A stretch of DNA of 64,000 bases from Blastocatellia bacterium (GTDB lineage Bacteria; Acidobacteriota; Blastocatellia; RBC074). Both the position numbers and the translations under genes were made by a program. The notes beneath the pieces are model-generated. The model was not told the DNA's origin. It ran no database searches and was given only the letters and a program-made list of their open reading frames with translations. Position 1 is the stretch's first letter. Each line of letters opens with the position of its first letter. The stretch covers positions 67 through 64,066 of the forward strand of contig DAOMFR010000019.1 in the NCBI GenBank assembly GCA_035429885.1, in the 5' to 3' direction. Below, one piece after another: positions 1-64,000 of the stretch.

Positions 1-38
1 ATCAACTTGCGCCGGAGCATAAACGGGTTTTATTAGGA

Positions 39-650
39 ATGCTGGTTGAAGATGACCGATTGCAGCGTTCGGCTCGATTGGATTTTGCAGTAATTCAGCT
101 CAAACGATTGTGTGGTGAGCGAAATCTGGATTGGGACGCCATGGCCGAAGGCGAGCGGGAATCTTTCCTGGACAGTCTGATCCGCGAAAACGAATTGTAT
201 TCCACGCAAGTCGGCACGAATTCGTTGGCGATTGTCGCGCCGTGTCATCACTGTGGCCGCGACATGACGCCCAGCGATCTGTATCGCATTTATTTCGGCG
301 AACGTCCGCCCAGCGTCGAACGCACTGCGGCTATGTTGATGGTGATGGATATGGATACCGACGCGCATTTTCCGCTGGCGTCAGAACACGAAATTACGAT
401 TGGCCGTCTTGACCCGCATCGTGGCATCCGGCCCGATGTAGATCTGTCCAAGTACGATCCGGCTTCGCGCATTTCACGCCGCCACGCCAGAGTCACCACG
501 CGAGGTCATCAGTTTTTTATCGAAGACCTGGGCAGCGCCAACGGAACCGTCATCAATGGACGCACTCGGCTGAAACCACAAGAACCGTATCCGTTGGTCA
601 ACGGAGATGTCGTCAAAATCGGTGAAACTACTTTGAAATTTGTCGGCTAA
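39..650 (+). CDS. FHA domain-containing protein (5' end may lie beyond the window edge)
   Basis: The frame stays open from nt 3 to the left edge, so the Met at 39 may not be the true start. The C-terminal ~95 aa carry FHA hallmarks (ITIGR...SRRHARV...[19 protein letters not shown]...[13 protein letters not shown]). A CHHCG motif lies upstream. Confidence 0.8.
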
Positions 651-690
651 AACGCTGTATCCCGCCGCTTCTACTTGGTTTGGAAACTGA

Positions 691-2607
691 ATGAAACGTC
701 CAACGTTGCTTACACTGCAAGTCGCGATCCTGCTTTGCCTGGCTCTTTTTCCTGAAACGGCTCGACTGCAACCCAACACCATCGCCATCATCGGCGCGAC
801 CGTGATTGACGGAACGGGCGCTGAGCCCAAACGGGCAACCGTCGTCATCCGTGGCGAACGAATCGAGGGCGTGCTTGCTGCCGACGCCAAACCGCCAGAA
901 GGCGCTCGCATCATCAACGCCGAAGGCCAGACGTTGATGCCGGGCATTTTCGATCTTCACACGCACTTGCCTTATGCCAGCGGAGGCAGCGTGAGCGGCG
1001 ACTGGCCCAAACATCTGAAAGCGTATCTATATTGCGGCGTCACCTCGGTTGTGGATTTTGGGACGTACCCGGAAACCTTCGAACCGATGCGGCGGCTGAT
1101 CAAAACCGGCGTCATCGAAGCTCCACACATTAGCTTGGCCGTACGCATGACGACGCCGGGCGGCCATGGAGCCGAAGGCGGGCGCGGCGATTTCTTTTCG
1201 CTGGAAGTGACTACGGCCCGCGAAGCTCGCGCCGCAGTTCGCCGGATTCTTTCGTACAAGCCGGATGTCATCAAAGTGTTCACCGATGGTTGGCGGTACG
1301 GCGCTGCGCCGGATATGACCAGCATGAATGAAGACACGCTGACCGCATTGGTGGACGAAGCTCACAAAAACAACCTGGAAGTTCTGACCCATACTGTTTC
1401 GCTGGAGAAAGCCAAAATTGCTGCGCGGTCGAAAGTAGACGTGATCGCTCACGGGGTAGGGGACAAACCCGTGGACGAAGAGCTATTCAAATTGATGAAA
1501 GCCAGCGGAACGGCTTATGTGCCAACCTTGGCCGTCTATGAACCAAGAGCCAGAGACATTTTGACGCCGCTGCTCGACACAGTGCTGGAACCGGCGGTGA
1601 AAGCGGGCATCAATCCGCCGCTGATCGCTCCGCAAAATCCGCCGCTCAAACCCGCATCCGGTTCTGCTGAAAACGGAGACGCTCCACGTGTGCGCCGGTG
1701 GCAAGTTTTGCAAGCCAACACTGCCGCCTTGCGTCAGGCCGGAATCACCTTCGGGACGGGAACCGACGCCGGAGTGACCGGCACGCATCACGGATGGGCG
1801 ACCTTGCGCGAATTGGAATTGCTGGTGGCCGGAGGATTGACTCCGCTGGAAGCACTGACTGCTGCCACGGGCAACGCCGCCAAAGCCATCAAAGTGGACG
1901 CCGAACGCGGAACTATTGCGCCGGGCAAGTTGGCCGATCTGATTCTGGTGGCTGGCGCACCGCACAAAAACATCGCCGACATCGAAAAAAATAAGCGAGT
2001 GTTTTTGAGCGGCCGCGAACTGGATCGTGAAAAGATGGCGCGTGACATCGCGTCTACTTCGTTGACGCCGATTCCGGCAATCAAGGTGCAGGAATTGGTG
2101 GATGATTTTGAAGCTGCCAATGGCCGCAGCCGTTTGGATACGCTCTGGGTCAATTCGTCCGATTCCGGCGTGGACGCTTCCAAGATGATTTTTGGCAAAG
2201 TCGCGCGCGATGCTGGCAACCACGCCTTGTCCGTTTCGACGCGCATGAGTGAGAAAGATCGTCCGTTTGGACGCATTAACGTTCCACTGAGTAAAGGCGC
2301 GATGGAGCCGGTTGACGCCCGTGAATATCGCGGGGTCCGGTTTGATGTCCGTGGCGATGGCGATTACCGATTGGTCATCCCAGCTTACAATATCCGCAAC
2401 GCCTTCTCACATTTTTTTGCTTCGTTCAAAGCTTCGCCGCAATGGCAAACGGTCAATATAGATTTCGCTTCGCTGAAGCTGCCGGAAAACGCCAGAGTCC
2501 AGGCTCAATGGACTGGCGCGGATTTGCTGATGCTGAGCTTTGAAATTGCGCGACCGGCTGGCGCATTTGGTTGGATGGAACTGGACAATATCCGGTTTTA
2601 CAAGTAA
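691..2607 (+). CDS. Secreted amidohydrolase-family protein with a C-terminal CIA30-like/carbohydrate-binding-like module
   Basis: N-terminal signal peptide ([20 protein letters not shown]). Metal-dependent hydrolase motifs are present ([26 protein letters not shown]), consistent with COG1228-type amidohydrolases. The last ~170 aa (DDFE...[11 protein letters not shown]) resemble CIA30-type beta-sandwich domains. Confidence 0.8.
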
Positions 2608-2657
2608 TCAGTTTCTATACGTTACGGCGAACTTAAACTTTTCCCTCTGGAGGTTCG

Positions 2658-4034
<1,377 letters not shown>

Positions 4035-4060
4035 AGGTCCTTTTGTCGAGCCTTCCTTTG

Positions 4061-4110
4061 GCAAAGAGCGTTGTTCATCACAAACAACGCTCTTTGCTCG
4101 TTTCTTCTTT
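4061..4110 (+). terminator. Rho-independent terminator after the M20 gene
   Basis: Perfect 15-bp inverted repeat GCAAAGAGCGTTGTT (4061-4075) / AACAACGCTCTTTGC (4083-4097) with a 7-nt loop, followed by T-rich TCGTTTCTTCTTTT. It lies between convergent genes. Confidence 0.75.
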
Positions 4111-4118
4111 TACTCCCG

Positions 4119-7100
4119 CTACATTTCAATTGGTCGCGAAACGCGAACGATACGCGCTTTAGCATCTTCCGGCGTGGTCCCGGGCAATTCCAACGGAAAC
4201 AGGTGATCCCACGGTTCCGACGTCAGTGAAGGGGAGATGTAGCTGAGTTCTTGTGCCTTGCTTGCTGTCTGCGATAGCGCAACGTTGATCGCAACTTCGG
4301 GCAATGCGTTCAGTGTCGTTGTTCCAAACTGAACCCAGTCAGTGGCAGACCGATGTTGTGCGGACACTTCCCAACTGTTTCCGGATTTCGTCAACACTAG
4401 GCGCACTGCGTATGGCGCGCTCACCTGCGCGCTGGGAATCGTTGTCTCTTGCACGACAGTTCCTCCGCTATTTTTCAGTTGCAAGGTCACGGAACCGTTT
4501 GCGTTATGCAACGCCGCAATGCTGACCAGTTTCGCACCGTTTGCAGATTGGTTCAGCGAAACACTGTAGCCGCCACTCGTCGTGAAGTTGGCTTTGATGG
4601 AGTTCAAGGTCACCGCCCATTGTCGGCCTCCATCCAGTTTTGCGCCAGAGTAATAATTGGCCTCACTCCGCAAATTGCCAAGCGCCTCCACGCGGTATTG
4701 CACTTCGATAATCCGTCCGCGTAGTTTCCAATCGTTGCCAATGCGGGTTTGCTCGTCCAACGGTTGGCAAATGCCCTGCGCGCCCAGCTTGTACAATCCT
4801 ACATACCGTTCCTGGTCACGGCGCCCGCGCATATCCCGAATCACCTGCGTCAGCACTAACCACCGCGAAAATTGATTAAACCCGGCAAGCGGAGGATCCG
4901 CCGGAAGCGTGGCCGGAACGCCATTGGTCAGTATTTCGACAAAGTTTGGATTGGAAGCGCTGCGACGCAATCTCAAGCTGTTGTAATCAAAATTCTGTCC
5001 GAATTCCGAAAAATCCGGCAGTAACTGCACCCAGTATGGATCGGTCGGTTTGCTTTCAAGAGCCGCGGGATTGCCATTGACGATCAAATTGCGCTTGAAA
5101 ACGAGCTTGGCGAAACTCCATTTATCTTCCAGATTCTTGGGCAATTCTGGAAACGAAAGCAGGCACGACGAAGCGACAAACAGCGGCGCGTCCGCGTCTG
5201 TATCGAAGGTGTGGCCAAGAGGCTGACTCACATTCATCTTGACCTTGCCGCCCGTCCAGGCATCGCCGGTCAGAATCGGATCAGGCCCGAATTCGGGAAG
5301 TTTTGCGCCTCCGGTGGGACTGTCCGCCTCTTGCATTTCAGCAACCAGCGTTTCCGCCAACCCGCCAACTTCGTACCAACTTTCGTTCAACACCACCAAC
5401 AGGCCCGGCAACCGAGCTTTGTTTGCCTCGGTTGTGCTGGCGGCTTCCGTCAACGGGACAACGAATTTTACCTGCGGCTTCGGCACTTCTTCTTGCCAGC
5501 GGCAATTGACCAGATACCGTTTCCAATTGTCGCGCGGATTTTGTGGATCAGTGGTTCCGGGCGAGGTCGCATTCCGGCTGGAATCGACAAACTCAGGAGC
5601 ATTTTTTTGCAGAATTTCCAGCAACCCCGAATACCGTGTGTTGGCGCGGACCGCAAAACGGTAATACAGCGCGCGACGATCCTGGGTTCGGTCGTCTTCA
5701 AACAGCAAAGGACTGTTGTCTAGCGTGCTCAGGCTGGCGCTCGTCAGCATGTAATCATCGTCGCCACGATCGCCGAATCCTTCCGCATCCCACAGAAACG
5801 CATTTGTTGCGGGGGAGTCGGTGTTAAGCGGCAATTTGTTGATTTCGGGTTGTTTATCATTGGTGCGTGCCGGAAATTCTCTTAAAGGACGCCCCTGCCA
5901 GCGCCAAAGCTGACGCCGTAACTCCACGGTTGCCACGTAATCAAACTTGTTGGCCGAACCAGCCGCGCCGCGATCCAGGTGGACAGTCAGCCGTCCGCCG
6001 ACCGCCACAGGACGGATGGCATTCCAAACTTCTTCAGGCGTAGGCAAATCGGTGGTCGCACCTTCCAGCAGCATCCGCAACGGCGAAAAAAGGTAGTAGG
6101 TATTTTCGAATTTCTGCCACGCGCCTTTGGTTGGCGGCGGCAGCTTATGAAACCGGCGCAGATTGTCATCGTCAAACCATTGCGCTTTCACCGGAACGTA
6201 AATGCGCAATTCCGCGACTTCGCCTTTGCCGATGGTCACCACTAACTTGCTGCCCGTCGCTGTGATTTCACTGACCTCGCCGTGCTTGCACAACACGGTT
6301 GTCGGCAGCGATTGCGCCAATCCTATGCCACCAGTCGCTTGCGGTGGCGGAATATCCACTTTCACAGTTTTCGCAACGGCTGCCGTTGGGCGCATCATCA
6401 CCAACTCGGCAACAAAAAAGTTTTCCGCCGCCGGATCGTCCAACGAAATGTCATCGCGATTGTCATCTGATGCCCGGCTGGGGTCTTTGGGCGCTTTGCG
6501 ATGGTAATCCGCCCAAACCTGCTTGCGTTTTTCTTCCGTAGGTTTGTCTGGCCCGGTTTCGGCGTCCTGATCTTTCGCCAGCCAACGGTTCCAGGTGGCC
6601 AGATCGGTCGCCGGTTTTCGCAATCCAAACGAAAATTCGGTTGGATTTGTTGTTTTGAGACTCGGCAGCAGTAGCAAGGGCAGATTCTGCGCTCCGGCGT
6701 TGACCACAGGGTCAGCACCTTTGAAGGTCATATCTTCGCTGGGGTCAGGCAGTGGAATGCCGCTGATGCTGGCGGGATTGAGCTTCAGTTCTCCCGCCAA
6801 TGGAAACACCTGGTCGGGAATCCTGGGCAATTGAATTCGTAATTTCCCAATTTGCCCAATTTCTCCGGCAACGCTGAATCGCGGTTTGCCCACGCGCACG
6901 CGGCGCAGGTATTTCACGCGACGAACCGGCGAAGACACGGCCGACGAAAAGTCCGGCTGGAAAGTTTCAGTCCAGTCTCGCAGTTTGGCGGGATGGCCGT
7001 CGCTGAGTTCTTTCGGCAACGCGCCGCTGTTGCCGATGACAAATGCCGCCAGTTCATACGTCTGGCCGAATTTCAGCGGTGGCAACTTCGCCCAGTTGGT

Positions 7101-9761
7101 ATTTTTGTTTGCCGGTGTGTATTCGATTCTGCCGGCAATGTCGTCGCCCAACTGATTTTCCAGACTGACCCCGCCGGACAATTTCGCCGCCGGGCTTTTG
7201 GCAATCAGCGGGTTGTCGTTGTAAGTAAGCAGCGCCTGCCGCAAATCGTTTTGATACGTCATGCGATACGGAGCCAAGGCTTTCGGGAACACAAGTTTCA
7301 ATCGTTCGTCCAGATCAGAAGTCGCTGTTTCGGCGCGCAGTTCCGCCATGTTCAAACAGCGCCACGGAGCCTGCCCCGTCGTCTGGCTTTGCCGCATCAA
7401 CAAGCCAATCCCGGCAATGCGCCGCAAAAAGTCCTGTGCGTCATCGTCGTTCCCTTCGGCGAATTTGGCCAAACGATCTACCTGAATTGTCACGCCCTGG
7501 GAAATTTCCGTCGGCGAGCTATCGCCTTCTTCGGTTGGATTGTCCAGCATCGGCAGCAGCAACGGTGCAAATCCCTCAGCAAACGCATCCAGACTGGTGT
7601 TCATCCAGGTTTCAATTGTTGTTTTCACTGGCGGCACCGGCACCGCCCCAGATGGCAGCGGCAGGTAATCAGCGTATTCCGCAATGCCGCTGATTCGCTT
7701 GCTGAAATAATCTTTGAGTTTCTGTTTCAGGTTGTCCGTCAACTGTTTGAACTCGTTCCCAGCGGAATGCTTGATGTTGATCAAATCGCTCCAAATACGG
7801 CCGATGTTTCCTGACGCCAGTCGCTGGCGAAGCTGGATCGCAGGCAGAATGCTGTCTTTAAGCGAAGTCGAAAATCGGCTGTAGAACGTTTGCGCCTTGT
7901 TGAAACTCCATCTATCCCAGTCGCTGATGGCAGCAGCAATTTTGTCCGCGGGCGCAACCAACACCGAAGGCTGCGTGAAGCTCAACGGGCCGACGCCAAC
8001 ATTCAGATCAACCACGATGGCAGCGGCATCAAGTTTGGATGTTGTCGCCACCTGCACGTCACTTGCGCCAATTGGCTGCCAAACATTGGCGCCTGTGCCG
8101 AATTGCGCTGTGACAAACCATGACTTTTCAGCTTGCCGCGCGATTTTCAGGCGCAAATGATGATCGGAAGAAATAGGAAATTCGGCCTGTGCCTTTTCAA
8201 TCTCGCTGGCATCAAGCAAGCGAATTTTCAGAGTGTCCGCATTGCGGGAAACTTCAAGCGCGATCTGGCTGGCCGGACTGAGTTTTGGATCCGTCACGCG
8301 GAAGAAGTATTTATCTCCTGAAACCAGTCTAGCGGAATTCAGGTTGGCCAGGGTCAACACCCATGCTCGCCCGTCATTCAAGCCGAGCAATCCGGTGTCG
8401 CCTTTGCCCGGACGAAGGCTTTGGAAGTAACTGGCTTGGGCCGAAGTGATGGTAGTTTTTGTCACGGAGCCGGTTTTGTTCGCAGCCAGATTCCATTGCG
8501 TCAACAAAAAATTTCGCAGGTTGTTTTCATCGGCCAGGGCGCTTTGAATCGCCTCCAATTCCCCCAACTCATCATCCAACCGGTCGCGTCGCCGAAACTC
8601 GGCAGGCTGGCGGATTGCGGCGGTGGCTTTGACTGCCGGGATGCTTTCCACCAGCTTTCGCCAGTCTTCATATGTTTGAGTTCGGTTGTAAAACTCCAGC
8701 GCTCCGCGCATTGAAAGCCGAAACGATTCCATCAAGCCATTGCTTTCCAATCCGACATCACGACAACTGGACAACAGATAACCGGCCACGTCCGCGCCAT
8801 CTGCGCCAGGCTGCACGCCGGTTCCGGCCAGATCACGTGTCGTCGCAACTACAGACTGGCGGAAAAACCTCAACACGGACATGTAAGCCTGATCGTCGAA
8901 ATTGGCCGGATTGCTGATCGCGCCGATATTTTTGCGAAATGCGTCAATTTGCCGCTGCGCCAGGTCGAAAATACCGGCAATCTTGCTTTCCAGCCGCACA
9001 GTCCAATCAGAGCCAAACCATTGCTGTTGCCCGGATTCAAAACTGTTCTTGATCCAGTAACTGCCGAAATCAATGTAGCTGGTAGCAGAGGGATCTGGCG
9101 TCAAAACGACTTTCCACGGCACAACGTACGCCTGCACGCTGTGCGTGCCCGGTTCATAACCCCAAATGTTGATGTCGGTGACCCCGGATCGGGAAATTGT
9201 GCTGCTGGGGCCGGTGGCTTTCGGAACGATGTCGCCCAGAGTTTCGCCTTTGAATTCCGGAACCGCCAAAATGGAATCGCCAGCGGTCAGCAGCGCCGCC
9301 GGCAATTTGAAACATAGCGACAGATTCAATTGCTGGGGCGCAGGTGCAGGCAATGTGGAAACATATCCCAGCAAGTTGCGGAAATAACGGCGGCTTTCCT
9401 GTTCTTCCTCAACGCCCACTGTCGGACGCCAGACAAAGGCTTCGCTGCCGTCCGCAGGATTTGCCCAGATGTCCTTGGCTTCATCCAGAATGGCGTTTTT
9501 GATTGGCGCGCCATCAAACTCACCGTCGTTGACGGGATAACTGACAACATTGGCCAGTTCCAGCGTGGCAGAGTTCTTTCGCCAAATGTGAATGCGTTCC
9601 ACATTTCCCCACAACCAGGGCATTAACAAGCTCAAGGCCTCGGCCTGCGTTCCAGCCAGTTGATCGAACGATGCCGACAGATTCAACCCGAAATATGCCT
9701 GATCCGTTTCATACGCCGGCCATAGCCGCTCCAGATGACAAATGATCGCTACGTTAGCCAT
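4119..9761 (-). CDS. Giant hypothetical protein, 1880 aa, no recognised domain
   Basis: Uninterrupted 5.6-kb ORF. SD-like AAGGAAGG sits about 6-8 nt upstream of the ATG at 9761. The gene starts 36 nt after the stop of the upstream 2179-aa ORF. By eye there is no signal peptide, TM segment, Walker A, HExxH or adhesin-type tandem repeat. Confidence 0.85.
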   Translation of the reverse strand: MANVAIICHLERLWPAYETDQAYFGLNLSASFDQLAGTQAEALSLLMPWLWGNVERIHIWRKNSATLELANVVSYPVNDGEFDGAPIKNAILDEAKDIWANPADGSEAFVWRPTVGVEEEQESRRYFRNLLGYVSTLPAPAPQQLNLSLCFKLPAALLTAGDSILAVPEFKGETLGDIVPKATGPSSTISRSGVTDINIWGYEPGTHSVQAYVVPWKVVLTPDPSATSYIDFGSYWIKNSFESGQQQWFGSDWTVRLESKIAGIFDLAQRQIDAFRKNIGAISNPANFDDQAYMSVLRFFRQSVVATTRDLAGTGVQPGADGADVAGYLLSSCRDVGLESNGLMESFRLSMRGALEFYNRTQTYEDWRKLVESIPAVKATAAIRQPAEFRRRDRLDDELGELEAIQSALADENNLRNFLLTQWNLAANKTGSVTKTTITSAQASYFQSLRPGKGDTGLLGLNDGRAWVLTLANLNSARLVSGDKYFFRVTDPKLSPASQIALEVSRNADTLKIRLLDASEIEKAQAEFPISSDHHLRLKIARQAEKSWFVTAQFGTGANVWQPIGASDVQVATTSKLDAAAIVVDLNVGVGPLSFTQPSVLVAPADKIAAAISDWDRWSFNKAQTFYSRFSTSLKDSILPAIQLRQRLASGNIGRIWSDLINIKHSAGNEFKQLTDNLKQKLKDYFSKRISGIAEYADYLPLPSGAVPVPPVKTTIETWMNTSLDAFAEGFAPLLLPMLDNPTEEGDSSPTEISQGVTIQVDRLAKFAEGNDDDAQDFLRRIAGIGLLMRQSQTTGQAPWRCLNMAELRAETATSDLDERLKLVFPKALAPYRMTYQNDLRQALLTYNDNPLIAKSPAAKLSGGVSLENQLGDDIAGRIEYTPANKNTNWAKLPPLKFGQTYELAAFVIGNSGALPKELSDGHPAKLRDWTETFQPDFSSAVSSPVRRVKYLRRVRVGKPRFSVAGEIGQIGKLRIQLPRIPDQVFPLAGELKLNPASISGIPLPDPSEDMTFKGADPVVNAGAQNLPLLLLPSLKTTNPTEFSFGLRKPATDLATWNRWLAKDQDAETGPDKPTEEKRKQVWADYHRKAPKDPSRASDDNRDDISLDDPAAENFFVAELVMMRPTAAVAKTVKVDIPPPQATGGIGLAQSLPTTVLCKHGEVSEITATGSKLVVTIGKGEVAELRIYVPVKAQWFDDDNLRRFHKLPPPTKGAWQKFENTYYLFSPLRMLLEGATTDLPTPEEVWNAIRPVAVGGRLTVHLDRGAAGSANKFDYVATVELRRQLWRWQGRPLREFPARTNDKQPEINKLPLNTDSPATNAFLWDAEGFGDRGDDDYMLTSASLSTLDNSPLLFEDDRTQDRRALYYRFAVRANTRYSGLLEILQKNAPEFVDSSRNATSPGTTDPQNPRDNWKRYLVNCRWQEEVPKPQVKFVVPLTEAASTTEANKARLPGLLVVLNESWYEVGGLAETLVAEMQEADSPTGGAKLPEFGPDPILTGDAWTGGKVKMNVSQPLGHTFDTDADAPLFVASSCLLSFPELPKNLEDKWSFAKLVFKRNLIVNGNPAALESKPTDPYWVQLLPDFSEFGQNFDYNSLRLRRSASNPNFVEILTNGVPATLPADPPLAGFNQFSRWLVLTQVIRDMRGRRDQERYVGLYKLGAQGICQPLDEQTRIGNDWKLRGRIIEVQYRVEALGNLRSEANYYSGAKLDGGRQWAVTLNSIKANFTTSGGYSVSLNQSANGAKLVSIAALHNANGSVTLQLKNSGGTVVQETTIPSAQVSAPYAVRLVLTKSGNSWEVSAQHRSATDWVQFGTTTLNALPEVAINVALSQTASKAQELSYISPSLTSEPWDHLFPLELPGTTPEDAKARIVRVSRPIEM

Positions 9762-9797
9762 TTGTGTCCTTCCTTTCTGCTGAGAGTTGATGTTTCT

Positions 9798-12700
9798 CTA
9801 TTCGAACATTGCCAAGTATTCAGCCGCAGCCAGATCAAATTCATCTCCGGCAGCCGCCAATTCCAACGCAAAGGAACTGGCGATTGCCGCCTGGGAACCT
9901 GAGCCTGAGCCTTTCTTGAACGTGTAGGTGACTGTTTTGCTGAATTTGAACGTGAAGCACCAGCAAATCTTGATGCGCACTTTCAACGTGCCGCGCCCGA
10001 CTAGCGATCCGTCGCTGCTGTATTGAGCTTCGAGCAACAGCGAAATCGAAACCGAGACAATGCTGAGCACTTCGACTTCGCCTTTCAGCAAAAGCATCAG
10101 CGTGATGGCAAACGCCGAGCCGCCGCCTGTGTCAATGTGAAAATCGGCGTAGATGCCGAAGGTGATCGAAACTGAGCCTTTGATTGGCCCCAGCGCAATT
10201 GCCAAAGACGCGCTGGCGGTAATGCCGATGGTGATGTCACCCAGCAAACGATTATTCAACGGGTAATAGGTCAGGCGCGTATCGAACCAACCGCCACCGC
10301 CCAGAATGAAAATCGTCAGGGTGAACGGGTCTTCTTTCTTGCCGAATGAAAGCGCGACGCCAAGCGCGAATTCGATGCCGGTCGAAACCGGGCGCAGCAA
10401 CAAGCGGAATCCAGCGCCCATGACCAAACCGCTGATGCCAAACGCGCCAAGCTGCACGGGCGGCAGCGGCAGGTCAATCACGGTTTCAACACCAGCCGGT
10501 TTTCCATCAATGATGATCAACCGAATCGGCGGCAAATCGTCGCCACTTGAAGGCAGGAATTTCTTCAACAGATCGGTCAGGAATTGCAGCGCGCCTGCCA
10601 TTTCGATCTTGTCGGTTGAAATGTCGAAGCGAATCTTGCCCTGGTCATTGAACGTCAGCGTCGTTTCGCGGAATGTGACCACGGACGTGCCCAGGATAAT
10701 CAGTTCCCAGTCGCCTTTGATCTGGCCCTGGACTTTCAGCCGCGGGGCGCTTCCCAATTCGGCGGTAATCATCGCTTCGGAGGTAAAGGTGGCTTTGGCC
10801 AGCTTCAACTCAACGGGACCGAAGGAAAAGATCGTTGCCTTGTCTGTCAGCGGAACGTTAATCGTCGCTTTCACCCATGCGCGTCGCGCTTGCGTGTCAA
10901 CGCCGTGGGTGACTTTGACATTTTCGCCGTTGCCGATGCCCGGCAGTTTGGGCAGGAGCGGAAACTTTAATCCCGAAAACAGTTTTTCAAGCTTCAACCC
11001 CGCAAAGTCCGGAAACAGATTGGAGAAGTCGAAATTTTCCAGCGCGTCTGGCACAACGCGATCAAGCAGGTTCGCGACCGGGAATCGCAACCCGAATCCT
11101 TTCAGATCATCTCCCAGCCGGTTGAACAATGCCGTCACTGGCGTCAAGTCTACGTGGCGCTTTAGTTCGTCAAAGTAATACGCCAGCCGCAACCGGTTGA
11201 AATCCAGCATCGGAACGCGCGGCGCATCGCCGAATGCGCGCAACAACCGCAGGGTCGTGTCGCCGATTTGATGAAGCGTTTCGTCCGCCAAACCGGCGAA
11301 TTCGCCCAACGCCTGATTGACCCGGTCAGCAAACGGAGCCAGCCGGAAGCGTATGTCATCAAACACACGCTCTATATCGCCGCGTAATTCGGCAAACGGC
11401 TTGCCAATGCTGGCAGTCAGTTGTGCTTTGAGCTTTTCAAGAAAATGGTCAGCAACATTGCCGCCGCCAAGCAGATTGTTCAGCACGTTGCCGAACTCGC
11501 TGGCTTCATCCAGCAATTTGGCGACCAGCACATTGCAGGTGATTTCGCGGACCTTGGCTTTCGCATCCACAATAGCCTGCCTGAAATCCGATTCCGCCTG
11601 GTTCACCACATCGCTCACGGCTTGACGCAATGCCGCTGGCGTTGCCTGCGCCTGATTGACGGCTGCAACCAGCTTTGCTTGTATCCCTTTTATAACCTGG
11701 CGAGGCTTGTTGACTTCGGCTTGCGCCTGCGACAGCGCAGCTTGAATTTCCGTGCGAAGATTCTTCAGGTCGTTTTCGAGCTGTACGAACGCGGTGGAGA
11801 GATTGCTTCTGAACGCTTCCAGTTCCGTCTTAACATTGGTCGCGCCTTGTTGCAGTTTTTTGTCAATTTCGCCCAGTTGAACGTCAATTTTCTGGCCGAG
11901 CGAAGCAATGTTGGAGCGGACTTTTTCGATCAACCCTGCCAGCTTGGTTTCTGTCCCGCTGCGAGCGGCGCTTTCCAATTTTCGCAGCAAGGCTTGCAGC
12001 CTGCGGCGCAGCTCTTCGATTTCCTGACGGGCGCGCGCCGAACCTTCTGTTGTCAGCTTGTCAGCAATGTTGATGACGGCATTAATTTCGCGTTCGGCCT
12101 GCGTTTTGAAATCGAGCGCAGCCTGATAGCCGGTTTCGGCCTGTCGCATCAATTCTTCCAGGCCGGTATTGACGATCGTGAAAAGGTCTTCGATACGGCG
12201 GCCATATTCATTGATGGCGCCTATGACATTGTCTTTTAGATTGCCGGTTGCCTGGCTCAGCCTGTCAATGGATTTATGTAAATCCGCTTCGATGTCGGCG
12301 AACAATTTGATGACGCGATCCTGGGCAAAATCAATTGCCGCATCGGTGGCGTTGTTGAGTACACCGCACAGCACATTCTGGCCGCGAAACAGGTCGGAGA
12401 GTTTTTTGTCGCCGACGGTTTGGTTGATCAGCGCGTTGAAATTTCCCTTCAAGCCATCTGACGAATTGTGTTTGGCAATCAGTTCATCAATCGTCTTCGT
12501 TAGTTCGGTGACCGCCGCCTGTGTCACGTTGCCGTCTTTGGGCAGTTTCGACAGGATAGTTTGCAGAATTTCTTCGGTTTGTTCGGTGATGCGTTTGAGT
12601 TTCGCCACGCCTTCACGCGCCGCAATGACTCCATTACGCTGCGCGCCTTCAGTAAATTCCTCGACAGTGCGCAGGCGAGCGCGCACCATCGTCACGTTCC

Positions 12701-15700
12701 GCAGTGCAACATTCAGCGCTTCTGCCGTGCGTTCGGCCATCAGATTGATCTGCTGCGAGGCCGGAGCGACCGCGAAGGTGAATTGTTCGTAGCCCGGTTC
12801 GATGGTTTGTGCGTCCGGCAAAGGGCGATCCAGGCTGGCGGGATCATAAGCGGGAATGTTCGGTTTGACTGGCACGGGCTGGTCCGGGAAGTCAACGTTT
12901 CGCACCGCAGGCCATTTATCCGTGTTGGCTCGATCTTTGGGTTCGACGCCGTGTTCACCCTGGGTATCGTCAACTGTGCGCGTAAAGAACACGAGTTTTT
13001 CCGGCTCTTGCAGTTCGACATTGATCACGCCGCCGCCTTCGCCCTCTGCCGCAACTTCCAGGAGGATTTGCGGCTTCGGATAAACGTTCGGCTTTTCCTG
13101 GCTGGCCTGAACATTCCACAACGGAACCTGCCAGCCTTCATTCGGAATATCGCTTCCCCAATCGCTATCCACGTTGATGACACGGCTTTTGAATTCATCG
13201 CCCGTCACGAACCCGCGCGAAATGGCCTCGGCACCGAATTCGGGATATTTGCGAACGGGCTGTAAGAGTTCGACGAACTCGCGCACTTTTCGCAGCAGGG
13301 GGCGTCCCAGATGATGTTCCTGCTTGTCTTTGAACTGCTCAGTAGGCGCAACAGTGCGTTCGTAAATGATGACGTGCTTGGCCAGATTCCAGAACGCCCC
13401 GATGCGGCCAATCCGTTCGATGCTATAAAAGTATGTCCGCCCCATCGCCACGTTGGCATAAATCGTGGTCAGTCCGCCGTTAAACACCGCTTTCTGATTT
13501 CCCCATCCGCCCAGCGAGGAAAAGAACGGATTGGCCAGTTGGCTGCCGTCAAAAGATTTCGGCTCACTGAGCAACTGGTCGTAAATGTTGGCGGATTCGA
13601 ATCCCCAAGTGACGCCGCCTACCAACCCATCCGGCGGCGAGGACGCTCGGCGAGGATCGTTTTCTGGAACTAATTTGGTCGAAATTGGATACCGCAGCTT
13701 CGCCGTGTTTCTCAACTCATAGTTCACGCCTTCCGTGACAATCAGATTCGCGGGTTGATTGGCATCGTAAGCTTCCAGAACAGACAGGCGGGACAAATAG
13801 CGACTGTAAAGCTCCGCCCACGCGCGGCGAAATTCTTTGTAAACCTCCAGCTGCCGGCTGGAAGCGGAAGTTTTCCATTTCAAATCCCGGCTCAATCGTC
13901 CAGGAATCTGGCCGAGTTTTGAATCGAGTTCCGCAAGCCGCAAAAACGGATAAGTGACTTGGCAGGCTAAGCCGTAAAACAGTTCAAAGCGCGCGTTCAC
14001 AATGCTGGCGCCGGGCGCGCGTTGCCCGGGAAAGCCCAGAATTCGCCGTAAATTCCAGGGCGCTTCGGCAAATCGCTGCTTGAAAAACGATGGCTTCAGG
14101 TTGAGTTTGGCCAAGGGCGAGAATCGGAAATCTATTGGCGCATTTTCCGGCACATCTTCGTGCTTGCCGGTCAGCTTCCATTTTTCCATCGCTTCGCCAA
14201 GGCCCTGTGGCGGCAGAAACAGGTTGAATCCTTCGCTGCTGCCGATCAGTTCCCAGCTTGCGCCTTCATCGGCAGTGGCAGACCAATTGCCGATTTCGCG
14301 TATACCTTCCTGCGCAGAACCGACAAACGGCGGAGCTTCGACCAGGGCAACCAAAAACGGCTGCGCATCCAGCGAGATCAGTCTTTGCTGGCCACGCAAT
14401 TGGCTGGAACCTGAACCATATTCCAGCAACCGCATGGAAAGTGTCTGAGATTGCTCCGCTTCGGTTCTCTCTTCGAAATCGAGCATAAATTGCGGCTTCC
14501 GGGTTTGATCCAAAGCCGATTGCTCTGCGGAGCTTTTCAACAATGCGTTGGCCAAGTGGGAAGGAAATGGAATCAACAATGGGCGGCGGCGGCGAAATTG
14601 CCGCTCCAAGCCAGCTTCAAATTCTTCCTCCGCCGTCAGCGTGACGGTGTCGCAAGAACCGAGCACATCGGCTGAAACAAATTCTTCGCCGGGCAAATCG
14701 TCTTGTCCGCCCGGCACCAGATCGAACAGCGCCAGACGGCCTTTGATGTTCACTGTCAACACTTCCGCAGAATACAAATCTCCCAAAGCGGCTTTGCGAA
14801 AACAGACCCGCAGCAGCGAATCCGCCGCAAGTTGCAAATCGGCAAGACGCGCTTGTTTGGCAGGACGTTCGGGAAACACCAAATCCAATGCTCCGACGCG
14901 CGAAATCTGTTCATCGGAATTTCCTGGCAAATGCTCGGTTTGGAACGAAAACGGGAGCGATTCTTTTTCGATAAGCAGCTCATCGGGCTTGCCGTTTTTG
15001 AATTGCGTGCTGACGACCCGGTACGTCAGCCGTAACGGTTCGCCAACTTGGGACAAAAATCCGGGCAAGATGGCTTTGGTGGCGAACTCACTCAGGCTGG
15101 GATAAAGAGAGCGCACCCTAAGTCCGATTCCTCCAGCTCGAAACTTATCACTGTGCAAATCGAACTTGTTATCATCAAAGACCAAATCGCGCGAACCGTC
15201 AGTCATTTTTGCCATCAACGTCCAGCGCGGCGCGGCCAGGGGCGGTTCCGGTGGAGTTCCCCCCGGCACATTTTCCCGCTCGGCCCTTGGCGGATCTTGC
15301 AGCAAATCTTCTCCGGCGGTGAACATCCAAACGGGCATGAAGGAAACCGGGCGACCATCCTGAATCATGTGCAATGCGTGCAGATAGGGCCGGGCGATGG
15401 AATTGTTCCAAAGCTGAAGCACGCTGGTGTGCGGAATGCCTTCAAGCTGCACGACCCATTGGCCGAGCGGAAGTTGATCGTACTGTGTTGTATTGCGATT
15501 GCGGGGTTGGCGCTGGACAATGGTCAGCGGAGCCAGATTCTCATCGTCCAGGTTAAGAGCCTCTGTCTGAGCCTTGCAGATATTCAGCCGCGCATCTTCC
15601 TGCCATTCATTCTCGCCACTGCATCGGCTGACGCGAATATCCGGCGAGGGCGAAAGCACTTTGTGATCAACGCCCGGATGAAGAGAGAGTCTGCGGCTGA

Positions 15701-16337
15701 ATACCAGATGAATCGTAGCAGTTGTGCTCGGCAATCCGGATTCTTCCAGGCAAGCAAAGGTCACCTGGATTTTTGACCGAGGATCATTAGGACTGTCGTT
15801 TGGTTGTTCCGGCGGACCGTCTGATGCGAGTCCCAATCGTCTGGCCAGATCGGGAAGCTCACCAACGCGCCCAATGACCAACGCCTTGTTCCTAAGAGAT
15901 TCAAGCGGCTCGTTTTCGATATCCTCTAGCGCGCCTCTCACTTCCGGGAAAGGGGCCAACCCCGGCGGCCCGATCATTTCCAAAGATTCAACGACAATCT
16001 GCCCGTTGGTCCTGATCTTCAATTGGCAATCGAATTGAAGAACCGGCTTTGCCCCGGTTTTGCGCAGCAAACAACGGATTAGGCAATTGATCCGAATCTC
16101 TTTGCGATTGCTGCTGATTCTCACCTGTTCGCTGCCGTCTTCGTTTTGGGGCAGCACATCAAGAATCAGCAAGGGCTGACCTGACGTATTGACGTCAAAA
16201 AGCACAATGCGGTCAAACCCGACCAAGGGCGCATTTGTCGGACTTTCTTGCGCCCGCTTGTTCACAAGATTCAATTCCAGTTTGAGTTCCAAAGCTCCGG
16301 AGAGTGACTGGCGGTAAGCGCGTAGGATCGTTGGCAT
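9798..16337 (-). CDS. Giant hypothetical protein, 2179 aa, with a central ~500-aa amphipathic helical region and a C-terminal Gly/hydrophobic beta-rich module
   Basis: Uninterrupted 6.5-kb ORF with an AGGAG SD (16346-16350) upstream of the ATG at 16337. Residues ~1197-1700 are nearly free of Pro and Gly and are rich in charged residues, Gln and Ala. Residues ~1962-2140 show alternating hydrophobic strands with GGGG/GGG turns. No catalytic or secretion motif was recognised. Confidence 0.85.
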   Translation of the reverse strand: MPTILRAYRQSLSGALELKLELNLVNKRAQESPTNAPLVGFDRIVLFDVNTSGQPLLILDVLPQNEDGSEQVRISSNRKEIRINCLIRCLLRKTGAKPVLQFDCQLKIRTNGQIVVESLEMIGPPGLAPFPEVRGALEDIENEPLESLRNKALVIGRVGELPDLARRLGLASDGPPEQPNDSPNDPRSKIQVTFACLEESGLPSTTATIHLVFSRRLSLHPGVDHKVLSPSPDIRVSRCSGENEWQEDARLNICKAQTEALNLDDENLAPLTIVQRQPRNRNTTQYDQLPLGQWVVQLEGIPHTSVLQLWNNSIARPYLHALHMIQDGRPVSFMPVWMFTAGEDLLQDPPRAERENVPGGTPPEPPLAAPRWTLMAKMTDGSRDLVFDDNKFDLHSDKFRAGGIGLRVRSLYPSLSEFATKAILPGFLSQVGEPLRLTYRVVSTQFKNGKPDELLIEKESLPFSFQTEHLPGNSDEQISRVGALDLVFPERPAKQARLADLQLAADSLLRVCFRKAALGDLYSAEVLTVNIKGRLALFDLVPGGQDDLPGEEFVSADVLGSCDTVTLTAEEEFEAGLERQFRRRRPLLIPFPSHLANALLKSSAEQSALDQTRKPQFMLDFEERTEAEQSQTLSMRLLEYGSGSSQLRGQQRLISLDAQPFLVALVEAPPFVGSAQEGIREIGNWSATADEGASWELIGSSEGFNLFLPPQGLGEAMEKWKLTGKHEDVPENAPIDFRFSPLAKLNLKPSFFKQRFAEAPWNLRRILGFPGQRAPGASIVNARFELFYGLACQVTYPFLRLAELDSKLGQIPGRLSRDLKWKTSASSRQLEVYKEFRRAWAELYSRYLSRLSVLEAYDANQPANLIVTEGVNYELRNTAKLRYPISTKLVPENDPRRASSPPDGLVGGVTWGFESANIYDQLLSEPKSFDGSQLANPFFSSLGGWGNQKAVFNGGLTTIYANVAMGRTYFYSIERIGRIGAFWNLAKHVIIYERTVAPTEQFKDKQEHHLGRPLLRKVREFVELLQPVRKYPEFGAEAISRGFVTGDEFKSRVINVDSDWGSDIPNEGWQVPLWNVQASQEKPNVYPKPQILLEVAAEGEGGGVINVELQEPEKLVFFTRTVDDTQGEHGVEPKDRANTDKWPAVRNVDFPDQPVPVKPNIPAYDPASLDRPLPDAQTIEPGYEQFTFAVAPASQQINLMAERTAEALNVALRNVTMVRARLRTVEEFTEGAQRNGVIAAREGVAKLKRITEQTEEILQTILSKLPKDGNVTQAAVTELTKTIDELIAKHNSSDGLKGNFNALINQTVGDKKLSDLFRGQNVLCGVLNNATDAAIDFAQDRVIKLFADIEADLHKSIDRLSQATGNLKDNVIGAINEYGRRIEDLFTIVNTGLEELMRQAETGYQAALDFKTQAEREINAVINIADKLTTEGSARARQEIEELRRRLQALLRKLESAARSGTETKLAGLIEKVRSNIASLGQKIDVQLGEIDKKLQQGATNVKTELEAFRSNLSTAFVQLENDLKNLRTEIQAALSQAQAEVNKPRQVIKGIQAKLVAAVNQAQATPAALRQAVSDVVNQAESDFRQAIVDAKAKVREITCNVLVAKLLDEASEFGNVLNNLLGGGNVADHFLEKLKAQLTASIGKPFAELRGDIERVFDDIRFRLAPFADRVNQALGEFAGLADETLHQIGDTTLRLLRAFGDAPRVPMLDFNRLRLAYYFDELKRHVDLTPVTALFNRLGDDLKGFGLRFPVANLLDRVVPDALENFDFSNLFPDFAGLKLEKLFSGLKFPLLPKLPGIGNGENVKVTHGVDTQARRAWVKATINVPLTDKATIFSFGPVELKLAKATFTSEAMITAELGSAPRLKVQGQIKGDWELIILGTSVVTFRETTLTFNDQGKIRFDISTDKIEMAGALQFLTDLLKKFLPSSGDDLPPIRLIIIDGKPAGVETVIDLPLPPVQLGAFGISGLVMGAGFRLLLRPVSTGIEFALGVALSFGKKEDPFTLTIFILGGGGWFDTRLTYYPLNNRLLGDITIGITASASLAIALGPIKGSVSITFGIYADFHIDTGGGSAFAITLMLLLKGEVEVLSIVSVSISLLLEAQYSSDGSLVGRGTLKVRIKICWCFTFKFSKTVTYTFKKGSGSGSQAAIASSFALELAAAGDEFDLAAAEYLAMFE

Positions 16338-16588
16338 AAATCTAACTCCTGGCCGCTAGGCAGTGAAATGGCAGTTCTGAAGTTGTAATTGATGACTGTG
16401 CGATCAACTTGAGAACAGTTATTCGCAAAAGCAATTCCAAGATTGCTTTTCTTAAAGACGCATGCCTGTTGTTTGGTAAGAGGGCTGCTGCTACTCAGCC
16501 AAGTGGAGGACCGATCACTGCGATCCGGCTGACCCAGAATTTTCCCCACAAATCACTGGCTATACACACGGCCGAAGCAACGCCGCGC

Positions 16589-16618
16589 ACTCTACGCCCG
16601 GCAACTTCCGATTGTCAA
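16589..16618 (-). promoter_or_regulatory. Candidate sigma70-type promoter for the giant-ORF operon
   Basis: On the minus strand: TTGACA (16618-16613), an 18-nt spacer, then TAGAGT (16594-16589). This would give a ~250-nt 5' leader. Confidence 0.3.
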
Positions 16619-16734
16619 TCTTTTCATTTGGCCCACTGACAAATTCCCGAAAACAATTGTGAAAGCATGGGCGATCCAAAGCTGAGAACGTTGGGGGGGA
16701 ATATTCATCTATGTGAAACGGCAACGGTGTTGTG

Positions 16735-17211
16735 CTAAGCCTGAGACTTCGTCAAGTCGGCGAGCGTCGCGGAAGCGGCTCGTTGCAAATCGGCGGGGGC
16801 CAGAATCATTTGGATTCCGCGCTGACCGGCGCTGACGCTCAGGCGTTCGTGGTTGGGCGCGGTTTGATCCAGGTAAAACGGATACTTCTTTTTCGTGCCC
16901 AGCGGAGACACGCCTCCGCGAATGTACCCGGTCAGGGCTTGGATTTCTTTGACGGCGACCAGTTCGACCTTTTTGTTGCCGGTGGCGGCCGCGAATTTTT
17001 TCAGGTCGAGTTCGGCGTTGCCGGGAATGCAGGCCATGATCACTCCGGTTTTGTCGCCGCGAGCGACCAGCGTTTTGAACGTCGCTTCCGGAGGCATGTT
17101 CACTTTGCGAGCGACGGTAATGGCGTCGAGTTCGTCTTCGTTCACTTCGTATTCGCGCAGTTCGTAGGCGATCTTCAGTTGATCCAGCATTCGTGCGGCA
17201 ATGGTTTTCAT
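16735..17211 (-). CDS. ybaK: Cys-tRNA(Pro)/Cys-tRNA(Cys) deacylase, YbaK/EbsC family
   Basis: 158 aa. Full-length resemblance to YbaK/EbsC ([10 protein letters not shown]...YELREY..., FKTLV..., [11 protein letters not shown]). Confidence 0.85.
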
Positions 17212-17293
17212 CGTTTAGTTCTCTTGGGTGAAAGTTTCCGGTGAAGCAAGTAATTAAGCCATTTGCGCGTTCCAGGCAAGATGGCGGCAGAAA

Positions 17294-17322
17294 TTGACAG
17301 ATGCGCCCTTCGTAAAGATACT
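17294..17322 (+). promoter_or_regulatory. Candidate promoter of the blaI-like gene, possibly giving a leaderless mRNA
   Basis: TTGACA (17294-17299), a 17-nt spacer, then GATACT (17317-17322). The ATG at 17331 lies about 8 nt downstream and has no SD. Confidence 0.35.
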
Positions 17323-17330
17323 GCACGGCG

Positions 17331-17807
17331 ATGAAGCTGTCTCAATTCCAACACAATCAGAAACCAGAGTTGGGGAAACCGGCAAATCCGGCGGTCAAAG
17401 ATTTAGGGCCGCTGGAACGATCGGTCATGGAATTCGTTTGGCAACAGTACGAAACCAACAAGGACGCCAATGTGAAAGTCAGTGTGCGCGATGTGGTTTT
17501 GGCGTTCGACGGACGACTGGCCTACACCACGCTGATGACGACGTTGGATCGGTTGTATAAAAAAGGGTTGTTGCAACGACAGAAAGATGGCCGCGCGTTT
17601 GTGTATACGCCGAGTTTGTCTGCGCAGGAATTGGAACGTAGCTTTGCGCGCAATGTGATTGATGCGCTGTTGGGACGTGGGGAACACGGCGTTGAACCGG
17701 TGTTGGCTTGCATTGTGGACGCTGTTAGCGAACACGATCGCGAATTGCTGGATAATCTGGATCGGTTGATTCAGCAAAAACGGCAAACGCTTGAGGAACA
17801 GGAGTGA
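17331..17807 (+). CDS. BlaI/MecI/CopY family transcriptional repressor
   Basis: Winged-helix N-terminus typical of the family (LERSVMEFVW...VRDVVLAF...AYTTLMTTLDRLYKKGLLQRQKDGRAFVYTP). Confidence 0.85.
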   Translation: MKLSQFQHNQKPELGKPANPAVKDLGPLERSVMEFVWQQYETNKDANVKVSVRDVVLAFDGRLAYTTLMTTLDRLYKKGLLQRQKDGRAFVYTPSLSAQELERSFARNVIDALLGRGEHGVEPVLACIVDAVSEHDRELLDNLDRLIQQKRQTLEEQE

Positions 17808-18832
17808 TGACAATGTACGAGTGGTTGGGAATTTGTTTGGCATTGTCCGCTCTGTTGACGCTGAACGCTGCAATCTCGGCGCTGACGGCAATGGTTTGGC
17901 GATTGGTGCAGGCGCGCGCGAACCATTGGTCGGCCAAGACAAAAGCTCAATGGATTTTTGTCTTGCGTGTGTTTCCGGGAATTGCTTCGTTGATCAGTGT
18001 CGCGGTGTTTTTGATTCCTGCCTACATTGCGCACGAACCTCGCCATCAATCGGAACATGTCACGATCAAGCTGGCAGCGCTGGCGGCTTTTTCTGCTGCC
18101 GGAGTGGTCCTGGCAGGCTGGCGAGGATTGGCCGCCTGGCGCGTGACGCGCAACCTGATTCGCCAATGGCTTGCCAATTCTGAATCCATTTCACTGAACC
18201 CAGCCACAATTCAGGTTCCCGCGTACCGGTTGCGGCATGCATTCCCGGTCATTGCGGTTGTCGGGACGTTTCGCCCGAAACTGTTCATTGCGGATTTTCT
18301 GTTTGATTCCTTAACACCGAAAGAATTGGCTGCGGCGATCGCTCACGAATGTGGGCATCTGGCGGCGCGCGACAATTTGAAGCGCACCTTATTAAGAATT
18401 TGCCGCGACGTGTTGACGATTGTTCCTTGCGGGCGTGCGTTGGATCGGTACTGGGCAGAAGCTTCCGAAGAGGCCGCTGATGAATTTGCCGCTCAGCACA
18501 GCGGCCGGACAGCGTTGGAACTGGCTTCGGCGCTCGTAAAAATTGCGCGTTTGGTTCCGCAAGGGGGAAGTCCGATTCTTTCCGCCAAAACCGCCGGAGC
18601 GTTGTTGATTGGCCAGGATTTGACTGGACTCGCCCGCAGAGTCACGCGGTTGACGGAACTAGCCTCCGCGACGAAAACGCATCATTCCATGGAGCTAGAT
18701 GCTCCTACAGCTGTTCCGGCATCGTTATGGTTATTGGCAGGCACGTTGCTGATGGCAATCGCCATGTTGGCCAATTCTTCCCTCGCAACCGTTCATAAAT
18801 GGATCGAATTCACGGTTTCGATTCTGCAATAG
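17804..18832 (+). CDS. BlaR1-like M56 family membrane metallopeptidase lacking an extracellular sensor domain
   Basis: ATGA overlap with the blaI-like gene. N-terminal TM helices and an HExxH zinc site (AIAHECGHLAARDN). At 342 aa it has no penicillin-binding-type sensor domain. There is also a C-terminal TM segment. Confidence 0.8.
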   Translation: MMTMYEWLGICLALSALLTLNAAISALTAMVWRLVQARANHWSAKTKAQWIFVLRVFPGIASLISVAVFLIPAYIAHEPRHQSEHVTIKLAALAAFSAAGVVLAGWRGLAAWRVTRNLIRQWLANSESISLNPATIQVPAYRLRHAFPVIAVVGTFRPKLFIADFLFDSLTPKELAAAIAHECGHLAARDNLKRTLLRICRDVLTIVPCGRALDRYWAEASEEAADEFAAQHSGRTALELASALVKIARLVPQGGSPILSAKTAGALLIGQDLTGLARRVTRLTELASATKTHHSMELDAPTAVPASLWLLAGTLLMAIAMLANSSLATVHKWIEFTVSILQ

Positions 18833-19012
18833 ATTGGAAAATGATTCGGTTACGATTGCTGGTAGTAATACGTCCCACCAACTAGCATCTACAGCTTGAC
18901 GCCTGACTGGTCCAAGCAGGCGCAATTCACTAATCAACAGATACTCAAAAATTGATTTCTGACTGATCAAGGCGGTCGGAAACGGAAAATTTAACTTAAG
19001 GAGTCGCACACA

Positions 19013-21745
19013 ATGCTCTTTCTCAAGACAGGGCGGCTGACTGTCTGGCTGTCCTGCTTTTTTGCTCTTACGATGTTGGCGCTGAGTGCCAGAGCCCAAT
19101 CCGGCTACGAGGTGGCTGGCGCTGTGAAAGACAGCTCTGGAGCCGCGGTCAATCAAGCCACGGTCAGTCTGTTGAATTCTCGTCAATCGGCAGTGGCTTC
19201 GACGAGCACCGATGCGCAAGGTCAATTCACGCTTCGGAATGTTCCCGCCGGAAGTTACGAATTGCTGGTCAGCGGCAAAGGATTTCAACGCCGCAGCCGC
19301 GCCGTTTCGTTGCCACGCGATGCGGGTTCGCCAGTCGAGATTCAACTCGGCCTGGATTCGCTGACTGCCGAAGTCACCATCACGGCGGAAATCGGATCGG
19401 TGCAATCGCTGGACGAAACCACGCAACAGGTCAACGTCATTGACGAACGCAAAATCGGGCAACGCGCCACTTCTGTGCTGGCGCAAGTCGCGCAGGAAGA
19501 ACCGGGATTGCAACTGCAACGCACCAGCGCCACCATCGGCGCAATTTTTGTGCGTGGCGTGACCGGCGCAAAAGTGGTCAATTACGTAGACGGAATCCGC
19601 TATTCCAATTCTGCTGCGCGCGGCGGAGTCAATTCGTTTTTCAACCTGAACGACGCCAGCAATCTGCGCGCAGTCGAAGTGATTCGCGGACCCAACAGTG
19701 CGCAATTTGGCAGCGATTCCATCGGCGGCAGCGTCAATCTGATTTCTCAGCCGCCGCTGTACACCAATGGCGGGCTGGAAGTTCACGGCAAAATCTCCAC
19801 ACATTACAACAGCGCCGATCACGGTTTTGGCGGCAACACCTTGTTGACCTTTGGCGGCAAGGATTTGTCCGTGCTGGTGAACTTGCCGTTTCATCGCAGC
19901 AGCACGCTGCGTCCCGGCGGCGGGTATGACACACACGCCGCGGTCAATCGCTTTTTGGGATTGCGTTCGGATGTGCTCGACGGTGAACGTTCGACGGACA
20001 CGGCCTTCACGCAATACGGCGGATTGTTCAAGCTGAGCTATAAACTGACGCCGAACGACCAGCTTTCGGTGCATTACCAACGCGGACAAATTGATGGAGG
20101 CAAGCGCTTCGATCAAACGCTGGGCGGCGACGGCAACCTGATTGCCGACCTGCGCAATTTTATGCTCGATTTCTTTTATGGACGGTATGAACGATTCAAT
20201 GCCGGGCCGTTTGATGCCTTGTCGGTTTCGTATTCGTACAACGCTCAGCGCGAAGAGCGTGTGAATCAAGGAGGGAACGGAAATCCGACCGGCACGATTA
20301 CTCACCAATACGAACGCACTGTCGTTCACGGCGGACAAGCGCAAGCCGCCAAAGATTGGTCGCGCAATCATCTAGTCATCGGCGGTGAGTTTTATTTTGA
20401 CCGCGTTCGCACCCCATCGTTTGTCTTCAACCCGGCAAACGGAGCCGTGACGTTGGCTCGCCCACGCATTCCAGACGACGCCACATACAAAAACGGCGGC
20501 ATCTACGTTCAGGATGTCGTGACAGTGATTCCCAATCGGTTGCGACTGATCGGCGCGTTGCGGTACGGGCGCGCGTCGTATGAATCGCTGGCTTCAAACA
20601 GCCCGCTGGTGGGTGGCGCTCCGTTGTGGCCGAACGACAGTTTGACGGCGGATGCCGTGACGCCGCGAGTTGGCGCCGTGCTGACCATTGTCGAAGGGCT
20701 GAACATTTCCGCCCAGGTCAGCCGTGGATTTCGCACTCCGCACATCACCGATTTGGGAACAGTCGGACTGACCGGCAACGGATTTGAAGCCAACGCGGTT
20801 GATCTGGCGGGCAAAGGCGCAACGCTTGGTTCGACCGCTTCCAGCGCGGCAGTTTCGACGGGAATTCCGGTGGCTCAACTGAAGCCGGAAACCAGTTGGA
20901 CTTACGAAGGAGGCATTCATTTGCACCGCAGCCGTGTGGACGTTGATGTCAATGGATTCGTCAACGACATTTACGACAACATCGTGTTGCAATCGTTGAT
21001 TTTGCCGCAGGGAGCCGTCGGGTCGCAGTTGGGCGATCAACGCATCAGTTCGCAAAATGCCGCTGGCGTCGTCTTCGTTCCGGCGTCCACCAATCCGGTG
21101 TTGATCCGGTCGAACTTTGGCGATTCGCGCATTTACGGCATCGAACAGAAATTTGATTTGCGCATTTCGCGCAGTTGGACGTTCGGCCAGAACTTCACTT
21201 ACCTGCACGCGGAAGACAAATTGACGAAATTGCCGCCGACCATCGAAGGTGGAACGCCTGCGCCGCAAGGTTCATTGCGTGTGCGGTATGAAACTGCTGG
21301 CAGCCGGTTCTGGATCGAACCGTATTTGTACGGCGCCCGGAAACAGGATCGGTTGTCAACGCTGGATTTGGATGATCGCCGCACAGGCGCATCCCGTTCG
21401 CGCGGAGCAATTGCCAACTTTTTCAATCGTGGAGCATTCGCGCGCGGTTTGATCGCGGCAGGGAATGATGGACGATTTGGCACGGCGGATGACATTTTGA
21501 AACCGACCGGCGAAACCCTGTCGCAGGTGCAAACTCGCGTGCTGGGCACTGCGGCGAGCGCTCCGTTGTACACCTACATTCCGGGATTTTTGACGGGAGG
21601 AATTCGCGGAGGATTCCGCGTCGGAGAAAGTCACGAAGTTATGCTCGACTTTTCCAACATCAACGATAAGAACTATCGCGGCATCAGTTGGGGAACCGAT
21701 GCGCCGGGACGAAGCTTGGGATTCCGGTACAACTATCGGTTCTAA
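19013..21745 (+). CDS. TonB-dependent receptor with an N-terminal carboxypeptidase-regulatory-like domain
   Basis: AAGGAG SD and a signal peptide. CarboxypepD_reg-like segment (GAVKDSSGAAVNQATVSLL...DAQGQFTLRNVPAGSYELLVS). Plug and barrel motifs are present, and the protein ends in an aromatic residue (FRYNYRF). Confidence 0.9.
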   Translation: MLFLKTGRLTVWLSCFFALTMLALSARAQSGYEVAGAVKDSSGAAVNQATVSLLNSRQSAVASTSTDAQGQFTLRNVPAGSYELLVSGKGFQRRSRAVSLPRDAGSPVEIQLGLDSLTAEVTITAEIGSVQSLDETTQQVNVIDERKIGQRATSVLAQVAQEEPGLQLQRTSATIGAIFVRGVTGAKVVNYVDGIRYSNSAARGGVNSFFNLNDASNLRAVEVIRGPNSAQFGSDSIGGSVNLISQPPLYTNGGLEVHGKISTHYNSADHGFGGNTLLTFGGKDLSVLVNLPFHRSSTLRPGGGYDTHAAVNRFLGLRSDVLDGERSTDTAFTQYGGLFKLSYKLTPNDQLSVHYQRGQIDGGKRFDQTLGGDGNLIADLRNFMLDFFYGRYERFNAGPFDALSVSYSYNAQREERVNQGGNGNPTGTITHQYERTVVHGGQAQAAKDWSRNHLVIGGEFYFDRVRTPSFVFNPANGAVTLARPRIPDDATYKNGGIYVQDVVTVIPNRLRLIGALRYGRASYESLASNSPLVGGAPLWPNDSLTADAVTPRVGAVLTIVEGLNISAQVSRGFRTPHITDLGTVGLTGNGFEANAVDLAGKGATLGSTASSAAVSTGIPVAQLKPETSWTYEGGIHLHRSRVDVDVNGFVNDIYDNIVLQSLILPQGAVGSQLGDQRISSQNAAGVVFVPASTNPVLIRSNFGDSRIYGIEQKFDLRISRSWTFGQNFTYLHAEDKLTKLPPTIEGGTPAPQGSLRVRYETAGSRFWIEPYLYGARKQDRLSTLDLDDRRTGASRSRGAIANFFNRGAFARGLIAAGNDGRFGTADDILKPTGETLSQVQTRVLGTAASAPLYTYIPGFLTGGIRGGFRVGESHEVMLDFSNINDKNYRGISWGTDAPGRSLGFRYNYRF

Positions 21746-21750
21746 ATCAC

Positions 21751-21836
21751 TTTAGGCAGGAACGGCAGCATTGGGAGGTAGGCTGGAGTCCCCACACTCC
21801 AACCTATCCTCTGCAATCCTGTCAGTCCTGCCTAAA
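21751..21836. repeat. Nested imperfect hairpin element between convergent genes (possible terminator)
   Basis: Outer inverted repeat TTTAGGCAGGA (21751-21761) / TCCTGCCTAAA (21826-21836). Inner inverted repeat TAGGCTGGAGT (21779-21789) / ACTCCAACCTA (21796-21806) with one mismatch. Followed by CCCGTTTTC. Confidence 0.5.
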
Positions 21837-21845
21837 CCCGTTTTC

Positions 21846-23297
<1,452 letters not shown>

Positions 23298-23302
23298 AGC
23301 AA

Positions 23303-24076
23303 TTACTCCAATTCAAATTCAGCCACGACAGGCACGTGGTCAGAAGGTTGAGGCAATGCGCGGGGAGCTTTGTCCACCCAAACCGCAGTGCAAAGTTCGG
23401 AAAGCGGCTCTGTCGCCCACAGATGATCAATTCTGAGGCCCTTGTTTTTGGGAAACGCTCCGCCACGGTAATCCCACCAGGTGTACACGCCGGAATCGTC
23501 GTGATGCTGGCGGAACACGTCCACCAATCCCCAATCTTCAATTTTCTGCAACGCGGCGCGCTCGGCATCACTGCACAAAATTTGTCCCGCCCAAAGTTTG
23601 GGATCGTGAACATCGCGATCTTCTGGCGCGATGTTGAAATCCCCGCAGAGCACTACATCCTGTTTCGGATCGCAGCATTCATCAAAAAACTTTCGCAGGT
23701 TGCCGAGCCAATTCAGTTTGTAGCTGTATTTTTCCGAACCGACTTCGGACCCATTCGGGATGTAAACGTTGACGATTTTGACGCCGTTGATGGTTGTCGC
23801 CAGCAATCTGCGTTGTGGGTCTTCCGCGTCGCCTAAGAAGCCTTTTTGCACGTCGGACGGTTCGGCCAGGGAAAGTGTGGCGACGCCGTTGTAGGTTTGC
23901 TGGCCAAAGATTTCAGCTCGATAGCCGATTTCCCGAAAGGCGTCGGCAGGGAATTTGTCTTCCTTGCATTTGATTTCCTGCAAACACAGCGCGTCCGGGC
24001 GGTTGGATTTCAGCCAGTCCAGCACGTGGGGCAAGCGCACAGCAATTGAATTGATATTCCAGGTTGCAATTTTCAT
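23303..24076 (-). CDS. xthA: Exodeoxyribonuclease III
   Basis: [10 protein letters not shown]...LCLQEIK... and C-terminal SDHVPV are typical of the ExoIII/APE1 family. Length is 257 aa. Confidence 0.9.
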
Positions 24077-24165
24077 AAGCGTAAAAGAACGGCCTTGGTT
24101 GATTCGGCCACATTTGAACTTTACTCAATCCGCCGTCTGGCGAAAAGGCTCGATGGCCTGAATCC

Positions 24166-25851
24166 TTACCCGATTTTGATGCCGATGCTTTCCAGAAACT
24201 TGGTCGGTTTTTCTCCACCGATCAGCGCGAAAATGTAATCGTTCTGGAGTCTTGCTGTTTCTTCAGCGGTTTTCGGGTCGCGTTCGCGGGCGCTCATCAG
24301 AGCGACTTCAGTCGGCGTAACTTCTTTGATGGTTTGTCCGAAATACGCCGTGATTTTTCCTTCGTCAATGCAATCGTAGACCAGCATTTTGTTGCCGAGC
24401 TTTAAATCGCTTTTGAGATTGCTGCGGATAATCAGCGAGACCGTGTTGTCACGCCAACCAGTGATTTGCGTGCCGTCATCGGAACGATAGGCGGCCAGAT
24501 CCACGGCGGCTTCAATGGCGGAATTGCCTGCGCCGACAACCACGATGTGTTTGCCGCTGTAATCGTTCGGATCCGTCAGTTTGTATTTGACCTTGTCGTC
24601 TTCAAAGGCAGGGGTCTGTTTAACCTTGGGAATGTATTTCTGGCCGCAATTGTGACAGAAGCGGTTATCGCTCAATCGCTTTTCGCCGCATTTGTTACAG
24701 AACGCAGGCATGATCATTTCCGTGGCGGTGACTACAATCTTGGAATCTTCGCCGGGCACGCCCAATTTCATCGGAGTTCCGCGATTGCCGATGGCCAAAA
24801 TTACACGACGAACGCTGTACTGCATTTTGCGTTTGGTTTTGTCCTGATCGGTTTCGACGATGAAGCTGTCGCCCACAGGTTTGACGCTTTTGCAGCTCTC
24901 GTATTCGTTGATGGTCAGGCCGTTGGTGCGAATCGTTTCCATCCAGGAACCAATCATCACTTCTTTGGTGGCGCCTGCGCCGGACAAATTGATTCCGCCA
25001 TTGACGGGTTTTTCCACCGGATTGAAATACACATATTTGCCGGCTTGATAAGTTTGCTGGATGGTGCCGACGACTTGATCCTGTTCGATGGCGATGTATT
25101 TCAACCCGCGTTGTTTGGCCAGCGCTGTCGCGGACAAGCCCGCCGGGCCAATGCCAACGATGGCGACGTCGTAATCGCAATCGCCGTTTTTCCCTGCGTG
25201 CTTCAAATCTTCGACAATGCAATCAACCACTGCGCCGCCTTCGTTAATGGCATTTTTGATCAGTGGAACCCCGGACACATCTCCGATCAGGTACACGCCA
25301 GGCACGTTGGTCAGGAATTGCTGGTCGCGCTTGGGAACCTTGCGTTCGGGAATCTGTTTGGTGGTATTGATGACGATGCAGGATTTCGGCACGGTCGGGC
25401 ATTCGACCTGACAACTGGTGTCTTCGGTGCATTGTTCGATGGCAATCGGAGTGGCTTTGCCGTTGACGATGGCCAGCACGTCATGCGGGCAGGCATCCAC
25501 GCAAGCATGGCAGCCAATGCATGTCGCCGTGTTGATGACCGGGTGAGGATACGGCGGGCCGTCCGGATCAAGCGCCGCTCCGAGCGATTGCGGCACCACA
25601 ACGGTTTTGGCTTTTGTGTCCGAAGGTTGCATTTCCGCTTCGGCCATAGCTTCGATGACTCGCTTGCGTTCAAAAAACGTGTCTGTCGCGACCAACGCTA
25701 ATCCGACAACTCCCGCAAACAGAATCAATCCCAGCCAGCCCATCGGCGGCACGGCTCCGAAACTGACGGTAAAGCGCGAAACAAACGCAGCCACCAGCAC
25801 CCCTGCCAACAAAAACAATGTAATGACGAGTTGCGATCTTTTCATAGCCAA
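24166..25851 (-). CDS. Membrane-anchored ferredoxin-flavoprotein (2 TM, 4Fe-4S ferredoxin domain, FAD/NAD(P)-binding pyridine nucleotide-disulfide oxidoreductase-like, inserted zinc ribbon)
   Basis: Two N-terminal hydrophobic helices. CIGCHACVDACP plus CTEDTSCQVECP. Dinucleotide folds DVAIVGIGPAGL and HIVVVGAGNSAIE. A CNKCG...CHNCG ribbon sits between them. Confidence 0.75.
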   Translation of the reverse strand: MAMKRSQLVITLFLLAGVLVAAFVSRFTVSFGAVPPMGWLGLILFAGVVGLALVATDTFFERKRVIEAMAEAEMQPSDTKAKTVVVPQSLGAALDPDGPPYPHPVINTATCIGCHACVDACPHDVLAIVNGKATPIAIEQCTEDTSCQVECPTVPKSCIVINTTKQIPERKVPKRDQQFLTNVPGVYLIGDVSGVPLIKNAINEGGAVVDCIVEDLKHAGKNGDCDYDVAIVGIGPAGLSATALAKQRGLKYIAIEQDQVVGTIQQTYQAGKYVYFNPVEKPVNGGINLSGAGATKEVMIGSWMETIRTNGLTINEYESCKSVKPVGDSFIVETDQDKTKRKMQYSVRRVILAIGNRGTPMKLGVPGEDSKIVVTATEMIMPAFCNKCGEKRLSDNRFCHNCGQKYIPKVKQTPAFEDDKVKYKLTDPNDYSGKHIVVVGAGNSAIEAAVDLAAYRSDDGTQITGWRDNTVSLIIRSNLKSDLKLGNKMLVYDCIDEGKITAYFGQTIKEVTPTEVALMSARERDPKTAEETARLQNDYIFALIGGEKPTKFLESIGIKIG

Positions 25852-25860
25852 ACAAAATAA

Positions 25861-26763
25861 TTAGTTGAAAAACGGAAACAGGATTTTCAGCTCAGCCTTG
25901 TCCGGCCTGCGCCCGTATTCGCAGATTTCAAACGCTTCGGCGTATTGCACTTTTGCGGCGCGATCTTTGCCATACCAATCTTCCAGGTTTTTGCGGTATT
26001 TGTCGGCAACGTTTTTCTGGCGATCCACGAAGCGTTGGCGAACAACTGCCCAGCGTTCTTTCTGCTTCGCGGGGTCTGTTGTCAGCAACTCTTGGTAACC
26101 GTTCGCGCCGCCTTCATAAAACTGCGACACCATGCCGAGCAATCCATCCAGTTTCTTTTCCATCACGGAATCAACATCCACCACCACGTCGGCCTGAAAT
26201 GGATTCGGTTTTTCAAAGCGGTCGGAAAAATACATAAACACGGGATTGTTCGTCAGATGCGGAACGTCCGGCGCGTAATTCGGAACCGTGACCATGTACG
26301 CCGCGTCTTGCACCAAAACTCCGGCGTAACGGTGATCGGGATGATAATCGTTGGGACGGTGGCTAATGACGATATCGGCTTTCCATTGGCGGATCAGTTT
26401 GGTGATGGCTTTGCGATTTTCCAGCGTCGGCAGCAATTCGCCATCGTGGTTATCCAGAATTTCCACAGTCGTGCCTAGAATCTTGGCGGCGCGTTCGACT
26501 TCGACTTTGCGGCGTCGAGCCAGCGGGCCACCCGCTTCGCTAAAATGCCCAATGTCGCCATTAGTGACGGCAACCAGTTTGACAGCGTGGCCTTTGGCCG
26601 CCCACAACGCCGCCGTTCCCGAAACTCCAATTTCCGCATCATCCGGGTGTGCGCCGAAACAGATGATTCTCAGTTGACGTTGCGCGGAATTGGCGGGAAG
26701 CAGGCTGTAAGCAGTCGCCAACAGACAATAGGTGGCGAGTAATAAGCAAAGTTTGCGAATCAT
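25861..26763 (-). CDS. PIG-L/LmbE family deacetylase with a signal peptide
   Basis: AHPDDAEIG motif and TNGD..H. I prefer the ATG at 26763 (MIRKLCLLLATYCLLA, GGAG 9-12 nt upstream) over the longer ORF-track start at 26868. Confidence 0.75.
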   Translation of the reverse strand: MIRKLCLLLATYCLLATAYSLLPANSAQRQLRIICFGAHPDDAEIGVSGTAALWAAKGHAVKLVAVTNGDIGHFSEAGGPLARRRKVEVERAAKILGTTVEILDNHDGELLPTLENRKAITKLIRQWKADIVISHRPNDYHPDHRYAGVLVQDAAYMVTVPNYAPDVPHLTNNPVFMYFSDRFEKPNPFQADVVVDVDSVMEKKLDGLLGMVSQFYEGGANGYQELLTTDPAKQKERWAVVRQRFVDRQKNVADKYRKNLEDWYGKDRAAKVQYAEAFEICEYGRRPDKAELKILFPFFN

Positions 26764-26900
26764 GGTTTTTCTCCACGGAAAGTATCGGGGCCGAATCCAT
26801 TTGCCCCTGTTTTTCGAATCAATTGAGATCGGTCGTGCTTCCCACAAATCGTGGTTTACGACATTCAATCTCTCAGTCCCTGCATCCTGCTATTTCTTCA

Positions 26901-28391
26901 TCATTTTTCCATCCGCCGCAAACTGGCGCGGAGTTCTTTTTCTTCGCCGTGCTGGGCGTGGCAAGAGACGCATTTGGGGCCACCAGCTTGAGTATTAGTC
27001 ATGAATTGTCTGCCGCGATCAGCAAAGAAGGCTTTGGCACTTTCATTCTGGGCGTTGGCCGTAGCCGGATCGGTTCCGTGGCACGCCGCGCAGGATTCAC
27101 GCACGCCTTGAGTTAAGGCTGTGTCTTCAAACCCCGCCGTATGGCAATCGGTGCAATTGCTGCGACCTTGTTGCCGGCCTGCCAGATGAAGCAGATGGAA
27201 ACTGTCTTTCGTTTTGTATAGCGCCGGTGTTCCGGGAAGCTCTCTGCGCGACCATTCAGCTTGAGAAATGGAAAACACGATTTCCGACCAGCGGCCATTT
27301 ACGACAGGATAGCCAAATGAAGCTCCGCCGTGAGGGGATTTCAACTCTTTGCCAGCGAAACTATTGCCATCGCGATGGCATCCCGTGCAAGCGGTATTGG
27401 CGACCAAAGCCGGGCGAAAATCTCGTCCCAAATGTTCCGTGTGGCAAGCGGTGCAAGTCAGCCCAGCTTTCATGTGTTTGTCGGATACTTCTGAATGAAA
27501 CGCCGAAGTCGAGTGGCAGGACGCGCAGTTTTGATTGAGCGACGCTTTGACCGAATGACACGTTGTGCAAGCTGACGAAGCAGGAATTCGAGCGATTCCT
27601 GGCGAAATCGAAAAGTCCTTTCGGGCATGTGCTGCCGAGAGCGCGCCAGGGGAATAAGCATCCTTGAAGATAAAAATCGCGGCCACCGACAGAACCGTCA
27701 CGATCAGCGTTGCCCATCCAAACAACGCGCGTGGCCAGGGGCGTTGCAAATCGCGAGTTGGAACCCAATTGAACTGTGCTCTGCCCAGACGTTTTTTGAC
27801 CTTCGGTTTGAGCGGGGAATCCGTCGCCAGCTTTCCGTCTTCGCGTTTGCGCTTGTCCCAAAAGATTTTCAGCGCCTGGGCATCCACAGGCTTCAACATT
27901 CCAGTCAGCATTCCGGTGCCGGACAAACGCCGAGTGCCTTTGGGCGTGACTTTGTCGCGTTGCAACTTGGCCAGAATTCCCGGATCAATGCGCACGGTCT
28001 TGCCTTGATCCGGAGGCAACTGCATCCCGGTTCCGGTGCTTGGCGCGGACGCCTCAACGGGCAAAGGCTTGACGCTCATTTCCACGTCGATCATCAGCCC
28101 ATCGCCTACATATCGCGGGAACAAAAAGAACGGGCCAATCTGAACAACGTCGCCGTCAGCGATCGGCGTTTGATCCACCAATTCGCCATTCAGCGTCGTG
28201 CCATTGGCTTCCGACAAGTTGAAAATCCAGTAATCGCCATTGAGCTCTTTGATTCCTGCGTGAGTGCGCGACACCGACGGATGGTTCAACACCAGGTCGC
28301 TGCCCGCCAATCGGCCAATCGTCAGCCCTTCGCTTTCTACCAGCGCAGGATCAAGACTAAGGTCTTTTCGGATGATGACGAACTTGTTCAT
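26901..28391 (-). CDS. FHA domain - single TM - heptaheme c-type cytochrome fusion protein
   Basis: N-terminal FHA (LTIGRLAGSDLVLNHPSVSRTHAGI...NGTTLNGELV...GDVVQIG). TM helix ALFGWATLIVTVLSVAAIFIF is preceded by basic residues. The C-terminal half has seven CxxCH motifs (CTTCH, CASCH, CTACH, CTGCH, CTDCH, CAACH, CVSCH). Confidence 0.8.
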   Translation of the reverse strand: MNKFVIIRKDLSLDPALVESEGLTIGRLAGSDLVLNHPSVSRTHAGIKELNGDYWIFNLSEANGTTLNGELVDQTPIADGDVVQIGPFFLFPRYVGDGLMIDVEMSVKPLPVEASAPSTGTGMQLPPDQGKTVRIDPGILAKLQRDKVTPKGTRRLSGTGMLTGMLKPVDAQALKIFWDKRKREDGKLATDSPLKPKVKKRLGRAQFNWVPTRDLQRPWPRALFGWATLIVTVLSVAAIFIFKDAYSPGALSAAHARKDFSISPGIARIPASSACTTCHSVKASLNQNCASCHSTSAFHSEVSDKHMKAGLTCTACHTEHLGRDFRPALVANTACTGCHRDGNSFAGKELKSPHGGASFGYPVVNGRWSEIVFSISQAEWSRRELPGTPALYKTKDSFHLLHLAGRQQGRSNCTDCHTAGFEDTALTQGVRESCAACHGTDPATANAQNESAKAFFADRGRQFMTNTQAGGPKCVSCHAQHGEEKELRASLRRMEK

Positions 28392-28405
28392 AAGTTGGTG
28401 GTCGG

Positions 28406-30844
28406 CTACCTCGCCAGAAAATAAATCACTTGAATGATGTGGACGATCATCAATGCCAGCATCAGCGACGTGACCAGCACGTGCGGAGCCAGCCAGAGTT
28501 TCAGCAATTGATGGAGATAGATTAAGGCGTCCACTCTGCGTATGGTTGCAGCCATCTCAATGCCTTTGAGTAGTCGTTCGCGTTCGCCGTCAGTCATGCC
28601 TTGGCCAATGGCCGCGAATTCAGTTTTGATATTTGCCAGCATTTCATCCAGCGACTCTCGTCTCAAATATTGGCGCAGCAAAAAACTCAGGGAAATGGTG
28701 CGCGGAACGACTTGCTTCTGGATCGTCAGCCGGACGTTGGGAGTGACTTTGGCCATCAGTTCGCCAAGCTCGTGACTCAACTCCTCGCGGCGGGCGGTCA
28801 GGTCTTCGATCAACAGCGGCTGGCCTTCGATTCGAGTCAGCATTCGCGGAGCTATGAAGTAAATCAAAATGCCGAACAAGCCGGTTAAGATCACAAGGTC
28901 AAACGAGACCATTAACGCCGTAGTCAGCAGGCCGCCGGAATCCGAGCCTCCGTGCAGCAGCAATACGATTCCGGCGATGACGCCCAGATAGCTATGAGCC
29001 AACATCCAGTATCGCAAGGCTCCGGCGCGTTTACGGTAAATCTGCCGTCGAATAGGATAAGCCATCACTCCCGCGATGCCGATCAGCCCAATAGCGCCAG
29101 TCAACCAACGCATGTCCAGCCACGATCCGATCAACGGAGTTTCCAATCCATAACGCATCATTCCGGCCAGCGTCAGCAATGTCAGGATCAACGTGGCAAA
29201 CAAGCCAAAGGCATGCATCAATCGTTTGCCGAAATCTTTATGCGAGGTATGGCGGGCGACGACGTGCGTGGAATCGCGAAAGATCGTGCCTTCAGCTTCT
29301 TTGATTTCAGAAAAGTAAATGTGCGGATCCACTCTCAGCAACGCGCCGGTCGGACAGTTTTCTTCGCAACTGTATGCCTTGCGTTTGGTGCCCGGAGGGT
29401 TAAGCGGCGTGTTTTGGCAGAGATTGCACTTTACAGCCAGCAAATCTTCCGTTTGTTCAACGGCCGGTGGCAGCGGGGATGGTTTCAGGTCGAACCAGCC
29501 TTGGCTGGTTAAGGCCGGAGCCGGTTTTCGACTCACCATCGAAATTGCATTGTACGGGCATTGCGTCGCGCAATCGCCACAACCGATGCAGCTTTTGGGA
29601 TCAATGTCCACTTGACCACCTGGGAAGCGGCCAATTGCTCCCGTCGGGCAACCTGTCAAACATTCAGGGTCCTGACAGTGCATGCAAACCGAAGGCGAAA
29701 GCAAACTTTGGAAACTGGATTTCGGTTCTACTTTGACCGGGCGTTCAACGTGTATGCCTCTGCGCAGCAATCGCGATTGCCCATGCACCTGGTGACACGC
29801 CATGGAGCAATTGCCGCAACGCACACACATCTCCATATCCATCACCAGCAAATTTGTGCCATCAACCAGCCCGGTTTCGATCAACGATTCTTGAGCAATG
29901 GCGACCGGCAACGGTTGCCGGCCTTCGTTGGGATTGTCCGGCGCGGCCATTCCGGTAAACGCCAGCAACAGGATTTCACGCAATTCCGGATGTTTGCGCA
30001 GATCGGCCAACGAAATTTCCAGCACTTCGGCGCGCCCCATCAATGTGCAAGTCTGTTCCCAATTCCCATCGCGAGTGATCGCTTCGACGCCGAAACTATG
30101 CGACGGGCCGAAATAAGCTTCCGTGGCTTTGGCGTTCCAATTTCGCGGCTTGATTTCTTCGGGTGTCAGTTGGCGCGTGACGGTTCGCGGAGTGACTTTG
30201 GCCCAGCCGGATTTCAGCACGAACAGATTTTTCATCGGATCGCCCGCGCGAAAGAGCACGTGGTTTTTGCCAAAGACTTTGAATTGCGAGATGGCTTCAA
30301 GCTGGCTAACAGCTTCTTTGCTGAGTTGAGTTGCCGCGGCGATGTCCTGAATGGTGGTTGCGCGTCCGTTGCGACGATACGTGGAATCCAGCACTTCGCC
30401 GAATTTGGGAAGTTTGCGCAATAACCGAAGCGCAGGCCGCTGAATTTCCAACACCTGAACCGGTTTGTCTTTGGGCGCGCGAATGGTTGCTGACCGCTGG
30501 ACGCCGGCCAGCACAGACATTTCGCCGAACTGCACTCCGGCGGGAATCTCTGCCACCTTGTTTTGGCCATTGTCGAAGAGCACATCGGCGGTACCGCTGA
30601 CGACGATGAAAAATGAATTGCCTCCCCATTCGCCTTCGCGGACAATTTCTTCGCCCGGCATATAGGTCAGCAAGCGAACGTATGGGCCGACTTTCTTGCC
30701 GTTGTAATTGCGTCCATAAACAATCACTTCCAGGTCAAGTTCGTAATCGTAATGGCCGTCGTGCTGAGATGTCAGATCGGCGATGGCGCCAATGCTTTCA
30801 ATTGCAGCCAGCACGTCTTTGTGCTTAAGAGTCTCTTCAGGCAT
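28406..30844 (-). CDS. cNMP-binding (x2) / four-cluster 4Fe-4S ferredoxin / 5-TM putative di-heme b membrane protein
   Basis: First cNMP domain has an intact phosphate-binding cassette (FGEMSVLAGVQRSATIRA). The second is degenerate. Four Cys groups follow a DmsB/NrfC-like pattern (CVRCGNCSMAC, CMHCQDPECLTGCP, CIGCGDCATQCP, CNLCQ...CEENCP). The C-terminal part has five hydrophobic helices with H617-x13-H631 and H788-x13-H802. Confidence 0.75.
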   Translation of the reverse strand: MPEETLKHKDVLAAIESIGAIADLTSQHDGHYDYELDLEVIVYGRNYNGKKVGPYVRLLTYMPGEEIVREGEWGGNSFFIVVSGTADVLFDNGQNKVAEIPAGVQFGEMSVLAGVQRSATIRAPKDKPVQVLEIQRPALRLLRKLPKFGEVLDSTYRRNGRATTIQDIAAATQLSKEAVSQLEAISQFKVFGKNHVLFRAGDPMKNLFVLKSGWAKVTPRTVTRQLTPEEIKPRNWNAKATEAYFGPSHSFGVEAITRDGNWEQTCTLMGRAEVLEISLADLRKHPELREILLLAFTGMAAPDNPNEGRQPLPVAIAQESLIETGLVDGTNLLVMDMEMCVRCGNCSMACHQVHGQSRLLRRGIHVERPVKVEPKSSFQSLLSPSVCMHCQDPECLTGCPTGAIGRFPGGQVDIDPKSCIGCGDCATQCPYNAISMVSRKPAPALTSQGWFDLKPSPLPPAVEQTEDLLAVKCNLCQNTPLNPPGTKRKAYSCEENCPTGALLRVDPHIYFSEIKEAEGTIFRDSTHVVARHTSHKDFGKRLMHAFGLFATLILTLLTLAGMMRYGLETPLIGSWLDMRWLTGAIGLIGIAGVMAYPIRRQIYRKRAGALRYWMLAHSYLGVIAGIVLLLHGGSDSGGLLTTALMVSFDLVILTGLFGILIYFIAPRMLTRIEGQPLLIEDLTARREELSHELGELMAKVTPNVRLTIQKQVVPRTISLSFLLRQYLRRESLDEMLANIKTEFAAIGQGMTDGERERLLKGIEMAATIRRVDALIYLHQLLKLWLAPHVLVTSLMLALMIVHIIQVIYFLAR

Positions 30845-31096
30845 AGGGTTTTTTGATACTGCCAGTCTTCAGGATGCGCGTGGATTTAATTGAAACAACG
30901 ATGGCTCATGTTTAGAGCCTTCAACCGGGTTAGTCAATCGAATAGTCCGGCTAGAATTGCAAAGACAACAGAAAGTTGTTGCCTTTATTAAAACTCTTGT
31001 GTGATAGTCCACTCGTTCTCAGCTTCCGATCTTTTCCCCCAGAAAATCAGTCAACCAAAAGTTCAAACTCGGCGAACGCCGAAGAGGAGAAAATCC

Positions 31097-32485
31097 ATGC
31101 CAAGCAAAAAAGCTAAAACCAAATCGTCCACCAAATTCGCGCAAATTCCCGCTCGAACTCACGCAAAAGAAGACCGAAAAGAGTTCATGCCCGGCACGCT
31201 TGTCGTGCGTTGCAAACCGGACGTCGTCAACAACGTCCCAGATGTCGGCGAGGCGAGCGTTGCTTCCGTGTCATCGTTCCGGTTACCCGAAGTCGTTGAA
31301 AGCCCATTTGATTTTTTGCGTCAAAACGGATTGCTGCGTGAAGTCGTTCCGGTATTTTCACGAATGATGGCCGGACGCGCTCTGGGAGTTGCGCCTGCCT
31401 CCACCGCCGCTTCATTCGCCTTAAGCGTCCGCGATTCGGAAGAAGATGATTTGAAAGGGGTGAACGTGCTTCGACTGGCCAAGCACGCCGATTTGAAAAA
31501 GATTGAAAAAGAGCTCAACAACACGCCGGGCATTGAATACGCGCATCGTTTTCCGGCACGTTGGATGAATGCGGCGACGGCGAAAATGAGCACTACCGAC
31601 GAATTTCTGGCTCAGCAATGGGGGCTGAAATCCATTGGCTGGACTGCACTGGACGCACTGCCCAACGCGGCTCAAGTCAATGTCGCTGTGCTGGATACCG
31701 GAATTGACATGACTCATCCCGAACTGAAAAACATCGTCGCTTCTTACATTCATGACGGAGCCGGTTCGACGGACATCATCGGGCACGGAACTCACGTTGC
31801 CGGAATCATCGCAGCGCAAATTAACAACCGAATTGGCATCGCGGGAATCTGCAAGCCAAATTTGATGATCTGGAAAATCTTTGGTGACACGCCTGATCCA
31901 AAGGACGGTGAAATTTACGTGGACCCGGTCATGTACCAGCGCGCTTTGAACGCTGCCCGGCAAGCCCGCGTTCACGTCGTTAATTTGAGCATCGGCGGCA
32001 CATTCCGCGACCGCACAGAAGAAATGTTGCTGAATCGGTTGATGAATTCCGGCACTCTGGTTGTCGCTGCGATGGGCAATGAATTCGAGGACGGCAATCC
32101 GAAAGAATATCCGGGAGGCTTTCCGGGCGTTTTCGCTGTTGGCGCGACGACCAAAGCCAATGTGCGGGCATCGTTTTCCAACACGGGCAGCCATATAGAC
32201 ATTGCTGCGCCCGGACATCATATCCTTTCGACCTTGCCGCTTCAACCTTCGCTGATGCGCAAAGCCGACGAAACCAATTACGCCAGCTGGAGCGGGACTT
32301 CGATGGCGACGCCTCACGTTACGGCGGCCGCTGCCTTGGTCTTTGCCAAAAATCCAGGCTTTACTGCCAAACAGGTCGGCGACAAGCTGAAGGCCACCGC
32401 CACCAAGCTGGCTGCGATGAAAGGCAAAAAGACGACCAACGAATTTGGTGCCGGTTTACTGAATGTGCTGGCGGCGCTATCCTAA
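31097..32485 (+). CDS. S8 family (subtilisin-like) serine peptidase without an obvious signal peptide
   Basis: Catalytic triad contexts VAVLDTGID, HGTHVAGII and GTSMATPHV. The ATG at 31097 is preceded by GAGGAG. The ORF track begins at an upstream non-ATG codon at 31001. Confidence 0.85.
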   Translation: MPSKKAKTKSSTKFAQIPARTHAKEDRKEFMPGTLVVRCKPDVVNNVPDVGEASVASVSSFRLPEVVESPFDFLRQNGLLREVVPVFSRMMAGRALGVAPASTAASFALSVRDSEEDDLKGVNVLRLAKHADLKKIEKELNNTPGIEYAHRFPARWMNAATAKMSTTDEFLAQQWGLKSIGWTALDALPNAAQVNVAVLDTGIDMTHPELKNIVASYIHDGAGSTDIIGHGTHVAGIIAAQINNRIGIAGICKPNLMIWKIFGDTPDPKDGEIYVDPVMYQRALNAARQARVHVVNLSIGGTFRDRTEEMLLNRLMNSGTLVVAAMGNEFEDGNPKEYPGGFPGVFAVGATTKANVRASFSNTGSHIDIAAPGHHILSTLPLQPSLMRKADETNYASWSGTSMATPHVTAAAALVFAKNPGFTAKQVGDKLKATATKLAAMKGKKTTNEFGAGLLNVLAALS

Positions 32486-32503
32486 AAATCGATTCGCAAA
32501 ACG

Positions 32504-32563
32504 CTGGCAGAAAGATGTGGGCAGAAACATCGGAAAAAGCCTTTTCCACTCCTTTTCTGCCAG
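32504..32563. repeat. Nested hairpin downstream of the S8 gene (possible terminator)
   Basis: CTGGCAGAAAG (32504-32514) pairs with CTTTTCTGCCAG (32552-32563). Inner GGAAAA-AGCC-TTTTCC stem-loop. Confidence 0.35.
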
Positions 32564-32590
32564 CAAATAACCTTATTCGGTAAGGAATTT

Positions 32591-32860
32591 ATGGCGGCGA
32601 CCGAATCAATCAAGTTGAATCTAAAGCTGGCTGCCGGAGCCGGAAAAGGGAAGCTGGACAAGTTGCTGGCAGAAACTCCAGGCATTCAATCCGTGATACA
32701 AACCTTTCCGGACGAAGTCGATGAAGAATTATCGGGGCTGTATATTTTGGAAGTGGAGCTTTCGAAATCTGAAGCCGCGATCAACGCGCTGAGCAAGCAT
32801 TCGGAAATTGATTATGTTGAACCGGCGGCATCGCGTCGGTTGATCCGTAAAACAAAATGA
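32591..32860 (+). CDS. Small hypothetical protein (89 aa), possibly protease pro-region-like
   Basis: Intact ORF. It shares short motifs with the N-terminal pro-region of the adjacent S8 protease (TPGIQ vs TPGIE; IDYVEPAASRR vs IEYAHRFPARW). The function call is inference only. Confidence 0.5.
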   Translation: MAATESIKLNLKLAAGAGKGKLDKLLAETPGIQSVIQTFPDEVDEELSGLYILEVELSKSEAAINALSKHSEIDYVEPAASRRLIRKTK

Positions 32861-33072
32861 AACAACTGTTGCTGATATTTCTGATCGTCGCACTTTACCT
32901 GGTGCATCAAGACTTCTGGTTTTGGAATTCGGCCACGCCGCTGGTCTTTGGATTTCTGCCGATAGGATTGTTTTACCACCTGGTGTACACGTTGGTGATT
33001 TCCGGTGTGATGTGGTTGCTGGTGAAATGGGCGTGGCCGTCCCACCTCGAAGCGGAACACACGGAATCCTAG
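32857..33072 (+). CDS. Small two-TM membrane protein, DUF3311-like
   Basis: ATGA overlap with the upstream ORF. 71 aa with two hydrophobic helices and WNSATPLVFGFLPIGLFYHLVY, reminiscent of DUF3311 proteins. Confidence 0.5.
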   Translation: MKQLLLIFLIVALYLVHQDFWFWNSATPLVFGFLPIGLFYHLVYTLVISGVMWLLVKWAWPSHLEAEHTES

Positions 33073-33090
33073 ACCGGTTTGCTCCACGGA

Positions 33091-33855
33091 TTATTTCTCG
33101 CCCAGCATACGAATTGGTTTGGGCAGGCGTTTGAGGGCAAACTTCTGCACGGCGTGCTGTTCAATATGAGCCATCGCTTCTTCTACCGAATCGGTCAACA
33201 TCAGGAATCTCAAGTCTTCCGGGCTAATGGTTTTCTGCCGGACCATCTCCTCTAAAAAATCATAAAGTTCGTAATAATACTCTTTTCCCATCAACACGAT
33301 GGGAAAGTCTTTGATCTTGTGGGTTTGAATCAGCGTCAAGGCTTCAAACAATTCATCCATCGTGCCGACTCCGCCGGGCAACACGACGAAGGCGTATGAG
33401 TATTTGATCAGCATGACTTTCCGGATGAAGAAGTAGCGAAACTGAATCATCTTATCCAGATAAGGATTGGGCTTTTGCTCGAAAGGGAGCGTGATGTTGC
33501 AGCCGATGGAAGTGCCTTTGGCTTCCCAGGCGCCGCGGTTGGCGGCTTCCATAATTCCGGGGCCGCCTCCGGTCATAACCGTAAATCCCAGATTCGACAA
33601 TGCCGCACCGACTTCGCGCGCAAGTTGGTAGTAAGGATGATCTTCCTTGAACCGCGCCGAACCAAACACTGTCACGCACGGACCGACGAAATGCAGATGG
33701 CGAAACCCGCGAATGAATTCGGCGAGGATGCGAAACACCATCATCGTTTCAGAGCCACGGGATTTGGGTCCTTCCAGGAAGTAACGGTCGCTGCTGGTGT
33801 TTTGGGTCTGATTGGATTGGTTTGCTGAGGGATCGGTTTGGGTTTCGGTAGCCAT
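33091..33855 (-). CDS. LOG family / TIGR00730 Rossmann-fold nucleotide-binding protein
   Basis: VTVFGSARF, GGGPGIMEAANRGA and PGGVGTMDELFE motifs. Confidence 0.9.
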   Translation of the reverse strand: MATETQTDPSANQSNQTQNTSSDRYFLEGPKSRGSETMMVFRILAEFIRGFRHLHFVGPCVTVFGSARFKEDHPYYQLAREVGAALSNLGFTVMTGGGPGIMEAANRGAWEAKGTSIGCNITLPFEQKPNPYLDKMIQFRYFFIRKVMLIKYSYAFVVLPGGVGTMDELFEALTLIQTHKIKDFPIVLMGKEYYYELYDFLEEMVRQKTISPEDLRFLMLTDSVEEAMAHIEQHAVQKFALKRLPKPIRMLGEK

Positions 33856-33858
33856 CGT

Positions 33859-35526
33859 TTATCGCCTTCGAGGTTGTGTGACCGCCAAGCGAGCGTTGAC
33901 CGGCGGTTGAAGGCTAGGCGCAAAATTCGCTCTCAAGCTCTCCGCCTTGTCGTTAACGATCTCACGCACGATAGGCTGGTCGGCAAATTCGATTTTAACA
34001 GGTTGATAAGAAGGCGGGATGTTGCCCAAGCGATTTCGGAATGTCAAAACGGCGATTTGCCGGTTTCCGGTTTCAAAGTGATGACTGGGCGGCAACGCCA
34101 ATACTAACCCAACGAATCCGGTAGAAATCTGGCTGGCATTCACATAGCTCAGCGTATTCGGAATGCTGTCATTTGAAGAGGATAGAAATTCCCATCGTTC
34201 CGCATCGAATCGAAAACTAAACCCAACGGCGTTTTCGATCCCACTGGCTTCGCAGAAAATGCCGACTGAGTTTGGCGATAAGGCTTTGGCGTAAATCGTT
34301 GTTTGGTCGTTGGTAGTCGTTGGGCGGTGGGGGGCGATTGGCAAAAAGCCAACTCCAAACTCCTGGTTTCTAACTCCCAACTCCCAGCTCCCAAATCCCA
34401 ACTCCCAGTTTCCAACTCCCGGTTCCGAGGACTGTTCCAGGTTCATGGCGGGCGCGACGGGGCCGCCTGCGCCGGTCGGTGAATCGAGCGCGGCAGCGTA
34501 ACGCCCGGCTTGCACCCAATCGGTCAAAGTGATTCTTCCATCGCCCAACGTTGCGCGCGGAGCGCAATCTGCTCGCTGGTATTCGTTGCCAGCTGTTACC
34601 ACGTCCAATCCCGAAGCAAAGCGTCCAAGTTGAGTCCAATCGGCGATGGTAATTGTGCCGTTATTGCTTCCGTTCGGGCGTGGAGCCACGTCTGCTTCAA
34701 AGCCTCCGCTGATTGTCAGCGTCAAGGGGTTTGATGTGCCTCCGCCGGGCAGGGGATTGACTGCCGTGATTTTGAATTGTGTGGCAAAAGCCAGATCGCT
34801 GGATGTCAAAGTCGTCGTCACTTGTGTGCTGCTGACAAAATTGGTTGTTCGAGCCGAATTGTTGAACTGAACAATGACACCTTGCAAAAAATTGCTGCCG
34901 TTGACGGTGAGCGTCGGGGTTTGTGTGGTCAAGGGAATGAGGCTTGGCGACAGACTGGTCAAGGTCGGTGCGGGATTCGGGGTTACTGGCGTCGCCAGAT
35001 TGGCGGACGGAATGATTTCGGGCGCGGTTTGTCCGGGCCGAATCCACATCAAGCGAATGACTGCATTGGCCGTCAGCTCGAAGTATTCCAGTCGCAAGTT
35101 GTAGCTTTGACCACCGGTTAAAGCCACGGCAGTGCCTCGGTCTTCAGTTAGCGGATGCGGAGTGAGGTTATCAATGACCAACTGATTGCCCAGCCATAAC
35201 CGAACTCCATCGTCCGATTGCGTGACAAACACATAATTGCCTGTTGTGGGGGGCGTGAGTTGCCCTGTCCAGCGAATGGAAAAGGTTTCAGAATTGATTG
35301 CCGGATCGGGAGCTGAAAATCCAAGGTTGAAATCCACCGTCGCATCGGTGCGAGTAAGCTTCAAGTTGGTGAAATCTTCGTTGTCGAAATATTCGCCGCG
35401 AAGCCCTGCGGCAAGCGTATCGGCGACGGCTGGTTGAAACGGCTTGAGCAACGAAATGGATACCAGACAAGCCAAAATCGCGATAGGAACAAGGCGAGAT
35501 AACAGACGATACTTCTTGTCGAACAT
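33859..35526 (-). CDS. Secreted PA14 domain protein with an IPT-like domain, a dockerin-like repeat pair and a C-terminal cohesin-like domain
   Basis: Signal peptide. PA14 segment (GLRGEYFDNEDFTNLK...FSIRWTGQL). Dockerin-like duplicated segment (ADVAPRPNGSNNGTITIADW...ADCAPRATLGDGRITLTDWVQAGRY). The C-terminal beta domain resembles the C-terminus of the neighbouring 1909-aa protein. Confidence 0.75.
   Translation of the reverse strand: MFDKKYRLLSRLVPIAILACLVSISLLKPFQPAVADTLAAGLRGEYFDNEDFTNLKLTRTDATVDFNLGFSAPDPAINSETFSIRWTGQLTPPTTGNYVFVTQSDDGVRLWLGNQLVIDNLTPHPLTEDRGTAVALTGGQSYNLRLEYFELTANAVIRLMWIRPGQTAPEIIPSANLATPVTPNPAPTLTSLSPSLIPLTTQTPTLTVNGSNFLQGVIVQFNNSARTTNFVSSTQVTTTLTSSDLAFATQFKITAVNPLPGGGTSNPLTLTISGGFEADVAPRPNGSNNGTITIADWTQLGRFASGLDVVTAGNEYQRADCAPRATLGDGRITLTDWVQAGRYAAALDSPTGAGGPVAPAMNLEQSSEPGVGNWELGFGSWELGVRNQEFGVGFLPIAPHRPTTTNDQTTIYAKALSPNSVGIFCEASGIENAVGFSFRFDAERWEFLSSSNDSIPNTLSYVNASQISTGFVGLVLALPPSHHFETGNRQIAVLTFRNRLGNIPPSYQPVKIEFADQPIVREIVNDKAESLRANFAPSLQPPVNARLAVTQPRRR
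34349..34422. repeat. In-frame short tandem repeat (about 6 copies of a CCAACTCC-like unit) inside the PA14 gene
   Basis: Plus strand reads ...ccaactccaaactcc...taactcccaactcccagctcccaaatcccaactcccagtttccaactccc. It is translated on the minus strand as GVGNWELGFGSWELGVRNQEFGVG, in the linker between the dockerin-like and cohesin-like modules. Confidence 0.8.
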
Positions 35527-35682
35527 AACGGTTCCTGTGTTGTTGGGGGGCGGCCGGAAACTAGAACCAATCGGCGGGGCAGTTCAATTGAGAGCGGGCG
35601 CATTATAGCTAACGCTGCTTCCTGTGGCGATGACTTTTTCCTGCGCCCGGGAACCCCAAAAGAGTGAGTTCCCGGGTGCAGA

Positions 35683-38600
35683 TTATCGAATCACATTCGC
35701 GTGTGTGCCAACGATGCTGCGAGCGATGGGGAAATCGCCGAGTTCGGCTTGAAGCGGCTGTTTATTTCGGTGGCGAGGCGCGAATTGCACAACAATGACT
35801 TCGGCTTCGCCGGGGCGCAGGCTGTGTCCGCCGGGCAAGGCCAGCATGACTCCCAAGCGGCCTTGCGCTGTTTCGTTCTGGTTGAGAATGAGTGTTGCCT
35901 GCCGAGCCTGGCGTCCGGTTCTTGCGGAAACAAAACGCCATTTGTTCGCATCAAAATTCAAACTAAAACTCAGCGCGTTTTCGGTTCCGTGAGCGTTCAG
36001 CCGGATGGAGATCGCGCCAGGAAGGGGTTTTACCGTCAACGGTTCATTTGTTTCGACGGTTTGCTGACGGCTGGCTTTCAATCCGCAATTTGCAACCCCC
36101 AATCCGCAATCGCCAGAAAGCCCTGCGACAGCAACGCTCGGTCCGCCCGCCACAGTCGCGGCTTCCAGTCCTGCAACGTAACGTCCGGTTTGCACCCAAT
36201 CAGCCAGTGTCAGGCGTCCATCGCCAAGGGTGTCGCGGGGAGCGCAGTCGGCGCGCTGAAATTCACTGCTATTGGCTGGGGAATCCAACCCGGCGACGAA
36301 TCGCCCTACTTGCACCCAGTCGGTGATTGTCACTGAGCCGTTGTTGTTTCCAAAAACACGGGGCGCAACATCGGCTTCATAACCTTGCCCAAGTCGCACA
36401 CTGCCGGAAACAAATTGTGCCGTGATTGGGGAACCGCTACCGGAAACCGCGCGAGGAATTGGCAAATCGCCAAAGTTGATTGTGGCCGTCGTGGCCGAAG
36501 CCGACGGAACAATATTGAATGTGATAACGGCGATTTGCCTTAAACCGGCCTCGTACTTCTTTCCGGAAGGTTGCGTGATCGTGAGTCCAAAAACACCTTG
36601 AGCAACACGTGTGGCGTCAGCGAAAAAATCTGCTCCAATGGAATCCACGCCGATGGAAGTTCGCGGGTCGGCAAGCAGTTTCGGATCAAAACTCAGGCTG
36701 AAATTGATGGCGGTCTCGTCGCCTTTGGAATCCAGCGTGATGGGCACGTTGACCGTTTGTCCGATAGAACCGGCGGAACTGACGACACTGATTGCGCGCG
36801 CGGCGACATTGACGGTCATGGAAGCGCTGGCTCCACCGATGTTGGCGGGTAAAGTCGCCGTAACTGTCGCAGGGCCGCCGACCGCCACACCGCTCAAGTG
36901 GAATGTCGCAGCTGCTGTTCCAGCTGGAATCACGACACTCGATGGAATCGTCAGCACAGATGTATTGGTGGACGATAGCGATACTGTCACGCTATTGGAT
37001 TGCGGGTAACTAAGCGTCACCGTTACGGGGCTTAGTGCTCCGACAGTTGCTGTCAAAGGAGACGGCGACAGCGAAATTCCCGGGAAGGACGTGAAGTTGA
37101 GTGTTTGTGCGTCCACGCAACCGGGTTTGCTCAGAATAATTGGAGCCGTGCGCGCTCCGGCAGGAACTGTGGTCGTGATGGACGTGTTGCTGTTGATCGT
37201 GAAGGAAGCAGGCACGTCGCCGAATTTGACGGCGGTCACCCCCGTGAAGCCGGAGCCTGTGATGGTGACTTGATTGCCCACGGAGCCGCTGCTTGCGCTT
37301 AGGCTGGTGACATTCAGGCAACTGGTCTGGCAGCAGGTGAACCCTGTCAGTTGCAAGGAAAACGCGCGCACGCTGCCGCTGTCTCCCGTAAAGGCGTCCA
37401 CTACAGTGAGTGTCCAGGTGCCGTTCGGGTTTTCTCCGTCGAAGGTGGACAGCGCGTTCGATGGTTTTAGAGTGCCGGTGTAAGGAGGCCCTTGCGGAGG
37501 CGGGCCGTTGGAGGCAATCGAGCCGATAGAAATTGCATTTGCTGCGTCATCATCCAGCAACATTTGGCAGAAGTTTTTGCCGCTGTTGCCGCTGCCGCCG
37601 GGGCGACTGATGATCGTCACGGTTGTTCCTGCGGGCGATGTCAGCCGAAACACCAAATCCCCAACCCAGGTGTGATCCACGCCGACGCCTGTGGCTCCGG
37701 GGCTGGACGAACACTGTGTGCCGTCAATGCGGAAGTTCAAGTCGGCGATGGTGCTGGGAAATCCGCTGACGACGATCGGTAAACTGACGCCGCGAGAATC
37801 TCCGTCGGGGATTTTTGTCGCTTCGCCCGCATAACTGAAGGTTTGCGTTGTCGTGCCGATTGCGCCGAGCGTGAAGTTGAATGTCACGATGCCCAAGTCC
37901 TGATCGCCATCTTTCAAACTCAGATTGATTGGCAAGTTTCCGCCGCAGGCTCCGCTGGCTGTGAATGTGAATTGACGCGCGACGGCTGCTGAACCGGGAG
38001 CCATTGCGCCGTAGCTTCTGGTTTGGTCGGCGGTGATGACGTTGCTGGAAGAGAGCAGTGTCGCCGTCAAATTCTGTGTGGTAGTGGAACCGTTGTTGCC
38101 CAGCAAAAGACTGACCGTTACGGTTTCGCCCGGATCAATGACTTTGTTCGCAGGCAAGCAGCTTTCGGTCACCAGCGAAGACGTGGCGCCAATAATCAGT
38201 TTGGCTGGACGCACCAGCCGCGCGCGAATGCCATAATTGCCAAACGATCCCAGTGAATCAATCAACTCGAAGGTTAAGCCGTCCAGCGAACGATAGGAAC
38301 GCGTTTTGGATTTCGTCGTGTCCAGCGCAAAAGGAAATACGTTTTCTGTCTGGGTCAGTTTTAGGCCCACGACGAAATCTCCGGACGTCACCGTGAGTGG
38401 AGAAATGTTGACCACATTGAACGCGCCGACCTGTTGCACTTGTGCCGCTGTCGTCTGAAACACGAGCCCGTCAATATTCGAATCGCCGTCAGCGTTTGAC
38501 GCGACAATCACCGAATACTGATCGCCTACGCGCACGCTGGTGTTATCCGGGAAGTAAATCGAAACGGCGTTGATCGTGGCCGGGTAAAACGCCGGAGTCA

Positions 38601-41412
38601 GCCGGTTGACGCGGTACGAAGTGCCGCCGGTTGTGACTCCTGCGGCGGTTTCAAAGCTTCCATCGTCAACAGACAGTTCAAAAGGCGCGGCGTCTTGCGT
38701 CACGGTGAAGGCTTGTCCGCCGACAGTGATGGTTCCGGTGCGTTGAATCGGTTGTGTGTTGTTGGCGACTGTGAAGTTGACGGTGCCGTTTCCCTGGCTA
38801 CCACTTGTGAATAGGACGCTGATAAATGAATCGCTGACTGTTGGTGTCCAAGCGCATTCCGAAGCCGAAGCCACCGCGAAGTTGCCTGAGCCTCCGTTGG
38901 CAGGGAAGTTTTTTGTCGCCGGAGTCAGCGTGTAAGAGCATCCGTTTCCCGCGCTTTGCGAAATGGTGACCAGTTGTCCGGCGACAGTGATTGTTCCGGT
39001 GCGCGCCAGGCCCGAAGTCGGCGCAACTGTAAAGCTGACGGTTCCGGTTCCGCTGGCGACTGCGCCGGAGTTAATGGTGATGAAGCTGGAGCCACTAATT
39101 GCTGTCCATCCGCAAGCAGCAGTTGTTTCCACGCTGATGGTTCCGACTCCGCCAGAAGCCGTGAAGCTGGAATTGTTCGCCGTCACGGTATAAGCGCAAT
39201 TGCCAACGGTCAGAATGTTGGCGCCGGTAGCCGTTTGGCCGTCAGGGTTTGTGACAGTGACGGTTTTGGTTCCGGCAGCGGCGTTGACCGTCGAAAGGTT
39301 CAACTGAATCGTTGTCGGATTGACGTAACTGACATTGTTGACGGTGACTCCGCCGCTGACGGATGCCCGCAGGCGGCAACTGTAGGAGTCTCCGGGGTCG
39401 AAAAATCCTGCTCCGTCAGCCGAGGTTAAACCAGTGAGCGTGACGTTGATCGAGCTCAAGCCTGTCGCGATCGAAGGCGGATTCGTTGCAGCAGGCGTGG
39501 CTGGCGGAGGTGCCGGAATTTTGGCTACGCGTAACCCATAGGAGTTGGCGGCGTCCGCGAATTGCTGCACGGTCCACAACGTCATGTCGTCGCAAGGGTC
39601 AACACTGGTGAACGAATAATCTCCCCAGCGGCGGCGAGCGGCCAGATTTCCGCTATCGCTGGACGGGTTGTACGGCGCAGGGCTGGCTGTGATCAACGAC
39701 GGAGCTTGCAGTGCGCCCAGCGGATCGGTTGCCAGCCGATAGGCAATCGCGGCATTCACATATTCATTCGTTCCGGCGGTGCTGCTTCCAATCAAAGCGT
39801 TTCCCTGACCGGAAACGGCCAGCGACGGAATGAAGTAATTTCGTTCGTCTTCGATGTTGGTTGTCGTGGAGGTGAATAACGTTCCGGCTTGGCGAAGCGT
39901 CGGCGCGTTAGTGGCAATGTCCGTGATTTCGTACCAGCGAACTCCATTGCGTGTGCGCGGAGCATCAATTGTGCCTTCGTTATTGACGGAAATGTTGTGC
40001 GTGGTCCAGATGCTGCCGCCGCGAAGTTGGGCCATTGCCAAACGATCATCAATCGCATCCAGCCTACCGTTCACTCCATTAATGTTGCCGCGATGGCGAA
40101 CCGTAATCGGTTGAGACGTGGTCAGCACATTCAGGTAAATGTTGGCCGACATCACCGGAACGCCACCTGGATTCGACACTCTGCGCAAAACCAATCGACC
40201 CAGACTGCCCGCATCCGTGCCAAGAAAATAACCTTCGGTGGAACTGGCGGCAGGATTGTCCACGCCCTGGGGCGTGAAGATGCCGTTTTTCAATGATGTA
40301 CCGGTCGAATCAATCAAGTTGCGAAAGGCTGAGGCAACAATCTGGCCGCCGCTCAGGATCGAAGATTTGCGAATGACCAACGCCGTCGTATTGCTGAACG
40401 CCCGATTGCAAAATTGATTCAATCCTACATACAGCGCGTTGGCGTCAATTCCCAGCGTCGGGAAGTCTGCAAAACATCCGTTGTCGCCCGCCGGAGACAC
40501 TTCGTTATGCGCGAACTGATAAAACGTCCAGCTCGTCGCCGTGTTGATCGTTGATCCGTCGCTGACCGCCAGCAGAATCCGATTGTTCGATGAAGCCGTG
40601 TTGACCAGCAGAATGAACCAACGTCCGGAGAGCCTGTCGTAGCGAACACGCGGGTCCGTTGTGATGAATCCTGCGCGAACGGAGTTGAAGAAGGAATCAA
40701 TGTCGGCATCCAGTTGTCCAACTGCGCCTGTGCTTTTGTTGAAGACTCGTATGCGGCCATTCACCGCCAGCAAAAATTGGGTCGGTCCGGCGGCTCCCAT
40801 CGAATCCGGCGGAAAGGCGCTGGTTTCCGCCAGGGTCGCTGCCGTGAAGTTGAGCGTTGGCAAAGGAGCGAAAGAGGGAAGTAGAGACGGAGAGACGGAG
40901 AGATTGGGTGACTGTTGCCCCAGGCGTTTGGTCTCTCTGCCCCATAATTCCTCAATCCCTCCGCCCCTCTGTCCCTCTGTTCCAGCAGGCGGCCATTGCG
41001 CACCCGGCAGGGCATCCGGGTTTTGCGGCAACTTGTCGCGATTGGGTTGTTCGAGCTCTTCTTCACGGTTGCGCTTGGCACGGCGTGGAGCCTTGGTCTC
41101 ACCGGAACGAAGCGATTGTTCGCGCGTCATGATCTCCGCCGTGGTTTCGGTGATGCCTGCTTCGCCAACCCACAACACGCCGGTGATTGATCCATCCGGG
41201 TTGATTTGTTGTTGTTGAGAATGAATGTGGCGAGCAGGCGGCGTTTTAATTTTGGATTTTGGCTTGGCTGATGAATTCGACCGCTCTGCACGACGTTGCG
41301 CCAGCCCGGCATTCAGCCATTGGCCCAACACCAAAGCCACTGTAACGAAAATCATCAACGATAAGAAGCGACGGAAAGATTTGAAGACGAATGCAAATCT
41401 CGAAACGGGCAT
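35683..41412 (-). CDS. Giant secreted/cell-surface protein (1909 aa): BACON-like, proprotein-convertase P-domain, IPT/TIG, cohesin-like and dockerin-like modules
   Basis: AGGAG SD and an N-terminal signal-anchor. Two Cys-bracketed beta domains (CAYTVT...CGWTA..., CSYTLTP...CAWTP...RTGTITVGGQAFTVTQ). P-domain signature (DHTWVGDLVFRLTSPAGT...NGTWTLTVVDAFTGDSG). IPT-like segments. The C-terminal module is paralogous to that of the 555-aa PA14 protein. Confidence 0.8.
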   Translation of the reverse strand: MPVSRFAFVFKSFRRFLSLMIFVTVALVLGQWLNAGLAQRRAERSNSSAKPKSKIKTPPARHIHSQQQQINPDGSITGVLWVGEAGITETTAEIMTREQSLRSGETKAPRRAKRNREEELEQPNRDKLPQNPDALPGAQWPPAGTEGQRGGGIEELWGRETKRLGQQSPNLSVSPSLLPSFAPLPTLNFTAATLAETSAFPPDSMGAAGPTQFLLAVNGRIRVFNKSTGAVGQLDADIDSFFNSVRAGFITTDPRVRYDRLSGRWFILLVNTASSNNRILLAVSDGSTINTATSWTFYQFAHNEVSPAGDNGCFADFPTLGIDANALYVGLNQFCNRAFSNTTALVIRKSSILSGGQIVASAFRNLIDSTGTSLKNGIFTPQGVDNPAASSTEGYFLGTDAGSLGRLVLRRVSNPGGVPVMSANIYLNVLTTSQPITVRHRGNINGVNGRLDAIDDRLAMAQLRGGSIWTTHNISVNNEGTIDAPRTRNGVRWYEITDIATNAPTLRQAGTLFTSTTTNIEDERNYFIPSLAVSGQGNALIGSSTAGTNEYVNAAIAYRLATDPLGALQAPSLITASPAPYNPSSDSGNLAARRRWGDYSFTSVDPCDDMTLWTVQQFADAANSYGLRVAKIPAPPPATPAATNPPSIATGLSSINVTLTGLTSADGAGFFDPGDSYSCRLRASVSGGVTVNNVSYVNPTTIQLNLSTVNAAAGTKTVTVTNPDGQTATGANILTVGNCAYTVTANNSSFTASGGVGTISVETTAACGWTAISGSSFITINSGAVASGTGTVSFTVAPTSGLARTGTITVAGQLVTISQSAGNGCSYTLTPATKNFPANGGSGNFAVASASECAWTPTVSDSFISVLFTSGSQGNGTVNFTVANNTQPIQRTGTITVGGQAFTVTQDAAPFELSVDDGSFETAAGVTTGGTSYRVNRLTPAFYPATINAVSIYFPDNTSVRVGDQYSVIVASNADGDSNIDGLVFQTTAAQVQQVGAFNVVNISPLTVTSGDFVVGLKLTQTENVFPFALDTTKSKTRSYRSLDGLTFELIDSLGSFGNYGIRARLVRPAKLIIGATSSLVTESCLPANKVIDPGETVTVSLLLGNNGSTTTQNLTATLLSSSNVITADQTRSYGAMAPGSAAVARQFTFTASGACGGNLPINLSLKDGDQDLGIVTFNFTLGAIGTTTQTFSYAGEATKIPDGDSRGVSLPIVVSGFPSTIADLNFRIDGTQCSSSPGATGVGVDHTWVGDLVFRLTSPAGTTVTIISRPGGSGNSGKNFCQMLLDDDAANAISIGSIASNGPPPQGPPYTGTLKPSNALSTFDGENPNGTWTLTVVDAFTGDSGSVRAFSLQLTGFTCCQTSCLNVTSLSASSGSVGNQVTITGSGFTGVTAVKFGDVPASFTINSNTSITTTVPAGARTAPIILSKPGCVDAQTLNFTSFPGISLSPSPLTATVGALSPVTVTLSYPQSNSVTVSLSSTNTSVLTIPSSVVIPAGTAAATFHLSGVAVGGPATVTATLPANIGGASASMTVNVAARAISVVSSAGSIGQTVNVPITLDSKGDETAINFSLSFDPKLLADPRTSIGVDSIGADFFADATRVAQGVFGLTITQPSGKKYEAGLRQIAVITFNIVPSASATTATINFGDLPIPRAVSGSGSPITAQFVSGSVRLGQGYEADVAPRVFGNNNGSVTITDWVQVGRFVAGLDSPANSSEFQRADCAPRDTLGDGRLTLADWVQTGRYVAGLEAATVAGGPSVAVAGLSGDCGLGVANCGLKASRQQTVETNEPLTVKPLPGAISIRLNAHGTENALSFSLNFDANKWRFVSARTGRQARQATLILNQNETAQGRLGVMLALPGGHSLRPGEAEVIVVQFAPRHRNKQPLQAELGDFPIARSIVGTHANVIR
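36079..36113. repeat. In-frame short repeat (two copies of CAATCCGCAAT) inside the 1909-aa gene
   Basis: caatccgcaatttgcaacccccaatccgcaatcgc is translated on the minus strand as GDCGLGVANCGL. It sits at the same linker position as the repeat in the PA14 gene. Confidence 0.75.
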
Positions 41413-41723
41413 GCCTACTCCTGAAACGCACCTTCCCTGGCCAAAAAGTGGCTAGGCGTCACTGCCAGACAACAGCGACAAATGATTCCTAACGGATGAT
41501 GACGGAACTGCGAAGTATGACGAGGCCGATTCCTAAGCCAAACAAGTGAGGACAACGCAGGGGATAACCAACTGGCTTAATCGGTGTTGATCAGAATCAG
41601 TTCTGTCAAAACGCCTCTTCGTACAATACCGAAATTGAAGATTCCAGTAACTCACTGGGCGCAGAACTTAAACGTCGAAGTTAGGGCTGTCAAGAAGGTA
41701 TTTTAGTGCGAGCACACTCAGGT

Positions 41724-42137
41724 TCAGGCGGGCATGGAAACGGCTCCGATCTGCACCATCGCGCCGAGAAAATCGGTCTGACTCCAGCGCTCGACGCATT
41801 TGCCATTGGCGAACCTGAGAATTGTGATGCCCGGCAACGACACGGGCTTTCTGGTCGCGGGAACGCCCAGGAAGTTTCCGCCATGCGTGGCGTTGACGAC
41901 AAAGCGGCACGTCAATTTGTCGTCAGCTTCGATCAAATCTTCAACGACGATTTTCGCGTCAGGGAAGGCGGTCCAGAATTGAGCGTAAAATCGTTTGATG
42001 TTTTCCAGGCCGGGGCCGACTCCGGCGTAACCGCGCAACACCGCGTTGTCGTCGTACAGATCGAAATACTTTTCGCGGGTTTCCAATCTGCCGAAATTTT
42101 CAATCGCCTGCAGTAAAGCCAGTTTGTTGTCTGTCAT
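41724..42137 (-). CDS. SnoaL-like ester cyclase family protein
   Basis: I prefer the ATG at 42137 (AGGAG 8 nt upstream). The sequence is typical of predicted ester cyclases (FDLYDDNAVL...FPDAKIVVEDLIAEGDK-like, GKCVERW). Confidence 0.75.
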   Translation of the reverse strand: MTDNKLALLQAIENFGRLETREKYFDLYDDNAVLRGYAGVGPGLENIKRFYAQFWTAFPDAKIVVEDLIEADDKLTCRFVVNATHGGNFLGVPATRKPVSLPGITILRFANGKCVERWSQTDFLGAMVQIGAVSMPA

Positions 42138-42169
42138 ACGAGAGTCTCCTTGTGATGTATAGTGATGAA

Positions 42170-42201
42170 CGAATTCGGCAGGTATTACGACTGAATTCGG
42201 C
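42170..42201. promoter_or_regulatory. Direct repeat GAATTCGGCA x2 in a divergent promoter region
   Basis: Copies at 42170-42179 and 42192-42201 start 22 bp apart. They lie between the ester cyclase and IscU-like genes. Candidate operator, with no known consensus assigned. Confidence 0.25.
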
Positions 42202-42237
42202 AATCGGTTTTCTGAGTAGAGGAGAAAAGACTGGGAA

Positions 42238-42615
42238 ATGTACAGCGCCAAAGTTCTGCATCATCTGGAAAACCCACATAACGTCGGCGAATTGGCCGAC
42301 GCGACGGTTACCGGACAGGCGACCAATCCGGTGTGCGGAGATTTGCTGAATCTGCAACTCAAAATTGCCGACGGAGCCATCGTTGCCGCCAAGTTCACTG
42401 TGCAAGGCTGCCCGCCAAGCATTGCCGCCGGTTCCGCGTTAACCGAAATGTTGACTGGCTTGGCGGTTGCGGAAGCGCGCAAGCTGGTTCCATCGGATGT
42501 CACGCGTTCGCTGGAAAGTTTGCCGCGAAACAAAGAGCACTGCTCCGTGCTGGCAATTGACGCGCTTCGATCTGCTCTGGCGACACTCGCCGAACCATCG
42601 AGCAACATGGTATAA
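42238..42615 (+). CDS. IscU/NifU N-terminal domain Fe-S cluster scaffold-like protein
   Basis: Three conserved Cys contexts (NPVCGD, VQGCPPS, KEHCSVL) and the family-typical N-terminus (HHLENPHNVG). Confidence 0.8.
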   Translation: MYSAKVLHHLENPHNVGELADATVTGQATNPVCGDLLNLQLKIADGAIVAAKFTVQGCPPSIAAGSALTEMLTGLAVAEARKLVPSDVTRSLESLPRNKEHCSVLAIDALRSALATLAEPSSNMV

Positions 42616-42659
42616 CCGGCCTTCCGCTGCGGAAGACTTCAACCCAAAAACAAAACGAT

Positions 42660-44015
42660 ATGCCAATTGCAACTCCAGTAACTCCGGAGGCCGAGCCGCT
42701 GCATCGGGTCTCCGCTGATCAAATACTGCACCGTCTGCGCGAAATGTTCGGCGAAGATCGCGCTCGCGTTGTCACTGGCGACAACTTCAAAGTCGTTGAA
42801 GAAACGGAACGCGTCGTCGCTTTTCCGCACACCCTGGAAGAACTGACGGAAATCCTGAAGCTGGCAGAACGCGAACGCTGGCGAGTGATTCCGGCTGGCG
42901 CGGGAACCTGGCTGACCGTGGGAAATCGTCCCGTACAGTTTCAGCTTGTCGTTTCGACGGAGAAGATGAATCGCGTGCTGGAATACGAACCCGCCGATCT
43001 GACTGCGACGGTTCAGGCTGGCTGTTCGCTGGCAGAGTTCAACCGGCAAGCTGCCCAGCATCGGCAATTCATTCCGCTGGATCCGTTCGGTGATGCGAAC
43101 TCCACGCTCGGAGGAATCATCGCAACGGCCAGCAGCGGGCCAATGCGTTGCGGATATGGAACTCCCCGTGATTGGCTCATCGGCATTCGCGTCGTTCATC
43201 CGAACGGAGGCGTGACCAAAGCTGGCGGCAAAGTTGTTAAAAACGTGGCTGGTTACGATTTGTGCAAGTTGTACACTGGCAGCTTCGGTTCGCTGGCCGT
43301 CTTTGCCGAGATGAGTTTCAAGCTGCGCGCCTTGCCGTCTGCGGAAAAAACGCTGGTGTTTTACGCTGCGGATGCCGAAAGTCTGTGCTGGCTGGCGCTG
43401 CGGATCAGCGATTCCGATGTGCAGCCTGCGGCGATGGAATTGATTTCTCCGTCTGCCGATCTAAGTTTGCCGCTTGACGCTCGACGCTTTGCCCTGGTGC
43501 TTCGGTTTCTGAACGAAACCGAAACCGTGGAATTTCAATTGAACGAAGCCGCTCGTATCGGTCACGATTTCGAACGAACGGTGATGAGCGATGCTGACGC
43601 GGAAGCGTTTTGGACGGCTTACCACGAAACAGAAACTGATGACCTGTGGGCATACAATCTGCGGTTGAGCGCGTTGCCAGCCGATTTGAACGATGTGGTG
43701 AAAGATGTCGGCCAGTTTTTGCCCCAGTCAGTCTGGCGCGCGCACGCAGGCAATGGCGTGTTGCGCGTGCTGGCCAAAGAAGATTTGTTTGAAGGATTGC
43801 AAACCAAACGCCGCCCGAAATTCATTTCCGAACTTCGACAATTAACCCAGGCGCGCGGCGGTCAATTGGTGATGCTCAACGCGCCGCAAATGCTCAAGGA
43901 TCAACTGGACACCTGGGGCGAAGTCGGCTCGATTTCCAGATTGATGCGCGAATTAAAAAACCGGTTTGATCCTGACGCGCAACTCAGTCCGGGAAGATTT
44001 ATCGGGGGCATTTGA
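42660..44015 (+). CDS. glcE: FAD-binding PCMH-type oxidoreductase, GlcE-like
   Basis: FAD-binding domain motifs (VIPAGAGTW, STLGGIIATASSGP, VKNVAGYDL). A GlcF-like gene lies in the same cluster. Confidence 0.7.
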   Translation: MPIATPVTPEAEPLHRVSADQILHRLREMFGEDRARVVTGDNFKVVEETERVVAFPHTLEELTEILKLAERERWRVIPAGAGTWLTVGNRPVQFQLVVSTEKMNRVLEYEPADLTATVQAGCSLAEFNRQAAQHRQFIPLDPFGDANSTLGGIIATASSGPMRCGYGTPRDWLIGIRVVHPNGGVTKAGGKVVKNVAGYDLCKLYTGSFGSLAVFAEMSFKLRALPSAEKTLVFYAADAESLCWLALRISDSDVQPAAMELISPSADLSLPLDARRFALVLRFLNETETVEFQLNEAARIGHDFERTVMSDADAEAFWTAYHETETDDLWAYNLRLSALPADLNDVVKDVGQFLPQSVWRAHAGNGVLRVLAKEDLFEGLQTKRRPKFISELRQLTQARGGQLVMLNAPQMLKDQLDTWGEVGSISRLMRELKNRFDPDAQLSPGRFIGGI

Positions 44016-44055
44016 TTCATTTTTTGAGCATTCGCGACAGAAGAGTAGATAACCA

Positions 44056-45240
44056 ATGATTGCTTCCGCCAACCACGACGTTTCACTGGTGTTCATCGAG
44101 TTGGGAGCAGCGGTAATCGGCTTGGCGATGTTGGCGCGTCTGGCCAGTCGCTGGGGATTTTCGGCAATTCCGCTGTATTTGATTGCCGGTTTGGCATTCG
44201 GCAATGGCGGCATTGCGCCTTTGAATTTCAGTGAAAACTTCATCGGTTTTGCCGGAGAAGTCGGCGTTCTGTTGTTGCTGTTTATGCTCGGCCTGGAATA
44301 CACGGGCGAAGAGTTGATGGCCAACTTGCGCGTCGGGCTTCCGGCTGGCTTGATGGATTTCGCGCTGAACTTCACGCCGGGATTGTTGGCGGGATTATTG
44401 CTTGGGTGGCAGCCGCTGGCGGCGTTGTTGTTGGGCGGTGTTACGTATATTTCCTCTTCCGGCGTGATTGCCAAAGTGTTGGGAGAGTTGGGTTGGTTGA
44501 ACAATTCGGAAACGCCGACGGTTCTTTCGATTTTGGTGATTGAAGATTTGGCGATGGCGGTTTATCTGCCTTTGATTGCCGTCTTGTTGATCGGGCAAAG
44601 CTTTGTTACCGGATTGATTTCGATATTGATCGCACTTGCCACCGTTGGAGTGGTGTTGTTTTTGGCTGTGCGATATGGCGATTCAATCAGCCGGGTTGCG
44701 GCGCACGAATCAAACGAGATCATCTTGCTAACGACATTTGGCGCAGTGTTGTTGGTCGCTGGCATCGCGCAACGCTTACAGGTTTCGTCAGCAGTGGGCG
44801 CGTTTTTGGTTGGAATTGCGCTATCTGGGCCTTTGGCAAAACGAGCACATCACCTGGTTGGCCCGTTGCGAGATTTGTTTGCCGCCCAGTTCTTTTTCTT
44901 TTTTGGATTGCAGATTAACCCGGCGACGTTACCGCCTGTTTTGCTGCTCGCGTTGAGCCTGGGGATCGTCACTGCGTTGACGAAAATTCTGACCGGTTGG
45001 TGGGCAGCTCGTCGAGCCGGAATCGAACGAAAAGGTCAATGGCGTGCTGGCGCTGCCTTGGTCGCTCGCGGCGAATTTTCTATCGTCATTGCCGGGCTCG
45101 GAGTTCACGCAGGATTGGAACCTCGCTTGAGTTCGTTGTCGGCGGCTTACGTTTTGTTTCTGGCTGTGTTGGGGCCGATTTTGGCACGAACCATTGAACC
45201 GTTGTTGGATGTTGTCACTCGCAAAAAAGCGAGTAACTGA
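44056..45240 (+). CDS. Cation:proton antiporter (CPA2/KefB-like membrane domain)
   Basis: 394 aa and polytopic. Typical Na+/H+ exchanger family helices (FLLFMLGLEY, EDLAMAVYL, GEFSIVIAG). Confidence 0.8.
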   Translation: MIASANHDVSLVFIELGAAVIGLAMLARLASRWGFSAIPLYLIAGLAFGNGGIAPLNFSENFIGFAGEVGVLLLLFMLGLEYTGEELMANLRVGLPAGLMDFALNFTPGLLAGLLLGWQPLAALLLGGVTYISSSGVIAKVLGELGWLNNSETPTVLSILVIEDLAMAVYLPLIAVLLIGQSFVTGLISILIALATVGVVLFLAVRYGDSISRVAAHESNEIILLTTFGAVLLVAGIAQRLQVSSAVGAFLVGIALSGPLAKRAHHLVGPLRDLFAAQFFFFFGLQINPATLPPVLLLALSLGIVTALTKILTGWWAARRAGIERKGQWRAGAALVARGEFSIVIAGLGVHAGLEPRLSSLSAAYVLFLAVLGPILARTIEPLLDVVTRKKASN

Positions 45241-45283
45241 GATGTTTATCTACTTCCAGCATCGCCTGGATTAGGGAGAAGTT

Positions 45284-45457
45284 ATGCCGAATCCATTTTG
45301 GGTTTCCGCCACCGCGGCGACGGTCAAAACGTTATCCAAGAAATGCCCGCATTGCGGTAAGCGCGCTTCGTATCCGCGCAAAGAACAAGGGCAGTTTTAC
45401 ACCTGCAAGTACTGTGGTCACCGATTCAAGGAGTATGATTCGTCGGGAAAAAAATGA
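45284..45457 (+). CDS. Small zinc-ribbon protein (57 aa), absent from the ORF track
   Basis: ATG at 45284 preceded by GGGAGA, TGA at 45455-45457. Two CxxC pairs (CPHCG, CKYCG) lie 16 residues apart. It ends 27 nt upstream of the glcF-like gene. Confidence 0.55.
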   Translation: MPNPFWVSATAATVKTLSKKCPHCGKRASYPRKEQGQFYTCKYCGHRFKEYDSSGKK

Positions 45458-45484
45458 TTCCGGCCAAGCATCCATTCAAATTTT

Positions 45485-46882
45485 ATGGCTCTGAACACAT
45501 CTCTTCACACGGCGCTGGACGCCGAGATGGATAAAATTCTGGGTTGCATTCACTGCGGTTTGTGTTTGCCAGCCTGCCCCACGTATCAACAAGTCGGCAA
45601 CGAAAACGACAGTCCGCGCGGACGCATTTACCTGATGCGCTCCGTCGCCGAAGGCCGCCTGGATGTGCAAGCGCCAGCCTTCGCTCGTCACATTGACCTA
45701 TGTCTGGGGTGCCGAGCTTGCGAAACGGCTTGCCCCGCTGGCGTGAAATACGGCTATCTGCTGGAACACGCCCGCGAAACCATCAACCACGAGGGTAAGA
45801 AGAACAGCGGTGGTTTTCAGAAGTGGATGCTGAATCTGGCGCTGCGCCACATCTTCCCATATCCGAATCGGTTGAAATCTGTTTTCGCTGTGAGCCGCTT
45901 GATGCGCGACAACGGTTTGATGAAGTGGGCTTATGCCAGTGGCTTGGTTCGCAAAGTGTCGAAGAAAGCCGACTTCGCGTTATCGCTATTGATGACGACA
46001 GCTCCAACTCGGAGAGACGGAGCAATTGCAGGGCAGAGCGTTGGGGAGGCAAAAGCCCCTACCCAACACCTAACACCCAGCACCAAACACCTAAAACCTG
46101 TTTCCGTCTTCACTGGTTGCGTGATGGAAGGATTGTTCAAACACGCCAATGACGCCACCAAGCGCGTGCTGACGGTCAACAATTGCCAAAACATCGAAGT
46201 TGCCAAGCAGGTTTGCTGCGGAGCCCTGCACGCACATTCGGGTGATTTGGAAACGGCGCGCAAACTGGCGCGGCAAAACATTGATGCCTTTGAACGGTTT
46301 TTGACTTCCGATCACAACCCGACGAACCCAGCCACGATCATCATCAATGCCGCTGGCTGCGGTGCCTTGCTGAAAGAATACGGCGACTTGTTGAAAGACG
46401 ATCCTGCCTACGCGGAGCGCGCTGTGAACTTCAGCCGCCACGTCAAAGACGCCACCGAATATCTGGCTGCTGACGAGATCCGCCCCGGAGCCGAAATCAA
46501 AGAAGCTGTGACGATGGACGCGCCCTGCCATTTGTACCACGCCCAGCGAGTAATGACCGCTCCGCAAAAAGTGCTGACTTCGATTCCCGGGGTCGAATAC
46601 CGCCAACTCGAAGGCATGCAGGATTGCTGCGGAGGCGCAGGCATTTACAACCTCAGCGAACCCGAAATGTCCGAAGGCATTCTTTCTGACAAGATCGAAA
46701 AAGTGAAAGCCACCGGCGCAAAGGTTCTGGTGACAGCCAACCCCGGCTGCCACATGCAACTTGGCGCTGGCGCGCGAATGTTCAACGCCGATTGCCAGGT
46801 CGTTCACGTTGTTGAATTGCTGGATGAATCGTACCGGAAGGCAGGCTTTTATCAGCAACCGGACTCAGGCAAACAAGGTTAA
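45485..46882 (+). CDS. glcF: (Fe-S)-binding protein, glycolate oxidase GlcF-like (2x4Fe-4S plus two CCG domains)
   Basis: CIHCGLCLPACP, CLGCRACETACP and CCG motifs (QVCCGA, QDCCGG). Confidence 0.85.
   Translation: MALNTSLHTALDAEMDKILGCIHCGLCLPACPTYQQVGNENDSPRGRIYLMRSVAEGRLDVQAPAFARHIDLCLGCRACETACPAGVKYGYLLEHARETINHEGKKNSGGFQKWMLNLALRHIFPYPNRLKSVFAVSRLMRDNGLMKWAYASGLVRKVSKKADFALSLLMTTAPTRRDGAIAGQSVGEAKAPTQHLTPSTKHLKPVSVFTGCVMEGLFKHANDATKRVLTVNNCQNIEVAKQVCCGALHAHSGDLETARKLARQNIDAFERFLTSDHNPTNPATIIINAAGCGALLKEYGDLLKDDPAYAERAVNFSRHVKDATEYLAADEIRPGAEIKEAVTMDAPCHLYHAQRVMTAPQKVLTSIPGVEYRQLEGMQDCCGGAGIYNLSEPEMSEGILSDKIEKVKATGAKVLVTANPGCHMQLGAGARMFNADCQVVHVVELLDESYRKAGFYQQPDSGKQG
46058..46100. repeat. 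In-frame short tandem repeat (CACC-rich 7-10-bp units) inside glcF
   Basis: cctacccaacacctaacacccagcaccaaacacctaaaacc is translated as PTQHLTPSTKHLKP. It sits in the linker between the ferredoxin part and the first CCG domain. Confidence 0.7.
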
Positions 46883-47048
46883 AACGGCAAAAAAACGATT
46901 TGCCTGCTGGTAATTATTTTTTTTCTGCGTGAGGGAATTTGTGCAGAAATTGCGGTTAATTAAATTGAGGCGGCTCAATCGGGAAAATTGCATAAAGATA
47001 GATTGGGTCGTTTGCAAGTAAAACATTGATCGAGGACCTTGACCTGAA

Positions 47049-48200
47049 ATGCATAACAGGATTCTCGTTGTAGATGACGAACCCGACCTCGAAATTCTGA
47101 TTACCCAACGATTTCGCAAGCGCATTCGCGCCGAAGAACTCAGCTTTCTTTTTGCCAGCAATGGCGAAGAAGCACTCGCCCAATTGCAATCTGATCATCA
47201 TGTTGATGTCGTGTTGACCGACATCAACATGCCTGTGATGGATGGCCTGACACTGTTGTCGCGCTTGCGTGAGGCGCATCCGTTATTGCGTTCGGTGATT
47301 GTCTCAGCGTATGGCGATATGCCGAACATCCGCACGGCGCTCAACCGCGGCGCCTTTGATTTCATCACCAAGCCGATTGATTTTCAGGATTTGGAAATTA
47401 CGCTCGACCGCGCGATTGCCGAATCCATCGAGCGCAAACAAGCGGCGCAAGATCGTGACCGCTTGCTTAAACTCAGCCGCGAACTTGAACTCGCCCGCAA
47501 CATTCAATCGGCGCTTGTCCCGCATACATTCCCGCAACACGAACGCCTGTCGGTGTACGGCTCGATGATTCCGGCGGCGGAAGTCGGCGGCGATCTGTTT
47601 GATTGTTTTCTGCTTGATGACCACCGGCTGGCCTTCACCATCGGCGATGTGTCGGGCAAAGGCATTGCGGCGGCGCTGTTTATGGCCGTCAGCCGCACAG
47701 TTTTGCGCGTAGCTGCCAAGAAAGGCTTGTCACCGCAAGACTGCCTGCTGGAAGCGCACCAGTTTCTGCACGGCGAGCGCCGCGCTACGTCGCATTTCGT
47801 CACCTGTTTTTACGGCATTCTCGATCTGGCGACCGGGCAACTGGAATACAGCCGCGCCGGACACAATCCGCCGTATCTGGTGCGTGGCGATCAGGTGCAA
47901 ACGCTGGATGCGGCGAGCGGATTGCCGCTGGGTATGCTGCGGCGCGTGAACTATGACACGGCGACGGTGCAGCTTGTGGCGGGCGATACGCTGTTGATGT
48001 TTACCGACGGCATCACCGAAGCGATGAATCCTCGCCAGGAAGAATATGGCGAAGATCGGCTGGTGCAATTGCTGAGCGAGCGAGCGTCGTCATTGAGCGT
48101 CGAGGAATTAGTGCAGGCGGTGACGCACGAAGCGACCGCGTTCGCCGAGGGCGCACCGGCTTCGGATGACATGACCGTGCTGGGCGTGCGGTATCTATGA
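47049..48200 (+). CDS. Response regulator receiver fused to a PP2C/SpoIIE phosphatase
   Basis: REC (ILVVDDEPD...VLTDINMPVMDG...KP). PP2C motifs (GGDLFD, IGDVSGKGIAAALFMA, FTDGITEA, DDMTVL). Confidence 0.9.
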   Translation: MHNRILVVDDEPDLEILITQRFRKRIRAEELSFLFASNGEEALAQLQSDHHVDVVLTDINMPVMDGLTLLSRLREAHPLLRSVIVSAYGDMPNIRTALNRGAFDFITKPIDFQDLEITLDRAIAESIERKQAAQDRDRLLKLSRELELARNIQSALVPHTFPQHERLSVYGSMIPAAEVGGDLFDCFLLDDHRLAFTIGDVSGKGIAAALFMAVSRTVLRVAAKKGLSPQDCLLEAHQFLHGERRATSHFVTCFYGILDLATGQLEYSRAGHNPPYLVRGDQVQTLDAASGLPLGMLRRVNYDTATVQLVAGDTLLMFTDGITEAMNPRQEEYGEDRLVQLLSERASSLSVEELVQAVTHEATAFAEGAPASDDMTVLGVRYL

Positions 48201-48201
48201 T

Positions 48202-48306
48202 CTGGGTACGCCCGCGCCCTCGCGGGCTGCCTTCGCCGTAGGGCGTCCGCGTATCCACAAAAAGTCTTTGCCGCACGCCTGCCCGCGAGGGCGCGGGCGC
48301 ACCCAG
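48202..48306. repeat. Long imperfect hairpin (26-nt arms) between a signalling-gene pair
   Basis: CTGGGTACGCCCGCGCCCTCGCGGGC (48202-48227) pairs with GCCCGCGAGGGCGCGGGCGCACCCAG (48281-48306), 25 of 26 complementary. Each arm also contains a CCCGCG/CGCGGG mini-hairpin. Confidence 0.8.
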
Positions 48307-48315
48307 TGAGAAACG

Positions 48316-51300
48316 ATGAGACACACAACCTTTACCATCGCCATCATTCTTTGTCTGTTGTTGCCCGCACAAGGGCAAACGACTCCATCCGCATCAGACC
48401 GCCGCGCTAAAGAAGCGGGGTTGCCTTTTATCTCGTGGTTCAGCGCGCAGGAATATCAAGGCTCGTCGCAGGTGTTCTCGCTCGCGCAAGATGATCGCGG
48501 AGTGCTGTACCTGGGTTATGGCGATGGAATCGGGGAATACGACGGCAACACATGGCGCAGGATTGCAACTCCGCACAACGCCGTGATCAGAGCACTTGCC
48601 AAAGGACAGGATGGCCGGATTTATGCGGGGGAAATTGGAGATTTCGGTTATCTAGCGCCTGACCAACAAGGAACCATGCGATTTGTTTCCTTGCTCGAAT
48701 TTGTCCCGCTGGGTGAACGCGAGTTTCAGAGCATTGAACGAATTCAGGTTACACCGGAAGGAATATATTTTCGTGCCCCGGAACGGCTCTTTCGGGTTAC
48801 TCCAGACGGCAAAGGCTGGCGTGTCAAAAGCTGGAAGTCGAAGACACCAATGAATTTTTCGGCGTATGCCTTTGACACTTTGTATGTCAACATTTCAGGT
48901 GTTGGGTTGCATCGCCTGACGGGCGACAACCTTGAACCGCTGGCTTTGCCAGGGCTGAAAAATCATAACGAGTTGCGTCTGATGTTTATGTTGCCGTTCC
49001 CGGATGGGCAAAACGGCAAACCTCGACAGCTTTTGCTCGGATATCGGACTGGAGAGCTTTTCGTGATGGACGAAAGCGGAGTGCGCCCGTTTGTCACTGA
49101 GGCTACGCCATTGTTGAAAAAGCTGCTGCTCACGAATGCAATCAGACTGAAGGATGGCTCATTCGGGCTAGGAACGTTAACCGGGGGCTTTTTCATTCTG
49201 GAACCGAGTGGAAAGGTGCGACGCTATCTGGATCGCGCGGCGGGCATTCAATCAGAAGGTGTGCTGTCGGCGCTGGAAGATCAGGCCGGAACCGTCTGGT
49301 TGGGGTTGCAAAGTGGACTGGCCAAAGTCGAACTCGCTTCGCCATTGACTGAGTTTGGACGCGCGACCGGGTTTTCAGGTTCTGTAGTGGGCATCGCCCG
49401 ATATCGCGGAGATTTGTATGTGACGACGATTACGGGCGGGTTATGGCGGTTGGATATCGCAACCGGTAAATTTCAACAAGTGCCGGGTTATCCTTTTCAG
49501 GAAGTGCTGGGCTTGTTGCAATTCAAGGATAGCTTGCTAACGGCTGGGGCGGGTGACGGGATTATTGAATTAAGAGGCAATCGAATCCAGCCGATCCCCT
49601 TAAGCAAAAGCACCGGTAAAAACTTTCTTTTCGCGGCACCCTCTCGATACGACCCTAACCGGGTTTGGACTGGTGGTAACACGGGCTTTTTTTCGCTGCG
49701 TTGGGCTGGTGAAGGGCGTTGGGTGGATGAAGGCCTGGTGGCGAAACTCTCTGCCGTTCCGCGCTCTATTGTTGAACCAGAACCGGGAACGATCTGGGTT
49801 GGCACCGAATCGCAAGGCGTTGTGCGCATTCGTTTGCAAGGCAATTCATTCGCCAACCCAAAGGTCGAATATTTTGGCCAGGCGCAGGGCTTGGCAGATG
49901 ACGGCGGCGTCAGTGTGCATTTGATTGACGGGCACATCCTGTTTGCTTCGCCCAGAGGGTTGCGAGAGTTTGATGAAGCCAGCGGGCGTTTTGTCGAATC
50001 GAAGCTCTTTGGCGCGATTCCGAGAGGTGGATTGCCGGAAGAATATAACGTCAGCACGACGCCACAGGGCGACATCTGGGTGAATTTCGGCGTGCGGCCT
50101 ATGCTGTTGCGGCGGCAAAGCGATGGCACTTACAAGATCGAAGAAAACCTGCTGGGACGCATCAGCAATGGTTTGGTTGTTTGGATTCACGCCGACCCGG
50201 ATGGAGTGTTGTGGATGGGAGGAACCGACAAGATTTACCGATACGACCCGGCTAAGGCCTCGAATCGTACGGTCGCCGTTCCAGCGCTGGTGCGGCGTGT
50301 GACGGCGGGCGAGCAGGGCAATCTGTTGCTCTATGCCGGAAGCGGCAATGCGACAGACAGGCTGCCCACCAGCTTGGCCTTTCGCGACAATTCGTTACGG
50401 TTTGAATATGCCGCCTCCAGTCTGGAAGACCCTGAACTCAATCAATTTCGCTCGATGCTGGAAGGGTTTGACCACGACTGGTCAAGCTGGACGCGCGAGA
50501 CGAAACGCGATTACACCAACCTGCCGCCCGGCACGTATCGCTTTCGCGTGAAGGCCAAAAATGCGTTAGGACAGGAAAGCCCCGAAGCCGAATACTCGCT
50601 GACAATTTTGCCGCCGTGGTATCGCACGTGGTGGGCGTACGGCGCTTATGCGTTTTTGCTGGCAGGGCTTGGATTCGCTGTCAGCCGCGTTCAACGGCGG
50701 CGCGTCGTCACCCGTGAGCGCGAAAAATCCGCGTTGCGCGAAGCCCAGTTGCGCGCTGAAACTGCTGCCGCGCAAGCCAAAACGCTGGAAGCCGAAGCCA
50801 AAACGCTGGCCGCTGAAAACGAACGCAACAAGAACGTCGAATTGCTCAGCGAAATCGGCAAAGACCTGACCTCTTCGCTTGATCTGGACACGATCTTTTT
50901 TCGCCTTTACGAACACGTCAATCAGTTGATGGACGCGACAATCTTTGGCGTCGGCTTGTACCATCCCGAACGCCACGAAATTGATTACAGGCTGGCGATG
51001 GAAAACGGCAAACGTTACGCGCCCTACACCCGCGACACACGCGACCGCTATCAGTTTCCGGTCTGGTGCATTGAGCATCGTCAGCCGGTCTTTCTCAATG
51101 ACGTGGCGAAGGAATATACCAAGTACATTGAGAAGTACGGCGAGACGTACCAAAAATTGGAAGACGGCGCGACGGCGACCGCGCCCGCTTCGATGATGTA
51201 CCTGCCGCTGATGATGAAAGACCGCGTGCTGGGCGTTATCACGGTGCAAAGTTTCAAGACGAACGCTTACACCGATTACCACCTTGATCTGCTGGAAAAC

Positions 51301-52170
51301 CTCGCGGCTTATACCTCGATTGCGCTCGACAACGCCGATGCTTACCACCACCTCAAGGCGACACAAGACCAGTTAGTGGTGCAGGAAAAACTGGCTTCGC
51401 TCGGCGCCTTGACCGCAGGCATCGCGCACGAGATCAAGAATCCGCTGAATTTCGTCAACAACTTCGCCGACCTGTCGGTCGAATTGATGGACGAATTGCG
51501 CGAAGACATCACCAAACACAAAGCCGCGATTCCGGACAAAGATTTCGAGAATATCGAAGACCTGCTCGATGATCTGACAGCCAATGCCAAAAAGATCAAC
51601 GAACACGGCAGGCGCGCCGACGGCATTGTGCGCAGCATGCTGCTGCATTCGCGCGGACAGGCGGGGGAACGCCAACCGACGGACATCAACGCGATGCTGG
51701 AAGAGTATGTGAACCTGACGTATCACGGCATGCGCGCGCAGGATTCCAGCTTCAACGTCACCATCGAACGCGCACTGGCAAACGATGCCGGTTCGGTCGA
51801 AGCGATTCCGCAAGACCTGAGCCGCGTGTTTCTGAATCTGCTGAACAACGCTTGTTATGCCGTGAATGATAAGGCCAAACGCAACGGCGCGGGCTTTGTG
51901 CCGAAGCTGCGCGTCGAATCACGCAATCTCGGTGATGCGGTGGAAGTGCGCATTCGCGACAACGGCATGGGCATTCCGCCCGAAGTGCGCGAGAAAATTT
52001 TCAACCCGTTTTTCACGACGAAGCCGACGGGGCAGGGCACAGGGCTTGGCCTTTCAATCAGTCACGACATCGTCGTGCAACAACACGGCGGGCAACTCGA
52101 AGTGGAAACCGAGCCGGGCGAATACACCGAATTTATCGTGCGCTTGCCGCGCAATGGGAGGAACACGTAA
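48316..52170 (+). CDS. Sensor histidine kinase: periplasmic beta-propeller repeats, Y_Y_Y, TM, GAF, HisKA, HATPase_c
   Basis: Signal peptide and a repeated propeller-type sensor region. Y_Y_Y/TM junction (YRFRVKAKN...[15 protein letters not shown]). H-box [13 protein letters not shown]-box LLNNACYA, G-boxes DNGMGIP and GQGTGLGLS. Confidence 0.9.
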
Positions 52171-52532
52171 TGAAAGTGATGGTCGTAGACGACGAAGCCG
52201 ATGTCCGAACGCTGTTTGAGCAACGCTTTCGCCGCGAAGTGCGCGACGGCAAGATCGATTTTTGCTTTGCGCTTTCTGGCGAAGAAGCCTTGTCTTTGCT
52301 GGAACACCGTGTCAGCGAGGTTTCCCTGATTCTTTCGGACATCAATATGCCGGGGATGAACGGCCTGGATTTGCTCAAAGCCATCAAGGAAAAACATCGG
52401 CATTTGAAGGTGTATCTGATCACGGCGTATGGCAGCGCGGAATATCAGCAACTGGCGTTGACCTATGGTTGCGATGATTACTTTACCAAACCGCTGGATT
52501 TCGGCGTGCTCAAGGAAAAGCTGCAAGTCTGA
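52170..52532 (+). CDS. Single-domain response regulator (receiver only)
   Basis: The start overlaps the upstream stop by 1 nt (TAATG). VMVVDDEADV...LSDINMPGMNG...TKP. Confidence 0.9.
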   Translation: MKVMVVDDEADVRTLFEQRFRREVRDGKIDFCFALSGEEALSLLEHRVSEVSLILSDINMPGMNGLDLLKAIKEKHRHLKVYLITAYGSAEYQQLALTYGCDDYFTKPLDFGVLKEKLQV

Positions 52533-52589
52533 ATCCCGCAAGCGATGATTCTGCGCTCTCTAAGCGGCACTCAATAGTTGAGGAACGAG

Positions 52590-55500
52590 ATGAAGAAAAC
52601 GCAAACACCGACTGTAATTAACCAAACAATACCGAAGGACAGTAGCGGCAATTTCCTTGCTGGCGTGCTGAAATCTGTTCCTGTTCGGTTGCCGGTTACC
52701 TTTGGGCGCAACCTGCTGCCGTTCACGATTGTTTTCCTGCTTTTGTTGTCGGCGCAGGCGCAAACGCCAGACCGCAAACGCGGCGAAGAAGGGCTGCCAT
52801 TTGTCACATGGTACAGCCCGGAAACCTATCAGGGATCGTCGCAGGTATTTGCGGTAGAGCAGGATGACCGTGGACTGATTTACTTGGGAACCAACGCCGG
52901 AGTTCGGGAATACGATGGCAGTTCGTGGCGAACGATTCAGACGCCGCACAATGGCATTGTGCGCGGGCTGGCCAAGGGCACAGACGGACGCATTTATGTC
53001 GGAGAAGTCGGCGATTTTGGTTACTTGCAACCCGATGCGCATGGCACGATGCACTATGTCTCGTTGCTGGAAATGGTGCCGCCAGAGGATCGAAATTTTC
53101 AGGATGTAACCCGCGTGATCATTACCCCGGAAGGCATTTATTTTCAGCCGCGTGAAATTCTTATGCGCCTGACACGAGAGGGCAATGGGTGGCGCTATAA
53201 ATCATGGAAGCCCACACAGGCATTTTCACAGCCTTACTATGTTTACGGCACACTTTATGTGCGAACGTCAGAGGGCGGGATATATCGAATGGCAGGCGAT
53301 GTCTTGCAACCGCTGACGCTGCGCGGGCCATTCATTCAGGCGAATAACAGATTGACCTTGATGTTGCCTTATTCGGACAAGACGGGAGAGATATTGCTGG
53401 GAACCCGCACCGGTGACCTATTTGTGTTGGATGGTGAGTCCCTGCGCCCTTTTGTGTCTGAGGCCGCGTCGCTGTTACACCAATTGGGCATGATTCGCGC
53501 GGCAGTTTTGCGTGACGGCGCGTATGGCATCGTCACTGCGACAGGCGGATTGGTGATTCTTGAGCGCAACGGCAAGATGCGGCGCTATCTGGATCGCTCG
53601 GCGGGAATTCTCTCGGATGGCGGGCATTACATTCTCGTAGATCGCGTTGGAACCGTCTGGTTGGCTTTACAAAACGGTGTCGCCAAAGTTGAAACGACGT
53701 CTCCCTTAACTGAATTCTCACGCGCGATGGGGATGTCAGGGTCTGTCACTGAAATTGTGCGCTATCGTGGAGAGTTATTCGTTGCCACTACCAATGGCTT
53801 GCAACGACTCGATGCCTCCACCAGACAATTCCAACGAGTCGCAGAGGTTAAAGACCCCGAAAATTTTGGGTTGCTGGTACACGGGGATACTTTGCTGGTG
53901 GCTACGGCTGCGGAAGGAATATACCAGTTTAACGACAAGCGCCTGACGGGATTGTTTCGGTTTCCCAAGCCGTCTACTTCTGCTTACTCAATGTCCCCAT
54001 CTCTGCAGGATGCGAATCGGGTCTGGGTTTGCACCTCTGAAGGCTTGGCCGCCATTCGGAAAGATACTGCGGGTCGCTGGGTCTATGAGGGATTGATCGA
54101 AAATCTTCCGGTTCTTCGCTCCCTCGTTGAACCGGAACCCGGCGTATTATGGATTGGCACCGAAGCCAGAGGCGTTTTGCGCATTCGTTTGCAGGGCAAT
54201 TCGCTGCTTAATCCCAAAATAGAATCTTTCACTTCAGCCAACGGATTGCCTGATGACAGTGGTGTCAGCGTCCATAAAGCTGCTGGGCGCATCATCTTTG
54301 CCAACCGTGCAGGAGCGCGCGAATTTGACGAATCGAGCGGGCGGTTTGTGGAATCGAAACTCTTTGGCGCGGTTCCGACAGGCGGATCGTCTGAAGAGTA
54401 CACCGTGCGGACGAATTCCAAAGGCGACATCTGGGTCAATTTCGGTGCGCGCCCTGTGTTAATGCGGCGACAAGGCGATGGTTCGTACCAAATGGACAAC
54501 CGTTTGTTGGGACGCATCAACAATGGACAGGTTTCCTGGTTGCACGTGGACGCAGACGATGTGTTGTGGATGGGCGGGTTGGATCGGGTGATCCGTTACG
54601 ATCCGGCTTTGGCGGCGAGCAACGCAACGACAGTGCCGACGTTGGTGCGGAGCGTTGCGGCAGGTGAATCTGCGACGCTACTTTATGGTGGCGGTGGCGG
54701 CGAATTGGCCATCCGGATGAACTCTCCGCTGGCTTATGCGAACAATACGTTACGGTTTGAGTATGCCGTCGCCAGTTTGGAAGACCCCGCGCGCAATCAA
54801 TATCAAACCATGCTGGAAGGCTTTGACCACGATTGGTCAGTCTGGACGCGCGAAACGCGGCGCGAATACACAAATCTGCCGCCAGGGACTTATCGTTTTC
54901 GCGTAAAGTCGCTTAATGCATTGGGGCAATCGGGGGCTGAAGCCGAATACCGATTGACGATTTTGCCGCCGTGGTATCGCACGTGGTGGGCGTATGGCGC
55001 TTATGTCCTGATGCTGGGCTTGGCGGCGTTTGGTTCGCGGCATTGGATGCTCAAGCACGAACGCGAAAAGGCGCAACGGCAAAAGGCAGAACTGGAAGCC
55101 ACTGTTGCGGCGCGCACGCAGGAAATCAGCGCCCGTGCCGCCGAACTCACCACCGTCAATCACATCACACAGGCGCTCGCCACTCAGCTCGACAAAGACG
55201 CCTTGATAGAACTGGTCGGGGAACAGGTGCGCGAAGTGTTTCATGCTTCGATTGCCTATGTTGCCTTGCTCAATCGAGCAACGATGATGATCGAATTCCC
55301 TTACCTGCACGGCGAAGACCTCGAACCGATTCCGTATGGAGAAGGCATGACTTCGCAGATTATTCGCACCGGGCAACCGCTGCTGATCAATCGCAACTTC
55401 GGCAGCAGCCGCGAAGAAATGGGCGTGCGGTTGATTGGCCGCCAGCCCGCGTCTTTCCTGGGCGTGCCGATTCGCGCAGGCGGGGAAGTCGTTGGCGTGC

Positions 55501-57146
55501 TCAGCGTGCAGGCGATGGAAGAAGAAGGCCGCTTTACCGAAGCCGATCAACGGTTGCTGGCGACGATTGCCACGGCGGTCGGCGTCACGCTGCACAATGC
55601 AAACCTGTATGAAACGGCGCGCGTGGCCCGCGTTGCCGCGGAAGAAGCCGATGAAGCCAAGAGCATCTTTCTGGCCAATATGAGCCACGAATTGCGCACG
55701 CCGCTCAATGCCGTCATTGGATACAGCGAGATGTTGCAGGAAGAAGCCGAGGACCTGGGACAGGATGAGTTCATTCCTGATCTGCAAAAAATCAATGCCG
55801 CCGGGCGTCACCTGCTCGAATTGATTAACAGCATTTTGGATCTTTCGAAGATCGAAGCCGGCAAGATGGAGCTTTACCTGGAATCGTTTGAGGTGAAGAC
55901 CTTGATTGATGATGTAGCGGCGGTGATTCAACCGCTGGTCGGGCGCAAAGGCAATCAACTGACGATTCATTGTCAGCCGGAGGTCGGCACGATGCGCGCC
56001 GACCTGACCAAAATCCGCCAATCGCTGTTCAATCTATTGTCGAATGCGTCGAAATTTACGGAAGCTGGCTCCATCACACTGGATGTCGCGCGCCGCGACA
56101 ACCGGGTGATCTTTCGCGTCAGCGACACCGGCATCGGCATGACCGAAGCGCAGATCGGCAAGTTGTTTCAGCCCTTCATGCAGGCTGATGTTTCGACCAC
56201 AAGGCAATACGGCGGCACGGGCTTGGGGCTGACTATCACCAAAAAATTCTGCGAAATGATGGGTGGCGAAATCCACGTCGAAAGCCAGCCGGGATGCGGT
56301 TCAGTCTTCACCATCGAATTGCCCGCGCAAATGGGCGACGCCAAAGCCGGCAGCGAACGGAGCACTGCGCAACTTGGTATTGCTCCCAATGCGCCATTGA
56401 TTTTGGTGATTGACGATGACCCGGCGGTGCAGGAATTGATGCAGCGTTTCTTAAACCGCGAAGGGTTTCGCGTCGCCAACGCGCTCAACGGACAGGAAGG
56501 ATTGCGCCTTGCTCAGGAATTGCAACCCGCTGCGATTACGCTGGACGTGATGATGCCGGGAATGGACGGATGGGCTGTGCTGTCTGCGCTTAAAGCCAAT
56601 TCGGCCACGCACGATTTGCCGGTGATTATGCTGACGATTGTGGACGACCGAAACCTCGGCTATGCGCTGGGCGCGGCGGAATATTTGAACAAACCGGTTG
56701 ACCGCGAACGTTTGCTGACCTTGCTGAAAAAGTATCGTCCCGAAACTCACACCGGTTCAGTGTTGATTGTCGAAGACGAACCCGCGACCCGCGAAATGTT
56801 GCGGCGCATGCTGGAACAGGAAGGCTGGGAAGTCGCCGAAGCCGAAAACGGGCGCGCAGGGCTGACGCAGTTGGCAGTACTAACGCCGCATCTGATCCTG
56901 CTGGATTTGATGATGCCCGAAGTGGACGGCTTTACCTTTGTTGAGGAACTCAACCAGAACCCGCAATGGCGCGGCATCCCGATTGTCGTCATCACGGCAA
57001 AGGACGTAACGGTCGAAGATCGGCTGCGTCTGAATGGATACGTTGAGAAGATTCTGGAAAAAGGCGCCTACAAACGCGAAGAGCTTTTGCGCGAAGTGCG
57101 CGATCTGGTGGCGGCGTGCGTGCGCGAAACGAATGCGATCAGTTAG
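52590..57146 (+). CDS. Hybrid sensor histidine kinase: propeller repeats, Y_Y_Y, TM, GAF, HisKA, HATPase_c, 2x REC
   Basis: ATG at 52590 after GAGGA (the ORF track starts at TTG 52578). The sensor region is a paralogue of the 48316 kinase. H-box [13 protein letters not shown]-boxes DTGIGM and GGTGLGLT. Receivers ILVIDDD...[10 protein letters not shown] and VLIVEDE...[10 protein letters not shown]. Confidence 0.9.
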
Positions 57147-57153
57147 AGGACGA

Positions 57154-57261
57154 GTGTGTCAGTAGCTCGCGCGTAAGCAAGGGCTGCACTGGCAGTGCGT
57201 ACCTCGTCTCCATCGGGCGCATTGCCGAGGCAGCCCTCCCTCACGATCGGGCTACTGACAC
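57154..57261. repeat. Nested imperfect hairpin element between the hybrid kinase and the next regulator
   Basis: TGTGTCAGTAGC (57154-57165) pairs with GCTACTGACACA (57250-57261). Inner AGGGCTGC (57179-57186) pairs with GCAGCCCT (57229-57236). Palindrome GCACTGGCAGTGC at 57185-57197. Confidence 0.7.
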
Positions 57262-57286
57262 AGTATTAACCGATAGGAAAACCATT

Positions 57287-57655
57287 ATGCCCAAAATATT
57301 GCTTGTAGAAGATAACGAAATGAATCGCGACATGCTTTCGCGGCGGTTGGCGCGGAAAAATTATGAAGTCGTCATGGCCGTGGATGGGCTGGAAGCCGTC
57401 GCCAAAGCGCAAAGCGAACAGCCTGATTTGATCTTGATGGACATTAGTTTGCCGGTCATTGATGGGCGCGAAGCGACGCGCCGCATTCGGGCTACGGAAG
57501 AAACCAAATCCATTCCCATCCTCGCCCTGACGGCGCACGCGATGGCGGGTGACCGCGATCAGGCGCTGGAGGCGGGTTGTGATGATTACGAAACCAAACC
57601 GATAGACCTGCCGCGTTTGCTCGATAAAATCGAAGCCTTACTGAACCGGGTATGA
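57287..57655 (+). CDS. Single-domain response regulator (receiver only)
   Basis: I prefer the ATG at 57287 (MPKILLVEDNEMNRD...LMDISLPVIDG...ETKP). The longer ORF-track start at 57116 would translate through the hairpin element. Confidence 0.85.
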   Translation: MPKILLVEDNEMNRDMLSRRLARKNYEVVMAVDGLEAVAKAQSEQPDLILMDISLPVIDGREATRRIRATEETKSIPILALTAHAMAGDRDQALEAGCDDYETKPIDLPRLLDKIEALLNRV

Positions 57656-59346
57656 ACGAAACGGAAATCCCCACAGAACAAAGCGGGCGCACGATGCTGG
57701 CGCATTTGCGGCATGAATTGCGCACGCCTCTGAATGCCGTCATCGGTTACAGCGAAATGTTGCTGGAAGACGCCGACGCCGACGAGTTTGGTTCGGTGTT
57801 GCGGCGGATGCTGGCTGCCGGAAGGGAATTGCTGAGTGTCGTCAACGAATTGCTCGACCCGGCGGCGCTGGTGCAAAAGATGGCCGGGCAAACCGTCGCG
57901 CAATTTGTTGCCACGGCACAACGCCAATTGCGCACCTCGTTGACCACGGTTTCCGGTTACTGCGAATTGCTGTTGGAAGAAGGCGCTGAAACCGGACGCG
58001 AAGAATTTGCCGCTGATCTCGAACGCATTCAACAAGCCGCCGCCCGCTTTCTGACGTTGATTGACAGCGTGATCGATTGGGCGCTAGTCGAACAGGAAGT
58101 CGAACAATTCGCGCGCGCCAACGTTCCTGCGAGCACGCAAACAGGTGCGGATGCGTCGCCAATACCTGACAGCCTGGAATCACTGCGCACGGCAACGGGT
58201 TCATTGCTGGTGGTGGATGACAACGAAGTTAATCGCGATTTGCTCTCGCGCCGGTTGGTGCGCGAAGGGCATCAGGTGGCCGAGGCCGTCAATGGACGGC
58301 AGGCGCTGGAAATGATCGAACAAGGCGCGTTTGATCTGGTGCTGCTGGACGTGATGATGCCGGAACTGAACGGGCACGAAGTGCTCGAACACCTGCAACG
58401 CGAAGGCCGCTTGCGGGATTTGCCTGTCATTATGCTTTCGGCTGGTGGTGAACTTGAAAGCATCGTGCAGTGCATTAGCCTTGGCGCAGAAGATTATTTG
58501 TCCAAACCTTATGACCCGATTTTGCTGCGCGCCCGCATCAACGCCAGCCTGGAAAAGAAACGGCTTCGCGACCGTTTGCGCGAACAGTTGCGCGCTATCG
58601 AACAGGAACTCAACGTTGCCGCGCGCATTCAGCAATCCATCCTGCCGCGCAAATTTCCCGTCAACGAGCATCTGGAAATCTTTGCCGAAATGACGCCCGC
58701 GCGCGCCATCGGCGGAGACTTTTATGATTTCTTTCCGATTGGAGGGCCGAATGATGAAACGCGCTTCGGTTTTGCCATTGCCGATGTTTCGGGCAAAGGC
58801 GCTCCGGCGGCGCTGTTTATGGCGCTCAGCCGCGCCTTTCTGAAAGCAACTGCCAGCGAGGGCAGCGAAGGCATGTCAGCGGGCGAATGCCTGACCCGTG
58901 TCAATCGCCTGATTCAAGCGGAAAACCACACGAGGATGTTTGTCACGGCGTTTTACGGCATCCTGAATTTGCAAACCGGAGCAGTTGAATTTGCCAATGC
59001 GGGCCACAACCATCCGTATCTGTTGCGCGCGGGCAATCCGCCCGTGATGCTCGATCATCGCAACTCACTTGTGCTCGGCATGCGCAAAGCCGTGGAATAT
59101 CCCACCCATCAGTTGCAATTGCAGCCGGGCGACCGCCTGTTTCTGTACACCGATGGCGTGACCGAGGCGATGACGGAGCAAGGCGAAGAGTTTTCCGAAG
59201 AGCGGCTCGCCCAGGCCTTGGCGCGAGCCGAGCAGTGTTCCTTGCAGGAAACGACACGTTTGGTCAGTGACGCTGTGCGAGAATTCGCTGACGGTGCGCC
59301 GCAATCCGACGACCTGACGATGCTTATCGTTCAATACAATGGATGA
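57652..59346 (+). CDS. Tandem DHp(HisKA)-like domains without an ATPase domain, plus REC and a PP2C/SpoIIE phosphatase
   Basis: ATGA overlap with the upstream regulator. DHp1 has H21 in [19 protein letters not shown]. DHp2 has Arg at the equivalent position (QRQLRTSLTTVSGYCELL). REC (LLVVDDNEVNRD...LLDVMMPELNG). PP2C motifs (GGDFYDF, IADVSGKGAPAALFMA, YTDGVTEA, DDLTML). No N/G1/G2 ATP-binding boxes. Confidence 0.85.
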   Translation: MNETEIPTEQSGRTMLAHLRHELRTPLNAVIGYSEMLLEDADADEFGSVLRRMLAAGRELLSVVNELLDPAALVQKMAGQTVAQFVATAQRQLRTSLTTVSGYCELLLEEGAETGREEFAADLERIQQAAARFLTLIDSVIDWALVEQEVEQFARANVPASTQTGADASPIPDSLESLRTATGSLLVVDDNEVNRDLLSRRLVREGHQVAEAVNGRQALEMIEQGAFDLVLLDVMMPELNGHEVLEHLQREGRLRDLPVIMLSAGGELESIVQCISLGAEDYLSKPYDPILLRARINASLEKKRLRDRLREQLRAIEQELNVAARIQQSILPRKFPVNEHLEIFAEMTPARAIGGDFYDFFPIGGPNDETRFGFAIADVSGKGAPAALFMALSRAFLKATASEGSEGMSAGECLTRVNRLIQAENHTRMFVTAFYGILNLQTGAVEFANAGHNHPYLLRAGNPPVMLDHRNSLVLGMRKAVEYPTHQLQLQPGDRLFLYTDGVTEAMTEQGEEFSEERLAQALARAEQCSLQETTRLVSDAVREFADGAPQSDDLTMLIVQYNG

Positions 59347-59378
59347 GCGATCATCTAAATCAAACCAGAAATATCGGA

Positions 59379-59453
59379 ACAGGATTTACAAGATTGGCAC
59401 GATGAACATGAGGATTAGCAAGCCGGTATGAGGGCAATCCTGTAAATCTTGTC
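59379..59453. repeat. Inverted arrays of about 9-bp ACAGGATT-type units
   Basis: ACAGGATTTACAAGATTG (59379-59396) pairs with CAATCCTGTAAATCTTGT (59436-59453), 16 of 18 complementary. Each arm is built from about 9-bp (A/T)ACA(G/A)GATT units. A further unit lies in the loop. Confidence 0.7.
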
Positions 59454-59471
59454 ATTCCTGTGCTGGTGTAG

Positions 59472-62400
59472 ATGCGTATGCCGAATTGTGAATGCAACGC
59501 CAAGAAACATGCCGCAAGCCGAATTGCTGCGCGCGGACGCAAATGGCTCTGGGTCATGTGGGTGATGTGTGCCTGCGTGTGGTCTGTTCGCGCTCAATAT
59601 CGCTTCGATCACTGGACCGCGGACAACGGGCTGCCGCAGAACTCCGTGCGCGACATCGTGCAAACGCGTGACGGGTATTTGTGGTTTACGACCTTTGACG
59701 GATTGGTGCGCTTTGACGGCGTTCGGTTCACCGTGTTCAACAAGAGCAATACGCCGGGGATTCCCAGCAATCGGTTTTACGCGATTTTGGAAGACCGTCA
59801 GGGGGACTTGTGGGCGACGCTGGAAACCGGCGAAGTCGTGCGGCGGCATCAAGGCCGATTTACCAGTTTCAATCGGGCACACGGTTTGTCAGGAGAGATC
59901 AATCCTTCCTTGGTGGAAGACGAACAGGGCAACCTGCTGATTACTTATTACGGGCTGAATTTTGACGAACAGGGCAACTCCGTAATGGACATCAAGCGAG
60001 TCTATCGGTGGGCGGCTGGGCGCTTCGAACCAGCCGCGGAGCTGCGCTACGATTTCGCGGCGCTGCCCATACCGGCGGCAGAGGCGATTACGACAACCTG
60101 GGGCAAAATCATTGGGGGGGATTACTGGATTGTCACCCGTCAACGTTTTATTCGCTATCGAAAAGGCGGCGGCGTTCAAACGTACCACGAACGAAATGGG
60201 TTGCCGGGAAAACCCCTCGTTCTGCTTGGGGGAGCTTCGTCAGCAACACAGGTCTTTACGCGGGATGCGGCGGGCCGTCTTTGGTTGACGGATTTACAAT
60301 CCTGGCAAAGCCAACTGCTAAGCTCGCAGATACCGGCAGGGTTTGATCTGTGGATGGGGTACGCGGATGTAGAAGGGAACTATTGGTTTAGCAGCAATAA
60401 CAATGGCCTGTTTCGCGCCCGCCGGCAAACGATTGCCACACCCGCGAAGTTGCTGGAACAACATATACAAGAGGTTTACTCACTGCTGGAAAGCCATGAC
60501 GGCGCACTCTGGATTGGGACCGCTGGCAGCGCGCTTCAAGCGGTATTCAGATTCAAGGATGGCACGTTAACGCAATATCCTCCTGCGGAAATCAAAGATG
60601 CCCAGTCGTTTGGGGGAGCGGTCAGTTCGCTGTTCGAGGATCGCGCCGGGCAGATTTGGGTGAATGGGTTCTGGCGTCTGGTGGAAGGCCGCTATCTTTC
60701 TGCGCCCTGGGCTGAGGCATTGGAGTTCCAAAATAAAACTTTCAACTGGACGATGTGCGAAGACCGTGCGGGCGCGTATTGGTTCGGTTCGACAAATGGC
60801 GTCGTGCGCGTTCAAAACGGAGCGGTTACGCAATTCACGACCAAAGACGGCCTCGCGGGCAATGACACTAAAGTCATCATTGAAGACGGCCAAGGCGGCC
60901 TTTGGCTGGGCAGTTACGGCGGGTTGACCCATTACCGCGACGGCAAGTTCACTGCCTGGACAGAAAAAGACGGTTTGCCGGGCGCAACGGTGCGGGCGCT
61001 CAAGCTCGACAGCGACGGAACACTCTGGATTGGCACCTATGACAGCGGCCTGGCGCGTTTCAAAGGCGGGCGCTTCACCAGCTACACAACCAAAGACGGC
61101 TTGTTTGATAACGGCGTCTTTCAAATCCTGGAAGATGATTTCGGCTGGTTCTGGATGAGTTGCAATCGCGGCATTTACCGCGTGCGCAAACAGGAATTGC
61201 TGGATTTCGCCGACGGCAAAACCAAAACGCTGACTTGTCTGGCTTATAACCAAAGCGACGGCATGCCGAGCAGCGAATGCAATGGTGGACGTTGGCCCGC
61301 TGGAGTCAAAACCCGCGATGGCAAGCTCTGGTTTCCGACGATGGGCGGCGTCGCGATGATTGATCCCACGCAGATCAAAGCCAATACCCAACCGCCGCCG
61401 GTCGTGCTGGAAGAGTTACGCATAAACAATCAGCCCGCTTCTTTGGACGCCTGGGATGCCGCCATTCAAAATCCAAACTTTGCCCTTCAGATTTATCCGG
61501 GGCAGGATAATTTCGAGATTGCCTACACGGCGCTGAGCTTCATCAACTCGGAAAACATGCGCTTCAAGTACAAGCTGGAAGGCGCGGATGCCGATTGGGT
61601 GGACGCAGGCACGCGGCGCACGGCGTACTTTTCGCATCTCGCGCCGGGCTCTTACACCTTTCACGTAATTGCGGCGAATGCCGACGGAGTGTGGAACGAG
61701 AAGGGGGCCAGCGTGCGCATCACCGTCGTGCCGCCGTTCTGGCGTACCTGGTGGTTTGTTGCGCTGGCGGGGGTAAGCGTAGCAGGTTTGATTGTCGGCG
61801 CTGTGGTTTACCGCGACCAACAGCAAAAACGCCGCCTGGCTGCGCAACAAGCCGCGCAACAGGCTTTCGCCCGTCAGTTGATCGAATCGCAGGAAACCGA
61901 ACGCAAACGCATCGCTGCCGAGTTGCACGACAGCCTTGGGCAGAATTTGCTGATCGTCAAAAACCGCGCGCAGCTTGGGCAGCTTGCCGCCCAACAAAAA
62001 GATCCGGAGTTGCTGGAACAGTTCGAATGGATCGTCCATTCGGCGTCGCAATCTCTTGAGGAAGTCCGCGAGATTGCGCAAAACCTGCGGCCCTATCACC
62101 TTGACCGGCTGGGGCTGACCAAAGCGCTGGAAGTGATGATCGAGAAAGTGGCGGGCACGACGAAAATTCGGTTTGTCACGGAGCTTGTGCCGCTGGATGA
62201 TTTGTTCAGCAAAGAAGACGCGATCACGCTGTATCGCGTCGTGCAGGAAAGCCTTAACAACATTGTCAAACACGCCCAAGCCACTGAAGCGCGTGTCAGC
62301 GTCAGACGCACGACCGATTCCGTCACGCTGACGATTCACGATAATGGGCGAGGTTTTTCGCCGCTGGACGTTGCCGCCAAACCGCCCGGCTTCGGCTTGC

Positions 62401-62521
62401 ACGGGATGGCGGAACGCGTGCGAATGCTGGGCGGCGAATGGCAACTTGACTCGCAGGAGGGACAAGGCACGACTGTGACAATTCATTTCGCCTTGCCGAT
62501 TTCGATTACGAGAGGAACCAA

Positions 62522-62525
<4 letters not shown>
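59472..62525 (+). CDS. Sensor histidine kinase: propeller repeats, Y_Y_Y, TM, HisKA_3 (NarX/DegS type), HATPase_c
   Basis: Propeller repeats (GLPQNSVRDIVQTRDGYLWFTT...). YTFHVIAANADGVW...PPFWRTWWF followed by a TM segment. H-box RKRIAAELHDSLGQNL, then HDNGRGF and GFGLHGMAERV. Confidence 0.9.
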
Positions 62526-63178
<653 letters not shown>

Positions 63179-63185
63179 ACACCCC

Positions 63186-63272
63186 ATGCGGTACAGGGAG
63201 CGGTAGCGACCTGACGACTCGGAGTTGCCTACATTCAGCAGTACGAGGTTGCTACCGCTCCCCGTGCCGCAT
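63186..63272. repeat. Long imperfect hairpin (26-nt arms) downstream of the LuxR-type regulator
   Basis: ATGCGGTACAGGGAGCGGTAGCGACC (63186-63211) pairs with GGTTGCTACCGCTCCCCGTGCCGCAT (63247-63272). 23 of 26 positions are Watson-Crick. Of the three mismatches, two could be G-U pairs in RNA. Confidence 0.8.
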
Positions 63273-63279
63273 CCGCTTA

Positions 63280-63333
63280 GGTAGAACTACCTAACAAATT
63301 CCGTAGTTCTACCCAATGCAAAAGGGTAGTTCC
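63280..63333. promoter_or_regulatory. Perfect 11-bp inverted repeat plus a third half-site (candidate operator)
   Basis: GGTAGAACTAC (63280-63290), a 12-nt spacer, then GTAGTTCTACC (63303-63313). A related GGTAGTTCC lies at 63325-63333. The site is about 75 nt upstream of the decayed REC gene start. Confidence 0.3.
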
Positions 63334-63407
63334 GCCGATTACAACCGTCACAGGTTGTTGCATTCTTCAGACCGTCCACAAACGCAATTCCAGCACACAG
63401 GAGATTC

Positions 63408-63713
63408 ATGAAGGCCTTGATTGTCGAAGACCATGCCGACATGCGCCAGTTGATCCGCTCGGTGAAGCCGTTCACGTCGGCGGACTGGGTAATGACGGAT
63501 TCGGAGGTGCTGAGCGTGGACAGGCTGGAAGCGACGCGGCTTTTGCGAGCGACCTCCCCGAAGCGCGGATCGCGTCATCATCCCTAATACGGAAATAAGC
63601 GTTTGCGCGCCGCCACGCGAAGCGGGCGAGCGCGCCACCTGTTGAAAGAAGACCTGCTGGCCATTCGCAGGATGGTCAGTCCCACACACAACGGCGGATC
63701 TGCTGATGGATAG
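63408..63713 (+). pseudogene. Decayed stand-alone receiver-domain gene
   Basis: A good start (AGGAG, MKALIVEDHADMRQLIRSV) is followed by an apparent ~30-codon gap. Next come a mutated acidic-pocket segment (ADWVMTD), LEATRLLRA and an in-frame TAA at 63585. REC-like pieces continue in other frames (PEARI / RVII / REAGERA, then HLLKEDLLAIRRMV). Confidence 0.5.
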
Positions 63714-63795
63714 AAGCTCTCCGAAGTGACGCTTGACTGCATAGCAAGACTTCACTGAGCACACAGCAATCCGCACACCCTAAAGGAGTGCTGCG

Positions 63796-64000
63796 ATGAA
63801 TAAAAAATTGCGATTGATCTGGTTGGTTCTCACGACTGGTATCGTCCTGGGCTTCGGCCAGTGGCAGACCGCGTCTGCAGCCACCTACACCGTCACGAGC
63901 CTCGGCGATGGCACCGCCAGCGCCACACGTTGTCCGAGCACGACGAATTGTCGCCTGCGCGATGCAATCGCAAAAGCAGTGGCTGGCGATACGATCACCT
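63796..64000 (+). CDS. Secreted protein, N-terminal fragment (CSLREA-type beta-helix protein start), truncated by the window end
   Basis: AAAGGAG SD and a signal peptide (MNKKLRLIWLVLTTGIVLGF...ASA). ATYTVTSLGDG...CRLRDAIAKAVAGDTIT resembles the conserved N-terminus of CSLREA-domain proteins. Confidence 0.6.
   Translation, partial: MNKKLRLIWLVLTTGIVLGFGQWQTASAATYTVTSLGDGTASATRCPSTTNCRLRDAIAKAVAGDTIT

Follow-up and report, generated by a model that had tools for sequence, protein, structure and literature searches.

Tc (ABC) toxins, made up of TcA with TcB-TcC, are encoded by giant, consecutive and tightly coupled ORFs without signal peptides. They are accessory and horizontally mobile, one of their subunits joins long helices to a membrane-entering element, their beta-sandwich modules are variable and resemble receptor-binding ones, and in some species they depend on lysis-type release. 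OmpM/SlpA tethers (PDB 8ae1) connect the outer membrane of diderm bacteria to peptidoglycan; their wall-binding N-terminus is followed by a long stalk of helices and, at the C-terminus, a large beta domain of amphipathic character. Bridge-like lipid-transfer proteins, AsmA/TamB-like ones among them, are giant diderm proteins as well, with long beta-strands presenting a strongly hydrophobic face. Phage tail-tip, tape-measure and ejection proteins (lambda J, T5 Pb2, T7 gp15/gp16) are large, made without Sec export, and carry, besides coiled coils, lytic modules or ones that bind peptidoglycan, as well as segments that enter membranes. Coiled-coil proteins such as ZorA of the Zorya system serve in defence. 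We describe here a pair of giant genes, A and B, which resembles each of these systems in part.

Both genes lie on the minus strand of a 64,000-nucleotide stretch of a Blastocatellia metagenome-assembled genome (MAG), referred to as the window. An original prediction, made by reading the sequence, had placed two ORFs of 2179 and 1880 codons at exactly these coordinates, separated by 36 nt and flanked by housekeeping genes:

2658-4034, plus strand: M20 peptidase gene, flank beyond B
4060..4098, no strand assigned: hairpin with a 16-bp stem, between the stop codons of two converging genes, B and M20
4119..9761, minus strand: gene B, 1880 aa, ATG start (GenBank HQR32241.1, 'hypothetical protein')
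9762..9797, minus strand: intercistronic spacer of 36 nt, holding the Shine-Dalgarno sequence of B (AAGGAAGG)
9798..16337, minus strand: gene A, 2179 aa, ATG start (GenBank HQR32242.1, 'hypothetical protein')
16589..16618, minus strand: sigma-70-like promoter candidate, TTGACA-18-TAGAGT, between ybaK and A, about 250 nt upstream of A
16735-17211, minus strand: ybaK (PDB 2dxa match, E = 8.6e-25)

A and B form a bicistronic operon: a promoter-like site precedes the pair, each gene has its own Shine-Dalgarno sequence, 36 nt separate the two, and a strong hairpin closes the unit. Both predicted Shine-Dalgarno sites were located: AGGAG, 8 nt 5' of the ATG of A, and AAGGAAGG, 6 nt 5' of that of B. 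The hairpin is probably a bidirectional terminator. The TTGACA-18-TAGAGT site weakly suggests a sigma-70-like promoter upstream of A; it is a consensus match only, and the region holds 3 such sites against 5.3 expected by chance. The 5' leader of A matches no Rfam family, and its fold is not unusual. Opposite-strand ORFs over the A-B span are short, as predicted, the longest having 320 aa.

A and B are both real genes under strong purifying selection. Against two orthologues, at about 97-98% (L007) and 67-74% (L009) amino acid identity to the window, dN/dS is 0.055 and 0.118 for A, and 0.101 and 0.133 for B; these values (0.06-0.13), together with hundreds of homologues, bear out the selection that had been read from the length of the frames. 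For A, more than 120 family members are listed, from many phyla, and the B family has 585 clusters at 50% identity with E <= 1e-3. By hhalign, A and B are unrelated to each other. B directly follows A, in the same order, in all 33 loci with room for both genes, with a gap of 0-60 nt, typically about 7-15 nt, between the A stop and the B start in the other loci. Hosts span at least seven phyla and include Acidobacteriota, Planctomycetota, Rhodothermales, Gemmatimonadota, Alpha-, Beta- and Gammaproteobacteria, Verrucomicrobiota and a MAG labelled Spirochaetales; leaving aside two MAGs with doubtful labels, every named host is diderm. The pair is conserved in related genomes, where its absence, combined with a lack of expression, would have counted against the prediction. 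Since this tight pairing is obligate in 33 loci while the flanks differ between phyla, A-B is a self-contained two-gene module.

Protein A can be divided into four regions, all on the minus strand:

14418..16337: residues 1-640, N-terminal region, poorly conserved and of variable length
12843..14420: residues 640-1165, beta-rich core, the best-conserved part of A, with 37 invariant residues
11268..12620: residues ~1240-1690, helical, apolipoprotein-like (~450 aa), length varying between homologues
9888..11270: residues 1690-2150, conserved C-terminal domain

The N-terminal region has only 2 invariant columns in its alignment (A11) and no PDB relative. In three A homologues (P0054, P0091, P0056), a PG_binding_1 domain occupies residues 3-46, a start that makes little sense for a cytosol-bound protein. 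Among the invariant core residues are a PPQxxGEAMEK motif and numerous Arg, Glu and Asp. Its AF2 model has pLDDT mostly >90, yet profile search of PDB sequences returned zero matches at E <= 10 and Foldseek no fold match. The helical region, gap-rich in the family alignment, matches Pfam Apolipoprotein, Baculo_PEP_C and the ZorA tail, in each case below threshold. The C-terminal domain, also found as a stand-alone module in a 1277-aa protein (P0013), is modelled (pLDDT 70-85) as a short helical part followed by an antiparallel meander of about 17 beta-strands, up to 20 residues long, which includes a GGGGW motif. Face-by-face hydropathy indicates that each strand has one face that is hydrophobic family-wide; in the final strands this face averages about +2.4 to +3.0 on the Kyte-Doolittle scale, against about -0.4 to -2.4 for the polar face. 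Foldseek neighbours of this domain are weak: SlpA (E = 1.9e-5, the best PDB match), porins, LptD, ushers and the teneurin YD shell. They are large membrane beta-barrels or shells, and with TM-scores of 0.08-0.3, 'barrel-like' would describe the predicted fold rather than homology.

In protein B, a family-wide core is accompanied by inserts, again on the minus strand:

7932..8381: residues ~461-610, lineage-specific insert, 44-59% gaps in the bins of a 19-locus alignment
4842..7514: residues 750-1640, family-wide core of several beta-sandwich domains and a few helices
4275..4622: residues ~1714-1829, all-beta insert, lineage-specific, the family alignment being 88% gaps here

The AF2 model of B (pLDDT 80, pTM 0.63) gave only weak, array-type Foldseek matches for the core, to complement C3/C5 MG domains and cytokine-receptor ectodomains. 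It also matched galectins, the PilC lectin module and the CBM2 of a phage Dit (probability 1.0, TM to target ~0.5, ~140 aligned columns). These matches come without query coordinates; the insert at ~1714-1829 is modelled as eight consecutive strands (model residues 1015-1130), and is probably the galectin/ConA-like jelly-roll. The insert at ~461-610 is weakly similar to it (23% identity, E = 4e-4). One homologue of B includes an IPT/TIG domain. B therefore appears as a beta-sandwich array with lineage-specific inserts of lectin-like look.

Does either protein belong to a described family? Pfam, NCBIfam, PADLOC and PHROGs revealed none beyond coiled-coil or apolipoprotein-type matches, confined to residues 1240-1700 of A and all below curated cut-offs. 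Profile searches of PDB sequences returned coiled-coil noise only, and Foldseek on confident AF2 models of A and B regions (pLDDT 80) found no whole-fold homologue. None of these searches confidently linked the pair to TcA/TcB-RHS, AsmA/TamB or phage tail proteins, the families whose recognition would have spoken against an undescribed system. The claim, made by eye, that the pair bears no recognisable signature agrees with the profile searches but holds less well for B, which is not free of lectin- or Ig-type modules: galectin/ConA-like jelly-rolls are matched at the domain level, not as tandem adhesin repeats. Neither protein is featureless, given the apolipoprotein-like helices and amphipathic beta C-terminus of A and the lectin-like-looking inserts of B. 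A hydropathy scan upheld the predicted lack of a signal peptide or TM helix: no 19-residue window exceeds a mean Kyte-Doolittle value of 1.6 outside the C-terminal beta region of A, and both N-termini lack a hydrophobic core. Other large ORFs in the window, unlike A and B, start with signal-peptide-like sequences.

The genomic setting differs between lineages. A relative at about 70% identity shares synteny with the window, with ybaK on one side and M20 and amidohydrolase genes on the other. The predicted housekeeping flanks, free of mobile-element genes, are confined to the Blastocatellia lineage; elsewhere the pair often resides on megaplasmids and on islands bearing integrase, Tn7 or conjugation genes (integrases, TniQ/TnsD, resolvases, relaxases or toxin-antitoxin genes). 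Genes for enzymes that act on peptidoglycan, or resemble such enzymes, adjoin the pair in several unrelated lineages, although several of the matches fall below Pfam thresholds. A polysaccharide deacetylase is encoded immediately upstream of A in L011 and is also one further neighbour in the census, and four loci of Alphaproteobacteria have a YkuD-like protein. L004 shows weak matches to NlpC/P60 or amidase beside a Gln_deamidase_2 toxin-type domain, and L005 a weak phage-lysozyme match. One census neighbour strongly matches HH_signal (LAS peptidase), and pRlX3 has a PG-binding protein with a 'tail tip lysozyme'. Among 137 neighbour proteins no family was statistically enriched, and in the window no lysis, peptidoglycan-hydrolase, cargo or immunity gene adjoins the pair. 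PADLOC gave single matches in this census to ThsA, DrmC, mad3/mad8, AriA/GajA, LmuA, Dsr1/2 and AbiLi, several of them probably from the same few proteins.

The layout, mobility and module types of the pair resemble those of Tc toxins. The pair differs in having two genes rather than three and no evident C-terminal hypervariable toxin domain, in lacking any VRP1, TcA_TcB_BD, SpvB, TcdB_toxin_mid or RHS/YD Pfam match at E <= 1, and in matching no PDB sequence though Tc structures are solved; by Foldseek it reaches the teneurin YD shell weakly, and not TcA or TcB. We consider that A and B may be a Sec-independent, envelope-targeting binary complex with Tc-toxin-like ('ABC-toxin-like') logic, with a probability of roughly 0.35. 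The amphipathic strands of A, its barrel and shell neighbours, the apolipoprotein match, the peptidoglycan-binding start of three A homologues, the lectin-like inserts present in some lineages only, the TIG domain, the neighbouring peptidoglycan enzymes, the diderm hosts, the obligate pairing and the signal-peptide-like starts on other large ORFs of the window all point this way. The very low TM-scores, the sub-threshold enzyme matches, the unenriched neighbourhood, the lack of an evident release or secretion route, and, in the window, a syntenic chromosomal context do not; the nearby defence genes suit a defence role equally well.

Such a role is the main rival, and we regard it as somewhat improbable: in abortive-infection-type anti-phage defence, B, with its variable beta-sandwich inserts, would sense a phage component in the cell, and A would then carry out the response as its amphipathic C-terminal domain enters the host inner membrane. 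Missing export signals, a self-contained unit scattered across phyla, and frequent islands speak for it, as do SIR2 upstream of the pair on the opposite strand (pRlX3), the EAD5-trypsin and NACHT-like STAND NTPase neighbours (L033) and the single PADLOC matches in the census. However, the neighbour signal is modest, the Blastocatellia setting is stable and housekeeping, and one would not expect a cytosolic sensor to have a peptidoglycan-binding N-terminus, lectin-like inserts or a TIG domain. Neither Pfam nor NCBIfam detected an NTPase, nuclease or other common defence enzymology in A or B, and PADLOC models found coiled-coil similarity to ZorA tails and nothing further. Island location in some genomes is shared with Zorya, but the ZorA match is compositional only, and both the MotA/ExbB transmembrane domain and the ZorB-D partners are missing.

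It is a good deal less likely that the pair is a structural or lipid-handling part of the producer's own envelope, with A spanning peptidoglycan to outer membrane as an OmpM/SlpA-type tether or AsmA/TamB-type bridge and B as a periplasmic or surface partner. The module order of A (wall-binding N-terminus in three homologues, helical stalk, amphipathic beta domain), its SlpA match, its diderm hosts and the Blastocatellia synteny would fit. However, A has a TM-score to SlpA of only 0.08, no SLH domain, some 1200 additional residues at its N-terminal side, a unique conserved core among them, and an obligate partner; it has no AsmA, AsmA_2 or DUF490 match, only about 350 of its 2179 residues belong to the amphipathic sheet, and LptD is a weak match only. 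Because A and B lack a signal peptide, lipobox or N-terminal anchor, they have no known route to the periplasm, and their sporadic, island-borne distribution is typical of accessory rather than core envelope genes. Least likely of all, and very doubtful, is a domesticated or cargo-borne phage component, a tail-tip, tape-measure or ejection protein crossing a target-cell envelope. Weak BFVD Foldseek matches to host specificity protein J (probability 0.8) and tail-fibre or tail-assembly proteins, a sub-threshold PHROG tape-measure match, the NCBI name 'phage tail protein' of an Ensifer aridi homologue, three IMG/VR contigs with the pair, and peptidoglycan-binding and lysozyme-like neighbours recall phages, but the structural matches all have TM-scores <= 0.16 and PHROG matches lie in coiled coil only. 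The A core gave no tblastn match in 50,697 phage genomes (INPHARED), and no capsid, terminase or tail gene was detected beside any locus. The pair is essentially absent from IMG/VR: two first scans, with A and B profiles, were empty, and it occurs on three contigs of 2.9 million. Of the three ORFs tested in the flanks on two of these contigs, none has a match among phage records, and two also lack one in the PDB.

How would an envelope-targeting binary complex work? A and B would be the two subunits of an autonomous accessory complex, made without Sec export. A would be membrane-active, its amphipathic helices and C-terminal sheet binding or inserting into a lipid bilayer, its N-terminus anchoring to peptidoglycan in some lineages, and its invariant core holding an oligomer together or carrying an unrecognised activity. 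B, a beta-sandwich array with lectin-like or Ig-like inserts, would recognise targets through glycan or surface binding. The complex may reach its target after producer lysis or with the help of adjacent peptidoglycan-active enzymes, and act extracellularly in inter-microbial conflict. The idea that this locus encodes an undescribed system is supported and extended by our analysis: A-B is a widespread two-gene module, at present unannotated.

The two giant genes, referred to here as A and B, and their surroundings in the window comprise the following features.

9798-16337, minus strand: A, 2179 aa
4119-9761, minus strand: B, 1880 aa
About 250 nt upstream of A: sigma-70-like site, TTGACA-18-TAGAGT, a consensus match
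Between B and the M20 gene, where the two converge: hairpin with a 16-bp stem
2658-4034: M20 peptidase gene
16735-17211, minus strand: ybaK, matching PDB 2dxa at E = 8.6e-25
17331-18832, plus strand: BlaI/MecI-type repressor (Penicillinase_R, E = 1.7e-20), then an M48/BlaR-like peptidase
3198-4064, minus strand: 288-aa ORF with a TTG start
35683-41412, minus strand: large ORF of 1909 aa
48316-52170, plus strand: large ORF of 1284 aa
52578-57146, plus strand: large ORF of 1522 aa

These coordinates match exactly the two uninterrupted minus-strand ORFs of the original prediction, and the spacing and translation signals it described are in place: 36 nt separate the A stop codon (TAG) from the ATG of B, and each start has its own SD, AGGAG before A and AAGGAAGG before B. 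The M20 and ybaK flanks that it named are likewise present. With the sigma-70-like site at one end and the hairpin at the other, the unit therefore reads promoter, A, B, terminator. There is no sign of compositional foreignness in the A-B region, GC being uniform at 0.53-0.56 throughout, and the 5' leader of A shows no regulatory RNA, either by Rfam match or by folding (z-score -0.07).

Both proteins lack a signal peptide and a predicted transmembrane helix, as had been read from the sequence; the N-termini are not hydrophobic, and no signal-anchor helix was found there. Windows of 19 residues with a mean hydropathy above 1.6 occur only at A 1963-2098, which are predicted beta-strands. A and B are made without Sec signals. 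The three further large ORFs of the window differ in this respect, having N-termini that resemble signal peptides; apart from one 61-aa match at chance level, these ORFs show no relation to A and B. The BlaI/BlaR-like pair is probably a signal-transducing regulator pair, and it is transcribed away from the ybaK-A-B side. The 288-aa ORF that directly follows B overlaps the opposite-strand M20 gene, which is well supported; this ORF has no match among the downstream genes of other A-B loci and is probably spurious.

The strong selection supposed for both genes is borne out by comparison with the orthologues of two other loci, L007 (about 97-98% amino-acid identity) and L009 (67-74%). The respective dN/dS values are 0.055 and 0.118 for A, and 0.101 and 0.133 for B, which indicates purifying selection on both.

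No recognisable family had been reported for either protein, and profile searches lead to the same result: Pfam, NCBIfam, PADLOC and PHROGs give nothing for B and, for A, only sub-threshold coiled-coil or apolipoprotein-type matches at residues ~1240-1700. A Pfam-type scan of 11 A relatives and 16 long B relatives added a single item, an IPT/TIG domain in one B homologue. We also searched all PDB sequences by phmmer and profile hmmsearch with whole A, whole B, and the core, C-terminus and N-terminus of A. Only helical-bundle matches confined to the helical region of A were returned, and none for the core or either terminus of A or for B. The two proteins are not a duplicated gene pair either, being unrelated to each other by hhalign. 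Foldseek searches with predicted structures found no whole-fold homologue in the PDB (A and B) or in BFVD (A). In public records A and B are HQR32242.1 and HQR32241.1, both annotated 'hypothetical protein' in a Blastocatellia MAG, and literature searches by accession and by keyword returned nothing relevant on the pair. The proposal of an undescribed system is in line with these results: we found no family assignment, structural homologue or literature mention.

Initial searches returned 13 relatives of A and 8 of B, and in every sufficiently long contig among them A was directly followed by B. Scanning one genome per GTDB species yielded 25 loci, from Blastocatellales and other Acidobacteriota, Pirellulales, Rhodothermales and Gemmatimonadota; from Sphingomonas citri, Sphingomonas sp. 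Leaf10, Rhizobium and Blastochloris; from Massilia niabensis, Nitrosospira multiformis, Comamonas and other Burkholderiales; and from Limisphaerales, Verrucomicrobiales and MAGs labelled Pseudomonas, Enterobacteriaceae and Spirochaetales. The same arrangement occurs on rhizobial megaplasmids, in an Ensifer genomic island and in further metagenome contigs. When all ORFs of the loci were clustered, A was present in 32 of 32, and on every contig that does not end there B is the next gene in the same orientation (in a divergent form in four loci of betaproteobacterial type). No third gene is common to loci across phyla, companions being lineage-restricted only. Co-occurrence and gene order, suggested earlier as a check on the pair, are kept at 33 loci in total without exception, and the gap from A stop to B start is 0-60 nt, typically about 7-15 nt.

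The family is large. A profile search gives 448 matches at E <= 1e-5; all 120 matches listed belong to the A family, and among them are proteins of Burkholderia pseudomallei, Bradyrhizobium, Rhizobium and Ensifer. With B 700-1880 as the query, HMMER run over all of 1.84 billion cluster representatives gives 585 clusters at E <= 1e-3, 279 of them at E <= 1e-30. All named hosts are diderm, with the exception of two doubtfully labelled MAGs. A and B are an autonomous and tightly coupled two-gene module, strongly selected and horizontally distributed.

Some of these records call for comment. Two contigs, L007 (CAZMXG010000129.1) and L008 (CAZXHW010000124.1), are labelled 'uncultured Heliomicrobium sp.'; their A proteins are 98% and 87% identical to that of the window, and identical GenBank proteins are assigned to Blastocatellia. 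These labels look wrong, and the binchicken labels 'Enterobacteriaceae' and 'Spirochaetales' may be wrong as well. In a Pirellulales MAG (L016, 8555-22295) and a Blastochloris MAG (L022) the copies are fragmented, with A truncated and B in two pieces. Either pseudogenes or assembly indels could account for this, and the coverage of one of the contigs is 1.7x.

We derived a conservation profile of A from 19 diverse loci and an AF2 model in which residues 600-1240 are joined to 1690-2179 (51-sequence alignment, pLDDT 80.5, pTM 0.65). Conservation is low over residues 1-640; three larger homologues (P0054, P0091 and P0056) open with a PG_binding_1 domain at residues 3-46. The most conserved block is 640-1165, where 37 residues are invariant, among them the PPQxxGEAMEK motif and an Arg, Glu and Asp cluster; its model is beta-rich, with pLDDT mostly above 90. 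There follows a helical, apolipoprotein-like region (~1240-1690) whose length differs among homologues, then a conserved domain (1690-2150) whose last part is a meander with a GGGGW motif, built of about 17 antiparallel strands, each up to 20 residues long. Family-wide, these C-terminal strands have one strongly hydrophobic face and one polar or small face; long amphipathic strands are confined to ~1800-2140. The segment 1867-2137 also stands alone, at ~30% identity, at the C-terminus of an otherwise unrelated coiled-coil protein of 1277 aa (P0013, locus L034, 2122-5955), and is therefore a transferable module.

Against the PDB, the model of A gives only weak Foldseek matches, driven by 1690-2150 and with TM-scores of 0.05-0.30: SlpA (E = 1.9e-5), porins, LptD, ushers, SprA and the teneurin YD shell. 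Against BFVD the matches, again weak (TM-scores <= 0.16), are to host specificity protein J, autotransporter beta domains and tail fibres. In neither database is there a detectable structural relative of the conserved core. With regard to the closed transmembrane beta-barrel of OmpM/SlpA tethers, the C-terminus of A shows long amphipathic strands, together with the weak barrel matches of the model.

The AF2 model of B covers residues 700-1880 (58 sequences, pLDDT 80, pTM 0.63) and consists of a chain of beta-sandwich domains with a few helices. Its domain-level Foldseek matches are galectin/ConA-type jelly-rolls (prob 1.0, TM to target ~0.5 over ~140 aligned columns), as well as the PilC lectin module and a phage Dit carbohydrate-binding module; weak matches of array type involve complement C3/C5 and receptor ectodomains. 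In the 19-locus alignment two segments, weakly alike, have no counterpart in many or most of the other lineages: ~461-610 (44-59% gaps in alignment bins) and ~1714-1829 (88%). We infer that the second is the lectin-like domain. The residues of B that are invariant across the family are mostly Trp, Gly, Pro and Arg, a composition that suggests a structural role rather than catalysis.

In Blastocatellia the setting is syntenic and chromosomal, ybaK lying on one side and the M20 gene and an amidohydrolase on the other, and it is common to a relative at ~70% identity. Flanks differ in other phyla, where they often hold genes of mobile elements, such as integrases, resolvases, TniQ/TnsD, rve and relaxase/TraI, as well as a TraG-type coupling protein and a PIN/Phd toxin-antitoxin pair. 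Two themes, both without statistical footing, appear among the neighbours, for which we counted Pfam families over 137 proteins. One is that genes for enzymes that act on peptidoglycan, or for proteins that resemble such enzymes, directly adjoin the pair (polysaccharide deacetylase, YkuD-like, NlpC/P60-like, lysozyme-like and HH_signal/LAS peptidase); a toxin-type Gln_deamidase_2 domain and, on the rhizobial replicon pRlX3, a PG-binding protein and a 'tail tip lysozyme' are further neighbours. The other is the presence nearby of defence-type genes: SIR2, EAD5-trypsin with a NACHT-like STAND NTPase, and single PADLOC matches to ThsA, DrmC, MADS, AriA/GajA, LmuA and AbiLi.

At locus L033 (13656-17673, minus strand) the pair is directly followed by the EAD5-trypsin protein and by the NACHT-like STAND NTPase, of 968 aa, a neighbourhood of conflict-system type, and A at this locus carries PG_binding_1. 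Four alphaproteobacterial loci (L013, L020, L030 and L031) have in common two extra upstream genes on the opposite strand, at about 5.3-7.9 kb in each locus, encoding a protein of ~550-620 aa with no Pfam match and a YkuD-like (L,D-transpeptidase) protein of ~200 aa (E = 2.9e-4, under the Pfam threshold). One of the 137 neighbours has a strong match to the Hedgehog N-terminal signalling/LAS-peptidase family (HH_signal, E = 7e-57).

Tc toxins are similar to A-B in logic: in both, giant genes stand one after the other and their products lack signal peptides, one subunit is membrane-entering (putatively so for A), and the binding modules vary. At the level of domains, no Pfam match to VRP1, the neuraminidase-like or the TcA_TcB-binding domain was seen at E <= 1 in A, B or the 11 A and 16 B members, the PDB sequence searches returned no Tc chain, and there were no RHS, YD, SpvB or TcdB (TcdB_mid included) Pfam matches; the teneurin YD-shell match to the A C-terminus is weak (E = 2.2e-4, prob 0.09, TM 0.05). 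Repeat adhesins and T1SS substrates, with their tandem repeats and adjacent ABC/MFP exporter, were rejected: there is no Ig, cadherin or RTX Pfam domain and no recurrent exporter family among neighbours (ABC_tran matched in one of the 137). An alpha-2-macroglobulin or complement-like MG array was rejected as well: Pfam gives no match, reading B reveals no CxEQ thioester motif, and the Foldseek matches to C3/C5 are weak (prob 0.5, TM 0.09-0.14).

What could such a pair do? A has amphipathic elements of lipid type, both helices and a large beta-sheet, and occasionally a peptidoglycan-binding N-terminus; B is a beta-sandwich array with variable inserts of lectin-like appearance. A and B would assemble into a complex, with A binding to or entering a membrane and B supplying recognition; once released by a non-classical route, it would target cell envelopes in conflicts between microbes. 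We give this reading a probability of roughly 0.35. Its main rival, somewhat less likely, is defence by abortive infection, where the membrane-active domain of A would instead kill the infected host. Defence accounts for the missing export signals and for the island context, but leaves the peptidoglycan-binding, lectin-like and TIG modules unexplained. As to defence systems already known, PADLOC-DB 2.0 gives only ZorA, LmuB and JetC coiled-coil matches in A 1247-1690 (E >= 1e-5) and none in B.

It is improbable that A-B serves the envelope of its own producer, whether as a tether or as a lipid bridge. A alone is similar to SlpA/OmpM tethers in module order; the Sec signal peptide and SLH domain of these tethers are absent from it, PG_binding_1 being found instead, in three homologues only. 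For AsmA/TamB bridges, there is no AsmA, AsmA_2 or DUF490 Pfam match, and the amphipathic strands do not run along most of A as a continuous beta-taco. Domestication of a phage component is more doubtful still. PHROG matches, as for tail, tape-measure or tail-tip proteins, are coiled-coil only (E >= 0.007), tblastn against INPHARED gives no match, and the top-listed Pfam families of the neighbour census include no capsid, terminase, portal or tail. Two IMG/VR scans found nothing, and a third with more degenerate core patterns found the pair in three contigs, so that phage association is essentially absent. In these UViGs, which are classed as viral, 3300032896_000431 (L036), 3300001918_000023 (L037) and 2510917021_000004 (L038), the pair lies near a contig end; three flanking ORFs from the first two have no match in phage records, and two of the three have none in the PDB. 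The contigs may be prophage cargo, host flank or misclassified.

Since the defining features that could be tested for Tc toxins, AsmA/TamB, OmpM/SlpA, phage tails, PADLOC systems, adhesins and alpha-2-macroglobulins were not found, we file A-B under none of them. We rate the pair as new and apart from all the systems compared; its distant relatives might still surface in a domain-level AFDB search. Tentatively, A-B may be the first of a group of unrecognised giant two-component machines that breach envelopes, Sec-independent, built of new folds, spread horizontally over most diderm phyla, and analogous but unrelated to Tc toxins and phage ejection proteins.

About 12 kb of coding sequence per genome is held under purifying selection here, and hundreds of lineages have it as an obligate pair of genes. 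Cultured Sphingomonas, Massilia, Nitrosospira, Rhizobium, Ensifer, Bradyrhizobium and Burkholderia pseudomallei are among the hosts, so that A-B is a directly testable system. If it is a toxin or translocator, it would represent a new scaffold for protein delivery or membrane breaching; a role in defence would make it a new defence system, of unprecedented architecture. Either way, the family brings two large, confidently modelled folds that are apparently new.

Follow-up and report, generated by a model that had tools for sequence, protein, structure and literature searches.

Judged by comparative sequence analysis, the genes designated here as A, B and D form a conserved, uncharacterised membrane module that occurs in several bacterial phyla. 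We consider it probable (about 0.6) that their products constitute one inner-membrane redox module with an outward path from NAD(P)H to cytochrome that is tuned by signals, although there is no biochemical evidence for the cofactors. Electrons would most likely leave cytoplasmic NAD(P)H, pass over flavin, Fe-S clusters and two hemes in the membrane, and arrive at a cytochrome with seven hemes that lies outside the inner membrane. The NAD(P)H donor, the direction of flow and the independence from quinone are inferred. The module analyzed here is a fused, FHA-bearing variant of this uncharacterised kind. Its genes lie, together with a fourth one, on the minus strand of the window, i.e. the whole 64-kb stretch of DNA analyzed:

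28406..30844, minus strand: gene A, ORF of 812 aa
26901..28391, minus strand: gene B, ORF of 496 aa
25861..26868, minus strand: gene C, ORF of 335 aa from a TTG start
25861..26763, minus strand: gene C from the alternative start M36 at position 26763
24166..25851, minus strand: gene D, ORF of 561 aa

The ORF coordinates and all the gaps were in agreement with the initial annotation, which had described four tightly spaced minus-strand genes: A and B are separated by 14 nt, C and D by 9 nt, and B and C by 32 or 137 nt, as set by the choice of the C start. The set of redox domains it had assigned to A, B and D was also seen in profile searches against Pfam and NCBIfam and by reading of the motifs and TM helices. 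In the product of gene A, tandem cNMP-binding domains precede a ferredoxin domain for four [4Fe-4S] clusters, and five TM helices that putatively hold two b hemes make up the C-terminal part:

30425..30712, minus strand: cNMP-binding domain 1 of A (residues ~45-140), PF00027, with a canonical phosphate-binding cassette, FGEMSVLAGVQRSAT
29999..30289, minus strand: cNMP-binding domain 2 of A (residues ~186-282), the second PF00027 stretch, degenerate
29330..29848, minus strand: DmsB/NrfC/DsrO-type ferredoxin domain of A (residues 333-505), with 16 Cys in four cluster motifs
28409..29233, minus strand: 5-TM domain of A (residues 538-812), a putative bis-heme-b path across the membrane

Full-length homologues of A number more than 100 in Blastocatellia, and the family comprises 242 representatives at E<=1e-30. 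The AF2 model of A had a pLDDT of 89.3 and a pTM of 0.87. The two cNMP_binding stretches reached 79.6 bits in Pfam, and Foldseek matched their fold to the tandem CNB domains of PKA-R (E ~5e-12). The cassette of the first domain retains the pattern F-G-E...R-x-A-T, and within the family E108 is kept in 31 of 38 members and R117 in 34 of 37. Direct reading of the second domain revealed neither the canonical phosphate-binding Arg nor R-x-A in the cassette. Thus, both cNMP domains noted earlier are present, but the second is degenerate and only the first has the canonical ligand residues.

The Fe-S part of A corresponds to the DmsB/NrfC-like four-cluster ferredoxin fused to a 5-TM domain with two H-x13-H pairs, as originally described: all 16 Cys (C340/343/346/350, C387/390/395/399, C419/422/425/429 and C473/476/493/497) and the five TM helices were found. 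These motifs scored 52-64 bits against the DsrO, ArrB, NrfC and DmsB models of NCBIfam, and each Cys is at least 90% conserved among 41 sequences of 23-51% identity. Because A has no Tat signal (nor any signal peptide), its ferredoxin domain is cytoplasmic by topology; the cNMP and Fe-S domains both precede TM1, and the loop after TM2 is strongly basic.

In the membrane domain, one His pair (H617-x13-H631) is located on TM3 and the other (H788-x13-H802) on TM5, with TM4 and TM5 separated by a helical cytoplasmic insert of ~110 aa. An H-x13-H spacing spans ~21 Å, as in cytochrome b and NOX. In the alignment of 41 homologues (A2, down to 23% identity) the only invariant columns were G583, H617, H631, G655, H788 and H802, so that conservation of the TM histidines, on which the conduit originally proposed relied, is complete. 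Modelled alone, the 5-TM domain had a pLDDT of 86. No significant match to a solved structure was found by PDB sequence search or Foldseek, no significant Pfam match was obtained for the domain encoded in the window itself, and hhalign gave no match to E. coli MsrQ or YodB. Other family members matched Pfam models weakly: DUF4405 in 8 of 21 (best E=3e-4), cytochrome b561 (Ni_hydr_CYTB) in 5 and Ferric_reduct in 2. Heme b binding has been demonstrated for DUF4405 proteins (PMC11334425); for A it is inferred, and the domain remains a putative di-heme-b domain.

Gene B encodes a heptaheme cytochrome c whose periplasmic heme domain is joined by one TM helix to an FHA domain in the cytoplasm:

28134..28322, minus strand: FHA domain of B (residues 24-86), PF00498, 57.4 bits against a cut-off of 20.7
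27669..27725, minus strand: single TM helix of B (residues 223-241), following a conserved basic juxtamembrane motif
26958..27569, minus strand: seven CxxCH sites of B (residues 275-474), at C275, C289, C313, C335, C413, C434 and C474

The FHA match, the TM helix and the motifs confirmed the single-pass protein with seven periplasmic CxxCH sites that had been proposed. Residues typical of phosphothreonine binding (G26-R27, S41-R42 and N68-G69) are conserved in 61 sequences, as is the basic motif before the TM helix, FWDKRKR ... NWVPTRDL. All seven CxxCH sites are at least 90% conserved, with seven sites in 54 of 60 homologues and eight in the other 6. Seven additional conserved His residues (255, 306, 320, 354, 399, 402 and 481) are candidate distal heme ligands.

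The product of gene D starts with a TM hairpin, continues with a two-cluster ferredoxin domain and ends with an FAD/NAD(P)H flavoprotein part that resembles thioredoxin reductase:

25687..25836, minus strand: TM hairpin of D (residues 6-55), two N-terminal TM helices
25372..25545, minus strand: ferredoxin domain of D (residues 103-160), Fer4
24169..25176, minus strand: flavoprotein part of D (residues 226-561), Pyr_redox_3 99 bits, Pyr_redox_2 83.6 bits
24637..24702, minus strand: Zn-ribbon insertion of D (residues 384-405), found only in Blastocatellia

Basic residues flank both ends of the hairpin, which places the ferredoxin and flavoprotein parts on the cytoplasmic side. The first cluster motif is C111-x2-C114-x2-C117-x3-C121-P; the second, C141-x2-D144-x2-C147-x3-C151-P, has the form CxxDxxCxxxCP in Blastocatellia, with Asp replacing Cys, and is the canonical CxxCxxCxxxCP in the fusion proteins described below. 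Hence, the FAD/NAD(P) flavoprotein, the 2x[4Fe-4S]-type ferredoxin and the hairpin stood as first assigned, with this Asp as a refinement. The seven ferredoxin Cys and both dinucleotide motifs (GIGPAG for FAD and GAGNSA for NAD(P)H) are invariant in alignment A6, as is R476, and the flavoprotein lacks a redox-active CxxC. The closest relatives in the PDB are the YpdA/Bdr entries 7a76 and 7a7b.

The arrangement of these genes is beyond chance, as indicated by its recurrence in related loci and by fusions elsewhere. B lies immediately 3' of A in 61 of the 62 Blastocatellia loci with room for it, and the order A-B-D is kept in 43 of 53; D does not adjoin A-B in the other 10, nor in locus L169, which means that the flavoprotein is either not obligatory or encoded elsewhere. 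Two distant clades, of which at least one is Myxococcales, have the heme-c and ferredoxin-flavoprotein parts joined in one polypeptide whose gene follows A directly. The first fusion type (1366-1430 aa) consists of three to four FHA domains, TM, seven CxxCH, TM, Fer4 and Pyr_redox, and is encoded directly 3' of A in L084, L086, L087 and the P0267 locus; the second, from clade 2, consists of TM, four CxxCH, TM, Fer4 and Pyr_redox. D shares 31% identity with the L084 fusion (E=7e-53), and in clade 2 a D-like flavoprotein lies downstream of A on the same strand in all 57 loci with room for it. In the fusion proteins a single TM helix joins the periplasmic heme domain to the ferredoxin domain, a topology that requires the ferredoxin-flavoprotein part to be cytoplasmic and the c hemes periplasmic. 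The co-occurrence of the three architectures predicted at the outset therefore holds, both as gene order across Blastocatellia and as fusion of the heme-c and flavoprotein parts in distant clades; together with the invariant TM histidines it supports the transmembrane electron conduit proposed in the initial annotation, in which cofactor occupancy, direction and the role of quinone remain inferred.

Multiheme cytochromes adjoin A-family genes in every lineage inspected, and Gly-rich, porin-like proteins with signal peptides do so in several. The 64-kb window has no other multiheme cytochrome besides B. The Fe-S and TM parts of A are encoded by separate genes in L083, a split like that of the ptd cluster discussed below. 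We also noticed a Ser/Thr kinase gene within the P0267 locus and a separate cNMP-binding protein encoded in L087.

In NOX/FRE proteins, electrons from NAD(P)H in the cytoplasm reach an outside acceptor via flavin and two b hemes that are stacked across the membrane; the heme ligands are His pairs on parallel TM3 and TM5, spaced by 12-13 residues, and eukaryotic NOX is controlled by phosphorylation and second messengers. The module would work like these and the MsrQ/DUF4405-type di-heme cytochromes b, which some A-family members match weakly in Pfam. However, A has five TM helices instead of six as well as the ~110-aa insert before TM5, and neither its fold nor its sequence significantly matches a solved member; the module has a separate thioredoxin-reductase-like flavoprotein instead of a fused FNR-type domain, six interposed Fe-S clusters and seven c hemes outside. 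The same overall logic is found in Tmc, Hmc, Qmo and DsrMKJOP of sulfate reducers and in CbcL of Geobacter, where periplasmic multiheme c, membrane di-heme b and cytoplasmic Fe-S or flavo-Fe-S parts connect both sides of the membrane. These systems use NarI/HdrE-like or FdnI-like cytochromes b, CCG-domain Fe-S proteins and menaquinone exchange, whereas in the module the Fe-S part is a cytoplasmic DmsB/NrfC-type four-cluster domain, the TM domain belongs to a different family, and the NAD(P)H flavoprotein and signalling domains are integral.

No characterised module is known to have such a composition, so that the initial assertion still holds; clusters that by description look like split versions have been reported, their function unknown. 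One is the named ptdABCDEFG cluster of the marine Alphaproteobacteria UBA11136 (bioRxiv 10.1101/2023.11.21.568154), in which ptdC-F appear, by description and without sequence comparison, to contain the same four parts: the heme domain of B would be matched by the periplasmic tetraheme PtdD, the N-terminal half of A by PtdE, which binds cNMP and has 4Fe-4S clusters, and the TM domain of A by PtdF, a ferric-reductase-like TM protein. In contrast to ptd, the counterparts of PtdE and PtdF are fused in A, B has seven hemes and a cytoplasmic FHA domain, D comes with a TM hairpin, a ferredoxin domain and a Zn ribbon of its own, and the window contains no porin, pentaheme or decaheme gene. The other, from Ferrigenium straubiae, is an FHA-nonaheme cytochrome cluster (bioRxiv 10.64898/2026.01.22.701106, section 6.3.2). 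Again by description only, it likewise has a cytochrome c that spans the membrane once and carries an FHA domain in the cytoplasm, a neighbouring protein of five TM helices in which no domain is recognised, and a cytosolic [4Fe-4S] protein. It differs in having nine hemes and separate genes for the Fe-S and TM parts, and no cNMP domain or flavoprotein is reported. To the authors of that preprint, the TM protein showed no redox motif (bioRxiv 10.64898/2026.01.22.701106); the invariant four-His pattern of the A family rather suggests a di-heme b.

In the proposed mechanism, D, held by its hairpin at the cytoplasmic face, would oxidise NAD(P)H at FAD; the electrons would move over both of its Fe-S clusters and on to A with its four [4Fe-4S] clusters. 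Two b hemes on the parallel helices TM3 and TM5 would then take them across the membrane, the predicted ligands being H617/H788 for the cytoplasmic and H631/H802 for the periplasmic heme. In the periplasm, B would receive them on its seven c hemes and could reduce periplasmic or extracellular acceptors, which in other lineages may be additional multiheme cytochromes together with a putative porin. Both the redox span and the membrane potential favour outward flow. That Blastocatellia are mostly aerobic heterotrophs, and that the window has no multiheme cytochrome other than B, counts against this path. By way of the cNMP domain of A and the FHA domain of B, both on the cytoplasmic side, a cyclic nucleotide and Ser/Thr phosphorylation would probably adjust electron flow or assembly; such gating is inferred, as only conservation of ligand residues supports it.

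A quinone site in A cannot be excluded. The di-heme TM domain could be a quinol/quinone oxidoreductase site, as in CbcL, NarI, HdrE and QmoC, with A-B linking the quinone pool to periplasmic cytochromes and the Fe-S domain and D forming a side branch that connects NAD(P)H with quinone or quinol with ferredoxin, possibly by confurcation. Fusions of comparable architecture, QmoC (Fe-S and di-heme b) and CbcL (di-heme b and multiheme c), do interact with quinone, and the loci in which D is missing beside A-B imply that A-B may function without the flavoprotein. Nevertheless, we find this explanation unlikely: there is no Pfam match to Nitrate_red_gam, the b561 matches are weak, the restriction of invariant TM residues to four His and two Gly leaves no conserved polar quinone-site signature apparent, and the tight heme-c/flavoprotein fusion seen in two clades suggests that electrons pass straight through from NAD(P)H. 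A quinone link has been proposed for the Ferrigenium cluster by the authors of that preprint (bioRxiv 10.64898/2026.01.22.701106).

Alternatively, the same chain, reversible in principle, could run inward, with periplasmic or extracellular donors, e.g. Fe(II) or reduced cytochromes, feeding B and then A, and D reducing NAD(P)+ or another cytoplasmic acceptor. F. straubiae, an Fe(II)-oxidiser, constitutively expresses the cluster that by its description looks related, and the hosts of the ptd cluster are not known as metal reducers. Inward movement would, however, oppose the outside-positive membrane potential, reduction of NAD(P)+ from donors at the Fe(II) level is strongly uphill (an inference from established bioenergetics), and A, B and D show no evident machinery for a coupling ion or a Q cycle, which makes uptake a quite doubtful explanation.

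Gene C encodes a protein with a PIG-L/LmbE-type deacetylase domain (PF02585, 94 bits). The idea that C and D work together in low-molecular-weight-thiol metabolism and have nothing to do with A and B (BshB1-type deacetylase and YpdA/Bdr-type bacillithiol disulfide reductase), which would fit their top NCBIfam matches and the PDB relatives of D, is hardly tenable and already largely refuted by gene distribution: the scores (120.7 bits for BshB1, 124.9 for YpdA) are far under the curated cut-offs of 182.5 and 339.9, C translated from M36 has a signal peptide at odds with cytoplasmic bacillithiol synthesis, D has a membrane anchor, a ferredoxin domain and a first GxGxxG (GIGPAG) without Cys, D-type domains are joined to heme-c domains in two clades, and D elsewhere follows B without C. 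Among 80 loci, C is found between B and D only in the two closest ones, L036 and L074, which upholds the original decision to leave the deacetylase outside the redox chain; by this distribution, C is a lineage-specific insert outside the conserved module.

The four minus-strand ORFs of the putative redox operon occupy the following positions in the window:

28406-30844, minus strand: gene A, ORF of 812 aa, with tandem cNMP-binding domains, a ferredoxin domain and a TM domain
26901-28391, minus strand: gene B, ORF of 496 aa, FHA-heptaheme protein
25861-26868 (alternative start M36 at nt 26763), minus strand: gene C, ORF, PIG-L deacetylase
24166-25851, minus strand: gene D, ORF of 561 aa, ferredoxin-flavoprotein
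24637-24702, minus strand: Zn ribbon CxxC...CxxC of D (residues 384-405), within a ~50 aa insertion in the flavoprotein fold (residues 372-420)

The ORF coordinates agreed with the spacing of 14 nt, 32 or 137 nt, and 9 nt proposed in the initial annotation, and the domain content assigned there to A, B and D was borne out by Pfam, NCBIfam and motif counts. The promoter and terminator scan of the operon returned fewer sites than were found in shuffled sequence and was therefore uninformative.

The TM domain of A comprises five helices, with H617-x13-H631 in TM3 and H788-x13-H802 in TM5. A search for relatives of A gave 242 cluster representatives at E<=1e-30, many of them full-length, at 23-35% identity. 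In an alignment of 41 A sequences the only invariant columns were G583, H617, H631, G655, H788 and H802. Lack of conservation of the TM histidines had been named beforehand as an outcome that would refute the proposed redox module; as all four were invariant in this alignment, no such refutation was obtained. Given that the N-terminal domains are cytoplasmic, that there is no signal peptide and that the loop after TM2 is strongly basic, TM3 and TM5 should run parallel, so that H617/H788 and H631/H802 can each hold one heme. The two hemes would then lie ~21 Å apart, which is an inference, as heme binding has not been shown. Two hemes at this distance are the geometry of cytochrome b and NOX.

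Comparisons with known families gave only weak indications of the origin of this domain. The AF2 model of the TM domain alone (pLDDT 86) had no significant Foldseek match in the PDB (best E=0.048, to unrelated helical bundles), with cytochrome b561 (4o6y) appearing only at E=0.76, and the sequence profile of the TM alignment found nothing in the PDB below E=0.9. When 21 family members were searched against Pfam, eight had weak matches to DUF4405 (PF14358; best E=3e-4, the window's A not among them), five to prokaryotic cytochrome b561, and two to Ferric_reduct (PF01794; best E=0.0056, none for the window's A). In DUF4405 proteins, four central histidines serve to bind heme b (PMC11334425). The bis-His pattern of the NOX/FRE type (TM3 and TM5, spacing 12-13) was met by A, which has five TM helices as opposed to six. 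Alignment of the TM profile by hhalign with E. coli MsrQ (probability 0.4%) and YodB indicated no relation, in what was a weak test with single-sequence templates. A cytochrome b of the NarI/HdrE/DsrM type was rejected, as PF02665 had no match at E<=1 in 21 family members and the histidines of A are found on TM3 and TM5, both with x13 spacing, and not on TM2 and TM5 with unequal spacing. We concluded from the sequence that the TM domain of A is a very divergent, putative di-heme cytochrome b, with heme binding inferred; a relationship to the MsrQ/DUF4405/ferric-reductase assemblage is probable, without membership being established.

The cytoplasmic part of A contains two cNMP-binding stretches (Pfam PF00027). 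The first carries the phosphate-binding cassette F-G-E ... R-x-A-[ST] (FGEMSVLAGVQRSAT), in which E108 (31 of 38 family members) and R117 (34 of 37) are retained, and it has the ligand residues expected of PF00027, ligand binding itself being a prediction. The cassette Arg was absent from the second domain, as read from the sequence. The 16 Cys of the ferredoxin domain fall into four [4Fe-4S]-type motifs, as in the four-cluster subunits DmsB, NrfC and DsrO, and all of them were at least 90% conserved in the 41-sequence alignment. It resembled the NCBIfam models of DsrO, ArrB, NrfC and DmsB at 52-64 bits, well under every equivalog cut-off (200-450 bits). For the full-length AF2 model (pLDDT 89.3, pTM 0.87) Foldseek returned only tandem CNB matches of the PKA-R type. 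At one related locus (L083) A is split into a 502 aa cNMP+Fer4 protein and a 298 aa TM-only protein.

B consists of an FHA domain (PF00498; 57.4 bits, cut-off 20.7), one TM helix and seven CxxCH sites, and is the sole ORF with at least two CxxCH sites in the 64-kb window. The FHA residues G26, R27, S41, R42, N68 and G69 were at least 90% conserved among 61 sequences, and the pattern G-R / S-x-x-H / N-G was met by B, with H44 taken from the window protein only.

D starts with a TM hairpin at its N-terminus and continues with a ferredoxin domain for two clusters and an FAD/NAD(P)H fold that resembles thioredoxin reductase. The closest solved relatives of D are YpdA/Bdr-type flavoproteins. Its identity as a YpdA/Bdr disulfide reductase was rejected, as the score against TIGR04018 was 124.9 bits (cut-off 339.9) and the FAD motif, GIGPAG, does not have the YpdA Cys; the CxxC of thioredoxin reductase is also absent. 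Seven ferredoxin Cys, both GxGxxG/A motifs and R476 were invariant in the D alignment. The lack of both redox-active Cys features, together with the invariance of the ferredoxin Cys and the dinucleotide motifs, suggests an oxidoreductase and not a disulfide reductase, and D reads as a putative NAD(P)H:ferredoxin-type oxidoreductase with its own ferredoxin attached.

The gene order was surveyed with a 10-sequence alignment in species-representative genomes, which yielded 80 loci, all from Blastocatellia. Of the 62 loci in which the sequence extended far enough, 61 had B immediately downstream of A. D came after B at 43 of 53 loci, 34 of these with no more than 300 nt between the two genes. Two distant clades of A homologues outside Blastocatellia were reached via representative proteins, contig look-ups and one metagenome scan; thus far A is represented by more than 100 full-length Blastocatellia homologues, and at least one of the distant clades is Myxococcales. 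In clade 1, where L087 and its relatives are annotated as Myxococcales, A homologues are ~30% identical to the window's A and are followed by one protein of 1366-1430 aa with three to four FHA domains, a TM helix, seven CxxCH sites, a second TM helix, a ferredoxin and a Pyr_redox domain, meaning that B and D are fused. The fusion protein of one clade 1 locus (L084) was 31% identical to D (E=7e-53), and a homologue search with it found at least four full-length relatives. In clade 2, the loci of which came from the metagenome scan (one member annotated Polyangiaceae), a D-like flavoprotein lay downstream of A on the same strand in all 57 loci with room for it, 56 of them within 2.5 kb. At L123 this flavoprotein is fused to a segment of TM, four CxxCH sites and TM, and at the other clade 2 loci ORFs with 4-5 CxxCH sites overlap the D-like match. 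The second cluster site of D is CxxDxxCxxxCP in Blastocatellia (Asp for Cys) and the canonical CxxCxxCxxxCP in the fusion proteins; the Zn ribbon is found in all aligned Blastocatellia D homologues and is absent from the fusion proteins of both distant clades.

The pairing of the ferredoxin-flavoprotein with a multiheme cytochrome is thus conserved or fused in three clades. The fusions fix the topology, with c hemes outside and the ferredoxin-flavoprotein inside, and make the flavoprotein part of the same machine. Taken at the level of sequence, this is strong evidence that B and D would act together, adjoining A. Chance adjacency of the three genes was ruled out by the synteny counts. A failure of A, B and D to co-occur elsewhere would also have counted against the initial annotation, and the A-B and A-B-D orders, with the fusions in other lineages, gave no such refutation; its interpretation of the three proteins as one redox module therefore holds on both TM-histidine conservation and co-occurrence.

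C was found between B and D at only two of the 80 Blastocatellia loci, L036 and L074, the closest relatives, and is thus a lineage-specific insertion. From M36 it begins with a signal-peptide-like N-terminus (MIRKLCLLLATYCLLATAYSLLPANSAQ). C was rejected as the BshB1 deacetylase because it scored 120.7 bits against TIGR04001, under the 182.5 cut-off, and because this N-terminus is at odds with a cytoplasmic enzyme. C resembles an exported deacetylase, of unknown substrate, that has been inserted into the redox operon.

The reading that we favor, with a probability of roughly 0.6, is a path from NAD(P)H to the periplasmic hemes through D, A and B. Electrons of NAD(P)H would pass to FAD and the two Fe-S clusters of D, then to the four [4Fe-4S] clusters of A and its two b hemes across the membrane, and finally to the seven c hemes of B and periplasmic or extracellular acceptors, with the cNMP domains of A and the FHA domain of B serving as putative cytoplasmic control inputs. 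It is possible, but only tentatively proposed, that the module acts as an NAD(P)H:periplasmic-cytochrome-c oxidoreductase independent of quinone. It would then be a bacterial counterpart of NADPH oxidase in which a flavin and six Fe-S clusters are combined with two b hemes and seven c hemes, and its flux would be switched post-translationally by cyclic nucleotide at A and by Ser/Thr phosphorylation read by the FHA domain of B. Alternatively, the TM domain of A may operate coupled to quinone, which we regard as unlikely. To our knowledge, the electrons that reach periplasmic multiheme cytochromes by the known routes (CymA, ImcH, CbcL, Tmc/Hmc complexes) are drawn from the quinone pool; the direct wiring of NAD(P)H to periplasmic hemes that is apparent in the module would be a different entry into extracellular or periplasmic electron transfer. 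Inward electron uptake through the same cofactors is more doubtful still, being thermodynamically awkward, whereas outward flow is favored by the redox span and the membrane potential. The resemblance of C and D to a bacillithiol-type pair (BshB1 + YpdA) can hardly be more than superficial, as neither their distribution nor their sub-threshold scores fit such a pair, and the fusions and the signal peptide of C also speak against it.

If the tentative reading as a quinone-independent, switched oxidoreductase is true, aerobic soil Acidobacteria and Myxococcota would have a regulated valve exporting cytoplasmic reducing power. The cyclic-nucleotide and phosphothreonine sensors on redox proteins would be a first case for testing direct second-messenger or kinase control of such electron flow. 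The closest functional analogues of the module are NOX/ferric reductases, MsrQ, the Tmc/Hmc/Qmo complexes and CbcL.

Two gene clusters described in preprints resemble the module. Besides a porin and a set of tetra-, penta- and decahemes, the ptdABCDEFG operon of marine Alphaproteobacteria, of unknown function, encodes an FAD/NAD(P) oxidoreductase, a protein combining cNMP and 4Fe-4S parts, and a TM protein that resembles ferric reductase (bioRxiv 10.1101/2023.11.21.568154). In Ferrigenium straubiae, an FHA-nonaheme cytochrome adjoins a 5-TM protein and a [4Fe-4S] protein, and the authors stated that the FHA-multiheme combination had not been reported before (bioRxiv 10.64898/2026.01.22.701106). 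Both match A/B/D by description, and no sequence homology has been shown. On the same basis, the cNMP/4Fe-4S protein and the ferric-reductase-like TM protein of the ptd core correspond to parts that are fused in A, whereas neither a second multiheme cytochrome nor the porin, pentaheme and decaheme set of the full ptd cluster was found in the 64-kb window. The window system is compact, fused and FHA-bearing, without outer-membrane parts. Again by description, the module is also present in marine Alpha- and Gammaproteobacteria, Nitrospirales, Planctomycetes and Gallionellaceae. The "domain-less" 5-TM protein of the preprint clusters is very likely a di-heme cytochrome b with four invariant histidines, although it is matched by description only; the four-histidine TM pattern and the flavoprotein link would be the missing piece for both. 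The earlier statement that no characterised module has this composition stands, and both lookalikes are uncharacterised. The module is real, widespread and uncharacterised, but not wholly unprecedented.

In each lineage that was inspected, further multiheme cytochromes are encoded beside A-family genes. Clade 1 neighbors include hepta- and octahemes of a c7-like kind and an MtrC-like protein with 15 hemes, and two cytochromes of ~590 aa lie near A at L170. Porin-like and multiheme genes flank A at this locus and at the Myxococcales-type loci L084, L086 and L087, where the porin-like proteins (490-555 aa) are encoded between multiheme cytochrome genes:

L084, 18115-19782: porin-like protein
L086, 3721-5310: porin-like protein
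L087, 15666-17225: porin-like protein
L170, 4396-5871: porin-like protein

These proteins have signal peptides, ~12% Gly, many alternating-hydrophobic stretches and, in two of the four, a C-terminal Phe; they had no Pfam or NCBIfam match. On these composition and signal-peptide features alone, they could serve as the porin component in a conduit of porin and cytochromes.

In ten Pyrinomonadaceae loci D was absent beside A-B, and most of these bear a convergent, opposite-strand cluster of CxxCH genes downstream of B (L030, L035, L040, L042, L047, L051, L057, L058 and L075). At L040, the only such locus scanned with Pfam, the cluster encodes three c7/c3-type multiheme cytochromes (190, 325 and 361 aa), a 282 aa unknown protein and a 709 aa HbpS-like protein. 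In clade 2, a protein of ~1000 aa with one TM helix and five CxxCH sites is encoded upstream of A (L123 6987-9986, L119 6852-9965, L134 6906-9950); its cytoplasmic N-terminal part had weak matches to the protein-kinase C-lobe (E=0.0016-0.15). This may be a pseudokinase-cytochrome fusion in place of the FHA of the other clades.

Signalling genes near A-family loci included a Ser/Thr kinase, a separate cNMP-binding protein, and a histidine kinase with a response regulator. Neither a Ser/Thr kinase nor a nucleotide cyclase was present among the window proteins scanned. The gene at 47049-48200 (plus strand), ~16 kb from the operon, encodes a response regulator with a fused PP2C/SpoIIE Ser/Thr phosphatase and adjoins the gene of a 1284 aa histidine kinase (Reg_prop, Y_Y_Y, GAF; 48316-52170, plus strand).

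Clear Blastocatellia-type A-B-D loci were also seen under the titles "uncultured Clostridia" or "Heliomicrobium sp." (L014, L033, L036 and L079; the A proteins of L036 and of the window share 93% identity), and L065 is titled Actinomycetota while its scaffold name says Acidobacteria. These records are probably mislabelled or contaminated bins.

Elsewhere in the window, a Na+/H+ exchanger gene (44056-45240) lies between the genes of a GlcD-like FAD_binding_4 protein (42660-44015, plus strand) and a GlcF-like Fer4 + CCG protein (45485-46882, plus strand). Two adjacent giant ORFs of 1880 and 2179 aa (4119-9761 and 9798-16337, minus strand) had no significant Pfam family, their sole match being a sub-threshold apolipoprotein-like helical stretch. 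Two neighboring secreted proteins of 555 aa (33859-35526, minus strand) and 1909 aa (35683-41412, minus strand) share a C-terminal segment that is near-identical by eye, G(F/Y)EADVAPR...ITDW(T/V)Q(L/V)GRF..GLD...(Y/F)QRADCAPR..LGDGR(I/L)TL(T/A)DWVQ(A/T)GRY.

Follow-up and report, generated by a model that had tools for sequence, protein, structure and literature searches.

The question raised by this locus is what role is played by a protein that carries a forkhead-associated (FHA) domain at one end and a heptahaem cytochrome c at the other, with a membrane helix in between. The protein (496 aa) is encoded by gene B, which was located from the ORF list and Pfam domains at 26901..28391 on the minus strand of the window, the 64,000-nucleotide stretch of Blastocatellia DNA analyzed here; the parts of gene B and the neighboring module genes described below lie on the same strand. 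Its reading frame opens with an ATG that is the earliest possible start in frame in the ORF listing and encodes, from the N to the C terminus, the FHA domain, a linker of about 120 aa, a single transmembrane (TM) helix and seven CxxCH motifs. [quoted passage not shown] The preliminary description, which had recognized the same layout, presented it as one polypeptide linking a phospho-signalling reader to an electron carrier; the domains and the predicted topology agree with this, but the protein is not self-contained and, judged from gene order and natural fusions, is the middle subunit of a conserved three-gene redox module, A-B-C. At least 687 homologues of gene B were recovered at E ≤ 1e-3 among the candidates scored, and among the 120 listed nearly all were full length, with both FHA and cytochrome Pfam domains; full-length homologues with the same architecture number in the hundreds, nearly all of them from Blastocatellia (Acidobacteriota). 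Identity within the close set amounts to 73% in the FHA domain, 74% in the juxtamembrane segment and 63% in the cytochrome, and these values, together with the conservation of the haem ligands, point to selection on both halves of the gene. A promoter and terminator scan of positions 23000-31300 gave counts below the shuffled expectation.

The FHA domain (residues 1-105 by Pfam and AF2; 28077..28391) matched PF00498 with 57.4 bits (cut-off 20.7; E = 2e-15) over residues 24-86 and displays the motifs GR (26-27), SRTH (41-44) and NGT..NG (63-69), which bears out the earlier reading of the N-terminal ~100 aa as a canonical FHA domain. The residues of the phosphothreonine (pThr) pocket, G26, R27, S41, H44 and N63, are all canonical and align to those of GarA; the Arg, Ser, His and Asn are the equivalents of R70, S85, H88 and N107 of Rad53 FHA1. 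Among 70 homologues, G26 was retained in all 70, R27 and S41 in 63 each, and H44 and N63 in 57 each, and the degeneracy of the pocket that had been raised as a ground for rejecting pThr reading was not seen on alignment in the window's clade. The domain was modelled by AF2 with a pLDDT of ~94, and the best 50 matches of the full-length model in a fold search were all FHA domains. The nearest solved structures were GarA/OdhI (33-36% identity), followed by Rv1747 FHA-2, EmbR and FhaA, and in the window's clade the domain is predicted to be a pThr reader closest to the GarA/OdhI and Rv1747 type. The pocket is altered elsewhere: N63 is changed to Ser in the sister clade Pyrinomonadaceae, and replacements of the Asn, His or Ser occur in several distant relatives, so that pThr reading cannot extend to the whole family. 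Against Yop-YscD_cpl, B scored 31.7 bits, below the cut-off of 33.2, which is exceeded by two relatives (L051 and P0218).

The linker (residues 106-165; 27897..28076) was delimited by AF2 and column frequencies and is partly disordered, with pLDDT below 50 at residues 109-135. It carries a conserved Thr-rich motif, TPKGTRRLSG-T159-G-M-L162-TG, of which G158-L162 are encoded by nt 27906-27920, and its T-x-x-L element offers a concrete candidate phosphosite. Of 117 sequences whose R-S-N triad is intact, 101 have the motif in the form G[TS]G[LMIV][LIVM], compared with 1 of the 139 that lack an intact triad. The raw Fisher test of this association (p ~1e-52) was discarded as evidence in its own right because the tree holds only ~3 informative events, namely two co-gains and one sequential co-loss; the association is largely clade-structured, and the motif has been lost several times in lineages that keep an intact pocket. 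The basic juxtamembrane segment that follows (residues 166-222; 27726..27896, defined by conservation) has the sequence ALKIFWDKRKRE..GK...GKAQFNW-x-P-T212-x-D214-L215, and its family hallmark, W209..L215, is encoded by nt 27747-27767. W209, T212, D214 and L215 are invariant among 70 sequences, and W-x-x-T-x-D-L holds in most of 256, at least three of which carry Ser at the Thr position. This segment, which in the close set is conserved as strongly as the FHA domain, also retains its hallmark in cytochrome-less and two-FHA relatives.

The single TM helix (residues 223-241; 27669..27725) is predicted from hydropathy and AF2 to act as an N-in signal anchor, with a Kyte-Doolittle peak of 2.37, an AF2 helix at 220-241 (pLDDT ~88) and a charge (K+R minus D+E) of ~+10 in residues 180-222 vs ~+3 in residues 243-285. 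One helix with a positive N side, together with the in-out-in fusions described below, agrees with the topology proposed earlier, and the FHA domain is inferred to be cytoplasmic and the haems extracytoplasmic. Obligatory cleavage by signal peptidase after the helix (A-H-A at 254-256) was considered and appears unlikely, since H255 is conserved and probably binds a haem, and the existence of natural fusions with a membrane anchor on both sides speaks against it. The periplasmic domain (residues 243-496; 26904..27665, from motifs and conservation) has its CxxCH motifs at residues 275, 289, 313, 335, 413, 434 and 474 and conserved distal His at 255, 306, 320, 354, 399, 402 and 481. The seven motifs are invariant in 70 homologues down to 30% identity, a range over which the seven distal His are conserved as well, and, because seven conserved distal His accompany seven CxxCH, seven bis-His haems are predicted. 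By our own arithmetic, ~0.0005 CxxCH would be expected by chance per 250 residues (Cys ~1%, His ~2%), and three or more occur in only 22 of the genome's 15,889 ORFs with a length of 100 aa or above. Scores of 52.4 bits against Cytochrom_c3_2 (PF14537; cut-off 25) and 33.9 bits against Cytochrome_C7 (PF14522; cut-off 24.8) were obtained, as well as a weak HmcA match far below the NCBIfam cut-off, and no match to the NapC/NirT/CymA family (Cytochrom_NNT, PF03264) was found at E ≤ 0.01 among the Pfam hits. The score against the DmsE/MtrA family (TIGR03508) was 25.9 bits, with a cut-off of 192.2; B has seven haems and is membrane-anchored, whereas DmsE/MtrA proteins have ten and are soluble in the periplasm. 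A profile of the haem part retrieved the PDB chains 6r2q_A (a 333-aa multihaem chain, E = 1.8e-11; a remote similarity, at profile level only), 6i5b (E = 5.6e-10), 6qvm and NrfB, and the cytochrome part is most like electron-wire cytochromes (6r2q_A, 6i5b, NrfB), unlike enzymes. Modelled by itself with AF2 from a 38-sequence alignment, the haem domain gave a poor structure (pLDDT 47.6) that was unfit for a fold search, and the haem part was placed by its sequence profile. Cytochrome c maturation genes (PF01578) are present in the genome, and its multihaem ORFs, at least 22 in number, are possible partners of B.

Gene A (812 aa; 28406..30844, assigned with Pfam) lies 14 nt upstream of B and combines a 5-TM domain with four [4Fe-4S] motifs and a pair of cNMP-binding domains; 16 Cys, and the His pairs H617/H631 and H788/H802 (H-x13-H) of the 5-TM domain, are conserved in 37 homologues. 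Its ferredoxin region gave sub-threshold DsrO/HmcB/NrfC-type NCBIfam matches, far below the cut-offs, and no ferric-reductase match to A was found in Pfam. Gene C (561 aa; 24166..25851, assigned with Pfam and NCBIfam) encodes an FAD/NAD(P) oxidoreductase that resembles TrxR and YpdA and contains an inserted Zn ribbon, together with two TM helices and two [4Fe-4S] motifs; eight Cys and the Zn ribbon are conserved and a conserved redox-active CxxC is absent. The gene for a PIG-L family deacetylase between B and C (25861..26868, minus strand; Pfam PIG-L, E = 1.3e-26) occurs only in the closest clade of loci, the slot being elsewhere empty or filled by another gene, and is a lineage-specific passenger outside the module core. 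The module is present in single copy in this genome, as judged by a paralogue check. The order A-B-(0-1 insert)-C was found in all loci of the L001-L044 set with enough flank, except L035, which is also the only locus with enough flank in which gene C is not downstream of B; gene A adjoins B in every case. The same order recurs in the Pyrinomonadaceae-type locus L047. In a locus of a 'Deltaproteobacteria' MAG (L049), an A-type gene adjoins a B-type gene, and its B homologue (P0218) aligns colinearly with residues 6-445 of B (E = 1e-24), so that the gene B family crosses phyla. Locus L047 additionally contains several multihaem cytochromes and an MtrB/PioB-like gene.

The natural fusions found include three types: FHA-TM-haems-TM-Fer4-FAD, haems joined to the 5-TM domain, and a haem-free FHA-Fer4-FAD. 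The first type, in which B and C form a single chain with FHA, cytochrome, Fer4 and Pyr_redox domains, is represented by P0129, P0130, P0131, P0137, P0139, P0140, P0141, P0142 and P0151, as well as by L050, L051 and L052; in the last three, each from a different genome examined, the A gene lies directly upstream of the fusion. The second is seen in P0249, where the 5-TM domain of A continues into a cytochrome of the B type within one chain (48% identity, E = 6e-78). The numbers of TM helices in the fusions are those expected for an in-out-in topology. These fusions tie A, B and C together and support the in-out-in arrangement, and they constitute strong guilt-by-association evidence for both subunit composition and topology. 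In the third type (P0146, P0155, P0169 and P0184), the FHA domain and linker are fused to the flavoprotein with no cytochrome, which suggests that the FHA domain probably acts for the flavoprotein or the complex as a whole and not for the haems in particular, and the haems of B may not be the target of FHA regulation. The B+C fused form was also observed in genomes of the same class, and in locus L045, which contains the fused P0130, no A gene was found within 7 kb.

The preliminary description had noted that no kinase adjoins gene B, which is true for the window, and had pointed to another FHA protein at 39-650, now identified with E = 3e-17, and to two PP2C-domain regulators, which proved to be response-regulator/SpoIIE(PP2C) proteins at 47049 and 57652. 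The genome-wide screen for Hanks-type kinases that it proposed returned ~70 kinase domains. When five of the genome's own kinase domains were compared by BLAST with all ORFs of 49 related loci (618 kb), a kinase was found near gene B in only one of them (L045), with ~6 expected from the genome density. Genetic linkage of a kinase to gene B was rejected, as 48 of the 49 loci are without one, and a kinase or phosphatase conserved near gene B was not found in these 618 kb.

The A-B-C module probably moves electrons between NAD(P)H in the cytoplasm and the periplasm, subject to control by signalling, along a path suggested by cofactor motifs, synteny and fusions. Electrons would enter from NAD(P)H (or ferredoxin) at the FAD and two [4Fe-4S] clusters of C, pass to the four [4Fe-4S] clusters of A and on to two bis-His haems b predicted in its 5-TM domain, and leave through the seven bis-His haems c of B for a periplasmic or outer acceptor. 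Outward flow would be favored by thermodynamics and by the membrane potential, while C resembles reversible TrxR-type ferredoxin:NAD(P) reductases. The N-terminal 220 residues of B would form its cytoplasmic half, with a GarA/OdhI-like FHA domain, a flexible Thr-rich linker and a basic juxtamembrane segment. The FHA domain would bind a pThr produced by a Hanks kinase, one of the ~70 in the genome, all of them unlinked. The leading candidate for the site is T159-G-M-L (pT-x-x-L) in B's own linker, as in GarA or Rv1747, with a site on A or C as the alternative; capture of the pThr would act as a switch on the conduit or on its assembly, alongside a cyclic-nucleotide input through A. On balance, we lean towards B being the periplasm-facing haem-wire subunit of a quinone-independent three-protein conduit, with the FHA domain as a regulatory or assembly handle. 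The fully specified version, in which a Hanks kinase phosphorylates T159, the FHA domain of B captures this residue in cis or between protomers, and the assembly of a wire of ~16 cofactors from NAD(P)H to the periplasm, or the electron flow through it, is thereby switched, with independent cAMP/cGMP control through A, is put forward tentatively, as a proposal with the chances rather against it.

FHA folds are also known as structural docking modules, as in T3SS YscD and EssC, and GarA binds its enzyme targets phospho-independently. The FHA domain of B could likewise hold it against cytoplasmic portions of A or C independently of any kinase, which would fit the 48 loci without a linked kinase or phosphatase, the near-threshold Yop-YscD_cpl score (over the cut-off in L051 and P0218), the persistence of the module in the Pyrinomonadaceae clade and in distant relatives despite replaced pocket Asn, His or Ser, and the direct fusion of FHA to the flavoprotein. 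We regard such a scaffold as rather doubtful, given that the five pocket residues are canonical and conserved in the window's clade, that the nearest FHA relatives are true pThr readers, that the genome encodes ~70 Hanks kinases and that the Thr-containing pT-x-x-L-type linker motif tracks the intact pocket. Haem c sensor domains are known in chemoreceptors, and B also joins a signalling-type domain across the membrane to a cofactor domain, so that the haems might sense a redox state or ligand while the FHA domain recruits or releases phosphoproteins; however, seven wire-like bis-His haems would be excessive for sensing, an enzymatic output domain is absent, and the obligatory partners are electron-transfer proteins that are fused to B in many lineages, which together make this the least probable of the readings considered.

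The conduit favored above might also run inward or reversibly, with periplasmic cytochromes or low-potential donors reducing ferredoxin or NAD(P)+ and B as the entry wire. The transmembrane Hmc, Tmc and Dsr complexes of sulfate reducers work inward and provide a precedent, and C, with no conserved redox-active CxxC, is like the reversible TrxR-type ferredoxin:NAD(P) reductases. Inward flow is nevertheless unlikely, as it would run against the membrane potential with no energy-coupling element visible, the step from NAD(P)H to c-type haems is downhill, and Blastocatellia are mostly aerobic heterotrophs. An inward route, from Fe(II) oxidases through an FHA-nonahaem protein to the inside, has been proposed in a preprint on Ferrigenium, which also suggests for that protein an exchange of electrons with the quinone pool (bioRxiv 10.64898/2026.01.22.701106). 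B could, by the same token, be a stand-alone quinol dehydrogenase or quinone reductase of the NapC/NirT/CymA/NrfH kind, in contact with the quinone pool through its single TM helix and with A and C unrelated or merely regulatory; it has the same gross shape, an N-terminal TM anchor followed by a periplasmic multihaem domain, and the conserved H255 lies only ~13 residues past the helix. This reading appears very improbable, nearly as much so as the sensor, in view of the missing Cytochrom_NNT match at E ≤ 0.01, of the strict synteny and repeated fusion with A- and C-type proteins, which indicate one complex, and of the membrane His-pair domain that A itself brings.

The export of cytoplasmic reducing power independently of the quinone pool, and its control, are poorly understood outside a few model organisms. 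By inference, A-B-C has an unbroken chain of cofactors and two signalling inputs of its own (cNMP and FHA), and it is common in Blastocatellia, abundant soil Acidobacteria, with relatives in other phyla that have been noticed before. If the proposed gating is true, phosphothreonine/FHA control would be seen for the first time in extracytoplasmic electron transfer, and the module would be a bacterial modular counterpart of regulated NADPH oxidases.

Several known systems share parts of this design. In NADPH oxidases and ferric-reductase-domain systems (NOX, FRE, Fre-MsrQ), electrons pass from NAD(P)H to a flavin and through two bis-His haems b across the membrane to an outside acceptor. The same logic is seen in A-B-C, where A has two H-x13-H pairs on TM helices, but here six Fe-S clusters and seven c-type haems would be interposed and several subunits are involved. 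HmcABCDEF, TmcABCD and DsrMKJOP link a multihaem cytochrome c in the periplasm, through a haem-b subunit in the membrane, to Fe-S subunits in the cytoplasm; A-B-C shares this combination of multihaem c, haem b and Fe-S, whereas it adds an NAD(P)-flavoprotein, cNMP-binding and FHA domains and has a different membrane domain. GarA/OdhI and Rv1747 are switched in activity or assembly when their FHA domain captures a pThr of their own tail or linker. These are the closest FHA structures and sequences to B, which has a Thr-rich linker with a T-x-x-L element tracking the intact pocket; they regulate a metabolic enzyme or a transporter, whereas B would belong to an electron conduit. NapC, NirT, CymA and NrfH also combine an N-terminal membrane anchor with a periplasmic multihaem domain, but have four haems and no cytoplasmic domain, compared with seven haems and a 220-aa cytoplasmic N-terminal region in B.

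The combination of FHA and multihaem domains is already in print for Gallionellaceae and is not unprecedented. The 'NHC' of Ferrigenium straubiae unites an FHA domain with a membrane cytochrome of nine haems (bioRxiv 10.64898/2026.01.22.701106, sect. 6.3.2), and a cluster named 'Forkhead-associated protein, 10 CXXCH' was listed in a Gallionellaceae pangenome (mSystems 2023, PMC10734462), with no function established for either. Like B, these proteins have a cytoplasmic FHA domain, one TM helix, a periplasmic multihaem c and no signal peptide, and their neighbors encode a 5-TM protein and a [4Fe-4S] protein, a match made by published description only. They differ in having nine or ten haems rather than seven, in that their 5-TM and Fe-S parts are separate proteins, here fused with two cNMP domains in the 812-aa A, and in that no flavoprotein partner is described, a place taken here by gene C. 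The ptdABCDEFG cluster of marine Proteobacteria, Nitrospirales and Planctomycetes, for which extracellular electron transfer was suggested and no function is established (bioRxiv 10.1101/2023.11.21.568154), differs in its decahaem PtdG, compared with the heptahaem B, in having PtdE and PtdF separate where A joins the corresponding parts, and in containing porin and penta-/tetrahaem genes (PtdA, B and D type), none of which was found in the window operon; no FHA domain is mentioned in that paper, whereas B has one. The parts of ptd that recur in A-B-C are the FAD/NAD(P) oxidoreductase PtdC, PtdE, which binds cNMP and has 4Fe-4S, the membrane protein PtdF, which resembles ferric reductases, and PtdG, a multihaem protein of the periplasm, and all four of these functions are present in A, B and C when the systems are compared by parts list rather than by sequence.

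Gene B, at 26901–28391 on the minus strand, was found to code for 496 aa from the earliest possible start in frame, an ATG separated by 14 nt from the stop codon of the 812-aa gene upstream (A). The encoded protein carries an FHA domain at residues 24–86 (Pfam E = 2e-15, 57.4 bits, cut-off 20.7), together with Cytochrom_c3_2 (52.4 bits) and Cytochrome_C7 (33.9 bits) matches, both above cut-off, and a script located a single hydrophobic segment (residues 223–241) and seven CxxCH motifs (residues 275, 289, 313, 335, 413, 434 and 474). Seven such motifs within 250 residues far exceed chance; of the genome's 15,889 ORFs with 100 aa or more, only 22 contain three or more. The FHA domain, one TM helix and seven CxxCH motifs of the preliminary description were thus borne out; the feature exists and its architecture was read correctly. 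The Pfam scan gave no NapC/NirT match for B, and scores against the NCBIfam models for DmsE, GSU2203 and HmcA were far under their cut-offs. The AF2 model, obtained from a 70-sequence alignment, presented a confident FHA domain (pLDDT ~94), disorder at 109–135, a TM helix at 220–241 and a haem domain of moderate confidence (~70–85). Both sequence and Foldseek comparisons placed the FHA domain nearest to GarA/OdhI, with 33–36% identity, followed by Rv1747 FHA-2, EmbR and FhaA, so that its nearest kin are experimentally established pThr readers. The family profile of the haem part, compared with PDB sequences, was nearest to wire-type multihaem cytochromes, the top match being 6r2q_A (333 aa, E = 1.8e-11), which we take to be MtrA from the Mtr complex; other matches were 6i5b, 6qvm and NrfB. 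The PDB table used labels 6r2q_A 'Cystathionine beta-synthase', which seems wrong, as the chain matches four stretches of the CxxCH profile.

A search of a 5.8-billion-protein collection gave, among the candidates scored, at least 687 homologues of B. Of these, the best 120 are nearly all full length, with both FHA and cytochrome Pfam domains; their most informative name is 'FHA domain-containing protein', and those with a stated source come from Blastocatellia/Acidobacteriota MAGs. In the 70-sequence alignment, which reaches down to 30% identity, the seven CxxCH motifs are invariant, as are H306, H320, H354, H399, H402 and H481, while the conservation of H255 is 90% or higher; the six invariant histidines and H255 would provide one distal ligand for each of seven bis-His haems, with none left over. 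The residues of the phosphopeptide pocket, whose degeneracy would have undermined the preliminary description, are kept in 57–70 of the 70 homologues (G26 in 70, R27 and S41 in 63 each, H44 in 57, otherwise Gln, and N63 in 57). In the close set, identity is 73% for the FHA domain and 74% for the juxtamembrane segment, above the 63% of the haem domain, so that strong selection acts on the cytoplasmic half. The juxtamembrane segment contains a motif, W209-x-P-T212-x-D214-L215, that does not vary among the 70 sequences, mostly takes the form W-x-x-T-x-D-L in a wider set of 256, with Thr replaced by Ser in at least three, and is found again in distant architectural variants.

B occupies the middle position in a conserved three-gene module, A-B-C. 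Gene A (28406–30844, minus strand) codes for two cNMP-binding domains, 16 conserved Cys forming four [4Fe-4S] motifs, and a 5-TM domain with two conserved H-x13-H pairs (H617/H631 and H788/H802). Gene C (24166–25851, minus strand, 561 aa), downstream of B, codes for two TM helices and, with eight conserved Cys, two [4Fe-4S] motifs; its TrxR/YpdA-like FAD/NAD(P) oxidoreductase has a Zn-ribbon insert, and no conserved redox CxxC was found in it. The order A-B-C, with no or one inserted gene before C, was found in 44 related loci wherever the flank suffices, L035 being the sole exception. Judged by identity, A and C are more conserved than B (54%, 59% and 36%, respectively, at locus L044). In the window the inserted gene (25861–26868, minus strand) codes for a PIG-L family deacetylase that has a hydrophobic segment at its N-terminus. 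This gene is limited to the closest clade of loci; in other lineages the position is empty or holds an AAA ATPase (L004). A Pyrinomonadaceae-type clade has the same trio at 36% identity, with several genes for multihaem cytochromes and one MtrB/PioB-like gene around it. In a 'Deltaproteobacteria' MAG, a two-FHA B-type gene, colinear with residues 6–445 of the window protein, adjoins an A-type gene. Records L005, L006, L007, L010, L013, L022, L030 and L039 are titled 'Heliomicrobium', 'Heliobacteriaceae' or 'Clostridia', though coding close homologues of the Blastocatellia module; this looks like MAG taxonomy mislabelling.

Natural fusions link B to both A and C. Among 1.84 billion representatives, 66 clusters at E < 1e-30 were inspected by sequence and Pfam scan, and four kinds of fusion were found: FHA-TM-haems-TM-Fer4-FAD (P0129, P0130, P0131, P0137, P0139, P0140, P0141, P0142 and P0151); FHA-linker-TM-TM-Fer4-FAD without any cytochrome (P0146, P0155, P0169 and P0184); a B-type cytochrome joined to the 5-TM domain of A (P0249; 48% identity over 290 aa, E = 6e-78); and B-type cytochromes with other N-terminal domains. 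The TM counts of these fusions fit an in-out-in path, giving independent support to the predicted topology, in which the one hydrophobic segment of B joins the FHA domain across the membrane to the haems, as initially proposed. The fusions lacking a cytochrome suggest that the FHA/linker module is part of the complex or of the flavoprotein and is not tied to the haems as such. An A homologue (46–56% identity) directly precedes the fused B-C gene in all three genomes examined, and no A gene lies within 7 kb of fused P0130 (L045). One contig of genome G221 (L039 and L050) holds both forms ~14 kb apart: a split three-gene module, with B at 6670–8067, and a two-gene module in which B and C form one protein of 1057 aa. 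At L045:10545–15219, two Pkinase-FGE-sulfatase genes adjoin the fused P0130 gene (FHA-cytochrome-Fer4-FAD) on the opposite strand. P0249 (L048:7001–10834, 1277 aa) consists of an unassigned N-terminal region of ~650 aa, common to P0194 and P0198, followed by the B-type heptahaem domain and the A-type 5-TM domain; its gene directly follows an AAA (MoxR-like) gene and a TIR/iSTAND gene.

The best-supported reading of the module is a transmembrane electron wire. Electrons would pass from NAD(P)H through FAD and two [4Fe-4S] clusters in C to four [4Fe-4S] clusters and two haems b in A, and from there to the seven haems c of B in the periplasm. The PF01578-type maturation genes of the genome make haem attachment feasible. 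Outward flow would be thermodynamically favoured and aided by the membrane potential, and reversible flow is possible. The genome is also rich in multihaem cytochromes, with ORFs of 13, 10, 10, 9 and 8 CxxCH motifs, among others, as possible periplasmic partners of the conduit. Multihaem loci of the genome include C58:16684–19744, C9:62566–63636, C18:42349–46404, C7:19833–21686 and C226:1412–2656; on contig C58 the 13-haem and 9-haem genes are adjacent, and the 10-haem protein on C18 has 1351 aa.

By analogy with its nearest kin, the FHA domain is favoured to act as a GarA/Rv1747-like switch, the main rival being a phospho-independent scaffold. The linker of B carries a conserved T159-G-[M/L]-L motif, i.e., the pT-x-x-L pattern that is a common FHA preference, and 101 of the 117 sequences whose R-S-N pocket triad is intact have this motif, vs. 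1 of the 139 whose triad is not. On the tree, the association comes down to no more than two co-gains plus one sequential co-loss, and the linker motif was lost several times while the pocket stayed intact, so this sequence pattern is a lead for the switch and not proof. In the subclade of P0098, P0109, P0112, P0114, P0116 and P0120, the linker T-G-M-L was lost first and the pocket (N63, R42) became degenerate later, the remainder of the protein being intact. Kinase linkage also bears on the choice between switch and scaffold: a kinase was linked to the module in one of 49 loci (L045) vs. ~6 expected by density, and, in keeping with the reported lack of an adjacent kinase, none of the ~70 Hanks-type kinase domains that a screen of the genome revealed is linked to it. 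The second FHA protein described in the window, at 39–650, is present, and the two PP2C regulators at 47049 and 57652 are both response-regulator/SpoIIE(PP2C) proteins, one also with HisKA. These two regulators belong to a dense signalling cluster (47049–62525, plus strand) with three giant Reg_prop/Y_Y_Y/GAF histidine kinases of 1017–1522 aa, and the cluster showed no conserved linkage to the redox module.

The best view of B is as one subunit of a putative electron conduit that is conserved and bears signalling domains. Functionally, A-B-C resembles the Hmc/Tmc/Dsr transmembrane complexes and the NOX/Fre-MsrQ systems, falling under all their family thresholds. By published description, the combination of FHA and multihaem domains is shared with Gallionellaceae proteins: a pangenome table gives a 'Forkhead-associated protein' with 10 CXXCH in 27 genomes (PMC10734462), and the Ferrigenium 'NHC' is an FHA-TM-nonahaem protein encoded beside a 5-TM protein and a [4Fe-4S] protein, its function being unknown and the FHA-multihaem combination stated as previously unreported (bioRxiv 10.64898/2026.01.22.701106). 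The ptd cluster, with the flavoprotein PtdC, the cNMP/4Fe-4S protein PtdE, the ferric-reductase-like PtdF and the decahaem PtdG, has by description the same parts as A-B-C, with an FHA domain unmentioned (bioRxiv 10.1101/2023.11.21.568154). The A-B-C module is a variant of a type that is beginning to draw notice in the literature, and brings to it a specific, testable hypothesis of phospho-regulation.

Follow-up and report, generated by a model that had tools for sequence, protein, structure and literature searches.

Gene A lies within a window of 64,000 nucleotides (the whole stretch of acidobacterial DNA that was analysed) and encodes a protein whose last ~275 residues are predicted from the sequence to be a five-helix membrane domain of no catalogued family. 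This domain is probably a transmembrane wire with two b haems, part of a chain that would run from NAD(P)H through FAD, Fe-S clusters and haem b to a multihaem cytochrome c, and the chain is probably gated by signals. The features of gene A, which was delimited by ORF translation, by the Pfam cNMP_binding and Fer4 families and by a family search with the membrane domain, are listed with those of the neighbouring genes in Table 1.

Table 1. Coordinates in the window of gene A, its domains and predicted helices, and genes B to D.
Feature	Position	Strand	Description
Gene A	28406..30844	-	812-aa ORF: 2 cNMP-binding domains, 4x[4Fe-4S] ferredoxin, 5-TM putative di-haem domain
cNMP-binding domain 1	30425..30667	-	aa 60-140, best stretch for Pfam PF00027
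cNMP-binding domain 2	29990..30277	-	aa ~190-285, approximate limits, by inspection of the translation
Four-cluster ferredoxin domain	29330..29848	-	aa 333-505, from Cys positions and Fer4_11
TM1	29153..29224	-	aa 541-564, inside to outside
TM2	29036..29113	-	aa 578-603 (hydropathy 580-598), outside to inside
TM3	28949..29017	-	aa 610-632 (hydropathy 612-632), inside to outside
TM4	28847..28930	-	aa 639-666 (hydropathy 637-670), outside to inside
Cytoplasmic helical insert, TM4-TM5	28496..28846	-	aa 667-783, all-helical
TM5	28412..28495	-	aa 784-811 (hydropathy 780-812), inside to outside
Gene B	26901..28391	-	496 aa: FHA domain (24-86), one TM helix (221-247), periplasmic domain with 7 CxxCH (275-478)
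Gene C	25861..26868	-	PIG-L/LmbE-type deacetylase with signal peptide
Gene D	24166..25851	-	561 aa: two N-terminal TM helices, 2-cluster ferredoxin (aa 103-160), flavoprotein

Domains upstream of the membrane part

Two stretches of the gene A product match PF00027, with a Pfam score of 79.6 bits (threshold 27.5). As read from the translation, the phosphate-binding cassette of the first cNMP-binding domain, FGEMSVLAGVQRSATIRA, is intact. In the cassette of the second, inspection of the translation showed that the Arg is replaced (…WEQTCTLMGRA), so that this domain is possibly degenerate.

The ferredoxin domain contains 16 Cys in four groups (340/343/346/350, 387/390/395/399, 419/422/425/429 and 473/476/493/497), and their pattern (CxxCxxCxxxC, CxxCx4CxxxC, CxxCxxCxxxC, CxxCxnCxxxC) fits the CISM beta-subunit type. 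Its Fer4_11 score in Pfam is 33.8 bits (cut-off 26.2). The closest NCBIfam similarities are to DsrO, ArrB, AegA, NrfC, DmsB and TtrB (E 1e-18 to 1e-12); since those to DsrO, ArrB, NrfC and DmsB (E 1e-18 to 1e-14) all fall under the equivalog cut-offs, the domain is not an orthologue of these proteins. A preliminary description of this DNA had named the product a membrane domain fused to a polyferredoxin. The fusion stands, with four clusters of CISM beta-subunit type upstream of the helices, and the two N-terminal cNMP-binding domains, which that title omitted, have to be added. Four-cluster ferredoxins with 16 Cys feed the di-haem anchors of formate dehydrogenase-N and nitrate reductase, and because the ferredoxin of gene A is of this type it supports the di-haem reading.

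Helices, histidines and topology of the membrane domain

Hydropathy analysis gave five TM segments in the C-terminal domain. TM3 reads LAHSYLGVIAGIVLLLHG, with H617 encoded at 28994-28996 and H631 at 28952-28954, while TM5 reads APHVLVTSLMLALMIVHI, with H788 at 28481-28483 and H802 at 28439-28441. One H-x13-H pair had been reported on each of these helices, and the translation indeed places exactly 13 residues between the His of both pairs; the mean Kyte-Doolittle hydropathy of these spans is 2.42 (TM3) and 2.80 (TM5). TM3 follows the pattern W613-x3-H617-x3-G621-x9-H631 and leads into a Gly-rich periplasmic loop (GGSDSGG), and TM5 the pattern W784-x3-H788-x13-H802, with the C-terminus 10 aa past H802. 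The two helices form an internal repeat, L-[RK]-x-W-x3-H-x13-H, which hhalign recovered between their sub-profiles with a probability of 90% and an E value of 1.4e-6; TM4 sub-profiles, used as a control, gave no repeat match. Among the other helices, TM2 carries G583 (94% conserved) and, at its cytoplasmic end, the invariant R599, and TM4, a non-ligand helix with a T641-x13-G655 spacing, carries the invariant G655 together with G658 (95% conserved) and P666 (92%).

The N-terminus had been placed in the cytoplasm from the positive charges before TM1 (KDFGKR, 536-541) and between TM2 and TM3 (RRQIYRKR, 599-606). Both clusters are present at these residues, and the placement agrees with cNMP and Fe-S domains devoid of a signal peptide, with the positive TM2-TM3 loop, with the number of five TM segments and with the natural fusion P0132, in which one additional TM helix connects TM1 to a periplasmic 7-haem domain. 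With the N-terminus inside, TM3 and TM5 are parallel and both run from inside to outside, as had been proposed. The cytoplasmic helical insert between TM4 and TM5, earlier estimated at ~130 residues, is real and, at about 115 residues, close to that estimate; it belongs to the conserved make-up of the domain. It has no hydrophobic stretch and is helical throughout in AF2; across the family its length is kept and its sequence varies, and among its polar residues D/E681 alone is well conserved. The AF2 model of aa 535-812 built from a more diverse alignment (pLDDT 91, pTM 0.80) comprises five TM helices and this insert.

Conservation of the histidine pairs

Each of the four His is kept in every one of 120 close homologues, one frameshifted sequence excepted, and in 60/60 representatives of 50%-identity clusters, which share 22-53% identity with gene A. 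The alignment of homologues that had been proposed as a check on the ligands is therefore favourable over the whole detectable family. In the 60 representatives the spacing never departs from 13 in either pair, the second and third His always stand 141-174 residues apart, and the C-terminus always lies 7-13 residues past the last His. Other His are not conserved, whether H778 or H544, which is part of an RLMH motif at the cytoplasmic start of TM1 and is conserved in the fused subfamily only. The remaining family-wide invariants are a Trp one turn ahead of each inner His, G621, R599, and G655/G658 on TM4, all of them residues that answer the needs of a putative haem pocket.

A chance origin of the His pairs was also considered. 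When the 278-aa domain (8 His) was shuffled 200,000 times, two or more H-x13-H pairs appeared in 1.3% of the shuffles, before any requirement for location in a TM helix; chance was rejected on this result and on the invariance across 180 sequences. At E <= 1e-3 the family counts 1,784 cluster representatives. In reference genomes it has no fewer than 505 loci, and every member that could be placed in the taxonomy belongs to Acidobacteriota.

Family and structure searches

Searches of the membrane domain against Pfam and NCBIfam gave no model above threshold. Below threshold, DUF4405 (PF14358) was matched by 20/26 diverse members (best E 2.3e-4), the alignments covering the TM5 H-x13-H helix only (profile positions 35-63 of 66). 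Ni_hydr_CYTB (PF01292, gathering score 30.1 bits) was matched by 6/20 close and 12/26 distant members; the gene A protein reaches 9.6 bits, and the homologue P0017 28.1 bits, with its residues 18-150 aligned to profile positions 3-125 over TM1-TM4. Ferric_reduct (PF01794) was matched by 3/26 diverse members, at best with E 0.0028 and 18.1 bits (cut-off 28), in an alignment that is non-collinear because TM5 of the query falls on the TM3 region of the profile; the gene A protein has no Pfam match to this family, and no Cytochrom_B match appeared in Pfam at E <= 10. As most of these sub-threshold matches to di-haem families span the H-x13-H helix only, they could reflect convergence.

Foldseek retrieved nothing from the PDB at E <= 1e-3 with the aa 535-812 model, cytochrome b561 appearing only at E 4.3. 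The top 50 contain no NOX or STEAP entry, in a search where the insert dominates the alignment and all-helical TM bundles are a weakness of Foldseek. The top matches, the sensor four-helix bundles of McpS and TorS, have TM-scores <= 0.37 and are regarded as helical-bundle noise. A model of residues 320-812, whose ferredoxin part is poorly predicted (pLDDT 62.6), retrieved nothing from the PDB. A PDB sequence search with three family profiles (A1, A3 and A4) found no true relative, and its matches to coiled-coil, uteroglobin and Nav-linker sequences lie in the insert and are spurious. Comparison by hhalign with E. coli MsrQ, YodB, CybB, FdnI, HyaC and NarI and with a four-paralogue PF01292 alignment gave probabilities <= 1.1%, single-sequence templates making this a weak test. 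The earlier wording "cytochrome b / ferric-reductase-like" is apt in its "like": lacking an above-threshold Pfam match, a sixth helix and a relative in Foldseek or PDB searches, the domain cannot be shown to belong to either the bc1 cytochrome b or the ferric-reductase family.

It is possible, though rather unlikely, that the domain truly belongs to the ferric-reductase-domain superfamily (NOX/FRE/MsrQ, DUF4405, PepSY-like) as a divergent member which has lost TM6 and gained a large loop D, so that its fold would not be new. NOX/FRE (PF01794), MsrQ, DUF4405 and PepSY-like (FoxB) proteins share with gene A a cytoplasmic N-terminus and parallel His pairs on TM3 and TM5 at a spacing of ~13 (13 and 12-13 in ferric reductases), and members of this superfamily take electrons from a donor in the cytoplasm and hand them to an acceptor outside it, as is proposed for gene A. 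The sequence H-x-[YW]-[LI]-G that follows the first TM3 His resembles the "HrWlG" motif of the ferric-reductase domain. The sub-threshold DUF4405 and Ferric_reduct matches point in the same direction, DUF4405 having been shown experimentally to bind haem b and DUF4405, MsrQ and PepSY-like proteins having been described as structurally related four-His cytochromes (PMC11334425). However, the Ferric_reduct alignment is not collinear, no match attains a gathering threshold, the pLDDT-91 model retrieves no NOX, STEAP, DUOX or b561 structure at meaningful scores in a Foldseek comparison that is weak for all-helical bundles, and hhalign against MsrQ was null. The ferric-reductase domain has a six-helix core in which TM6 leads back to the cytoplasmic dehydrogenase or C-terminus, whereas gene A has five helices and ends after TM5; TM6 is absent family-wide, as the proteins stop so soon after their last His. 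In NOX the cytoplasmic TM4-TM5 loop is in contact with the donor domain; in gene A a conserved helical domain of ~115 aa occupies this loop. The donor here would be the fused N-terminal four-cluster ferredoxin instead of a C-terminal FNR-like FAD/NADPH domain, and the acceptor a multihaem cytochrome c instead of O2, Fe3+ or MsrP.

Gene context

The function proposed for the membrane domain follows from its gene context. Gene B starts 14 nt past the stop codon of gene A, and its FHA domain is cytoplasmic. A homologue of B lies downstream of A in 80/81 loci and one of D in 65/81, the remaining loci being short contigs; the order A-B-D is syntenic in about 80 Blastocatellia loci. The flavoprotein of D is of the YpdA/TrxR-like FAD/NAD(P)H type, with a zinc-ribbon insert. 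Gene C, with a homologue in 12/81 loci only, is a lineage-specific insertion outside the conserved core. A bacillithiol link, considered on account of PIG-L and the YpdA-like flavoprotein, was rejected as a core feature: PIG-L has a signal peptide and occurs in no loci but the 12 closest. The partners B and D had escaped the preliminary description, and they turn a signature into a system.

Distant relatives carry the same parts in other arrangements. In some, a gene for Pyr_redox + cNMP + Fer4, in which the D-type flavoprotein is fused to the cNMP and Fer4 domains, is followed by a gene for the TM domain alone and then by one for FHA + multihaem c. Other variants have cNMP-Fer4, TM and FHA as split genes, a TM gene that stands alone and is overlapped by an octahaem c gene, or a cytochrome c-TM fusion. 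Nearby in the window there is no gene for a terminal acceptor or reductase, the neighbourhood of gene A has no Rieske gene, and the rest of the window contains neither a cyclase nor a Ser/Thr kinase nor any further cytochrome adjoining the operon. In literature searches on this domain combination, on DUF4405 and on Acidobacteriota electron-transfer clusters, no description of the A-B-D system turned up.

Comparison with quinone-linked and other systems

The domain could also be a quinone-reactive cytochrome b, functionally like FdnI, NarI, HyaC or Geobacter CbcL, although we hold this to be unlikely. Its haems would then link the menaquinone pool, via a Q site among the helices, to the Fe-S domain and/or the multihaem cytochrome c, and the complex would act as an alternative oxidoreductase of the NAD(P)H:quinone or quinol:cytochrome c kind and not as a direct wire from cytoplasm to periplasm. 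The best near-threshold signal over several helices is indeed that of P0017 to PF01292 (FdnI/HyaC/CybB), and four-cluster ferredoxins normally pair with quinone-reactive anchors. As in FdnH-FdnI and in PF01292 proteins (FdnI, HyaC, CybB), a four-cluster CISM-type ferredoxin is associated in gene A with a di-haem b protein, here putative, that has an H-x13-H helix, and the R-x2-H at the start of TM1 resembles the TM1 motif of that family (HyaC local match). Some stand-alone TM domains, such as that of locus L082, are paired with a multihaem c gene only and have no ferredoxin on the contig, which is the layout of quinol:cytochrome c modules; but L082 begins merely 226 nt upstream of the cytochrome gene, so that an upstream partner may have been cut off. 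Moreover, no recognisable quinone-site motif was identified. The ligands of FdnI and NarI lie on TM1/TM2/TM4 or TM2/TM5 at other spacings, and PF01292 proteins, with a single His on TM1 and on TM2 and a pair on TM4, have four helices, whereas gene A has pairs on TM3 and TM5 and five helices plus the insert. In contrast to FdnH, the ferredoxin of gene A is cytoplasmic and covalently fused, and there is neither a molybdoenzyme partner nor an evident quinone site. The invariant co-occurrence and fusion of a full NAD(P)H-FAD-Fe-S donor with a c-haem acceptor needs no quinone.

Cytochrome b of bc1/b6f likewise has two H-x13-H pairs on parallel helices and a four-helix core. Its ligand helices are the second and fourth, running from the P to the N side, whereas those of gene A are the third and fifth, running from N to P. 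On a non-ligand helix both have small residues at haem level, the G-x13-G of helices A and C in cytochrome b and the T641-x13-G655 of TM4 in gene A. Pfam Cytochrom_B matches, a Rieske or c1 partner and Qo/Qi motifs are all absent from gene A and its surroundings. The Hmc, Tmc and DsrMKJOP-type complexes of sulfate reducers and Geobacter CbcL/Cbc follow the logic proposed here, in which a periplasmic multihaem c, a membrane di-haem b and a cytoplasmic Fe-S protein pass electrons through the membrane. However, their membrane subunits are of the NarI/HdrE or FdnI type, to which the gene A domain is unrelated, the cytoplasmic partner here is a flavoprotein-ferredoxin in place of an HdrD/CCG protein, and none of them has a counterpart of the cNMP-binding and FHA regulatory domains.

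That the four His bind no haem at all, and serve another metal, a proton or ion path, or a sensor or anchor for the cNMP/Fe-S module, would fit the lack of above-threshold homology to any haem protein and of a structural neighbour, but is very improbable. Two invariant His pairs, each at i/i+14, sit on parallel TM helices in what is the classic bis-His geometry for two haems, the neighbouring helix offers small residues, and a Trp stands one turn ahead of each inner His. The domain is set between Fe-S and c-haem carriers both genetically and by fusion, and its sub-threshold matches are most often to families that are all haem b proteins (PMC11334425).

Proposed electron transfer chain

Taken as a di-haem wire, the TM domain would hold two b-type haems by bis-histidine ligation. 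The inner haem, near the cytoplasmic face, would be ligated by H617 (TM3) and H788 (TM5), and the outer haem, near the periplasmic face, by H631 and H802; by geometry the two should be ~20 Å apart. Flavoprotein-ferredoxin D would oxidise NAD(P)H and pass electrons by way of its Fe-S clusters to A, whose four [4Fe-4S] clusters would hand them on to the inner haem, the outer haem and, in the periplasm, the seven c-haems of B. The redox span and the membrane potential would favour this outward flow. The TM4-TM5 insert is probably a cytoplasmic docking platform that keeps the last Fe-S cluster near the inner haem, and the Gly-rich loop past H631 is probably the contact site for cytochrome c.

The tandem cNMP domains of A, together with the FHA domain that B carries, suggest control by cyclic nucleotides and by Ser/Thr phosphorylation, and cyclic nucleotide and phosphothreonine signalling probably gate the chain. 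More speculatively, and with considerable doubt on our part, the operon may be a second-messenger-gated bacterial counterpart of NADPH oxidase. Its ~16 cofactors (one FAD, six Fe-S clusters, two haems b and seven haems c) would then make up a switchable chain that exports electrons of cytoplasmic NAD(P)H through the membrane only when a cyclic nucleotide binds A and phosphothreonine engages the FHA domain of B.

Implications

Bis-histidine di-haem helix bundles move electrons across membranes in bc1, NOX, MsrQ, FdnI and NarI. The present family adds to them a large, unannotated group of putative di-haem bundles in which five helices are combined with a conserved helical domain on the cytoplasmic side and the W-x3-H-x13-H motif is duplicated. 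The setting carries more weight, as the predicted wire is linked by fusion and synteny to complete donor and acceptor sides and to cNMP-binding and FHA domains; to our knowledge, there is in bacteria essentially no description of a respiratory-type electron conduit that cyclic nucleotides or Ser/Thr phosphorylation gate at the post-translational level. Acidobacteria abound in soil, and their physiology is poorly understood. A regulated route of electron export would be relevant to the way in which they cope with redox stress, metals or humic substances.

Histidine pairs of the transmembrane domain

The C-terminal transmembrane (TM) domain of the gene A protein carries two pairs of histidines, and each element quoted for it in the preliminary description was reproduced by translation. 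TM3 (LAHSYLGVIAGIVLLLHG) carries H617 and H631, TM5 (APHVLVTSLMLALMIVHI) carries H788 and H802, exactly 13 residues intervene in both pairs, and KDFGKR and RRQIYRKR sit before TM1 and between TM2 and TM3, respectively. Hydropathy gives five TM segments (541-564, 580-598, 612-632, 637-670 and 780-812). At least two H-x13-H pairs occurred in 1.3% of shuffles of the domain, TM location not being required.

Alignment of homologues, suggested earlier as a check on the four histidines, bore out their invariance. A word-indexed search with residues 531-812 found 513 relatives, and among the 120 listed (51-92% identity) the four histidines are invariant, the sole exception being one frameshifted C-terminus. 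In an exhaustive profile search over 1.84 billion 50%-identity cluster representatives, 1,784 proteins matched at E ≤ 1e-3, and 325 did so at E ≤ 1e-10. Among those listed, 60 span both ligand helices and are 22-53% identical to the query; every one of them has the four histidines, both spacings of exactly 13, a second-to-third histidine distance of 141-174 residues and a C-terminus 7-13 residues past the last histidine. H778 is variable, and conservation of H544 is confined to the ferredoxin-fused subfamily.

Residues invariant across the family are G583, R599, W613, H617, G621, H631, G655, G658, P666, W784, H788 and H802. A Trp stands one turn ahead of each inner His, small residues lie between the histidines and on TM4, which carries no candidate ligand, and an Arg marks the cytoplasmic end of TM2. 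When sub-profiles were compared with hhalign, TM3 and TM5 aligned (probability 90%, E 1.4e-6), pairing the consensus G-lr-W--aHiy-G…illH with lLr-Wl--Hv…viHI, and TM4 aligned to neither, so that the ligand helices form an internal repeat, L-[RK]-x-W-x3-H-x13-H. Their common motif suggests that the ligand helix was duplicated within the protein.

Features of the window and of related loci on other contigs
Feature	Position	Strand	Description
Gene A	28406..30844	-	812-codon ORF; putative di-haem signature at its 3' end
TM5 of A	28412..28495	-	Second predicted ligand helix
TM3 of A	28949..29017	-	First predicted ligand helix
Gene B	26901..28391	-	Cytoplasmic FHA domain, one TM helix (221-247), then seven CxxCH
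Gene C	25861..26868	-	PIG-L/LmbE-type deacetylase with N-terminal signal peptide; between B and D
Gene D	24166..25851	-	Two N-terminal TM helices, two-cluster ferredoxin, YpdA/TrxR-like FAD/NAD(P)H flavoprotein
Giant ORF	4119..9761	-	1,880 aa; no Pfam match
Giant ORF	9798..16337	-	2,179 aa; sub-threshold apolipoprotein-like helical repeat match only
Giant ORF	35683..41412	-	1,909 aa; proprotein-convertase P-domain; adjoins PA14/TIG protein and S8 subtilase
Glycolate-oxidase GlcD/GlcF-like pair	42660..46882	+	FAD_binding_4 protein and Fer4/CCG protein either side of a Na+/H+ exchanger gene
Signalling cluster	47049..62525	+	Two response-regulator-SpoIIE (PP2C) phosphatases, three large Reg_prop/Y_Y_Y beta-propeller histidine kinases (two with GAF)
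Cyclase and phosphodiesterase genes	L001:464-1240 and L001:5353-7557		Adjoin a homologous operon (metagenome contig)
P0132 gene	L096:5638-11834		Cytochrome c-TM domain fusion
Stretches downstream of distant operons	L092:11116-16834; L094:11053-16846		HbpS-like and other large proteins

Topology

Because the gene A protein has no signal peptide, its N-terminal cNMP-binding and Fe-S domains must be cytoplasmic. With five TM helices, a cytoplasmic N-terminus would place the C-terminus in the periplasm and run TM3 and TM5 in parallel from inside to outside. On the inside are then the Arg/Lys-rich loop between TM2 and TM3 and the charged TM4-TM5 insert; on the outside are the short loops, among them the Gly-rich stretch GGSDSGG that follows H631. 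A natural experiment is offered by the homologous protein P0132 (1,277 aa), in which a domain with seven CxxCH motifs is joined to the N-terminal side of the TM domain. Ahead of this seven-CxxCH domain lies a TM helix similar to that of neighbouring gene B, and an extra TM helix (949-975) with a short linker separates the seven-CxxCH domain from TM1. The fusion supports the N-in topology because the extra helix is what returns the chain to the cytoplasm ahead of TM1. Domain order, loop charge, helix number and P0132 thus agree with the cytoplasmic N-terminus and parallel TM3 and TM5 first predicted from the positive-inside distribution. In this orientation the inner level of the membrane would hold H617 and H788, and the outer level H631 and H802. 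A helix of 14 residues spans about 21 Å, the distance that usually separates the haems of cytochrome b and of NOX.

Predicted structure and relation to known families

A first AlphaFold model (residues 320-812, shallow alignment) had a good TM part but a poor ferredoxin part (mean pLDDT 62.6). The second, of residues 535-812 with 55 aligned sequences, some only 17-28% identical, reached pLDDT 91 and pTM 0.80. It contains TM1-TM4, five short cytoplasmic helices and a 60-residue helix continuing from the insert into TM5. The helical cytoplasmic insert noted earlier between TM4 and TM5 is present, non-hydrophobic and all-helical in both models, with a length of about 115 residues, close to the ~130 first noted. 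Foldseek searches of the PDB with both models gave nothing at E ≤ 1e-3; the best matches were the helical bundles of the McpS and TorS sensors (TM-score ≤ 0.37), and cytochrome b561 appeared only at E 4.3. Searches of PDB sequences with family profiles returned only spurious matches, within the insert.

No Pfam or NCBIfam model matched the TM domain at threshold. The Pfam matches below threshold follow a non-random pattern: of 26 diverse stand-alone members, 20 matched DUF4405 (best E 2.3e-4), 12 matched Ni_hydr_CYTB and three matched Ferric_reduct. Ni_hydr_CYTB was also matched by 6 of 20 close members, and the homologue P0017 scored 28.1 bits on it across TM1-TM4 (cut-off 30.1 bits). The three families are members of a single Pfam clan comprising two-haem cytochromes. 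Remote homology to this clan is plausible and unproven, because most matches span just the H-x13-H helix, the Ferric_reduct match is non-collinear (TM5 of the query on the TM3 region of the profile), and hhalign against the single E. coli sequences MsrQ, CybB, YodB, FdnI, HyaC and NarI was null. Haem b binding has recently been demonstrated for DUF4405, which resembles MsrQ and PepSY-like cytochromes in its four central histidines (PMC11334425).

The domain also differs in architecture from the known systems. The ferric-reductase domain has a TM6, whereas that of gene A lacks it and bears a conserved insert; FdnI and CybB differ in helix number and ligand placement, and cytochrome b in the ligand-bearing helices and their direction. 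The sequence comparisons support the di-haem reading as a prediction but do not demonstrate membership of the cytochrome b or ferric-reductase family, no model having matched at threshold. The TM domain appears to lie outside every defined family.

Gene A and its operon

Two cNMP-binding domains were detected in the gene A protein by Pfam (best stretch residues 60-140, 79.6 bits). By inspection, the first keeps its phosphate-binding cassette, FGEMSVLAGVQRSATIRA, and the second has lost the cassette Arg. The 4Fe-4S block (residues 333-505, Pfam) contains 16 Cys in four groups, CxxCxxCxxxC, CxxCx4CxxxC, CxxCxxCxxxC and CxxCx16CxxxC. Its nearest NCBIfam models are DsrO, ArrB, AegA, NrfC, DmsB and TtrB (E 1e-18 to 1e-12, none reaching its equivalog cut-off). 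Because of this grouping and these similarities, it is assigned to the four-cluster ferredoxins of the molybdoenzyme beta-subunit class. In formate dehydrogenase-N and nitrate reductase, such a module passes electrons to a di-haem membrane anchor.

Genes B, C and D follow on the same strand at gaps of 14, 32 and 9 nt. Among 81 loci (80 from reference genomes, namely MAGs of Blastocatellia or other Acidobacteriota, and one metagenome locus), 80 have B downstream of A and 65 contain D, the loci without D being short contigs. The nearest NCBIfam family of D, below its cut-off, is YpdA bacillithiol-disulfide reductase. Gene C occurs in just the 12 closest loci, so a low-molecular-weight-thiol link based on PIG-L and the YpdA-like D looks lineage-specific. 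Several reference MAGs with near-identical operons (L002, L003, L005, L008 and others) bear the names 'uncultured Heliomicrobium sp.', 'Heliobacteriaceae' or 'Clostridia'; the 86-93% sequence identity of these copies to Blastocatellia loci indicates that the labels are wrong.

Distant relatives (22-29% identity in the TM domain) have the same parts in other arrangements. In one, a 792-819-aa protein with Pyr_redox (4-290), two cNMP domains and Fer4 is followed by a stand-alone TM domain of 277-281 aa and an FHA-multihaem c protein; in another the order is cNMP-Fer4, TM domain, FHA. Elsewhere an octahaem c gene and a stand-alone TM gene overlap, or three multihaem c genes lie upstream of the TM-domain gene and a 1,384-aa multi-FHA and Fer4 protein downstream. 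P0132 is a further arrangement. Because of these fusions and fissions, which constitute Rosetta-stone evidence, the flavoprotein, Fe-S domains, TM domain and multihaem cytochrome are predicted to act together.

Several neighbours of these relatives were recorded. On a metagenome contig (L001), a CHASE2-guanylate/adenylate cyclase gene and a metallo-beta-lactamase-fold class-II phosphodiesterase/Apyc1-like gene, enzymes making and breaking cyclic nucleotides, stand beside the cNMP-binding electron-transfer protein. The P0132 gene, encoding an unknown 650-aa N-terminal region, the 7-haem c domain, the extra helix and the predicted di-haem domain, directly follows a TIR_2-iSTAND gene and an AAA ATPase gene, a more usual setting for conflict or signalling systems than for respiratory ones. 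Downstream of two distant operons are a 577-aa HbpS-like protein (haem-degrading/haem-binding family), 645-702-aa proteins without Pfam match and LVIVD-repeat proteins exceeding 1,190 aa, one of which also gives a faint MtrC-like signal; these are possible outer components of an electron path. No link was seen between the operon and the signalling cluster of the window.

Proposed electron path

Electrons from NAD(P)H would pass to the FAD and then the Fe-S clusters of D, to the four [4Fe-4S] clusters of A, to an inner haem b (H617/H788), to an outer haem b (H631/H802) and finally to B, whose seven c haems are periplasmic. Both the redox span and the membrane potential would favour transfer in this outward direction, as they do in NOX. 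The insert is probably a docking platform between the Fe-S domain and the inner haem, and the Gly-rich loop after H631 probably contacts the cytochrome. Gating by second messengers and by phosphothreonine signalling is suggested solely by the identity of the cNMP and FHA domains. The main rival is a quinone-coupled role of the TM domain. Nothing in the 64-kb window suggested a candidate final electron acceptor.

The domain combination and the operon were not found described in the searchable literature. The bis-His di-haem transmembrane wire is well known as a kind. The family, its five-helix-plus-insert architecture and its duplicated W-x3-H-x13-H motif appear to be undescribed, as does the embedding of the domain in a cNMP- and FHA-decorated chain leading from flavoprotein through Fe-S clusters and predicted haem b to multihaem cytochrome c.
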